A stretch of DNA of 64,000 nt from Hypanus sabinus. Lineage: Eukaryota. How positions within the stretch are numbered: the first letter of the stretch is position 1; each line of letters begins with the position of its first letter. Below are positions 1-64,000 of the stretch, piece by piece. The stretch is from contig NC_082707.1 of assembly GCF_030144855.1 (NCBI RefSeq), positions 46,562,001-46,626,000 on the forward strand. The letters are read 5' to 3'. Made by a program: the position numbers and the translations under genes. Under the pieces are notes generated by a model. The model ran no database searches. It was not told where the DNA came from and saw only the letters and a program-made list of their open reading frames with translations.

Positions 1-480
1 TTGTGGCACCACTCAGCCAGATTTTCAATCTCCCTCCTATATGCTGATTCATCACCACCTCTAATTCGGCTAACAACAGTGGTGTCGTCAGCAAACATAT
101 ATAAGATATTCAAGCTGTATTTCAAGCTAAAGTTCAAGTTCATAGTCATTCAACTATATGCATGTATGCTGCCAAACAAAACAACATTCCTAAGGGCCAA
201 GGTGCACAACACGGAACATATAAGTCACAGACAACACCTAATGTAAGATTACCACAAATAATTTAACAAATAATAAAAGGCATTTACAACACGAGTTAAA
301 AAGTAAACAGAACTCACCCCCCCCCCCCCAGAAGAAGGTACCATGGCATTAGCAGAAGGATGGTTAGATGACAAACAGCTTCTTCACCCAGGCTATAAGA
401 CTACTGAACTCCCTACCACCACCCAGGTCTCATCATGTATGAAGCACCAGTAATGTTATACTGTTTACTTTATAACTTGT
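1..480. mobile_element. Rex1/Babar LINE fragments
   Basis: 1-95 reads FADDTTVV.RI (RT motif) on the - strand; 335-480 resembles the Rex1 3' end. Confidence 0.55.
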
Positions 481-2951
481 GTTGCATTCACTTTTTGATT
501 TCTTCCCTGCCAAGAGCACAGGTTAGAAGGTGATAGATGGGGAGGGGGTATGAAGTGAGAGGTACATCATAGGAGCATCAGGGAGGGTTTTCATCTTCAA
601 TGAGTTCAAGCTCATTTTAAAGATCACTCTGCTGGGTAGTGCTGGTAGTCAGTAATTTCTAGTGTTTGGAAAACAAGAAAATGACATTTAGAAAAATGTT
701 TCCTCTGTTTACATATTTAGCTCTGATCACTTACATTAGCTACATAATTGTAAGTGTTAAAAGTAGCATTGTATCAATATTTCAGAAGCGTAACCTCCTT
801 ATTTTTTGCATTCAATTACTGTAACAAAAACAGTAACATTTTGTTCGCTTTTCTAATTACTTGAACTAACAAATTAGGCTTTACTGGATTGTGCACTAGG
901 ATTGTGCATTAAGAGCTCTGCAACGTTTCACCAGTTAGAGAATGTTTTTTATTTTAACCTTCCTTGCCAAATGGCTTATAACATTTGTATATTGCCCTGA
1001 TTCTTAGCAATAACCAACAATGGACATCTATATTTGCAGGGATACTTGGACAACAGTGATCAGAACATTACTACACTTCATTTGAGCAACTGGGTAGTTT
1101 TGCGGAAAATGTTGGTACCAGACCAGAAGAAAATACCAAAGGATTTCAGTTGGTTTGACTGGAAAATCCTGCAAATCAGATGTAATGTGAAATTTAACAT
1201 TCCAAAAATTGTCTGATGCATAAAGAATTCATGGATATCTACCCACACAGTAAAGTTAAAAGTTATTCTACATTGAACCAAAACCAAAGTTATTGAAAGA
1301 TTGTTGCGGAGAACATATTTTGGATTCCAAATAATGCTCAAATTAACTGATTCAAACAAGCAGAATGAGGTCTGTTATCAAATTAGCTAAACAGACACAA
1401 ACAGGAGAATCATGAAAATATTCAGCAGTAGAAGTTAAATATTTTTATTTTAAATCCTTTGGAATAATCAAAGACATCTTAGGCAAGTAAATGATTCTTC
1501 AAGACAGAATTGGGTGTTCCCTACTACTGATAATTCATGAAAGGTCAAGTAATTGATTCAGCACCTAGAAAGAATTGTAACCAAATTCAATTATAATCTA
1601 TTTTTTTTTTGTGTAGGGACAGCAAAATTTTAAAACAATTGTCTGGATTCTCAAAATCCATTTGATGCAGACAAAACAATTACTGCACTGGTATAATTAT
1701 TACTCTGTGGCTCAAATTAATGTGTTTACAACTCCAAATAATGGTAAGTGTGAGGCTGGCCTCACTGGGATCCCACAGGAATTAATGTTGGATCTGTTCT
1801 CTTGGCCATTTCTTATGAGAGGGAACATTAAGAGAACATAGGAGAAGCTTTGCATTTAGTAAAACACCCTTCTATGTCTCATGAGTGCTTCACAAGTAAT
1901 GAAGTGTTTTTGATGGTTGCTGAGTAAATTGTGGATAAAATTGGCAACCAGCCTGCACAGAATAATTTCTCACAAATATGTGTTGGATAGCTGACAGACA
2001 CTGTTTTAGGAATGGGGGTTGAGGGGTAAATATTCACTGGGACACCATTTTTTTCAAATAAGCTTATGAGATCTTTCTCAGATGTTATACATGTGTCTCC
2101 CAGGGTATCTGTGGAAATGCACTATAGAATGATAACATCATTTGAAAGGTTGAAAGAGTAGAAGATGAAAACGAGGCACAAGTAGACTTTTTCAGTAGAC
2201 TTCATATCTGATTTTTAGATTTGGACTTAGCTTTCACGGTAGATTGTACCAAAGGTTTTTAAAGGAGTTAGCACCAAAGGTTTTTAAAAACCTTACTGGT
2301 GTGGTGTTCATGATATTTGTTATAACATGTTAAAATGCACATCAGGTATCAGGTGTCTCCTTCAAAAACATTGTGTCTCATTGATGATAGCAGATTGCAA
2401 GAAGATTTCCTGCAAACTGACGCCAAGATAAGCCCTTCCACTAAACTGTAGAAATTAATTGTTGCAGTATATCACTGGCTCAACCTGTTCCATTTGATAA
2501 GATGTCATTGCCAAATTTCAGCTCTAAATTATTGACAACAATACTTTTATAGCTCGTGTCAAGACTGGATCTACGCTAAACTGGTTTGCACAATTGATTT
2601 GCAGACATCCACCAATCAAAGATTCAGTCAGGTAAAGAAAATAACAATAGTATAAAAACATATATCCATTGAAAATGCACAGAGCTCATTTGATATGTGT
2701 TTGAGTTGTTGCATAACTACTTGTTACTGATCCATTAAGCAGACTGGATCATAAAAGAAGATTTTTATTAACTATTCGGTAGAGTGGTCATGAGAAAAAT
2801 CTGCTGAGATAAAATTGAAAGAACCACATCAATCAAAATCAGCACTTTTCCACTGTGTCATAGCTTTCCCCCACTACTCAATTACAATATCCACAGTGAT
2901 ATATCAGTTTGCTGATCTAAGCAAAATAATTTGCAGTTTTTCAAGTTGTAG

Positions 2952-3082
2952 TTTAACACAGACATCAGTTAAGGAAATATGATTATCCAACAGACTTAAC
3001 AGCTCCAAATTAAATTTGTATTTTAACACTGACATCAGCTAATAAACATATGATTATCCAACAGACTTAACAGTTCCAAATT
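2952..3082 (+). repeat. Two-copy ~70-bp tandem duplication
   Basis: TTTAACAC.GACATCAG...ATATGATTATCCAACAGACTTAACAG.TCCAAATT present twice with period 70. Confidence 0.75.
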
Positions 3083-3214
3083 TTTAATAAATAGCATGAT
3101 AATACATGTCTTTTTAACTTCCCTTCAGAATGATAAAGGATACATTAATCTGATTCGTGAACTATTGGCCCTACTAAAGGTGCAAGTCACAAATTGCATC
3201 CTACTTAAAGTTCT

Positions 3215-4830
3215 AAGTAAACTTATTATCAAACGCCATATATGTTACCATATTCAGCCCTGAGAATAATTTTCTTGCAGGCATTCACAGTAAGTACAAA
3301 GAAAAAATAATAAATAAATAAACAACAAATATTGAGAACATGAGATGAAGAGTCCTTGAAAGTAGGTTGTGAAAACATTTCAATGATGGGACAAGGGAAG
3401 TTGAGTGAAATTTTTAGTTCAATATCCTAATGGTTGAGGGGTAATAACTCTTCCTGAACCGGTGGTGTGAGTCCTGAGGATCCTGTACCTTTTTCCTGAT
3501 GGCAGCAGTGTGAAGACAGCATGAACTGGGTGGTGGGGGTCCCTGATGATGGGTGGTGCTTTCCTGTGACAATGCTTCATGTAGATGGGCTCAATGGTAG
3601 GGAAGACTTTATCCATGACCGACTGGACTGCATCCAGTACTTTTTGTAGGATTTCCACTTCAAGGAAATGGTATTTCTATACCAGGGTGTGAAGCAGGCA
3701 GTCAATACACTGTCCACCACACATCTATAGAAATTTGTCAAAGGTTCAGATGTTTGGCTGAGTCTTTGCCAACTCTGAATGAAGTGGATGTGTTGCTATG
3801 CTTCTTTGTAATTGCACTTACATGCAGGACCCAGGACAGATTCTCTGAAATGATAACACCGAGGAATTTAAAACTGACACTTTCAACCTCTGATCCTTTG
3901 ATGAGGGCTGGCTCATGGACCTCTGGTTTCCTGCTCCTGAAGCCAATTTTCAGCTCCATGGTCTTGCCAAAATTGAGTAAGAGGTTGCTCAGTCAGATTT
4001 TCAGTCTCCCTCCTATATGCTGATTTGTCACCACCTCTGATTTGGCCTATGACAGTGGAATCCTTAGCAAACGAGTTTGGCATTGGAGCTGTGCTTTGCC
4101 ACACAGCATAACTGTTAAGCGAGTAGAGCAGCAGCTAAGCCCACAATCTTGTGATGTGCCTGTGCTGACGGAGATTGTGGAGGAGATGTTGCCAATCCAA
4201 ACTAACTGTGGTCTGCAAGTGAGGAAATTGAGGATCCAATTGCATAATGAGTTATTGAGACCAAGGTCTTGAAGCTTAATGATTAGTTTTGAGGGAACGA
4301 TGGTACTGAATGCCGAGCAGTAGTCGATAAAGAGCATCTTCATGTATGCATCTTCGCAGTCCAGATGCTCTGGGGTTGAGTGAAAAGCCAATGTGATGGC
4401 ACCTACTGTGGACCTGTTGCTCCGGTAGGCAAATTGGAGCGGATCCAAGACACTTCTCAGGTAGGGGTTGATATTTCATCGCCAACCTCTCAAAATGCTT
4501 CCCTGTAGATGTGACTGCTACTGGATGATAGCCATAGAGGCAGGTATTCTTCTCAGGTACCAGCATAAGTGAAGTCTGCTTGAAGCTGGTGGGTACCTCA
4601 GACTGTAGAAGCAAGAGGTTAAAGATCTCAGTGAACACTCCAGCCAGTTGATCAGCACAAGGCCTTGGCCCAGTATCCTATCTGGGCCAGATACTTTTCG
4701 TGGGTTCAGCACCCTGAAGGTTGCTTAGGCCTGAGAGAGTGAAATCACAGGATCATTGGAGGCTGCAGTGGTTCGTAATGGTTCCTCCATGTTTTGACAG
4801 TCAAAGTAAGCATAGAAGACTTATATGTAG
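3215..4830 (-). mobile_element. Degenerate Rex1/Babar LINE (RT through 3' end)
   Basis: [17 protein letters not shown]...[44 protein letters not shown], with frameshifts. Confidence 0.85.
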
Positions 4831-7800
4831 GATGTAAACATTCTATATTGTTTCAGTGTCAGAATGAATGTATTTGTTTACACTAGGGTTTACCCTTGAA
4901 TTTATAATGACAAGAAGTACACTCACCCTTTTCTGACACTGGGTTAATTCTAAAATATTTATTTGCGACATAGGGAAATAGGCAGCTTGATAAAGTACAT
5001 ATAAGGAAGACATCTCAATAAGATGGATCCACGGAGAGCAACAATCAGTCAACAAATGGATTCTGCATAAAATTGATTTTCTGCTAACAAAATTGCCTTA
5101 AACTAATTCCAATAACTATTATGATGATGAGTATCATATCGTGGGACATCAGTTTAGTTTGATCGGATTATTCAAATGGAGAATACATTTTATAGGCATA
5201 CAAGCACAGTACTTGGAAGATTGTTTGCTAGTATTCTGAAAGGGAAAAGCAAAAAAATGATACGTTCTGTCATATCTCACTTTCAGACTACAGCACAGAC
5301 CTGTGAAAGAATCAGGAAGCCACTCTTCCAAAAACCATCGCTCTACTTTTTGTTGCTGTCCTTGTAACTTCGTAGAAAACATAATTAATCACTACTCTAA
5401 GTTGCAAATACAGATGATTTGTATACTGAATTCTCTTTTGTTGTGATTTCTTTCGATTTTACAATAACATCTACAGTCTAATGACACCTCTGGCAGAAAG
5501 GAATAATCAATCTAAACAGTGCATGGGAGCCAAAGAAAAATATTTAGAATGATCAGGACCACGGAGGTTATTATTATAAGCTACCTTAGCTCTCTGAATA
5601 TGTTGGGCTGATTGACTTCCCCCATTCAGCCCACCTGGCAATGTCATTAGAATTAGAAAGCATTTTCTTACAGCTCAGTATTTTTTAGTTTACTGTTAAC
5701 TTTCAAAGCTGAAATACTGTTTAAAAATAATCATGTACGCTGTGCTTTGGAAGAATTAGAAAGCTAGCGGGGCACTTTTTGATTGTAAAGTTCTGCCTGC
5801 TTTTTAGAAGAATTGAGATAATTGATTAATGGTGCAGAGAAGAAAACAGAAGAATACAATGCCACTTTGGGTTAGTGATGCAATATTTAAAACAATTAGC
5901 TGCACTTAACTGGAATTTATGTGGACTGTACGGGAAACATCTGTAAGAGAATCAGATTTTTTTCAAGGTCGAATTACTTCATGGTCATTGACTATAAAAC
6001 AAATCAAAGCTTCAGTGGAAGGTTAAACAAGACAAATCTGCATTGTTTTAGTTTACTTAAAGTAAAAGAATCTAACATCTATCAAATGATTAGTGTTAAA
6101 AGTATAGTCAAATTTAAGGTAAAATTATTTTCAAATTGATTGGAAATATTGCACCATTTTAGGAAGTGAATTGTGAAAAGACTGTAGTTTCCTATTTTAC
6201 ATTTGTTCATTATTGAAGGACGAACATACATTTTTAAAAAGTACAGAACCGTGCCACAGTTATGGCCAAATTTAATTCCCTAATGCAGTTGCCTGTGTTT
6301 AAGAGGAATGGGGCTTTCAGGAAGCTAATGTAGGGGATTTCAGCTCAAGGCAAATTTTTCCGGCCAATGAATTCATCTTCCTCCCAGCAGAGATGACGAG
6401 GAGTTCACGGTAGTTTTATCTATTCAACAAAACTAAGGTGTCAAGAGAAGTCATAATTTTAATGCCAACACTTAGCTGAAAATTTCCTGTTTAAAAAATA
6501 TATGTTGCAATTCAAGGCCATGACACTGTAGAATAGACAGAGTTTTATTTGGATAGGAATTAATCAGATTGAGCTCAACATTTCACTTCCCCTTGTTCTT
6601 TGGGAGGGTGATGTTTTGTCAAGGAAAGGTCAAAAAAGACAGAAAACAGCAGGACCAGCATCCTAATTAAAACGACCCTTTTCATTGCTTTGGATTCAGA
6701 CACAAATTTCTTCACACCTGAATACAAATATACATTTCCAACTCAATGTTACTTACATAATGAAAATATACTATAGGTGTGTTATGGAAAGATAATGTAG
6801 AATCAATTTCTTATGCTCAACAGTAGCGGCATGAAGATCTGTTGACGAGTAAAAGCTAATTAGTAGCTGAATGAAGAGCTCCAAACCTCTCTCTTATGCT
6901 TCTATTTTTGTATGAACATCTTTGATCCTCTCTACTTTGACAGTTAAGGTGCAGTATTCTGAGGATCACCAGAATGACGATACACTACCACCAAACTATG
7001 TAGAATCAAAAAGATTTACTGTATGCTAATAGGATAAAGCCAAAACCAGGCAGAATCCCTGAAAAAAAATCGAATGACACATTTTCTTATACCTAAATTG
7101 CTGAGTTCCCAATACACCCCCCACCTCATATTAGGAGGATCTTTAATCCTATCTGTTCACCAGAATTATTTGGATCACATTTATGTTATCTTATGCACAT
7201 ATAGAAGATATTTGGCTGATGATCTAGTTTTAATATACTCTGACTATTTTACTATATATTGAAGCGAATGAATGATATTTTACCATGTTCATCTGAGCAA
7301 CTATGACTTACCTACATTTTAAAAAGTGTGAGATTATGAATTTAAATTTATTTTTCATTTTCTTCAACTATAGTATGCAAAATTATTCAGATCTTGATGA
7401 AAGCCAATTAATAAACACGAGTGCCATTTAGAGTGTAATGAAACAAATCCAGCCTGCATGCTGTTGATTCATTCAATGCTGTTGTTCACCTCGATAAGTA
7501 CAAATGATATTTCCTGAATTATGTAATTTTCTTGTGCACATCATATTCTAGATATTAATGTTTTTCAGAGTTCATTTTATTTTCACAGTGGGATTTGCTA
7601 TTGATAGTGTCAAAACCTATCATCGTAGAAAAAGCAAGTCACTTTCATCTATTATTCTCAGCAGGTTCAAATGTACATCAATTTTCGTGATCAAAGATGC
7701 CTTTAAGCCTTTAACGTGGATTGGAGAAAATCAAATGCATGATAAAGGCATGCTCACGAGCTAATCAAGCTTAATCCGAAAGCCTTTTTCCAATTTGCAA

Positions 7801-7888
7801 TTTACTGTTATTATTCGTACATTTAGATTTAATCATACACAGCAAGACATTAGGTTAAAACTACAAGTACAAGGCATTTTGCATTGAC

Positions 7889-7894
7889 TTTATT
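7889..7894 (-). terminator. Candidate distal polyadenylation signal for FAM43A
   Basis: AATAAA on - strand followed by U/GU-rich sequence; two Pumilio-type TGTAHATA motifs upstream (7988-7995, 8071-8078). Confidence 0.4.
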
Positions 7895-9039
7895 GTTTCA
7901 TTTTGTGCCAACAAAAAAACGATAGACACTTCTTCATCAAATATTTTAAAAATAACATCCATTTTGCTTGTACAGATTTACACATTGTATGTACAGAAGT
8001 GAGGACATTCAATGCTTGGTGCTCCTTTCTTTTGCACGGCAAAGAAATATATTATATCCAGTCACAAAACTATTTACAGACAATAGAATACTGGTTAAGA
8101 ATTCACAACAGTGCAATTTACAAACCACGGAGTGTAACAGGCAAGAGTAAATTCTGTGAATCAATAAAGAGATTGTAAACAAATACTTAATTTAAGACAA
8201 ATAACCATGGCATGTCACTGAATAAAAGCAACAGCACCCATTCCATAAGGAGAGAACATAAATGAAAGAAATCTGTTCATTGCTGAATATCAATTCAATT
8301 AAATCAGTTAATAATTTCCATGTACGTGAAGTAGTTTTCCTTTATCTCATCACACTCTGATAAAGAAATAGAAATAGTTGTGAAATTGCTTAACAGCAAA
8401 AGTGAAAGAAAGCATAACAGCAAATCATTTTATGTCTCTCCCAATTTTTCTTCATTTGATGTTACTGGAAATGAACTTTTGAGAAATAATTGAATAACAG
8501 TGTCATCAAAAGCAAACACTATTATGTCAAAGGACATGCTATCTCTTTCCAGTTGCTTCCAAACTCATGAGCTTCATCTGTCCACAAATGTAGCAAGATT
8601 TATCAACCACTGTAGCATGCTTACGTGTTGTAGTCAGAATATCTTCAACCACGGAAATAATTTCATGGTACTATTAATTTGAAAGGCAAAACACAATCTA
8701 ACAGTGCAGTGTCTTTCTGTTGTAGTATTCAATATTTAGATTTAAATATTATATATATTACATCTCATGGGTTTAAATTTATGATAGTTCATATATATCA
8801 TATGTTCCAGAAGGAACACTCTTTCAAAAGGCATTAACTTGGCTTACCTATCCATTAATTCTCCATTTCTCAAATCAAAGAATATGGGATCAGGAAAACA
8901 TCTTTTATGTGTACAGCCTTAAAACGTGCTTGAGAATTTTCATTTAAAATCAAAACTGTATCCTTTCTGTGATCTAGTTAGTCAACACTAAGTATATGTT
9001 GGAATAAAATGCCGTTGTTCTTAATGCTGCAGTTGGAGG

Positions 9040-10345
9040 TTCCCATCTGCTTCAAAAGGGCATGACGGGTGCCCAAGAAGTGCAGGGCGAGCTGTCCCAG
9101 TGGCTATTGACAGAGACGCTCACATCTACTGAGATGAAGTACTTTGAGAGCTTGGTCATGACTGGAATCAACTGCTTCCTAAGCAGGGACCTGAACCCGC
9201 TGCAATTTGCCCATCACCACAATAGGTCAACAGTGGATGCAACCTCACTGGCTCTACACTTGGCCTTGCTTCACCTGAATAACTGTAATGTGTAATCAGG
9301 CTGCTGCTTATTGATTACATCCCAGCGTTCAATACAATCATACCCTCAGTTCCAATCCACAAACCCCAGAATCTGAGCCTCTGTACCTCTCTCTGCAACT
9401 GGATGCTTGACTTCCTCACTGGGAGAACACAGTCTGTACGGATTGGAAATAACATTTCCTCCTCGCTGACAATCAACACTGGCACACCTCGAAGATGCAC
9501 ACTCAGCCCAATACTCTACTCTCGCTCTACAACCACAAACGTGTTGCTAGGCACAGCTCAAATGCCATCTATAAATTTGCTGAAGGCACAACTGTTGCTG
9601 GCAGAGTTTCAGATGGTGATGAGGAGGCGTACAGGAGTAAGGTAGATCAGCTGGTTGAGTGATGTTGCAGCAACAAGCTTACACTCAGTCGGTAAGACCA
9701 AGAAGGTAATTGTGAGCTTCAGGAAGGGGAAGTCAAGGGAATACACACCAGTCCTCATTGAGGGATCAGAAATGGAAAGTGTGAGCAGTTTCAAGTTCCT
9801 GGGTGTCAACATCCCTTGAGGGTCTGTCCCGGGTCCAACATATCAATGCAGTTACAAAGAAGGCACAATAGTGACTATATTTCATTGGGATTTTGAGGAG
9901 AATTGCTATGCCACCAATGACACTTGCAAATTTCTACAGATGAATGACGGAGAGCATTCTAACCCGTTGCATCATCGTCTGGTATAGAAGGGGCACGGCG
10001 CACGATTGGAAAGGCTGCAGAAGGTTGTGTGCTCAGCCAGCCTCTTCATGGGCACTAGACTCCTCAGCATCTAGGACAACTTCAAAATGTGGCGTCCCAT
10101 CACCAAGGACCCCCATCACCTCGGACATGCCTCTTCTCATTGCTACCATCAAGGAGGAGGTACAGGAACCTCAGCATTTCAGGAATAGCCTCTTCCCCTC
10201 CGCCATCAGATTTCTGAATGGACAATGAACCCCTGAAAACTGAGCCAGTATTTTTTTTCTCTCTCCCTCTTGATGCACAACTTAATTTACAGCAAAATAA
10301 CTAATTTCATTCCATATGCGAGTGATATTGAACCTGATTCGGATT
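9040..10345 (+). mobile_element. Degenerate Rex1/Babar LINE
   Basis: [45 protein letters not shown]; tail resembling (GATTCT)n near 10331. Confidence 0.85.
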
Positions 10346-11199
10346 GCGTATAATAGTTCGGGATAGACTAGGTGGGCCCAAGGGGCTGTGTTGTAGTGCT
10401 CTGTGACTCTCTGTGTGTATCTGACAAAAGCTTGGGATTTTGACGTCACAAGTCAAAGTGTGACTACCTCTCTCTGGTTGCTGCACAAAGAGAAATGTGA
10501 TAAGAAATGAGGACACGAGATAGTATGGAGAAAATAATGACCTGTATTTTAAAAAGAGGAAACTAACACAAAGCTTTGGAAAATTAAACCTGTGGAAAAA
10601 TGAATTTGGAGAGAATGCAACACTAAAACTGGAAAAATATAATTTTATCTTTCGTTAAGCTTTTATTCAACAAATGAAGTTATTTCAAATTAAAGTGACA
10701 AGGTGGGAAGTGATTGAATAATACTGTCCTAATGCACCAAATATATTCTTTGCTGTATGTGTCTGCATCTGCTTGTGTGCATGCATGTGTGTGTCTGTGT
10801 GTGTGGGAGGAGGCATGGATGATTAGCAGCTGACTATAGGTGTGGAATCTGTAAAGTGACTGTTAGCTAAGCCCCAAGGCATCAGTTCCAGATTTGCCTT
10901 TAATTGGCTGTCAGGCCAAATTACAACAACCCCAGTGATACGCTTGATATAATTGAACATTCCCATGGTCACTCCGAAGAGCTTCTCCAGCAGATGTAAG
11001 CGTGAAATGGAGGTGGAGGTTAAAGGAATAGGTTGCGGCCCCCTCCCTCTCCCCCCTATGGAGCCATGTCAGGGTCCTGCTCCTCTAAAGCAAGGGAAAC
11101 GGCAAATTATTTCGTCTGATTTTGTAGCAGAGCTATATCAGGCCTCTCAGTGCCTCGTGTAAGGGTGTGAAATAGATTAAGGTACCTGGGGAACACCTG

Positions 11200-13660
11200 A
11201 ACGTAGCCTGAGTCAATATTTTCTTCCGTTCTCAAGCGCACCGCCTTACAAAACCGGACGATTGAGGTTTGCGTTTAGAGACCAAGAGTGTATTCAAATG
11301 TACGCCACTAACCTTCAGCGTCGCCTTAAAATTTCCAGTGCGGATATCTGACCGACTGCTTATTCAATTGCCATAACCTGATGGATTTGTCTTGTAAACC
11401 ACATCCCGGCCTGACGTTCACCCAGCTGTAACTGCACCTGCCACTCTAACACCAGCATTCGTCTCTCTAGGTAAACGCTTCGCTTCCCTGCCCTTGCTCA
11501 CGGGATAGCGGCACACGATGCTGGTCAACTGGACATCGCCGCCACTGCAGTGAATAGGGGGAGGGGACTTTCAGAAGGGCAGTATGTTGCCGGTCATGTT
11601 ACCCACACAAATCGTGTCCCAGCGCCAGCCATCATTGTCGCTACTTCCATAGGAAGTTCATTGTCAGAGAGACCAGACCGGCTCACGCATCGCAACTTCC
11701 ATTTCTAAGTGTTAAATCTTCTACTTACTCATTTAGGGAACGAATAAAGTTGGCGCAAAATTGTAAGCCAGACAATGTCCTTTTGAAAAGCATTTTGTGC
11801 ATGCATTTTCCCGAATTGCACTAAGTTCTTCCTCTTTTTACCATCTTAAAGTTACAGTAAAGATGAGGTACAGGGAAGGTGAGAGGCAACACGCGGGATG
11901 TGATCGCTGCCGGTTCCGAGGACGGGTGCAATTATCCCATCTCTTGCGGGTCGCCTTCCTCGCTGTCGTCCGCTGCTGCCACCGCGTCCTGGTCGCTGGT
12001 TCCGCTGCCCAGCGACGACTCACTGCTGGTGCTTTCGCCGGACAGGAGTCGAGTAACTCGGAGATCAGCCCTCAGTAACTGGACGTCGTTGCCTATCGTC
12101 AATTCGCCCAGCTCGCTGATAAGCTCGGAATAGCTGTGGCGCTCGTCGCTGGCCGAGGGCTCCGTTCTGCCCAGGATGTCCTCGTACTCCAGGCTGATCT
12201 CCAGCAGGGCTCTCTGTTCCTCCTCCTCCCCCACCAGGTCCTCGGTGATCGAGCCCAGCTTCGGGGCGCTTCTGCTCCTCTCCACCGGAGGCTTGTAGCT
12301 GCACTGGCCGTTCATCAGCTTCCTCAGCGGAACCAAGGGGATGCTCTGCTCCCCGACCAGCTTCTGCTGCTGGTGCCTGGCGTCGTCCCTCCTCTTCAGC
12401 CTCTTGAACTCGGCCAGGGCGTTGCTGGAGGTCTGGTAGAGGAGGAGGGCCATTGCCTTAGCTTTCTCGGGCTTGGAGACCAGCACGGCGTGACACCTCA
12501 GCATCACAGCCTTGTGCTTCAGTTCGTGCCTGTAGATCCAGGCGAAGATTTTTGGAGATCGGGGATCTGCCACGCAGTAGGTGATCCTGTGCAGGAGGTA
12601 CAGGTGACCCGGTCTCCTTGCCTTGCCGTCGACGTGAACCATGCGGATTCCCTGAGAGCTGATGGTCAGCTTCATCCTGGTGCCGCTCTTGCCCTGCTCG
12701 CTCTTGCTCCAGATCTTGGTCACCGCCACATCGGCGCAGCCCTCGCCTTTGGATTGAATGGTGGCGGCGTTGCCGAGGTACAGCACCGTGTAGGTGGGAT
12801 CCTCGCCCGTGATCTTGATCTTCCTCCTCTTGGATTTAAACATGCTGCAGACCCGGTTGAGGGCACTCTCCGCCACCACGTCCGGGCAGGCGCGGGCAAG
12901 CGAAGTGATAGTGTTACAGTTCAAACTCACCGAGTAGCCGAGCTGCTTCGGCTGCTGCTTCTCGATTAAATCAAATTTATTTTTCTTCCAAGGTAGCATC
13001 GCTGATGCATAAATATATTGATATATATTCTTAATTTGTTTACAGGGCTATAGGTGCGGGGAGGTGAGCGCCGCGGCCGTTTCCATGCCTGTCCTGGACA
13101 GGCTGCCGGCTGATCATGTTCCTTACACTGACTCGTGTAAGTTCCAATGGTCCGAGGTAGAGAGCTGTAAATATCAACTGGGGCGAACCATCCAGTCATC
13201 GGAGTGGGGAGGAGCAGATTGAGGAAGTTCCCGAGGAGATAGAGCAATTAACCGTTCCAATGCCTGGGAACCGCTGCTGGCTCTTTGCCAACATTGAGGT
13301 GCCCCTCGATCACGAATGCCCAGCGCTCGCTGCACACCAATTGAGACCATAACTTCTACTTTTGCTTGTGAATGTTTTGTCACCAAAACAGAGAGAGAAA
13401 AGAAAATAATTTATTCATGAACGCATTACGCAAGATTCCTGAGCTCACGCTGATGAGAGGTAAAGCGGCCGAGGGTATGATGTTCAGATATTAATACCGA
13501 GAAGCTGGTGGGTGGGAGAGTATTCCTTGGAACAATGAAACTCTTCACCGGCAAAAGTGCCCACTTTTAAGGCCACCTTGGCTTGCTGCCCTGGTCCACT
13601 TTCCGCTGATGTGGGTTGGAGAAGTTTGCACCGCCGCCTGCCGTCAGGAAGCCCCCCGGC
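11200..13660. promoter_or_regulatory. CpG/GC-rich island spanning FAM43A and its 5' region
   Basis: Visible CpG enrichment relative to AT-rich flanks. Confidence 0.55.
11932..12999 (-). CDS. FAM43A: Protein FAM43A (PTB/PID-like domain), single coding exon, 355 aa
   Basis: Intact ORF MLPWKKNKF...DPTYTVLYLGNA...GHLYLLHRITYCVAD...AWIYRHELKHKAVMLRCHAVLVSKPEKAKAMALLLYQ...YKPPVERSRSAPKLGSITEDL matches vertebrate FAM43A as recalled; GC-rich; syntenic with LSG1/TMEM44. Confidence 0.95.
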   Translation of the reverse strand: MLPWKKNKFDLIEKQQPKQLGYSVSLNCNTITSLARACPDVVAESALNRVCSMFKSKRRKIKITGEDPTYTVLYLGNAATIQSKGEGCADVAVTKIWSKSEQGKSGTRMKLTISSQGIRMVHVDGKARRPGHLYLLHRITYCVADPRSPKIFAWIYRHELKHKAVMLRCHAVLVSKPEKAKAMALLLYQTSSNALAEFKRLKRRDDARHQQQKLVGEQSIPLVPLRKLMNGQCSYKPPVERSRSAPKLGSITEDLVGEEEEQRALLEISLEYEDILGRTEPSASDERHSYSELISELGELTIGNDVQLLRADLRVTRLLSGESTSSESSLGSGTSDQDAVAAADDSEEGDPQEMG

Positions 13661-13669
13661 AGCCCGAGG

Positions 13670-14520
13670 CTCGCTTTATTGTTTTAGTGACGGCTGTTCC
13701 TGGAGCTGCTGGAACTCAAAGAGGTTTAATTCCCTCCCGATTGTTTTCTACCTCTGCTGCTGGACTGATTGTCCCACTCCCATCGGGGAGGAGGCTACTT
13801 AACATCCACGCTAGGACCACCAGATTCAAAAACAGTTAACTTTCCCCAAGCAGCAAAGCCCATCAACACCACCACCCACTAACTCTACCACTACTTTATT
13901 ATTTCCTGTATGTACAGCCTAGCATCACTTTATGGACATACCGCCAATCTATGTACTGAATACAAGCTAGCTTATGTATTTATATTTATTGTGTTTTTTT
14001 AAAATAATTGTGTTCTTTGTCTTTTGTGTTTCTGTGGTGCATTTGGATCTGGAGGATCAGTTTCTTTGCTCTCCTTTAAACGTGTACTGGAAACGACATT
14101 AGATATTAAAAAACAACAAATACAGCTTTTACAGCTTCTCCCAGCCATTAGGTTTCAGAACAGCCCACGAAACCGTGGACTTATTACCGCGTTATTCAGC
14201 AGGTCAGGCAGCATCTATGGAAAAGAGCACAGTTGATGTTTTGGGCCGAGACCCTTCAGCAGGAAGGGTCTCAGCCCAAAACCTCGACTGAATTTTCCCC
14301 CTAGATGATACCTGGCCTGCAGAGTTCCTCCAGCATTTTGTGTGTTTTGCTTGGATTTGCAGCATCTGCAGATTTTCTCTTGCTTGTGATTGATTATCTC
14401 GCTATTCCTTTTTTTTTGCACTACAGTTTTGTAAATTCTAGATTTGTATGTCTTTGCACTATACTGCTGTGTAAAACAACACATGTCACTCATAGAAAGT
14501 GATATTAAATCTGATTCTGA
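13670..14520 (+). mobile_element. Rex1/Babar 3' fragments, one interrupted by a Penelope fold-back
   Basis: PLPSGRRLLNIHARTTRFKNS; tail AATCTGATTCTGAT near 14508. Confidence 0.6.
14197..14385. mobile_element. Penelope-like terminal sequence in fold-back arrangement
   Basis: Inverted arms 14197-14257 and 14263-14322 followed by the element end CAGCATCTGCAGATTTTCTC. Confidence 0.7.
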
Positions 14521-15559
14521 TACTTAAACCTAGCTTTACATCGTTAGCCTGATATCCAATTGTGAGGCAGAGCTGGATCTTTTTCCAATTACTCGATGTC
14601 AGGTCTAACCACTTCCAGCAGTAGCTGAACATGCGGTTAAGTACCTCAGAAGGCTTTTATTGGTGGAGGAGCAATATCATTGGAAGTTGTCACTTTCTGT
14701 TCTGGAGTCAGTAATTCTAAGTTCCATGGAATCTCATTTTAAGTTATTAACTTCATCAAAAGGGACCAGTAACTCAGGCGAGGGCTCAAACCTGGCAAAA
14801 CCTTCTAGAATCTAACCAGTAAATCTTGAATTTGTTAGATTGAATAGTTGGAAAAAAATAATGCAAGGAGTGTGATGTTCTGTTTCCAAGACACTACGCA
14901 GTAGGTTGTATAATTGAAAGTGTGGTGTATTACTCATTTCTCTCACAAGTAAGATTTGTTTTGCTCATTTTATTGTTGTTGAAAATAATAGAAGAACTGC
15001 TGTGTGACAATGCTCAAAAATTCTAAGCACCAAATCAATTTTTTATTGAATAAAAATTGTGGTAGAATTATTTATGTTGCAATTCTGCTGCGGTGAGAGT
15101 ACAAACGAATCAATAGGTTCAGAGAGTTAATGCACACAAATAAAAAGAACATTGTAACAGAAGCTGGCTCCACTGTTAAGTCTGTAACCTATTTTCATGT
15201 AACCTTTAATATACATTTGACCTCTAGAAAAGGAGAAGGACAAGAATGATACAATACCTGGCTGATTGGTGCCATAATTGGGCACTATGGGTGATGCTTT
15301 GCATCTGTTTTGATGTCCTTTGCTTGCATAGCGTGCTGCACTGCCTCAATTTTGGGAAGGGCACTAGTGCATGTCATGCTATCACTTGGCGGTAGGTAAG
15401 TCATGACATCAATCAACATGCAGCGCTGATTTAATGTCAATTTCTTCAAATGTGTCATGTGTTTAATATGCATGTCTGAGCAAACGTCCTGCAACAGGAC
15501 AGGCCACTGACCTGTCCCATTTAAAGGTGTAACCAGTACTAGCTAGTCATTGAATGTTA

Positions 15560-17490
15560 ACTCAAGTGATGTGCTTCCAAAATTCTCCAGGCTTTGAAAG
15601 TAGTAGAAGGAGCCTTTTAGAGCTCATGGAGTTTGTACTCAGGACTTCTCCAATGACTCCCAAAGGTATGGAAGCCACCCTACAATGTGTACTCTGCAGG
15701 ACATATGCAGAGCAGAGCAATCTGCATAGAGAGGGAGGAGCAAGGAGAGAAAGACTCTCGACACCAAGGGAAGCCAAATCCAAAACTCACCTCTGAGGAT
15801 GTGAAGCACGTATGATTCTTCACCATCTTGAAAGAAAGCAACCGTCAGAGTGAGCAGGCAGCTTGGCCAAATTTGCAGCCTTGCTAATGAAGCAGGGTGA
15901 CTTTGCATTGTGGACACCACAAATGAATTCAAAGGTGGACTTGCACTTTCTAGATGTCTACTTGGTCCGTGACCTACACATACCTCAGGCTGATCAGTGG
16001 CCGGTATCCATGCTGTGCCTGCTTGTGGTGCACATTTGTCTGAACTCTGAAGTGTTTCTCAAGTGGTCAAACCTTGAATGTTGGAACAATGTTGACCAGT
16101 ATTGAAGGAATTTCAGATGGCCACAGGATGCAACCTTGAATATCACTTGCCCTTGAAGTCAGGACCTCAGTCTGTACTTCCTCGTCTCAGCAACAATAGC
16201 CTAAGCTGATAGATTGGATGATAGACAACTGCAAGAGTACCAGCAGAATGATCATAGTAGTAGTGAGAGTAGATAATAGATTTGTTCTTCACAAAGTCAT
16301 AGCAACAACCAAAGTGGTACTACAACAATCATTAACAGCCCTGGAGCTGGACTGCAGGGATCACATAAGTCCTTTTCAATACCGGCATTCACATTCATGA
16401 AAGAATTATTCTGAGCTTGCCCAGCAAGTGCAAATTCACCTTCAGTGTATAAATTCTGGGCTTCCACTGCAGCAGCCTAACATGTATAGCCTCTGCTTAT
16501 TGTGCAGCAGCAGCAGAGACAAGTCTCATTAGATAGCTCATTGTGGCTAGGTCTGGCTGAGTTCCAAGACCTGTACAAACCTGAAGCATTGGTCTCTTCC
16601 GTATTCCTTGCTTATTCCTCCTTGTGTGGAAGATGCCGGGGAAGATAGCTGAATGCAGTAAGCATTCGACGTCAGCCTTCTTTCACAGGCTGAGCTTCCT
16701 GAGTCTACAGCAAAGCTCGCTATATGAAGTTTGGTATTTCTGGTACCCTTTTGCCTTGCCCTGGCTGCAGCACACTCATGCCTAATTACGCCCCAGATAC
16801 CAATTACATCTCCTGTAGAAATGTACTTGAGCTGGTGAACATGGAAATGGAGTAGGAGCAGGGCCTTCTCGTCACTGTCTTTGCACTCTTTTATCACCAA
16901 CACCCGAATGAATGGGTTGGTTGGTGGTGCAGAAAGCATATGAAAAGCTGTATGTTTATACTACAAGCCAGTTGTCAATCAGATATTGACAAGTGGATAA
17001 TTGAGCTCGGGCTGAGCATGAACTGGGATGTGAGAATGAAGATTAAGAATGGAAACTCATCCTCTCAAACAATCTTTGACTTGCCGCTGGCAATGAACTT
17101 TGTCTGCAGCGAAGTGAAGTGTTGCACCCACACCTATTGCTTGCCAGCTTGTTGGCGCTGGTACTGATGCTGGGGGTACAGCTGTATGTGTCTTGCTGCA
17201 GGCATTAGTGTCTGTGCTGGCTGATGCCGTTCATGGTGCTGGTACATGTGCTGGCTTTGGTGCTTGTTGCTGGCACCAGTGCTGGACCTGTGGTGTTACT
17301 GGTATTGGCTCTGCCTCAGTTGCTTGCTCTGGTCCTGTGCTGGTGCTGTTAATACTCTTGGCAGTAGTGGTTGTATTGTTGCTGTTACTCACACAGGAGA
17401 TGAGGCTGGTTTTGGTGTAGGCTCTAGTCTTAGCACCGATGCTGGTGCTAGTGTAGACGCTGGCACTGGTGAGCCCAGGTTCTGGCACTA
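15560..17490 (-). mobile_element. Possible highly decayed Ngaro/DIRS-type retrotransposon (gag and start of pol)
   Basis: P/A/S/T-rich low-complexity segment, then DQCFRFVQVL..QPDL, AI*NSFNTGQHC..FRQMC, YVLHILRGEFWI in Ngaro-like order; many stops. Confidence 0.3.
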
Positions 17491-17924
17491 GTTGTGTCCA
17501 CCTAATCCTGATAGAGAGAGGTGTCTTTCAGTGTCACAGATGTGTTTGGGTGATGTGATTGCCATACTGGAATAGTTGGGAAGTTACAGAATACAACCAC
17601 AAATCTTGGAGCACTGGTTAGTGTGTGTGTTTATGAAGCTTAACTCCAAAAGTTGAATGATAGAGAAGTTTTGTTGGTTACTGGTGGAAGGCAAGTCAAT
17701 GTAATATTACAGACACTTTTTGTGAGACATGGCGTTTGAAGATACTATGCATGTGAGATCTTTGCAGTTTTTGCTATAGGCCCTTGACCTGTCTTGAGTC
17801 AAAATGAGTACAGGTCATCTCTCTTCGCAATCATATTCACTGCATGAATCCAGAATCACATGTGGCATCTTACACTTCCTGAAGCTATACCATGTCTACC
17901 TACTATCAAGAGATCTAAGATAAT

Positions 17925-18235
17925 TTTCATTGCCAAATTCTCTCAACCTATTCTCATAGGGCATGCTTCCCAATCCAGGCAACATCCTTGTAAATCTCCT
18001 CTGCACCCTTTCAATAGTTTCCACTTCCTTCCTGTAGTGAGGTGACCAGAACTGAGCACAGTACCCCAAGTGGGGTCTGACCAGGGTCCTATATAGCTGC
18101 AACATTACCTCTCAGCTCTTAAGCCTAATCCCATGGTTTATGAAGGCCAATGCACCGTATGCCTTCTTAATCACACAGTCAACCTGCGCAGCAGCTTTGA
18201 GTGTCCTATGGACTCAGAACCCAACATCCCTCTTA
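17925..18235 (-). mobile_element. CR1 LINE fragment
   Basis: LYRTLVRPHLGYCAQFWSPHYRKEVETIERVQRRFTRMLPGL. Confidence 0.85.
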
Positions 18236-19159
18236 GGAGATGCAATGTGATTTTAAGCTGTTTAAACCAATTTTAGCTGTTTGGAGACTCTGACAAAATT
18301 AGAATGCACAATGAGAGCTGGCAAAAGTCTGATATCATGATGATAAAGAAAGCAACAATTTGGGGTGCAGCAGATTGAATGGTTGTAGAAATTTTGGGAG
18401 TTCTGATCTCCTTGCTGATTTATAGAATTATCCACATGAAGAGTATAAGACGTATTAGCAGAATTAGGCCATTTGGCCGAACAAGTCTGCCATGTCATTT
18501 GAACATGGCTGATTTATTTTCCCTCTCAACCCCATTCTCCTGCCTCCTAGCTGCCATCTTCTTGTAAGATTTCACATGAAGTAATTTGGGAGCTGAATGC
18601 AATATTCTCCAGAAGGGTGCCAAGATTTTGATATGAGATTAACTCATTTCCATTACTTTGGATGTAGGCAGTTTGTGCCGTCAGCAGTATACTTTTGTGC
18701 AGTAGTCAATAGTAACAAATCTTAATTAACCAGTGTTTATTTAACCTCTAAATTGGGTATGCTGGCATCAATGAATTTCAGATTTTGCCCTAAACAGAGC
18801 TTACCAATGCCCTCAAAAATATTGTGGTCCACATGCCTTACCTCACCAATGACCATCTGCACGTGAGATACAATTCATGAACTGAGAAAGTGTCCATGAG
18901 GCATGGTGCTACTGTTTGGAAAACATGCCATTTCCATCTCTGGCATGCCTGATATTCTCACCATTATTGGATACTGCATCTTATCCTAATTAAAAACAGT
19001 GCAATGTACATCAATTCAGAGCTACCAGATTTATGATCAATAAGAAAAAATCTATTTTGTAGCTGAATGATTGATCATTCAATTTACAATTAACAAGAGA
19101 GGAATCTAAAGTTCATAGACATTTGATGTTATTTCCTGGGCTCTTGGCGTGTAATGAAA

Positions 19160-19177
19160 TAGCGCCACCTGTTGGCA
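19160..19177 (-). promoter_or_regulatory. CTCF binding motif
   Basis: Reverse complement TGCCAACAGGTGGCGCTA is close to the CTCF core consensus CCASYAGRKGGCRS. Confidence 0.6.
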
Positions 19178-20091
19178 ATAACAACAAATACCGTATTCAA
19201 TTACTGATTTTTCACTGAGGACAGAAGCCCAAGACCCTAAATAATGAATATTTACTTGTTTTCTCAATATGATGGTTTAAGCCAAAGGCTGGTGAGGTAA
19301 AATAGTCTGCAGTAACCTTTTAAAAATAGCGTGAGTAAATTTAATTAGAATTTGTTATAGCCTTTCATTTTATGCTAACCTTATATTTGATTTCTTAATG
19401 AATCTGGACATAGTCATAATAAATTTGACAAAATTATAATGGAATATGGCATCTTAATGTAGCCTTCGTGGAATGAGCTAATAAAAGTAACATGTACATA
19501 TTTCAAATTCACCTCACATCACTTTGAACTGGAGTAAACAGCTTTGAGATACTGTTGTGGGATTTCCAAAACAATGATTGATGAACTTGCCCTTTTTCTA
19601 GAATTGCACCCTTGCAATATCTAATTTTTAACTTTTATATTCACATTAATTATATGGTTATTATTAGCTTCTAAAATTGAAGAGATAATTTGCATTTATA
19701 TAGAGCCTTTCATGACTGTGAGATATCACATAGTACTTCAAAATAAATTAAGAATTATTTTTGAGGAATGTTCACTGCCATTAAGGAGGGATTCAGAGCA
19801 GTTAATTTGTTTATAGCAAGCTGTAATAACATTGAAGAAACAGGAATATTTTAAAATGCCAATAAGTAATCTTACGGAATTCAATGCTCGGAATTACTTG
19901 GATGTCAAAAGTGAAGGCTTGAGTTTAATTAGAAAAGATCATTTAGATTCTTTGTTTAGTTTCCCGCTCCCTTATTCTACTTTAATACGCTTTTTCAAGG
20001 CCCTTAGCTGCACTGTATTCAAATGGAAGTTGTGATTTATGGGGATGACATCACAGCCTTTGCCTTCATTTTTCCTTCTTTTTTGTCTATG

Positions 20092-20367
20092 CACTTTGGA
20101 GAACTCAATGGAGAGAAATGTGTTTTCTTGTGTTTTCCACAGGGTTGAGGAAAACATGAGTGGCATAATAAGATCAAAATTGTTTGGGGAAGCTGTGTTT
20201 GGCAAGACGGATTTCCCACAACAATTTCACTCAATAAGCTGCACAAGTAATATGGCACTGTGATCATAATTCAGTGTGGAGTGAGGCAAATGTGAAAAAG
20301 AATACTGGAAACTTGACTTTGGCCCTGTTACAAATTAATCTCCTGTTCACAAATTAAGCAGAATCAA
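20092..20367 (+). repeat. Copy 1 of a ~275-bp diverged direct duplication
   Basis: Colinear similarity with 21425-21696; shares GATTTCCCACAACAATTTCAC. Confidence 0.8.
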
Positions 20368-21424
20368 GTTCTGCACTGGTGATAAAATCTTACCCCAAAA
20401 CCACAACTAATGAAATCCAAGTTAGAATTTGCATTCATTCATTCCCTGCTATTATCTGTCAACAGCAAAAAACAAATTAAGCTACCTTTACACACGGCTG
20501 TTACTTTTTGAATTTTAAAGTTAAACATAATATATTCTCAGCTGTGGTTAAAGTATAAGATATACTGAAATGAAAGGGTGAAAGTATATTATTCCATCAG
20601 TTAACATCTTACAGAATATAAGGCAGTACATTCACCTATTGCCCCCATTTTTCTATGTTTATTCCACATTCCAATGCATTTTAATCTAATTTTATGCTTG
20701 AATCTTTGCGTAGGGAAGATCTGATGATTTGTGATGTGCTAATAGAGAAATATATCCCTAAACAATTAATGAAACATGTTTTTGCCATCATCTCAATAAC
20801 TACGGTATTTCTTCACTGTTAAGGAAAAACCTCTGGCTAGAAATCGCTGTTTATGTACATTTCTAACCCTAATTTGCATACTAATCAATTTTGCAATGAT
20901 CCTTAGTTTCTACTAGTGATTGCACGGGAAGGAGGTGTGCCCAGACCTAGAGGGAAACACAGTGACTCCCATTTCCCACCACAGATCCCTCCTTTCTTTA
21001 CTTTCATGGAGTCCTTTGCTGCTGCTCTCTGAGAGTGTTCTCTGCTAGCTGCCCACGTTTGCAAATGTGTGGAATAAATTTTGGTACTAGATAATTTTTA
21101 ACTTCTCACTAATTTCCTTCCTTTTTGTTAGTTCTGCAAACTGTGCCAATGTAGCCCAAACAAAAAGGGCGAACTCAATTTCTAAATGTTTACCTCAGTG
21201 CTATGCGTGCAACAAATGGATAATAAACAAAGGGGGTCGATGTTGAATTGTGATGTACCTTTAGGTTTTGGACTGCTGTAGTGTAGTCTGAATCACACTG
21301 AGAGTGGGCTTCACGTATTCTCTTATGGAGGTTAATCAGAGGATTTATTGCTCTTGGAAAAAACAACCTAGGTTTTGACGTGTGACTTGTGACAAATGAA
21401 GCATGAAACATACTGGATTTAAAA

Positions 21425-21696
21425 CACTTTGGAGCCTCAATGGAGGGAAATGTGCTTTTTTTTGTACATTCCACAGAGCAGAGAAAAAACATGAGTGGCT
21501 GGATAAAATCCAAATTGTTTTGAGGGAGCTGTGATTCGGGAGGTGTGATTTCCCACAACAATTTCACCCAATTATCTGCACAAATAATGTGAGTATAATT
21601 CGATGTAGAGTGTGGCAAATGTGAAAGAGAATCCTGGAAGCTTGATCTTGGTCTTGTTAAAAATTATTCTCACATTCAGAAATTAAGCAGATTCAA
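21425..21696 (+). repeat. Copy 2 of a ~275-bp diverged direct duplication
   Basis: Colinear similarity with 20092-20367. Confidence 0.8.
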
Positions 21697-22185
21697 TTCG
21701 TTCCATAACTTTTGTTGTTAATTTGATTTCTTTGTGGGTCAAATGATGTACTTCTACATCATTTAGCAAGGACAGTTTGCCAGGATGCTTTCATAAATTA
21801 TAAATTATCCATTCTAAACCCAAAAGAAATAAAACACAAGTGGCAAATGTTTTCTCTCTGTTAATATTAGCCGATTCATAAAGAATGGATTTAAAATTAT
21901 TGTTCTACAATAGTTGGTGATCAGAAAGCATGTGGCCAACTACTAGCTCTGAATTTTGCCCAGAAACCTATTAATCATATCGAATATGTTATTTTCTTCT
22001 AACCTCAGATCTGCTAAAGGTTATGGAGTACAGCATCTTATTGTTTCATAAAGAAATACCTGTTAACATACATGGTTATCAATTTAAAAATCCATAAATT
22101 AGAAATATGCTAAGCTTCTTGAAATAAGCTTCTTGAGATCCTTATTATTTGGATACTAAAGATCCATCAAGATTCTTCAGGATAA

Positions 22186-22300
22186 GGGTAGCATGGTAGC
22201 AAAGTAGTTAGAGGTGGCAGAATAACATAGTAGTACGGGTAATGCTATAGCAGTGCCAATGACCCAGGTTCACTTCTGCCACTATCTGTAAGTAGTTTCT
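22186..22300 (+). mobile_element. Degenerate tRNA-derived SINE head (HE1/V-SINE-like)
   Basis: A-box-like TGGTAGC..GTAGTTAG and B-box-like GACCCAGGTTCACTTC followed by CTGTAAG. Confidence 0.45.
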
Positions 22301-23439
22301 TTAGAGTAAGACTGCCCTTCAAACTTACTCAACGCTTATCAGGTGTTTACGAGAATGACTTACACAAGTTGACTGGACCGGAAATGACTTTGCCACATCT
22401 AAATTTTGTGATTAGGGTAATGTGTAGAGGTCCATCTGTCTTTTTTTACTTTTGTTTTAATATTGCAGTCATCTTCTAACTGAATAGTTGGCTTGACTAT
22501 GCCAAGAAAGGCACTTAAGAGTCAACCACATTGCTGAGGGTAGCGAGCTGCATGTGGGCCAGAATGGGTAATGATGCAGATTTCATTCTGGGAAAGACAT
22601 TCCTGAAGGAGATTTGTTTTTAAATTAATTGGTGGTCATCACTTGCAAGGTGACAAATGGTGATCAGCTATCGATGTAATACAATTTGGTAAGAATCTGC
22701 ATATTTAAAACTGCCAGGGGAACTAATTTGAACACATGCAAGTAAACTATTCTGGTGTGAAAGTTTAGAACAAAGGACACAACCAGAAAATTAGGGATAG
22801 ATCATTCAGTAATGAAGTCACACTGCATGTTTCACATAACTTAGTGACAATGTAACTCCCTCAAAAGATAATTGGCAGGTCAGCTTTTTTTGAACTATGC
22901 TCCCAAACAATGGAATTTAATACTATTTAATAATAATTTAATAAAACTACGAGGGATGCAGACTCAGTTGACACTTTTAAATGCCAGCTCAAAACGTGTT
23001 TATTTAACCCTGCTTTTAATACAGAAACATCTTTTATCTTTTATTTTTACGTTTGCACGTTATTGTAAAGCACTTTGAATTGCATTCTCTAGAATACTAA
23101 TATATTATTAGTATATAATATTTTTTATTATTAGTTTGTAGGTTTGGAGATTGTCGCAACCAATTGAAAAATTAAGGACTGGGATCAACAGTTTTCCACT
23201 GCTACAGGATACAGAGATAAAACAGGACAACTGAGTTCACACATCAAACTTTGTGCTTGCGTGCGTGCGTTGCTTTTTAAATACATTTTATACCATCCTA
23301 AATTATTTGATCAAGCTTCAGCAAATGAATCTTTGGAATCAAAGATCGGAAAGAATACGATATGATTTCACATTAGACCTTTAGTAAACTAACTGTTTGC
23401 AAGACAAGCAATGAATCGAGACTAAAATGATGGAATATG

Positions 23440-23740
23440 GACCACCCCTGCTGCCACGCTGCCCCGGAACCTCGGATTCCGCGTTCTTGTTCTGATCGGA
23501 CGGATTTCAGGGGAGCACACCGGTTGTTATGGCGTGTGTGGCGTGAGCAACGGACGACCAGCTATGGGCAAGAAAAAGAGCGGCAGCGGCGGTGGTCTGG
23601 GGCGGGCCATCATCCGCGAAAAGAACCAGTTAGCCAGGAACCCGAGGAAGGCGAACGACTGGGTGAGTGGCGAGGGACTGTTTACTGTAGGGAAGCAGAG
23701 CTCTCCCCATGTCCCGAACTCCCCCGACCCTGCTTAAGGC
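23440..23740 (+). promoter_or_regulatory. LSG1 promoter/CpG island
   Basis: CpG-rich stretch around exon 1 with an ETS-like CCGGAA motif near 23464. Confidence 0.55.
23564..23662 (+). CDS. LSG1: LSG1 coding exon 1
   Basis: MGKKKSGSGGGLGRAIIREKNQLARNPRKANDW then GTGAGT donor. Confidence 0.9.
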
Positions 23741-26700
23741 TTTGACTCACTTCGGTGATAATCATTCCCTGTTACCTCCAACCCTCTCTCCTATTCTTCC
23801 ACCATAAAAGCACTGAACTTCCTTCCACATCGAATGGATAGTCTCGCATTTCCCTATCTACTAACTTCTCGGGCCCCGAGTTGTACTTTTTAGTAACTTG
23901 ATAACTGTCGAATCTGGCATCGGAATCAAGAGTTATTATCACCGGCATGTGTCGTGAAAACTTAGCAGCAGCACACTGCAGTACATGATGATATAGAAGG
24001 GGGAAAAGTAAATCAATTGCAGTAAGTGTATGTCTGCAGATTAAATAGTTAGATTAAAAATAGTGCAAAACAAATAATATAAAAGAGTGAGGCCGTGATA
24101 GTGGGTTCAGTGCTCATTTCAGAATCGAATGGCAGAGGGAAAGAAGCTGTTCCTGACTCGCGGAGTGTGTGCCTTCAAACTTCTGTACCTCCTACCTGAC
24201 GGTAACAATGAGAAGAGGGCATCCCCTGGCCGATGGGGGCCCTTAATAATGGACACCTGCCTTTCTGAGGCACTGCTCCTTAAAGGTGTCGTGGATACTG
24301 CGGAGGCTAGTACCCAAGATGGAACTGACTTATTTTCCAACTTCCTGTAGCTCCTTTCCATCCTGTGCAGTAGTGTGCACACCCCCCACACACCTTACCA
24401 AACAGTGATCAATGCACTTCATCTAAATAATTAAATTTAGAATTGGCTGGCAGACAGACAACATGTAACCAGTCCTTTTCTAAGTAGTAGGCAGTGACAA
24501 TTATAAACACGAGAAATTCTGCAGATGCTGAAAATACACAGAATGCTGGAGGAACTCAGCAGGTCAGGTAGCATCTATGGAACTGAATAACCAGTCAATG
24601 TTTTGAGCAGAGACATGTTTTTCATGTTCGTGTTCTCAGGACTGGAAAGGAACGGGGAAGATGCTAGACGAAAGAGGTGGGGTGAGGAGAAGGAGGATAG
24701 CTAGAAGGTGATGGGGGAAGCCAGGTGGATGAGAAAGGTAAAGGGCTGTAGAGGAAGGAATCTTCCTCTACACGAATAGGAAAGGAGAGTGGACCATGGA
24801 AGAAAAGGAAGGAGGAGGGGACCCAGGGAGAAGCAGGTGAGAAGAAGCAAGAGGAAGGAAAAAGTTTATTTACCCAGAAGGGGAAATCATGCCATCAGGT
24901 TGGTGGCCACTTAGGTGGAATATAAGATGTTGCTCCTCCACCTGGAGGGTGGCCTCATCGTGACACAAGAGGAGGCCATGGACTGAAATGTCGCACAGGA
25001 ATCGAAATTAAAATGCTTGGTCACAGGGAAGCTCTGCTTTTGGCTGAAGGAGCAGAGGTGCTCGATGAAGTGAACCTCCACTGATGGGCCTCACCAAGTT
25101 AGGGGAGACTGCATTGGGAACACTGGATGCAGTTGACAACCCCAGCAGTGATAATTGCCAAGTTTATTGCTAGGACCCCAGCTATTCATGTTATGTTTAG
25201 ATTGGGGAATTAAGTGCAATATCAGGAAATCTGCAGACAACGTTATGAAAGAAAGCTTGCAGGAAGCTGAGAAGGCAAAGAGTACCCTGCTTCTTAGAAA
25301 CATAGAAAACCTACAGCACAATACAGGTCTTTCAGCCCACAAAGCTGTGCTGAACACATCCCTACCTTAGAAATTACTAGGCTTACCTATAGCCCTCTAT
25401 TTTACTAATCTCCATGTACCTATCTAAAAGCCTCTTAAAAGACCCTTTCGTATCCGCCTCCACCACTGTTGCCGGCAGTCCATTCCATACACTCACCACT
25501 CTGAGTAAAAAAATTTACCCCTGACATTTTCTCTGTACCTACTCCCCAGCACCTTAAACCTGTGTCCTCTTGTGGCAACCATTTCAGCCCTGGGAAAAAG
25601 CCTCTTACTATCCACACAATCAACGCCCCTCATCATCTTGTACACCTCTATCAGGTCACCTCTCATCCAATGTCGCTTCAAGGAGAAAAGGCTGAGTTCA
25701 CTCAATCTGGTTTCATAAGGCATGCTCCCCAATCCAGGCAACATCCTTGTAAATCTCCTCTGCACCCTTTCTATGGCTTGCACATCCTTCCTGTAGTGAG
25801 GAGACCAGAACTGAGCACAGTACTCCAAGTGGGGTCTGACCATAGCTGCATTTTCTTAAAATGAAGAAAATTAATTATTGAAGCAGTGATGTCTTGCTGG
25901 AGTTGTAGAGGGTTTTGGGGAGACTATGCCTTGACTATTGGTCATTTTGATCTCCTTCCTTGAGGAAGGGTATTCTTGCCATTGAGGGATTACAGCAAAG
26001 GGTTCACCTGTCTTATTCCTGGGATTTGAAGACTGATGTATGGGGACATATAGGCTTGAATTTTTTGGGGTTTAGAGGAACGGAGAGCAACTTACTGAAG
26101 CATTAAATCCTGATGATGGGATAGTGCAGAATAAATGAATGAATGTCTACTGGAAACCAGTACATCCCCCCTTTCCCTCTTCTCCCTAAACTCTGATTTC
26201 ATAAAGCAATTTCATGAAAGCCAGGATCAAATCTGAGTACACCACATTGCTCACTGTAACACCTTTCATGAAGTTAGTCACGTCAGTGGTAGGGAAGCTG
26301 TTGGAAATATGATTTATGAGCATTTAGAAATACATAGCTTAATTAGGGACAGTTGACATGGCTTTGTGCAGGATAGGTTTTGTCTTATTAACTTGATTGA
26401 GTTTTTTGAGGAGGTGACTGTGGTGATCAAAGAGGGTAGAGCACTGGAGGTTGTCTATGTAGATTTTCATAAGACATTTGATAAAGTCCCTTGTGATCAT
26501 CTCATCTAGATGATTCTGGTCATTTTGACTCAGAATTGGGTTGCCCATGGAAGGTGGAGCATTGAAGTCATTGGTTCTTATTCTGGGTGGAGGTTCTTGA
26601 CTAAAATAGTGCCACAGGGATCTATACCGAGACCTCTGGTCTTGATTGCGGATTGGTAGCTTTACTGAGAGTATAAAAAAAATGGTGGTGTTCTGGATAA

Positions 26701-29700
26701 TGTAAAAGTTGTCAAAGGATACAGTGTGATTATAGATCAGTTGCAGATGTGAGTTGCAAAATGGCAGACAGTTTAATCCAGGTAAGTGTAAGGTGTTGCA
26801 CTTCGGGAGATCAAATGCAAATAGAAAGTACACATTTAATGGCAGGACCCTTAACTGTATTGATGTACAGAGGGATCTTGGGTTTGAAGTCCATAATGTT
26901 TAAGAGTTGATAGGATGGTGAAGAACGTGCATAGCATGTGTGCCTTCGTTAGTTGAGGCATTGTTTTGAGTCACAAAACTAAGTTGCAGCTTTATATAAT
27001 TCTGATTAGGCTGTGTCTGGAGTATTGCATTCAATTCTAGTCATCTTTTATAGCAAGGGCATAAAGGCTATGCAGAGATCTCAGAAGATGTTTACTAAGC
27101 TGCTGCCTGGTCGAGAGCACATGTGCTAAAAGGAGAGGTTGTACAAACTGGGGTTTTTTTCTCTGAAGCAGCAGAGCCTTCTGAAGGAAATTTATAAAAT
27201 TAGGAAGGCATAGGGAGAAAGTTCAAAGGAGATGTGTGTGAAAGTTTTGTTTTTACAGAGTGTCTGGAATGTAATGCCGTGAGTCTGATGAAGGCATATA
27301 TGATAGAGGTGTTTAAAAGACTCTCAGATAGGCATGTGAATGGAGAGATCTAGATTATGTGCACAAATAGTTTGATGAGTCGTCATGGATTTAAGAGCCT
27401 ATTCCCCTGCTCTGTTGTTCTGTATTCTGTGAACACCCATGCAGCCAGTGAACTTAACTTTATGACTTTTTCTGATTTTCTCATCAATGGAAATATTCTC
27501 TCCATCTCCTACTCTAAACCTCTAATTATTTTGAACATATTTAATCATGTAACTTTTCAGTGTTTCTGTTCTGAAGACAGGCCTAGCATCTTCAGGTGTT
27601 TTAGGTCACTTACGTCTCTTAAGCTGGTGCCCACTTTTCTACACATTTATTAAACCACCACATCATTCTTAAAGTGCGGAATCCTGCACTGGACCCAGTG
27701 CACATTGTGAATAACTTGTTTTCTCAAGATGCTTTGCTTTTGTGCTCCATACCTCTTTATGAAGTCCAAGATTCTTTACATCTTTTCTCAATCTGCATGC
27801 CACCTTCAGAGATACTGTATTAATGAATATTGATTCATCTGTTTAGATTTGTATCCTTCGTATGAAACGTCTCTTCATCCAACGGCCGAAGTGAATCACT
27901 TCAGTTTTCTACCATGTACTTAGTCTGTTAGTCCTCTTGAAGTAAAGTGTTACCCCCCCCCATTTTGTATTAACTATCCTTACAGATTCGTCACCTTTAT
28001 GTTTTGAAATTACATTTTGCACAATACAGTCATTAATATACACAAGGAAAAGCAGTGGTCCCTGCATTTGCTCTGGTGAACACCACTAGTTATCAACCTT
28101 CAAATGGGAAAACAACTGTTCATCATGACTCTTTTCTGCTCCTAAATCAATTTCTAAGCATGCTGCCTTTGCCCCTTTTATTTAATTAGCTTTAACATTC
28201 CTCTGTGGGTATTGATTTTATTAGAGTGCACTGACAGATAACTGCTGTTGTTTGGTTCTAATTCTCCTATTTATGCCACCTGTAGCTTCACACAAGTGAA
28301 CTGAATGATGGGTATAACTGGGGACGGCTCAACTTGCAGTCTGTGACAGAACAAAGCACTCTAGATGAATTCCTGGCCACTGCAGAACTGGCTGGCACAG
28401 AGTTTGTGGCAGGTAAGAAATTAATTTTTGATTTTTGCAGTAATGCAGATGGTTATATACTGGCTGTATTACTGGGTCAGCAAGGTGGTGGCATGAGAAC
28501 AGATCCTGTCATGAAAATGGGGACTTTAAATTCAGTTATCAAAAATTTTCATTCCATTCACAGTAACCTTGAAACTACTAGATTAAATAAACTACCTGTT
28601 TCACTAATGTCTTTAAAAAGGGATCTATCAGTCAGACCACATGCCCAAATGCAAACACAAGAAATGGATGCAGAGATAAGCCATTTAGTTCTTCAAATCT
28701 ACTCTTGACAATTAGGTAAAATTATTTACCTGATTATCTCAGATGCAATTTTCCTACCTTATTCCCACATCCCTTTATTTCCTTTGATTTGTTAGTAGAG
28801 ATCTGGAAATGAAATCAATGGTTGAGTCTCAAGTAAATTCTGTGCTGTCAGTGTGTCTAGGGTTTTACTGTGTTTCGCAGGACATGCAGGAATCTGAGAG
28901 TTGCTTCATTTCCAACAGTGGAACACCAGTTGTCTGTTTGGAGTAACTGGAAATAGTCAACTCAGTCAAGCCGCTGCTTTTCCTTTAATTTCACTTCAGC
29001 TGATGCCTTCACTTTCCTACCTCAAGGTGGAGCTTCATGAGCTCGAGTAAAATTGTTGTCTCTGAATATCAGAGGCATGAATTGTCTTTGAATTGCAATC
29101 TCTGAATATGAGCGGAATTTGCTTCCATGTGAAACTCACTATACACAGGAAAAAGTTGATTTACCTTTGTAATAAAAAAGAGAGAAATTTGGGATATTAA
29201 GACAGCAATTATCCATAGCTAACATTCTAATGGAACAGATGATAACATTTTTGTTCAACTAATATAGCAACTACATATACTGCTTATTCGGCAATAGGTG
29301 AATCAACATGAAGATGCCAATGGTTCTTTTGTTGACAATTTAGGAAGTACTTTCATGAACAAATGTTTTGTTGCAACAGCTTTAGTGTCCTGTCCTAACT
29401 GGAGGTTTAAATTTATCTTCCAATAGAGAAGCTTAACGTCAAGATTATTTCTGCGGAAGACAGAACTGGTTTGCTAACAGCTGAAGAAAACAAGAAGATC
29501 AAGAAACTCCAAGAAGAGAACAAGCAGTTTCTGTGCATACCCAGGAGGTGGGCAAGTACTCAGTTTGAGTTTTGAGACCCTTTGATTTATAAGAGCAATG
29601 GGAGTGCAACACAAAAGTGTTTTGCTCTTGGATTTTTTTTTCAAGTGCAGAAAGCTCTATACTTTATGAATATGCTTGCTTTCTCTATGCTGATCAATGA

Positions 29701-32700
29701 CCCCTTTAACATTAACTCTTCACCTTGCATTCATTAAGTTGTAACAATCTTTAAACTGCTCTTTCTCATAGCTATGACACACCAAAGTTCATCTGATTAT
29801 ACAGTAACTTGTTCCATTCCCTAAAGGATTTTAAAGCATTATTTTCAGTTGTAGTGTTGCAAATAAAGTATAGCTTTTGAGGTTGAGGATAGCTTTAGTT
29901 ACTTATATATTAATTCAGCTGGCAAATTCTGCCCTCTTAGATCTCATCTAAGATCTGGCTGTCCATGCTCTAAATGTTCACTAAGATATGATCATCCAAA
30001 ATCTTAGTGCTCACTGATATGTCTTGATCAAGCTTTAATCTTAAAACTATTTAGGTTTTCACATCCCTTTATAGCTTCATACTCCCAGTCTTTATAGTCT
30101 CTTCTCCATCTTTATAATCTCTTCCAGTCCAATAGTATGATACCTTGTCTTCCATTAGTGTGGCATCTTGAACATCGAGTTTAATTGCTCCAACAATGAT
30201 GGCAATGTCTTTTGTTTTGAACCTGTACTCAAGAATTTTGTTCCTGAATCCCTGTCACTCTTTCCTTAAGACACAACTTAAAACGAACAATTTTGACTGA
30301 ACTTTTGTGTGACTGCACTACTATGTGTCTTGGAATTAAAGTTTGTTGATGATACTGCTGTTAGGAGCTATCTGACATGTTACCAGTGCACCAATGTAAA
30401 TAAGAGTGTATCTCATTTTCATAGCTCAAAATCACGTCAAGTGCTTTACCCAGTTTATTCCTACACCAGGTTGTTCAGTTTACAAATTTTTTTGCTGCTT
30501 TATATTGCTTCCATTGAAAAGCTAAATGATTTCACAATCTCTCTTTCCTGGGAATGTCTGATTGCTGAATTAGCAGTGAATTTGCTCTATTAATGCTAAT
30601 GGTCATATGTGAAAATTGTTTTAAGTTTTATCTTTTCCTCAATTGCTTATGTTTCCTGTAGACCTCATTGGGATGAGAATACAGCTGCAGAAGAACTGCA
30701 AAAAGCAGAAAGGGAAAGCTTCTTAGAATGGAGGAGACAATTAGCTCAGTGAGTATTGTAGATTATATAATTTGTAGTCAGCTGACATGCTCTGCATCTG
30801 GTTGATATTTCTTGTAATAAGATTTATTATTGGTTTATTACTTTTTTTGTTTTTGGGTAGCAATATAATGTCAAAACAAAAATTACTCTAAATTACAAAA
30901 TTAAATACTGCATACAAATGGAATGATAAGGTAGTGTTCAGAAATATGATGGTGGAGGGTCAGAAGCTGTTTCTGAATCACTGAGTATGTGTCTTCAGGC
31001 TTCTCTGTCTCCTGATAGCAGGAGCAAGAAGGCGGCATGTCCCAATTGGTTAGGAACCTTGCTTGACAGATGCTACCTTGATGGTGGCCTTTTGAAAGTA
31101 TTCTCTGGTGTCGAGGGTTGTGCCTGTGGTGGAAATGCTGAGTTTACAACCATCTTTTTGACAGATAGACAGACAGGCATACTTTATTGATCCTGAGGGA
31201 AATTGGGTTTCATTACAGCCGCACCAAGAATAGTGAAGAAATATAGCAATATAAAGCCATAAATAATTAAATAATAATGTTAATCATGCCAGGTGGAAAT
31301 AAGTCCAGGACCAGCCTATTGGCTCAGGGTGTCTGACACTCCGAGAGAGGAGTTGTAAAGTTTGATGGCCACAGGTAGGAATGACTTCCTGTGCCACTCA
31401 GTGTTACATCTCAGTGGAATGAGTCTCTGGCTGAATGTACTCCTGTGCCTAACTAGTACACTATGGAGTGGATGGGAGTCATTGTCCAAGATGGCATGCA
31501 ACTTGAACAGCATCCTCTTTTCAGACACCATCGTCAGAGAGTCCAGTTCCACCCCCACAACATCACTGGCCTTACAAATGAGTTTGTTGATTCTGTTGGT
31601 GTCTGCTACCCTCAGCCTGCTGCCCCAGCACACAACAGCAAACATGATAGCACTGGCCACCACAGCCTTGTAAAACATCCTCAGCATCATCCGGCAGATG
31701 TTAAAGGACCTCAGTCTCCTCAGAGATGGCTCTGACCCTTCTTGTAGACAGCCTCAGTGTTCTTTGACCAGTCCAGTTTATTGCCAATTCGTATCCCCAA
31801 ATATTTGTAATCCTCCACCATGTCCACACTGACCCCTTGGATGGAAACAGAGGTCACCGGTGCCTTAGCCCTCCTCAGGTCCACCACCAGCTCCTTAGTC
31901 TTTTTCACATTAAGCTGCAGATGATTCTGCTCACACCATGTGACAAAGTTTCATCTTCGTGAATTGAGTGTGATTTTTGTATATAAATTTGATAAATATT
32001 GAAAATGAAGAGCAGTTTTGATTCCTTTCAGATCTGAGTCTTAGAAGGTCACTATTGAGCATGGGCAGGCAATGGTAAATTACTGGGATTTATTCTGCTG
32101 CTTATTTAATTATTTTCAATTTTCTTCATTCTGATTCTGTGGGTTGCTCATTGGCTTGCAGTCCAGGGAAGGTGAACTGAAACTTGGTGATTTTTTGTGT
32201 ATAAATTTAGTTCAGACTTGAGTTCTGAAAATGCAAAATATTAAATACTTGCCCATGTCCTCACCCTTCCAACTGTGTGGCAGGAATTTAGTAATGATTT
32301 TTCAAAATGTCTGCTGTAACTTTTGAATGTGATTTGAAGAGATCCTGAAAAAATAATGTATAGAACAGTTGGTCAAAAGTGAGAGTGGCACTGAAAATCT
32401 CTGGTTTTACTTGATACCCAGCTTACTCAAGTGCAAAATATACAAATTTGCCCTTGAAAGTATTAAGTTAATCTTATCACTGTGACTTTTTAAATAAGTT
32501 TTCATCTGCCACTGATTTGTGACCACCATGGTGTATTTTTTCTGCAAGACTTAATGCACAATATTCTCATTTTCCCTTATTTATAATGTGTACATCAACT
32601 AAAAATCTGGTGATAATACATTAAAAATTGTTGCTTTTTTGCATTTAAGATTAAGAAACCTGGATAAAGACTTGCCTTTTGTTCTATTCAGTTTAAATAG

Positions 32701-35700
32701 CAGGATAATTTTGAGTTAAGGTTCTATTTAGGGAGAATTTCATGTGTAACTTTAAACTTGAAAGCAAAATAATTGATTTTTATCTTGACATTTGTGTGCC
32801 AAATTAGAGCATGTTGCAACACAGGATAGGTCAGAAGACTCCAAAACTACTTTTATGCAAGAGTTACTATTTTGGCAGATCAGTTTTTTGTCGCAAATAA
32901 TTAGTCACTTTTTATAGATTCTGGGATGGAAATTCTGTGCGTATGTCACTCATGTTTTACCATCATCATACCGAGACAGATTTACAAGTTCCCTTTTTGT
33001 CCAGGCTGGAAGAGGAAAGAAACCTGATTCTTACACCATTTGAAAAGAATCTGGACTTCTGGCGTCAGCTGTGGAGAGTTATTGAAAGAAGGTACGCTAT
33101 GTAGAAACTTCATTCCCTGCAGTGGCCATGCAGCATTCTTTTCGTATTCAATCCTCTTCCCATATCATTTGCCTTCAAAAGCTCATAATTCTGAACCAGT
33201 TCTGCATTTGAATAGTTTTTATAATTCCATAATGAATTCTACCAACTTTGAAATATTTCCTGCCCTGTTGGGGTAACAGTAAGTTCTGTCAGATATTTAA
33301 AAAAAAAATGTCTTTAACATTCTTCCATGCTAAATCTATAAACGTGTCCAGCTTTACTAGATTAACTTAACATATTTAAAATGTTATCTTTCATGCATCA
33401 TTGCCAATTGTTCATTCATTGCTCTGAACTTGTGCATTAGTGTAATATGTATCTTGAAAATTTCTCTTATATTCCCCTTTCTCTGAATTTTCTAACTTCG
33501 TCTGAGAACTTATTGTGGCACAAGGGTGTGTTAAATAAATCATACAGGCTAAACTGGTTGACTTTAATTGTAAACTTGTGGATTAAAGTTTCATTTTTGA
33601 TCATAGCTGTGTATATTGCAAGTGTTCAGTTACTTATCATGGGTTGTATTTAAAAGTACTTAAAATTTGAGTATTTTGGCTGTATCTTTAAATTGTGAAT
33701 GTATTTATGTTTTTTTTTTGTGCAGTGACATCATTGTTCAGATTGTTGATGCTAGAAACCCACTGCTTTTCCGGTGTGAAGATTTGGTGGGTAAAAATTT
33801 AGTTACTGCCTCTTTGCCAACAGTGCATGATTTCACTCATTCTAAAATGCAGAAATCATTCAAATAATGTGATTGTCCTTGCTGAGTTATGTTCTACATT
33901 GTGTAGAACTGTCGTGTGAAAATATTGTATTTATATTTTTACAGTTTTAATGTTGTTGCCTTGGAATAAATAAAGGGTTCTTTAAAATGTTAAAGTTTCA
34001 CATTTGAAAACTGCATTGTAATGACAGGGCATGAACACGAGTAAGTCTGCAGATGCTGGAAATCCAGAGAAACACACACAACGTGCTGGAGGAACTCAAC
34101 AGATCAGGCAGCGTCAATGGCATTGAATAGAGAGTTGATGTTTTGGGCCAAGGCCCTTCTTTAGGACTGAGAAGGAAGGGGGAACATGCCAGAATAAAAA
34201 GGTGGGGATCGGGGAAAGAGGCTAGCTGGAAGATGATTGGTGAAGCGAGGTAGGTGGGAAAGATCAAGGGCTAGCGAAGAAGGAATCTTATAGGAGAGGA
34301 GAGTGGACCATAGGAGAAAGGGAAGGTGGAGGGACCCAGGAGAAGTAATAGGCAAGTGAGAAGAGATGAAAGGTCAGAGTGGGTAATAGAGGAAGGGGGG
34401 TTGGGTAGTTTGTTTACTGGAAGAAGAAATTGATGTGCATGCCATCTGGATGGAATTTAAGCTGTTGCTCCTCCACCCTGAGGATAGCCTCATCTTGGTA
34501 CAAGAAGAGGCCATGAACCGGCATGTTGGAACGGGAATTTGAATCAGAATTAAAATGCTTGGCCACTGAGAAGTCCTGCAAGTGGCGGGTGGAGCGGAGG
34601 TGCTCGACGAAGCGGTCCCCCAATTTGCATTGGGTCTCACAAATGTAGAAGAAGCCGCATTGGGAGCAGGGGAAGTGTTGCCTCTCCTGGCAGGATTGTC
34701 TAGAGTCCTGAATAGAGGTGAGGGAGGAGGTGTATGAGGCAGGTACAGTGGCATGCAAAAGTTTGGGCACCCCTAGTCAAAATTTCTGTTACTGTGAATA
34801 GTTAAGTGAGTCGAAGATGAACTGATCTCCAAAAGTCATGAAGTTAAAGATGAAACGTTCTTTTCAACATTTTAAGCAAGATTAGTGTATTACAGTTGGT
34901 CCTCCTTATCCGCGGATTCTGCATGTGCGAATTCAACCAACTGCGAATCGCGAAAACCCGGAAATGCTCTTCTAGCACTTGTTGTTCGAGCATGTACAGA
35001 CTTTTTTCTTGTCATTATTCCCTAAACGATGCAGTATAACAACCATTTTACATAGCATTTACATTGTATTAGGTATTATAAGTAATCCAGAGATGATTTA
35101 AAGTATATGGGAGGATGTGCGTGGGTTATTGTGCATTGGGATCGAAAAAAATCGGAAGTTCTCTTACTAAATAAGTTGGAACAGGTACATCCGGTGTTAT
35201 TTAGTGTCAGTTAGTCAAACGTTTGTCTTAGTATATAGTATATATTTTACCTTTCTATACATACAAAACACTTAAGAACGTATGTTTCAGCGCTGGGCTC
35301 AGGAACAGAATTTCCCAAGTTCGATCGAGTGACAGATCGCTCCCGAGTGTACTCTCCTCCGTGCTGGTTTGATGTGGAGGATCAAAAACCTGAAACCCCA
35401 AAACCCAATAATTAAACCACTGCGTTGCTTAGTAACAGTTGTAGCCTTCATCAGGGCAGGGCCTTTCTCACTTTATCCTTTAAAATTGTTCCGATGGTTG
35501 ACGGACATAGCCTAATGCTTTTCCAATGACCGATGGCGTTTCACCTCTATCTCATCACTTTATTATTTCCACTTTATTTTCTTTGTAATTAATTTTTTTT
35601 ATTGAAGTTCATCAAACAAACATTTCCATAAGATGTATTTCAGACATTGTACATATACATCATATAATCATATATATCACAAATCTCCACGAAGTATTTA

Positions 35701-38700
35701 TCTGAGGTATACACTTACAGAAAAAAGTGGAAAGAAAAAACAAGCAAAAGGAAAGAACTATGTACAAGTAGGGAGTGATCTTTTTTTTTTACAACGGATT
35801 CATTGATTTGTGAGAATAAAATCAGGCCTATGAGGCATTATGTAGTTAAACCATTTTTCCCCAGTATGAATCAAATTGTTCCAGCTTATGATTAACAGCT
35901 GCAGTTATCTTCTCCATTTTGTAAATGTCCATTGTAATTTCCATCCATGTATTTAAAGTTGGGCTCTCCTGTGATAACCATTTCCTAGTAAGAGTCTTTT
36001 TACCAGCCACCAACAGTATATTCATTAAATATTTATCTCTTGTCAACCATTCTTGAGGTATATATCCAAAATATATGGTCTTACTCTCCAAGGGTATTTC
36101 ACATTTAAAGATGTCTTGTAGGGCATTGTGTATCCCCCTCCAATGTTTTTTGATCACAGGGCAGTCCCAAAAAATATGATAATGATTTGCATTTTGATTT
36201 CCACAATTTCTCCAGCAAACATGGAGGTTACTATCATAATGGGATTTCTGAGAGGTTGTAATAAAATATCAAGTTTTTCCATCCAAACTCCCTCCATTTC
36301 TGTGAATTGGTACACTTTCATTCAGAGCTCTGGCGCCGGGTCCTAATGTCCACCGCACTGAGACAGGTTAAATACGGTCTGGGGTTCCACTGGGTCCTAA
36401 GGTCCACCGTATTGAGACAGGTTGAATAAGGGACTTGAGCATCCGCAAATTTTGGTATCCGCGAGGGGTCCTGGATAAGGAGGGCCGACTGTATTTTTGT
36501 TTTGTATAATTTTAGAGTGAAAGAAAGGAAAGGAGCACCATGCAAAAGTTTGGGTACCCCAAGAGATATGAGCTCTCAGATAACTTTTACCAAGGTCTCA
36601 GACCTTAATTAGTGGGTTAGAGCTATGGCTTGTTCACAATCATTGTTAGGAAAGGCCAGGTGTTGCAAATTTCAAAGCTTTATAAATACCCTGACTCCTC
36701 AAACCTTGTCCCACCAGTCAGCAGCCATGGGCTCCTCTAAGCAGCTGCCTGGCACTCTGAAAATTAAAATAAATGATACCCACAAAGCAGGAAAAAGCTA
36801 TAAGAAGACAGAAAGCATTTTCAGGTAGCCGTTTCCTCAGTTTGTTATGTAATTAAGAAATGGCAGTTAACAGGAATGGTGGAGGTCAAATTGAGGTCTG
36901 GAAGACCAAGAAAACTTACTGAGAGAACTGCTCGTAGGATTGCTAGAAAGGCAAAAGACCTTCAGGAAGATTTAGCAAACTCTGAAGTGGTGGCACTGTT
37001 CTACTGTGCAGTAACATCTGCACAAAATGACCTTCATGGAAGAGTTGTGAGAAAAAAACCTTTCCTGCATCCTCACCACAAAATTCTGCATTGGAAGTTT
37101 GCAAAGAAACATCTAAACAAGCCTGATGCATTTTGGAAACAAGTCCTGTGGACTGATGAAGTTAAAATAGAACTTTTTGGCTGCAAAGGTATGTTTGGAG
37201 AAAAAAGGGTGCAGAATTTAATGAAAAGAATACCTCTCCAACTGTTAAGCACGGGGGTGGATCGATCATGCTTTGGGCTTGTGTTGCAGCCAGTGGCACA
37301 GGGAACATTTCACTGGTAGAGGGAAGAATGTATTCAATTAAATATCAGCAAATTCTGGAAGCAAGCATCACACCATCTATAAAAAAGCTGAAGATGAGAA
37401 AAGGATTGCTTCTACAACAGGATAATGATCCTAAACACACCTCAAAATCCACAATGGACTACCTCAAGAGGCGCAAGTTGAAGGTTTTCCCATGGCCCTC
37501 ATAGTCCCCCGACCTAAACATCATCAGAAATCTGTGGATAGACCTCAAAAGAGCAGAGCATGCAAGACGGCCCAAGAATCTCACAGAACTAGAAGCCTTT
37601 TGCAAGGATGAATGGGCGAAAATCCCCCAAACAAGAATTGAAAGATTCTTAGCTGGCTACAGAAAGCGTTTACAAGCTGTGATACTTGCCAAAGGGGGTG
37701 TTACTAAGAACTGACCATGCAGGGTGCCCAAACTTTTGCTTCGGGCCCTTTTCCTTTTTTGTTATTTTGAAACTGTAAAAGATGGAAATAAAAAAGTCAT
37801 CTTGCTTAAAGATGTGTCATCTTTAACTTTATGCCTTTTGGAAATCAGGTCATCTTTTACTCGCTTAGCTATTCACAGTAACAGAAATTTTGACCAGGGA
37901 CAAATGGGCAAGGGAATCACAGAGGAAGTGATCCCTGCGGAAAGTGGAGGGGTGGGGGTAAGGATATGCTTAGCGGTAGGATCCCTTTGTAGATGGCAAA
38001 AGTTGAAGAAGATAATTTGTTGGATGCAGAGACTGATGGGTTGGTAGATAAGGACAAGAAGAAGTCTCACTGTTATGGTTGCCCAAAGATGGGGTGAGTG
38101 TGGACATACAGGAAATGCAGGAGATGCGGGTGAGGGCGGCATCACTAGTGGAGGGAGGGAAGCCCCGTTCTTTAAGGAAGGAGGGCATCTCCGAAGTCCT
38201 GGAAAGGAAAGTCATGTCCTGGGAACAGATGTGGCAGAGGTGAAGGAACAGAAAAGAGAATAGCATTTTTACAAGAGATAGGGTGGGAAGATGTATAGTT
38301 GAGATAACCTTGTGAACCAGTAGGTTTATAAAATATGTTGGTTGACAGTTTGTCTCCGGAGATGGAGACAGAAAGATCGAGAAAATGGAGGGAGATGTGA
38401 TGACAGGGTAAATTATACTTGAAGGGAAAAGTGGTGATCTGAGAGTCACACTTCATAATTATTCATGGATAATGTAGTTTAAGGTCATCTGAATGAGATG
38501 CTGGAAACAAATTAAGCACTATCAGCAGAGAGAAACAATTATCATCTGAGACCCTTCAGAATGGAAAAAAAAGAGTTGAGTTTTAAGTTGCTGCGAGGTT
38601 GGGGGAGGCATGGAAATGACAAAGGGAGTATTTTTGAGTGAGGCTAGAGTCCCTCTGGATGTAAATCTAGAGATTATCTGGTCAATGGGTTAATGAGAGC

Positions 38701-50700: not shown

Positions 50701-53220
50701 GGCAGTGAATGTTGTCTACAACAATGTTAGTAAGTCGTTTGACAAAGTCCCTCATGGGAGGCTAATCCAGAAGATTAAGATGCATGGGATCCGGGGCAAA
50801 TTGGCTGTTTGGATTCAGAACTGGTTTGCGCATTGAAGACAGAAGGTAGTGGTTGAAGGGACTTGGTCGAGCTAGAGCTCTGTAATTAGTGGAGTTCCAG
50901 AAGTATCTGTGCTAGACCTTTGCTGTTTGTGGTGTATATAAATGGCCTGATTGAAAATGTAAGTGGTGGGTTAGTAAGTTTGTAGATGATACCAAGATTG
51001 GCAGAGTTGTGGATAGTGTAGAAGACTGTAAAGGAATGTAGCACGACAAAGATCATTTGCAGATATGGGCTGAGAAATGGCAGATGGAATTTAACCCAGA
51101 TAAATGTGAGGTGTTGTATCTTGGTAGGGTAAATACAAGAAGACAGTTCACTGTTAAGGGCAAGATCCTTGCCAGTGTTGCAGAGCAGAGAGATCTTGGG
51201 ATCCAAGTTCTATGCTCTTTGAAAGTGGCTATACAGGTCAATATTGTGGTCAAGAAGGCTAATGGAATGCTTACTTTTATTAGTAGAAGCACTGAGTTCA
51301 AAAATCAAGAGATTATGTTGCCACTTTATAAAACATTGGTTCAACCACATCTGGAGTGTTGCATACAGTTCTGGTTGCCCCATTATAGGAAGGTTGTTGA
51401 AACTTTGGAGAGGGTACAGAAGAGGTTTACCAGGATGCTTCCTGATTCAGAGGGCATGTGCTATCATGAGAGGCTGGATAAACTTGGGTTGTTTTCTCTG
51501 GAACGTTGGAGGCTGAGTGGAGTTCTGATAGAGGTTTACAAGATTATGAGAGGTAGAGATAGAGTGGACAGAGAGCTTCTGTTTCCCAGGGTTGAAATGT
51601 CTAATGCAAGAGGGCATGCTTTGAAAGTGAGAGGGGGTAAGTTCAAGAGGGATGAGACGGTTGTTGTTTATTCAGAGTGTTATGTGCTCCCTGATATGGT
51701 GGTAGAGGCTTTTAAGAGACGTTTGGATAGATAGGCACATGATGTAAGAAAGTCAAAGGGATTAGATACATGGTGTAGGTAGGAGGGTATTTTTGATTTG
51801 CTTTTTAGCTGGTTTGGCACAATGTTTTTGCCTGAATGGCCTTTTCCTGTGTTGTACTATTCTATGCTATATTTAAGTGCAGATGAGCAATTGTTGATCG
51901 GGTTGGGAGTACCAGTGCATTCTTTACTACAGCGATTGGTGATAAGACTACAATTCACAAGTTAATGGATGCTTGCTTGAGGTTTACAACATTGAAGGCA
52001 GAACCTGTGAATGGAATTAATTACACAGTGTTTCAAGAAGCTGACACTGACTAGATGGGCTGGATGCTCTATGCATGCATATGTAATATAAAATTAAAAT
52101 GCACTGCTATTGCTCTCTGTATCTATGGCACCCTTCCTTGGCAAATGGGCAGAGTTCATTATACAATATTTCTGCAGCACAAAAACGGACCTTCACATCA
52201 ATAAATGTGCTGGTGTTGATGCTCCTCTTACTGCACAAACAACAGAACCTGAAAATATGAGGAAGATGGTATCAGATTTCTTTAAAAGTCAGAGTAATGC
52301 CTTCAGAACCTCAAGCTGAATGTGAGCTGATATATTTTGAAAGAAAATCAAGAGATAGAAATTAAATGCCTGTTTATTTTCAGGGCAAGTTGTTGTACTG
52401 TCATCCTCCACCTGGTATTGATCCTGCCCATTTCCAAAATCATCATGCTGCCTTTGAAGAACACATTGTTACGTGTGACAAGAACAGCACAAAACTCAAA
52501 GGGAAACAAAATAAAGTAAAAAGAATTGAAAATGATGTGGACAAAATCTTCTTTCATCAGGTAAAAAAGCACAACAAGCAGCATGCATGATAGTATATTT
52601 TTGTGCCTAATAGATCTTAAATAGCAGGAGCTTTAGTTGAATATAACAATAAATTATTCTAAATAAATGAAATTCCTCTATATTTTTAGTACCATTTCTT
52701 TATTAACTGCTTTTTAATATATTCACGAATGTAAAAAATTACAGGAGTACTAATTTGAGAGTGAAATTAGATATTTGGAGAGTTAAGTTATTGGAGAAAT
52801 ATTTCTTAAGAAACATGTCAGTAATTTTGAACCCAAGGCACTTGGAGGTTCTAATAGTCTTTGACTATATTCATATTCTGAAAATACATTTTCAAGATTG
52901 AGGTACTTGGGATCCACACAGCATATTCCTCAAACATGCCTAGTCTTATAGCTTTACTCCTTCTTTTAGCTATGTGGTAAAGCTTTGTCTCATGAATGGA
53001 TAAAAAATTATACGAAATGCTTGCAACTAAAAAGTACATAATTTACTTGTTAAAGGAGAATGTTCGAGCTTTGACAAAGGGAGCTCAAGTAGCAATGGGA
53101 TTCAAGCTTGGCACTGAAGCAACACCAGTGAATGGAGTGGCAGGAAAACCTTGGAAAAAACATGGCAACAGGAACAAGAAGGAAAAAATAAGGAGAGTTT
53201 GCAAGCATCTGGACGACTGA
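23564..53220 (+). CDS. LSG1: Large subunit GTPase 1 homolog (60S export factor, circularly permuted GTPase); 14 coding exons, 1947 nt, 648 aa
   Basis: Manual splice model join(23564-23662,28286-28412,29427-29547,30662-30748,33005-33091,33726-33786,40386-40562,43053-43448,44600-44701,45290-45433,46775-46898,48887-48966,52384-52560,53056-53220) keeps one open frame. Motifs DARNP, NKAD (G4), GYPNVGKS (G1), TPGHT (G2), DCPG (G3), C-terminal KPWKKHGNRNKKEK. Confidence 0.95.
23910..24410 (-). mobile_element. Rex1/Babar 3' fragment (LSG1 intron 1)
   Basis: HRPGDALFSLLPSGRRYRSLKAHTPRVRNSFFPSAIRF. Confidence 0.85.
24505..25095 (-). mobile_element. Penelope-like element 3' fragment
   Basis: Same terminus (CTGCAGATGCTG...GGAACTCAGCAGG) and body as the GIY-YIG-bearing copies at 34034 and 57180. 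Confidence 0.7.
25295..25850 (-). mobile_element. CR1 LINE 3' fragment
   Basis: VRPHLEYCAQFWSPHYRKDVQAIERVQRRFTRMLPGL...TRGHRFKV. Confidence 0.88.
26280..27430 (+). mobile_element. Degenerate CR1 LINE
   Basis: RT remnants (CLINLIEFFEEVT, VYVDFHKTFDKVP, FNPGKCKVLHFGR). Confidence 0.75.
28286..28412 (+). CDS. LSG1: LSG1 exon 2
   Basis: tgtag acceptor; LHTSELNDGYNWGRLNLQSVTEQSTLDEFLATAELAGTEFVA; GTAAGA donor. Confidence 0.93.
29427..29547 (+). CDS. LSG1: LSG1 exon 3
   Basis: caatag acceptor; EKLNVKIISAEDRTGLLTAEENKKIKKLQEENKQFLCIPRR; GTGGGC donor. Confidence 0.92.
30662..30748 (+). CDS. LSG1: LSG1 exon 4
   Basis: ctgtag acceptor; PHWDENTAAEELQKAERESFLEWRRQLA; GTGAGT donor. Confidence 0.92.
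30890..31955 (-). mobile_element. Rex1/Babar LINE fragments (two subfamilies)
   Basis: KTKELVVDLRR...YKYLGIRIGNKLDWSKNT; LRMFYKAVVASAIMFAVVCWG...RKSFLPVAIKLYN. Confidence 0.85.
33005..33091 (+). CDS. LSG1: LSG1 exon 5
   Basis: gtccag acceptor; LEEERNLILTPFEKNLDFWRQLWRVIER; GTACGC donor. Confidence 0.93.
33726..33786 (+). CDS. LSG1: LSG1 exon 6
   Basis: tgcag acceptor; DIIVQIVDARNPLLFRCEDL; GTGGGT donor. Confidence 0.93.
34893..36491. mobile_element. Tigger/pogo-type non-autonomous element (MER2-like) inserted in the Tc1 left TIR
   Basis: TA TSD (34891-34892, 36492-36493); TIRs CAGTTGGTCCTCCTTATCC and GGATAAGGAGGGCCGACTG (17/19 match). Confidence 0.85.
35588..36315 (-). mobile_element. L1-clade LINE 3' fragment inside the Tigger element
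   Basis: ORF2 C-terminus WREFGWKNL...IFWDCPVIKKHW...LLVAGKKTLTRKW..ESPTLNTW; poly(A) and AATAAA near 35590. Confidence 0.75.
36727..37714 (+). pseudogene. Tc1 transposase pseudogene
   Basis: MGSSKQL..., RSGRPRKL, VLWTDEVKIELFG, LQQDNDPKHTSK, WPS*SPDLNIIRNLW (catalytic E replaced); frameshifts and a stop. Confidence 0.9.
40386..40562 (+). CDS. LSG1: LSG1 exon 7 (G4 NKAD)
   Basis: tttag acceptor; ERYVKEIQKDKVNMILLNKADLL...VVFWSATAEAKRLDAEAK; GTAGGC donor. Confidence 0.93.
41200..41505 (-). mobile_element. CR1 3' fragment
   Basis: FKIVKGIDRVNVSRLFP...TRARGH. Confidence 0.65.
43053..43448 (+). CDS. LSG1: LSG1 exon 8 (acidic insert)
   Basis: aaatag acceptor; GEEQSGER...YEDCEDDELWETCSEDE...ELLEIFKTLHKGKRVKDVEITVGL; GTGAGT donor. 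Confidence 0.88.
44282..44358 (+). repeat. Intronic partial duplicate of LSG1 exon 8
   Basis: Aligns with 43304-43377 with several substitutions and two small indels. Confidence 0.75.
44600..44701 (+). CDS. LSG1: LSG1 exon 9 (G1/G2)
   Basis: gatag acceptor; VGYPNVGKSSTINTIFQNKKVSVSATPGHTKHFQ; GTAATG donor. Confidence 0.95.
45290..45433 (+). CDS. LSG1: LSG1 exon 10 (G3 DCPG), followed by U12-type donor
   Basis: tatag acceptor; TLYVEADLCLCDCPGLVMPSFVSTKAEMVCSGILPIDQMRDHVPPVSL then ATATCCTTT. Confidence 0.92.
45434..46774 (+). other. U12-type (minor spliceosome) intron 10 of LSG1, apparent AT-AT termini
   Basis: 5' ATATCCTTT; branch site TTCCTTGAC at 46758-46766; ends ...GGGCTAT before GTC TGC CAG (VCQ). 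Confidence 0.85.
46020..46372 (-). mobile_element. SINE-like repeat, probably RTE-related, within the U12 intron
   Basis: - strand AATGGAATAGCAAACCACTTCTGTAG resembles RTE/Bov-B-derived SINE segments as recalled; perfect 11-bp terminal hairpin at 46032-46060. Confidence 0.4.
46775..46898 (+). CDS. LSG1: LSG1 exon 11
   Basis: VCQHIPRHVLEATYGINIIRPREDEDPNRQPTHEELLTAYG; GTAAGT donor. Confidence 0.9.
47167..47978. mobile_element. Penelope-derived inverted-repeat insertion with 15-bp TSD
   Basis: Arms 47170-47526 and 47573-47933; TSD TCAATCAATAACCCA at 47152-47166 and 47979-47993. Confidence 0.88.
47847..47882 (+). ncRNA. Minimal type I hammerhead-ribozyme-like motif (Penelope-associated, probably degenerate)
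   Basis: AGTC-CTGACGA-A-GGGTCTCGGCCC-GAAAC-ATC-GAC: CUGANGA and GAAA cores, stem II hairpin, GUC/GAC stem I. Confidence 0.55.
48887..48966 (+). CDS. LSG1: LSG1 exon 12
   Basis: atacag acceptor; YMRGFMTAHGQPDQPRAARYILKDYVT; GTAAGT donor. Confidence 0.94.
49130..51870 (+). mobile_element. Near full-length ORF2 remnant of a CR1 LINE (APE endonuclease plus RT)
   Basis: ETWLREG, LDLMLGNEP, SDHN, PGNYRLVSL, WAEKWQMEFNPDKC, LERVQKRFTRM; multiple frameshifts. Confidence 0.9.
52384..52560 (+). CDS. LSG1: LSG1 exon 13
   Basis: ttttcag acceptor; GKLLYCHPPPGIDP...IENDVDKIFFHQ; GTAAAA donor. Confidence 0.93.
53056..53220 (+). CDS. LSG1: LSG1 exon 14 (terminal coding exon)
   Basis: taaag acceptor; ENVRALTKGAQVAMG...GKPWKKHGNRNKKEKIRRVCKHLDD*. 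Confidence 0.93.
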   Translation, partial: ENVRALTKGAQVAMGFKLGTEATPVNGVAGKPWKKHGNRNKKEKIRRVCKHLDD

Positions 53221-53277
53221 ACGTGACATCATCAGTTGTTGGGTATTTGCCCTAGTTATTTGAACATAATGATGTTC

Positions 53278-53476
53278 AATAAACAATATGATCATCTATA
53301 AATCAGACAGATTTGCCATCAAGTACATGTTGAATAATAAGACACCAAATTTATTCTGTTCAGCGTAAATCAATTAATTAGCCACAAGTCATTTAAAATT
53401 TATATTTCATCTTGTATGTAGAATTTATTGTAAACAATCTCTTCTAAAGATCTGAATTTGATAATAAAAGAATAAA
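53278..53476 (+). terminator. Candidate LSG1 polyadenylation signals
   Basis: AATAAA at 53278-53283, 53463-53468 and 53471-53476 downstream of the stop codon. Confidence 0.55.
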
Positions 53477-55266
53477 AGATAAACAGTTATGTACCAATCT
53501 CTTTAGTTTACTGATGGAGGAGATGAAAAGAATTTTTTTGACCTGTTAAAATTTATATAGAATTCTTTTTCCTCCTAGTACATCTTCATTTTTTTCTGGA
53601 ATAAATCTCTATACTTTGGATATCTATTGGAATAGACGCACACTGGTTGTACTGGGCTGGTGGATTAGTGCACTGGATTCTATCTGGACATTATGATGCT
53701 GAATGTCAGATTTCAGCAATGTTAATTTATTTACCCTTGATAGATATTTCTTGTTTTACTCTAAAAAAGGCCTGGATGAAAGCACAGCATTGCTTTAGAG
53801 AAGTAGAGATGGAACAGACTGGAGCTGTTCTTTAAGATCATGATGTGGATAACAGTTATGGTAAAATTTCCAATACCACCCATCTAAAATGTGAATGTAC
53901 AGAAGTGACAGAAGTAAATTCAGGAGCACAGGATAAGGTGGGAGCATAGAGGTTAAATAGAGATGTTGCATCTGGTGAAAATTTGCTATATCATTTTAAA
54001 ATGCTTCACACTTACCAATGTTGTTTCTCCCTCTGGCAGCTGCTCCCAATGTAGTTTTACCAGGTACAGCCTTATATTTTTGAAGCCAGTTTAAAATCTT
54101 AAATATAGGTCCAGCCTTATCCTTTTCTATGATCACCTTAAAGCTTATAGATTGTGGTCATTGTTTTCAAAGGCTTCTCCAGCAATACTTAACAGCACTT
54201 CACAGCTTGCCCATTCTTATTCCCTAAAATAATGTTATTCAAGTTATCACTACCAATACTAGCTTTTCATTATAGATCTATTTAATTATTTAAGACAATG
54301 AACTCTGAAGGGCTGCTAAAGGACAATGTTAAATGACTTGAGTTTAAATTTATCTACTTGCTGGGATTCAAATTCCTGTCACTGGATTGATGGTCGATTG
54401 AAAGGTAATTTTAATGCTAGGTCTTTTTTTTCCTGCACCTAGTTCCATTTTGATTTTAATAGTGCTAGTTTTTTGCATGCTATTCCTGCAGTAACCAATG
54501 AGCTACATTGACTTTTGTGTTTACATAGCTCCAATGTATTCACTAATGCTCTTCAGTCCTATTAAGTTCTGTGAACACCCCTTCTATTCCATCCAAACAA
54601 GACTGAAACCACAGAGGAATCTCTTTAAAGAATGTAGATGATACTGGTGGTGGTAATTGCTGCTATTAGATGGAACTTCTTAAGTGTAGGTCACACAATG
54701 TATATCTCCTTTTCTCTAAAGTGACAGTGAACCTACGGTTGCTTCTGCATGGGTCAGTTTGACAGTTTTGAATACATGCATTATACAGATCAAATGTGGT
54801 TTAAGAAAATTGAAAAGCTTATTATATACTACAATTCTACAACCATCATTCACATTAATTTATGCAACAGTTGGGTTGCATAGTATACTAAAAATGCAGT
54901 TAGAGGTATGATAGAAGGGAGTATAAGATGTGGGGGACATAAAGAAGAGATGGTACTGCAATGTTAATGAGTCCATTATTGCAGGTAGGTTCTTTGAATG
55001 AGGCCATTTTTGTGTAGCTTAGAACAAAAAGGGAAGTGGGGAGGTGGGGGGGAAGGAGGTGCCAAACAGCAGGATTAGATGAGCAGACATGCAGGCACTT
55101 CATAGTGAAGTATAAAAATAGTAGGATAAATGAGGATTTGAACTTCCGTAATAATAACTGAAATTGCTTTTGTGAAAGTCTAAGGTGGGTCAGAATTGTT
55201 AAAATGTGTCCATAAAGGCTGTTAGATCCAAGAGAAGGGAGTGTACTTGATCTGATCTGTGGGAAT

Positions 55267-56375
55267 ATTGAATTGAATTGACTTTATTACTTACATCCTT
55301 CATATACATGGAGTAAAAAAATCTTTGTTACATCTCCATCTAAGTGTGCAATTTATAGTAATTTATAATAATATGTACATCAGGACAGTCAATATAACAT
55401 TAGAAATACAATTGTGTCAACATGAATTAAGCAGTCTGATGGTCTGGTGGAAGAAGCTGTCCTGGAGACTGTTGGTCCTGGCTTTTATGCTGTGGTATCA
55501 TTTCCTGGATGGTAGCAGCTGGAAGAGTTTGTGGTTGGGGGTGGCTCGGGTCCCCAATGATCCTCTGGGCCCTTATTACACACCTGTCTTTGTAAATATC
55601 CTGAATAGTGGGAAGTTCACATCTACAGATGCGCTGAGCTGTCCACACGACTCTCTGCAGAGTCCTGCGATTGAGGGAAATATAGTTCCCATATTAGGTA
55701 GTGATGCAGCCAGTGAGGATGCTTGCAATTGTGCCTCTATAGAAAGTTTTTATGATTGGGGGCCCATACCAAATTTCTTCAGCCGTTTGAGGTGGAAGAG
55801 GGGCTGTTGTCTTTTTCACCACACAGCCAGTACATACAGACCACATGAGATCCTCGGTGATGTTTATGCCAAGGAACTTGAACCCCAGATCCAGTGATGT
55901 CAATAGAGGCTAGCCTGACTCCATTCCTCCTGTAATCCACACCCAGCTCCTTGGTGACATTGAGGGAGAGCTTGTTTTCTTGACACCATTGTGTCAGGGT
56001 GATGACTTCTCTGTAGACTGCCTCATTATTATTTGAGATTAGGCCAATCAATGTAGTATCATTAGCAAATTTAACTAGCAGATTGGAGCTGTGGCAACAC
56101 CCTCATGAGCATACAGAGAGTAAAAGAAGGGGCTTAGTACACAGTCCTGAGGGGCAGAGGTGGGGGAGCCCACTCGTGCCACCTGTCGGCGATCTGACAG
56201 TAAGTCCAGGATCCAGCTGCACAAGGCAGGGTGAAGGCCGAGGTGTCTGAGCTTCTTGGTGAGTCTGGAGAGAATTATGGTGTTGAATGCTGAACTGTAG
56301 TCCAAGAACGGTATTCTCACATAAGCATCCTCCAGATGTGTAAGGACAGTGCCCAGCAGTTTTGGAGATAGCATG
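55267..56375 (-). mobile_element. Degenerate Rex1/Babar LINE
   Basis: YVRIPFLDYSSAFNTI, LCSWILDLL, FKFLGINITEDLMWS; (TTCAA)n-like tail. Confidence 0.82.
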
Positions 56376-57060
56376 TCTCAATAAATTTTAAGGTTTAATG
56401 GAAAGGGACACGAATCGGCTGGAAGTTAAGAACCTGCATTGAGGAAGATCAATATGAATTTGAAAAGATTACCTTGGCAAATACGGCCTGGGAAGAATGA
56501 CTTGCAGGTAAAGTCATTCAAAAATGAAATGGTGTTTAGGGCCAACAAATTGCCTTGCTGAAGGGCAAGGCCAATAGATACCAGAAACCCTGGATGCAAA
56601 GAGACATTGAGGATTAGATAAAGCAACAAGGAGTAGTCTATGGCAAGTAGAACTGAAAACCACAGAGGCCCTACAGGAGTATAACTCTGGAGGGGGGGGG
56701 CAGCGGGTGGGAATGGAGGGAAACAGGTGTATTAACTAAGTAATGAGGGCAAAACCAGGGCAGAAAATTTAAGTGGTGTGAGACAAGGTGAAAGAAAAAA
56801 TGTAATTTTAAGTATTTTAAGGGCTAGAGGCCAAGCAGAGGGAGTAGAAGACAGGTGGTTTCTGTTGGTGAACTAGAGGCTATGGTTGAGGTCTTAGATT
56901 TGTGTTCACTATGAGTTACAACATCCACAGTGCTTTTAATTCTGAATTAAAAGTGTTGATAGGAATAACAATAAAATAGAAAATGATCTAGTTCATCTTG
57001 AACAGCGAAGTCCCAATGGTGTTAGATTACTGGAGTTTTACTGTAGTTAGAAATAAAAAC

Positions 57061-58175
57061 AGCAAATACTGGTGCACTCAGCAGGTCAGACAGTATGTAT
57101 GGAAAGAGAAACATAGTTAATAATATTGACTGAAGGCTTCATTTGAACTGGAAACATAGTTCTTCCTCACTTTTCCAGTTTTGATGTCCTTCACCTTCAA
57201 AGAACAGGGTTTCCCTTCTTCCACCATTGACACTGTCCTCACCTGCATCTCCTCCATTTCCCAGACATTCGAGCCTACCCAATCTTCCCACTGCCTTAAC
57301 AGTGATAGAGTTGCTCTTGTCCTTATCTACCACCCCATGAGCCTCCCTCTATGATTCCCATATTCATTCATTCCTCCCTGCACTTATCCCTTCAAGCAGT
57401 CAAAGTGCTACACCAGCTGATTCACCTCTCTCACCTGCATTTAGGGCCCCAAACAGTCCTCCCAGATGAGACAACACTTTGCCTGCGAATCTGCTGGGAT
57501 CATCTCTTGTATCTGGTGCTCGCGATGCGTCCTCCTTTACATTGATGAGACATTGTAAATTGAGGGACCGCTTTGTCGAGCACCTTGACTCCATCCACCA
57601 AAGCAGCACTTCCCTCTGACCCAACATTTTGATTCTGATTCCCATTCTGATTCGTCAGTCCATGGCCTCATCTTTCTGCTATGATGAGGCCACCCTCAGG
57701 GTGGAGAAGCAACACCTTGTATTCCATCTGGGTAGCCTCCAACAAGATGGCATGGCATGACATCGATTTGTTCTTTTGGTAAAAATAAGCCCCCCTCCCA
57801 TCTCTTTGATTCCCCACTGAGACCTCTTCCCTCTTCTCACCTGCCTATCACCTCCCCCTGGTGTCCCTCCTCCTTCCCATTCTCCTATGGTCCACAACCC
57901 ACTCTTATCAAGTTCCTTCATTTCCAACTCTGTACCCTTCCCACCAACTTTGCTTCACCTATCACCTTCTAGCTATACTCCTCCCCCCCCCTTCCACCCT
58001 TTTTCCTGGAATCTTCTTCCTTCCTTTCCAGTCCTGAAGATAGGTCTCGGCCGAAAACATCAACTGCTTGTTTATTTCCATGGATACTGCCTGACCAGCT
58101 GAGTTCCTCCAGCATTTTGCGTGTGTTGTTCCAGTTGTGAAGGATGGTTTTTGACCTGGAACACTAACTGTTTCA
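57061..58175 (+). mobile_element. Penelope-like element (GIY-YIG remnant) with an inverted terminal fragment upstream
   Basis: CIWCSRCVLLYIDET..KLRDRFVEH near 57508-57585; decayed hammerhead-like CTGAAGA..GGTCTCGGCCGAAAAC near 58034; inverted end at 57061-57140. Confidence 0.75.
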
Positions 58176-58394
58176 TTTTCACATACTTCCTTTTGGCACA
58201 AGGCCATCTATCCTATCAGGTGTAGGCCAGCTGTCAGCAATTCCACTCTCCTTCTACTTCCCTGCAACCAGTTGTCTCTGCCATGCCATCCTCATCTTGA
58301 TCAACACTGAGGTAAGTCACAGCAGTTAAGCTTCTGATCTTTGAGAATGGGAATTTCAACATGCAAACTCCACATGGACATCACCAGGGATCGA

Positions 58395-59430
58395 GAATCA
58401 CAATCAAGTTTAATATCATTAGCATATGTCTTGAAATGTTTTATACTGCTGTGGTACATAATTGTAAATTACAGTAAGATATATATTAAAAATGTTAATA
58501 AGCAGTGCAAAAAGAGGAAAAAGTTGTGTTCATGGGTTAAAAGTCCATTCAGAAAACATCAGAGGGGAAGAAGCTGTGTATCTGATGGAAGCAATGAGAA
58601 GAGGGCATATCCAAGGTAATAGTGGGTCCTTAATGATGGATGCTGTCTTTTTGAGACATGCTCCTTGAAGATGTCTTGGGTGGGCAAGGCTAGTGCTCAT
58701 GATGGAGCTGATTGAGTTTACAACTTTTTGTAGTTTATTTCTATCCTGTACAGTGTCCTGCCCTCATACCAGACAGTGAAGCAGCCAGTTAGAATGCTCC
58801 CCACCGTCCATTTGTAGAAATTTGCAAGTATCTTTGGTGATGTACCAAATCTCATCAAACTCCTAATTGAAATATTGTTGCTGTCGTGCCTTCTTTGTAA
58901 CTACACCCAGGATAGATCCTCAGAGATGTTGGCACCCAGGAACTTGGAATTGCTCACCCTTTCTGATTCTGATCCCTCTGAGGACTGGTGAGCGTTCCCT
59001 GGTCTTGCCCTTTCTGAAGTCCACCACAAGTTCTTTGGTCTTGCTGACTTTGAATGCAAGGTTGTTGCTGTGACACCATTCAACTAACTGATCTATCTCG
59101 CCTTCTTGTCACCATCTGAAATTTTGCCGACAATAGTTGCATCAGCAGCAAATTTGTAGAAGGCATTTGAGCTGTGCCTAGCTGCACAGTCATGGGTGTA
59201 GAGAGAGTAGAGCAGTGGGATAAGCGCACACCCTTGAGGAGCGCCAGTGGTGATTATCAGCGAGGTGGAGACGTTCTTTCCGATCCGCACAGACAGCGGT
59301 TTTCCGGTGAGGAAGTCGAGAATCCATTTGCAGAGGGAGGGACACATGTCCAGGCTTTGGAGCTTGTTTATTAGAACTGAGGGAACGATTGTGTTAAACG
59401 CTGAACTGTAGTCAAGAAACAACAGCCTGA
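58395..59430 (-). mobile_element. Degenerate Rex1/Babar LINE
   Basis: FLDYSSAFNTIVPSVL...[20 protein letters not shown]...KFAADATIVG. Confidence 0.85.
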
Positions 59431-59669
59431 TTAAAATTTGCTCGGATTTCCAGCATCTGCAGATTTTCTTTCGTTTGCCCTGATTTAAGTATTAGCATTG
59501 TCCAGTTGATTCAAGGCCCCATGAAGAGCTAATGAGATCGCATCCGCTGTTGACTTAGGCAAGCTGCAGTGGATCCAATCAAGGTCCTTGCTTAGAGGAG
59601 CTGATTGCAGCCATAACCAACCTTTCAAAGCGCTTCCTAGTGTGAGTGCCACCGGACGATAGTCGTTAA

Positions 59670-60082
59670 CCCTAACATAACGTTCGGGTCAAATTTGTCC
59701 CATTTTGACATTTGACAGCAGTAAAAACACCCTAAATGCCAATTTTTTAAGCTGAAATTTGATGACTTTTCCTAAAGTGACCCAAAATCCGCAAAAATGA
59801 AAATAATTAAAAATTTTACACTTTTGTACAGGTGCTGCAAATTTTTGTACATTGAGGCTGTTCCGGGTCAAATTTGACCCGTATCTATTGAAACACCCTC
59901 TGAAACATTAATTAAGGATTAATCACCCGTTTATTAATGCCAGATAGTGTATTTATACATTCTAAATAGATCTTTGGTTCAAAATTTTGTATAGGCACTT
60001 GTTATGAGGATATTCTTGGGCCGGGTCAAAATTGACCCGGACCATACTGTGAAGGTATAGAATTATGAACAGTATGTAAGGG
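59670..60082. mobile_element. piggyBac-type non-autonomous element (MITE)
   Basis: TTAA TSDs at 59666-59669 and 60083-60086; TIRs CCCTAACATA and TATGTAAGGG; internal GGGTCAAATTTGACCC palindromes; removal restores a Rex1 CLNDYRPVALT motif. Confidence 0.85.
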
Positions 60083-60294
60083 TTAAGGCAGCTTGCCCTT
60101 CTGCTTTTCTGCACCGGTATGATTGCTGCAGCTTCAACGAACCCAGGTTATTGAAGCTGCGAGGCAGCGGCTCTTTCTGCTGAGCATTCCAGGCTTTTTG
60201 ATTTGTTTTTAAATTTCAGCTTTGCAGCATCGGCAGTTTTAGACTTTCAACTTTGGGGCTAACTTACGGTCCTTTAAAATTCATGGAGCTATTT

Positions 60295-61582
60295 GACTGA
60301 ACTCTTGCCTCCGCAAGGACCTGGACCCATTGCAATTTGTCTATCGTCACAACAGGTCAACGGCAGACACAGTCTCCATGGCTCTTCACACGGCTTCAGA
60401 CCACCTAGACAACACAAACACCTACATCAGGATGCTGTTCATTATCTAGCTCAGCACTTAATACCATCATTCCCACAATCCTGATTGAGAAGCTGCAGAA
60501 CCTGGGCCTCTGTACCTCCCTCTGCAAATGGATCCTCGATTTCCTAACCAGAAGACCACTGTCTGTGCAGATTGGTGTTAACATATTCTTCTCGCTGACG
60601 ATCAACACTGGCGCACCTCAGGGGTATGTGCTTAGCCCACTGCTCTACTCTCTCTATACACTTTTCTGTGTGGCTAGGCATAGCTTAAACACCATCTACA
60701 AATTTGCTGACGATACAACGATTGTTGGTAGAATCTCAGATGGAGACAAGAGAGTGTACAGGAGTGAGATATGCCGCAGCAACAACCGTCAATAAGACGA
60801 AAGAGCTGATTGTGGACTTCAGGAGGGGTAAGACAAAGGAACACGTACCAATCCTCATAGAGGAATCAGAAGTGGAGAGAGTGAGCAGCTTCGGGTTCCT
60901 GGGTGCCAAGATCTCTGAGGATCTAGCCTGGTCCCAACATATTGATGTAGTGATAAAGAAGGCAAGACAGCAGCTATACTTTATTAGGAGTTTGAAGCGA
61001 TTTAGCATGTCAACAAATACGCTCAAACACTTCTATATTTGCACCGTGGAGAGCATTGTGACAGGCTGCATCACTGTCTGGTATGGAGGGGCTACTGCAC
61101 AGGACAGAAAGAAGCTGCAGAAGGTTGTAAATCTAGTCAGCTCCACCTTGGATACTAGACTACAAAGTACCAGGACATCTTCAGGGAGCGGTGTCTCAGA
61201 AAGGCGGCGTCCATTATTAAGGACCTCCGGCACCCAGGGCATGCCCTTTTCTCACTGTTACCATCAGGTAGGAGGTACAGAAGCCTGAAGGCACACACTC
61301 AGTGATTCAGGAACAGCTTCTTCCCCTCTGCCATCCGATTCCTAAATGGACTTTAAAGCTTTAGACACGACCTCACTTTTTTAATATACAGTATTTCTGT
61401 TTTTGCACGTTTTTAAAATAATCTATGCAATATAAGTAATAGATGTTCTTGTTTGTTTATTTTTTTATTTTATTGTTTTTTTCTCTCTCTGCTAGATTAT
61501 TTATTGCATTGAACTGCTGCTGCTAAGTTAACAAATTTCACGTCACATGCCGGTGATAATAAACCTGATTCTGATTCTGATT
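60295..61582 (+). mobile_element. Rex1/Babar LINE with 3' tail
   Basis: [17 protein letters not shown]...[35 protein letters not shown]; ends AATAAACCTGATTCTGATTCTGATT. Confidence 0.88.
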
Positions 61583-61799
61583 GTAGTGAGATTACCCGAT
61601 AAGAAAGTAATTGACAACTTCCCATGAAGCGCGGATTCCCAGGGCTTGTTATTGTCTGAAGACCGCAGTACGGTGTAGGAGCAAACTGAGGACAACTCGG
61701 TAACTAGTATTTGCAACCTTAAGTGAGAGGAATGCTGCACCTTTAAGACTTTTCAATAAGTGCCTGTTTCATTTGGAAACATACCTGTTTTGACTTTAA

Positions 61800-62670
61800 A
61801 ACGAACATCGAAAGTGATAGCGACGTTCAGGCTCTCGAAGTACGATGTAAATGGAAATTGCAAGGTAGGTAGGAGATGCCCAGGGAGTCCTCTCCACGGC
61901 AACCCCGCCTCAACAATTTGCCTTTAAGGAATTAGGATTCGGGGCGACTGTCGTCACGGTTCCAGCCGAAAGGGGAAGCAGGAAGGGATTGCAGCGCGGC
62001 GTCAAACTTTCGGCTCCATTCGGTGCCGAAGGGCCGGTTTTAGCTCTATTGTAGCAGTGGGAGCACCATGAGCAGCAGGGATCGCTATCGGAAGTTTACG
62101 TGAAAGAGAGTTTACGGAATGAAGGGGGTTCGTCATGTTTGAGGCAGTAATACCTGTCGAAGTTTACAACGAGGATGAAAGCTGGTGAACTGGGCAATCG
62201 GAGCAGTGCGGTTGAGCCTGGCTCGTCTCTCTTCTGGAACTGGAATTACTGGATCAACTGCTTTACCCACGACCAGGTCTGCATATCCTTCGCGCTCTGG
62301 GCTTTATCGCAGCTTTTTTGGGTGGTCGCCCACATTACGTAAGTAACCTAAAATTTAATGTTTTGAAGCAGTTATGATTTAGAAACAATACTCCTTTTTG
62401 TAAAATGGCAGTGGGGCGGAAGAGCGATTGTTGATATGGACGATCTCTGCTTTCAAAGGAGGTGAATGCGTGAACGAGTTTCGCTGCAACAATATTTGCA
62501 CCGACTGGGTCACGATCTGCCAGATTTTCCGCAAAGGGTAAGCAAACAGCCAATGAGCAACGTCTTGGGCAGACCAGGTCGCTCGCATGTCGGATGTTAG
62601 ACTCCTCATGCGGACGCTCAGAAACGGAAAGGGATTGTCAGAGGATGTTTTTACTGGCTTCGTCGCTGAC
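61800..62670 (+). promoter_or_regulatory. TMEM44 promoter/CpG island
   Basis: CpG-rich region with a GC box (CCCCGCC near 61902) surrounding exon 1. Confidence 0.5.
62175..62338 (+). CDS. TMEM44: Transmembrane protein 44, first coding exon (gene continues beyond window)
   Basis: MKAGELGNRSSAVEPGSSLFWNWNYWINCFTHDQVCISFALWALSQLFWVVAHI resembles the recalled TMEM44 N-terminus (LWDWDYLDRCF..H.VCISFGLW....CWIAAH); in-frame stop upstream at 62148; GTAAGT donor at 62339; CpG-rich context; synteny. Confidence 0.85.
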
Positions 62671-64000
62671 ATAAGACCATAAGATATAGGAGTGGAAGTA
62701 GGCAATTCGGCCATTCTTCCAGTCATTCCCACTCCCCTGCCTTCTCCCCATACCCTTTGATGCCCTGGCTAATCAAGAACCTAGCTATCTCTGCCTTAAA
62801 TACACACATTGACTTGGCCTCCACAGCTACTCATGGCAACAAATTCCACAGATCTACCACCCTCTGACTAAAGTCATTTCTCTACATCTCTATTCCAAAT
62901 GGACGTCCTTTAGTCCTAAAGTCGTGCCCTCTTGTCTTAGACTCCCCTACCATGGGAAATAACCTTGCCATATCTAATCTGTTCAGGCCTTTTAACATTC
63001 GGATTGAATCTATGAGATTCCCCCTCATTCTCCTGAACAGGGAATACAGCACAAGAGCTGCCAGACATTCCTCATACAGTAGCCTTTCATTCCTGGAAGC
63101 ATTCTCGTGAATCTTCTCTGAACCCTCTCCAATGTCAGTATATCCTTTCCAAAATAAGGAACCCTAAAATGCACACAATGCTCCAAGAGTGGTCTCACAA
63201 GTGCCTTATGGAGCCTTAACATCACATCTCTGCTCTTATATTCTGTACCTCTAGAAATGAATGTCAACATTGCAGTTGCCTTCTTCACCATTGACTCAAC
63301 CTGGAGGTTAACTTTTAGGGTATCCTGCACAACGATTCCCAATTCCCATTGCATCTCTCTCCATCTAAATAATAGTCTGCCCATTTATTTATTCCATCAA
63401 AGTGTATGACCATGCATTTTCCAACATTGTATTTCATTTACCACTTCTTTGCCCATTCCCCTAAACTATCTAAGTCTCTCTGCAGGCTCTATTTCCTCAA
63501 CACTACCCGCACCTTATCTTTGTATCATTGGCAAACTTAGTCACAAATCCATTAATCCCATAGTCCAAATCATTGACATATATCATAAAAAGCAGTGGTC
63601 CCAACACGGACTCCTGTGGAACTCCACTGGTAACCGGCAGCCAGACAGAATAGGATCTCTTTATTCCCACTCTCTGTTTTTTGCTAAATAGCCATTGCTC
63701 CACCCATTCTAGTAACTTCCCCATAATTCCATGGGCTCTTATCTTGCTAAGCAGCCTCATGCAATACCTTGTCAAAGGTCTTCACATCTATTGCATCTCC
63801 TGTCTACCCTGCTTGTAATTTCCTCAAAAAATTGCAGCAGATTAGTCAGGCAGAATTTTCCTTTCAGGAAACCATGCAGGGTTTGGCCTATCTTGTCATG
63901 TGCCTCCAGGTATTCCGTAAACTCATCCCTAACAATCTATTCCAACAAATTCCCAACCACTGATGTCAGGCTAACTAATCTATAGTTTCCTTTCTGCTGC
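62670..64000 (-). mobile_element. CR1 LINE (TMEM44 intron 1)
   Basis: VTSGVPQESVLGPLLFMIYVNDLD...KFANDTKI; LVRPLLEHCVHF...LERVQRRFTRM. Confidence 0.88.

What the first reader, a model, noticed from the sequence alone, without database searches (positions are those of the whole stretch)
34893..36491. MER2-like Tigger element in a cartilaginous fish: horizontal-transfer candidate
Seen: a TA-flanked TIR element. Its non-coding segments 34991-35128 (CATGTACAGACTTTTTTCTTGTCATTATTCCCTAAAC...TTACATTGTATTAGGTATTATAAGTAATCCAGAGATGATTTAAAGTATATGGGAGGATGTGCGT) and 36427-36475 (TAAGGGACTTGAGCATCCGC..ATTTTGGTATCCGCG.GGGGTCCTGGA) match, by eye and from memory, the reverse complement of the eutherian MER2 consensus at roughly 90% identity. 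Extra internal sequence (about 35130-35580 and 36320-36425) is not in MER2 as I recall it. Established: neutral non-coding DNA does not keep such identity across the chondrichthyan-mammal split, and Tc1/mariner elements are frequent horizontal movers. Inference: the same Tigger family invaded rays and placental ancestors independently, and this genome may hold longer or autonomous relatives of MER2.
Basis: partly seen in the sequence, partly recalled or inferred. Interest (0 to 1): 0.72.

Follow-up and report, generated by a model that had tools for sequence, protein, structure and literature searches.

The report
Decayed Tigger transposon in stingray DNA
This is a real but broken cut-and-paste "Tigger" jumping gene in a stingray genome, probably a fairly recent arrival, but its claimed close likeness to the human and placental-mammal repeat MER2, on which the horizontal-transfer idea rests, could not be tested here.

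Summary
The structure is confirmed. A TA-flanked element at 34893-36491 has 21-nt inverted ends (19/21). It is the only copy in the window. It sits in the left inverted repeat of a Tc1 element, whose right repeat serves as a rough empty site.

It is not a simple MITE. Its sense strand is the window's minus strand. A 5'-truncated L1-type LINE tail (35591-36296) splits it. The "extra" sequence at 35290-35577 looks, by eye only, like the frameshifted first ~100 codons of a pogo/Tigger transposase. That makes it an internally deleted derivative of about 880 bp.

Its end type (CAGT....CCTC.TTATCCGCGG) also occurs in published aphid, leafhopper and ant Tiggers, so end similarity alone says little.

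The Tigger parts keep CpG at 0.87 of expectation. The window average is 0.32, the older Tc1 host 0.20 and the younger L1 guest 0.11. This fits a recent arrival.

The ~90% identity to MER2 was not tested.

Horizontal transfer is the likeliest origin but is inferred. Two other first-reader notes report similar elements elsewhere in this genome.

Verdict: an ordinary kind of element, moderate interest.

The parts
34891..34892 (.). TA target-site duplication, left copy
   Evidence: Read directly. It is matched by TA at 36492-36493. The right repeat of the Tc1 host aligns across this point.
34893..34913 (-). Terminal inverted repeat. This is the 3' end in the element's own orientation.
   Evidence: 19 alignable core positions against the other end, with two transitions. 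One of them is at a CpG. The end is unique in the window.
34914..34985 (-). 3' subterminal region, CpG-rich, holding the CCGCGG-type motif
   Evidence: The whole left end 34893-34985 has CpG o/e 1.25. The TTATCCGCGG motif is shared with insect Tigger ends in Diaby Table S1.
34986..35129 (-). It is probably the 3' untranslated or subterminal part of the parent element. It was not analysed against anything.
   Evidence: The tool says this is no evidence.
35130..35289 (-). Internal non-coding stretch, the likely site of the internal deletion junction
   Evidence: No long open frame and no match to anything. The reading is inference.
35290..35577 (-). Frameshifted remnant of the first ~100 codons of a pogo/Tigger transposase (the N-terminal helix-turn-helix region)
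   Evidence: The translations give the pieces ENKVEIIK**DRGETPSVIGKALG, STIGTILKDKVRKALP and LMKATTVTKQRSGLII. By eye they align with the N-termini of shark and aphid Tigger transposases printed in the Diaby 2022 supplement, with about 15 of 40 residues identical. Pfam, PDB, Atlas and protein-database searches of the separate pieces found nothing.
35578..35590 (-). Target-site duplication of the LINE insertion, downstream copy
   Evidence: It matches 36297-36308 at 11 of 13 positions with one gap.
35591..36296 (-). 5'-truncated L1-type LINE 3' end inserted into the Tigger element. It has a poly(A) at 35593-35600 preceded by AATAAA.
   Evidence: A 140-aa open piece (35849-36268) carries a Cys/His motif. 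Its nearest Atlas clusters are chordate proteins with the reverse-transcriptase zinc-binding domain, scoring 0.94-0.96. CpG o/e is 0.11.
36297..36308 (-). Target-site duplication of the LINE insertion, upstream copy
36319..36321 (-). Putative transposase start codon
   Evidence: Removing the LINE and one copy of its duplication puts this ATG in frame with the ENKVEIIK..DRGET piece. This was worked out and is inference.
36338..36431 (-). Two 40-nt direct repeats spaced 54 nt apart, in the 5' leader
   Evidence: 88% identity. Tandem Repeats Finder did not score them.
36427..36470 (-).
   Evidence: Read directly. It was not tested against any MER2 sequence.
36471..36491 (-). Terminal inverted repeat (5' end in the element's orientation)
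36492..36493 (.). TA target-site duplication, right copy
34746..37899 (+). Host Tc1 element, older than the Tigger insertion. It has the IR/DR-type left repeat, transposase ORF pieces at 36876-37504, and a right repeat truncated near 37899.
   Evidence: Repeat arms match at 88% (34771-34856 against 37899-37814) and 82%. See also the alignment. Pfam HTH_Tnp_Tc3_2 scores E=2e-4 on 36876-37319. CpG o/e is 0.20.

Best explanation
The feature is a dead, non-autonomous pogo/Tigger DNA transposon of about 880 bp once its later LINE guest is removed. It arose from an autonomous Tigger by an internal deletion. The deletion kept both ends, the 5' leader, roughly the first 100 codons of the transposase, and the 3' untranslated part. 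A Tigger transposase supplied in trans moved it by cut-and-paste into a TA inside the left inverted repeat of an older Tc1 element. An L1-type LINE later retrotransposed into its 5' coding part.

Shown: the ends, the TA duplication, the order of nesting, the LINE insertion with its own duplication, and the unusually high CpG content.

Inferred: that the internal stretch is transposase remnant; that the family reached the stingray lineage fairly recently by horizontal transfer, as is usual for this superfamily; and that it is a close relative of the lineage that left MER2 in placental mammals. This last point rests on recollection only.
For: - Ends and TA duplication.
- Paralogous empty site in the Tc1 right repeat.
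- LINE guest with poly(A), a duplication matching at 11 of 13 positions, and zinc-binding-domain look-alikes.
- Frame pieces resembling Tigger N-termini printed in PMC9219625.
- The ATG at 36321 falls in frame once the LINE is removed.
- The end type CAGT....CCTC.TTATCCGCGG is listed for aphid, leafhopper and ant Tiggers in PMC9219625 Table S1.
- CpG o/e is 0.87 (35 CpG in 886 nt). About 12.9 are expected at the window's 0.32 (Poisson P = 3e-7). The older host has 0.20 and the younger guest 0.11.
- Part of 34893-35585 occurs as near-identical 31-mers in runs of nine coded organisms, including very small data sets. This points to a multi-copy family found in several species.
- DNA transposons in vertebrates are known to spread by horizontal transfer and to decay neutrally afterwards: PMC7070016.
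Against: - The transposase remnant has no statistical support. Pfam, PDB, Atlas, the protein database and two metagenome scans found nothing for the pieces.
- The identity to MER2 was never measured.
- High CpG could also reflect a locally unmethylated region, or constraint on CpG-bearing binding motifs, and it rests on only 35 sites.
- The organisms are coded, so the taxonomic spread is unknown. No run holds half of the words.
- Three scans of viral contigs found no possible vector.
Confidence: 0.6

Rival explanations
1. It is a generic Tigger derivative with no special tie to MER2. The likeness is confined to the end type and a few short motifs that many Tigger lineages share because the transposase binds them. 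In that case nothing links rays with placental mammals in particular.
For: The same end type is listed for aphids, a leafhopper, a termite and an ant.
Confidence: 0.22
2. It is a true MITE whose interior is captured host or unrelated DNA, not transposase remnant. The peptide resemblance is chance.
For: No search of the separate pieces gave any hit. The pieces are 15-25 residues long and need three frameshifts and two stops. Other Tigger-like elements in this genome are reported to carry captured rDNA (note s1-228281).
Against: The order and spacing of the three motifs follow those of real Tigger N-termini. They lie at the 5' side in the orientation set by the ends. An ATG falls in frame once the LINE is removed.
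Confidence: 0.12
3. Vertical inheritance: the lineage has been in vertebrates since before the split of cartilaginous fishes and mammals, and kept its sequence.
For: None found here. Cartilaginous fishes do evolve slowly (general knowledge).
Against: [quoted passage not shown] A long-resident lineage should be CpG-depleted, like the Tc1 and L1 next to it, but this element is not. None of the five chondrichthyan Tiggers in PMC9219625 Table S1 has this end type.
Confidence: 0.03
4. Assembly contamination or chimera, with foreign or mammalian DNA joined into the contig.
For: None.
Against: The element interrupts a fish-type Tc1 repeat precisely at a TA. It is itself interrupted by a LINE with its own duplication. 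Parts of it occur in many independent runs.
Confidence: 0.01

Closest known systems
Tigger elements of the pogo group (IS630-Tc1-mariner), as surveyed in Diaby et al. 2022 (PMC9219625) and Gao et al. 2020 (PMC7386202)
   Same: TA duplication. Ends of about 21-23 nt beginning CAGT. The end type CAGT....CCTC.TTATCCGCGG matches the aphid (Schizaphis, Sipha, Melanaphis) entries at 18 of 23 positions and the ant Aphaenogaster fulva entry at 16 of 19. The N-terminal motif order resembles Tigger transposases.
   Different: There is no intact transposase. The five chondrichthyan Tiggers in that survey have other ends, so this ray family is not among them.
MER2 / MER2B, non-autonomous Tigger-type repeats of placental mammals (Repbase and Dfam; listed in PMC5753468)
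   Same: Same superfamily and the same kind of element, a deletion derivative with TA duplication. By recollection only, the ends and two internal stretches are very similar.
   Different: Not tested here. This copy is longer and appears to keep the start of the transposase gene and a duplicated leader, which MER2 as recalled lacks. MER2 is a fossil dating from about the time placental lineages diverged (PMC1914374), whereas this copy still has near-random CpG.
Documented horizontal transfers of Tc1/mariner-type transposons among vertebrates (Zhang et al. 2020, PMC7070016; Kuraku et al. 2012, PMC3516227; Oliveira et al. 2012, PMC3517439)
   Same: The same class of element and the same proposed process. 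Aquatic vertebrates are the usual participants.
   Different: Fewer than 3% of the 975 inferred events involve mammals or birds. A ray-to-placental link would be one of the rarer kinds. None of the standard tests was run here.

Membership tests
pogo/Tigger DNA transposon (non-autonomous derivative) | TA target-site duplication | tested here: met
   TA at 34891-34892 and 36492-36493. The empty-site comparison with the Tc1 right repeat agrees.
pogo/Tigger DNA transposon (non-autonomous derivative) | Terminal inverted repeats of about 12-30 nt beginning CAG, of a catalogued Tigger type | tested here: met
   The ends match at 19/21. The end type is shared with insect Tigger entries in PMC9219625 Table S1.
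pogo/Tigger DNA transposon (non-autonomous derivative) | Derivation from an element encoding a pogo-type transposase (CENP-B-like N-terminal DNA-binding region plus DDE domain) | tested here: inconclusive
   By-eye motif match of the frame pieces to printed Tigger N-termini. No Pfam, PDB or Atlas hit for the separate pieces. No DDE part is present.
MITE in the strict sense | Short, no coding remnant, many near-uniform copies | tested here: inconclusive
   About 880 bp without the LINE, with an apparent coding remnant. There is one copy in the window.
MER2 / MER2B family (eutherian) | About 80% or more nucleotide identity to the family consensus over most of its length, including non-terminal parts | not testable with these tools
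   No Dfam or Repbase sequence is available. Papers that might print the consensus are not held. After the key stretch may not be sent to any search tool.
Horizontally transferred transposon | Element distance between hosts far below host-gene synonymous distance | not tested
   No copy from another named species could be obtained. Metagenome, viral and prokaryote-genome scans were empty.
Horizontally transferred transposon | Patchy taxonomic distribution or phylogenetic incongruence | not testable with these tools
   Nine organisms hold parts of it, but their names are coded.
Horizontally transferred transposon | Composition foreign to the host genome (supporting, not defining) | tested here: met
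   CpG o/e is 0.87, against 0.32 for the window, 0.20 for the Tc1 host and 0.11 for the L1 guest. This is above the window's 95th percentile for 886-nt windows.

The most novel reading that the evidence does not exclude
The Tigger lineage that left MER2 as a roughly 100-million-year-old fossil in placental mammals was active much more recently in stingrays. Copies there still carry transposase sequence. Its end type is shared with insect Tiggers. If so, rays would hold a far less decayed relative of the lost autonomous parent of MER2. They would also document one of the rare transposon transfers that tie the placental ancestor to aquatic vertebrates, perhaps through an arthropod reservoir.
Probability: 0.3. 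Interest if true: 0.55.

Novelty: new member of a known kind. Interest (0 to 1): 0.35.

Why it matters
If the MER2 link holds, it would give a dated, concrete case of one transposon lineage entering both placental ancestors and rays. Transfers involving mammals are scarce in large surveys (PMC7070016). It would also point to ray genomes as a place to recover the coding part of a family known in mammals only as short fossils. If the link does not hold, this is one more decayed Tigger derivative, useful only for repeat annotation. The CpG contrast between the element, its older host and its younger guest is a simple way to flag recent arrivals in this genome without any reference sequence.

Tried and rejected
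**Searches that led nowhere**
- Rfam scan of 34700-36700: only a chance snoRNA hit at E=0.34.
- Pfam on five frame pieces of the internal region: nothing.
- PDB with the 29-aa piece: only a chance kinase hit.
- The search for homologous proteins with the 57-aa piece: no candidate shared enough 5-residue words.
- Atlas with the same piece: no usable hit.
- Metagenome contigs: a peptide-based scan and a codon-degenerate DNA pattern from 35400-35450 both found nothing.
- Viral contigs: three patterns, 0 hits.
- Prokaryote genome contigs with the end pattern: 0 hits.
- The search of earlier findings by sequence: blank.
- Papers for a printed MER2 consensus (Jurka 1990, Smit and Riggs 1996, Pace and Feschotte 2007): not held.

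- Later look-ups inside one paper's supplement used only strings of 6-10 letters. Most came from the two ends. CTCGGTAT was recalled from the MER2 end.
- Local, window-only computations ran over the whole element.

**Steps not attempted**
- An X-joined read-through of the remnant.

**Readings rejected**
- Contamination, because of the nesting.
Full report
**What is there**

Reading 34600-36800 and the repeat search confirm a TA-flanked element. The inverted arms are 34891-34911 and 36473-36493 including the TA, 21 nt at 90% complementarity. A local alignment of the two ends stops after 19 positions with two transitions, one of them at a CpG. The 23-nt left end is unique in the window and absent from 100 shuffles. 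BLAST of 34700-36700 against the whole window finds no second copy.

**Context and order of events**

- The flanks are the left inverted repeat of a Tc1 element.
  - Segment 34771-34856 matches 37899-37814 at 88%, and 36521-36559 matches 37760-37722 at 82%.
  - The right repeat runs uninterrupted across the point where the left one is split, so it serves as a rough empty site.
  - Tc1 transposase ORF pieces lie at 36876-37504, with Pfam HTH_Tnp_Tc3_2 at E=2e-4.
  - The outer part of the right repeat is missing beyond about 37899.
- Inside the Tigger element, 35591-36296 on the minus strand is the 3' end of an L1-type LINE.
  - It has a 140-aa open piece with a Cys/His motif.
  - Its nearest Atlas clusters are chordate proteins with the reverse-transcriptase zinc-binding domain, scoring 0.94-0.96.
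  - It has AATAAA and an A-run at 35593-35600.
  - It has a duplication matching at 11 of 13 positions, 36297-36308 against 35578-35590.
- The order is therefore Tc1 first, then Tigger, then L1.
- This nesting excludes contamination.

**The 'extra' internal sequence**

The element's own sense strand is the window's minus strand. Translating 35600 to 35100 gives three short pieces in three frames:

- ENKVEIIK, two stops, DRGETPSVIGKALG
- STIGTILKDKVRKALP
- LMKATTVTKQRSGLII

The order and spacing of these pieces follow the N-terminal DNA-binding region of Tigger transposases. Compared by eye with the shark (Carcharodon) and aphid (Schizaphis) sequences printed in the supplement of Diaby et al. 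2022, about 15 of 40 positions are identical to the shark protein without gaps.

Removing the L1 and one copy of its duplication puts the ATG at 36321 in frame with the first piece.

I therefore read the element as an internally deleted derivative that keeps roughly the first 100 codons, not as a pure MITE. This is inference. Pfam, PDB, the Atlas and the protein database gave nothing for the separate pieces.

Upstream of the ATG lie two 40-nt direct repeats spaced 54 nt apart (88% identity).

**End type**

Table S1 of Diaby et al. 2022 lists Tigger ends of the same type:

- Three aphids have an end identical to the ray's left end at 18 of 23 positions.
- A leafhopper, a termite and an ant (Aphaenogaster fulva) have related ends. 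The ant end matches the ray's right end at 16 of 19 positions.

None of the five chondrichthyan Tiggers in that table has this type, and no listed end starts as the ray's ends do. So this ray family is not in that survey, and likeness of the ends alone is a lineage trait, not evidence of a specific transfer.

**Composition**

| Segment | CpG o/e |
|---|---|
| Tigger parts | 0.87 |
| Whole window | 0.32 |
| Tc1 host (older) | 0.20 |
| L1 guest (younger) | 0.11 |

The Tigger parts hold 35 CpG in 886 nt where about 13 are expected at the window's rate (Poisson P = 3e-7). Their value lies above the 95th percentile of all 886-nt windows.

The guest is younger at this site yet CpG-poor, so its depletion must come from a long-resident source lineage. 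By contrast, the Tigger family seems not to have spent long in a CpG-methylating germline, and this copy has decayed little since insertion. That fits a fairly recent arrival. A locally unmethylated region or constraint on CpG-bearing motifs are alternatives I cannot exclude.

**Distribution**

The look-up of sequencing runs on 34893-35585 lists 20 runs from nine coded organisms and nine studies, holding 17-41% of the sampled 31-mers. Several are very small data sets. This suggests a multi-copy family present in several species. The names are coded and no run holds half of the words, so nothing can be said about which taxa these are.

**The MER2 claim**

- This is the core of the finding, and I could not test it.
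- No repeat library is available, and papers likely to print the consensus are not held.
  - The tool states that the filter also trips by chance and is evidence of nothing, so I report the coincidence and do not count it.

**Literature**

- Tigger elements are reported in five chondrichthyan species.
- Transfers between placentals and two sharks have been claimed (PMC9219625). The tabulated element distances of the claimed transfer pairs that I saw (arthropod-carnivore) are about 0.7, against about 0.9 for host genes, which is weak.
- A screen of 307 vertebrate genomes found 975 transfers. Fewer than 3% involve mammals or birds. It also found that DNA transposons decay neutrally between transfers (PMC7070016).
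- Two other first-reader notes in this scan report MER2-like Tigger elements elsewhere in this genome. Another note reports an uninterrupted Tigger transposase. All are unchecked.

**Verdict**

The structure is real and is now better described. It is a known kind of element. Horizontal arrival is likely on general grounds and on CpG content. The specific and more interesting link to placental MER2 remains untested.

Noticed in passing
window 34746-37899: A Tc1 element with a long IR/DR-type left repeat, broken transposase ORF pieces (36876-37319, 37268-37504) and a right repeat lacking its outer ~30 nt. It is strongly CpG-depleted (o/e 0.20).
   Followed up: partly
window 35591-36296 (minus strand): A 5'-truncated L1-type LINE tail. 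It still has a 140-aa open piece despite a CpG o/e of 0.11, so it looks like a young insertion from a long-resident, CpG-poor source lineage.
   Followed up: partly
window 22750-23400 and 61150-62000: Two further stretches with CpG o/e of 0.8-1.0 in a window whose median is 0.24. They could be CpG islands or other recently arrived repeats.
   Followed up: no
window 11100-13000: A CpG-rich region around an uninterrupted 355-aa ORF on the minus strand (11932-12999). It looks like a single-exon host gene. From memory it resembles FAM43A, a neighbour of LSG1 in mammals. This was not checked.
   Followed up: no
window 4047-4638, 25493-25843, 31316-31690, 51057-51734, 60704-61288, 63025-63384: Several ORFs share a similar C-terminal motif pattern (for example RVQRRFTRMLPG ... 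LFSLE) and look like repeated tails of one or two LINE families on both strands.
   Followed up: no
PMC9219625 supplementary Table S3: The published claimed Tigger transfer pairs that I saw tabulated (arthropod species against the carnivore Helogale parvula) have element distances near 0.7 against host-gene distances near 0.9. This margin is far thinner than is usual for a transfer claim.
   Followed up: partly
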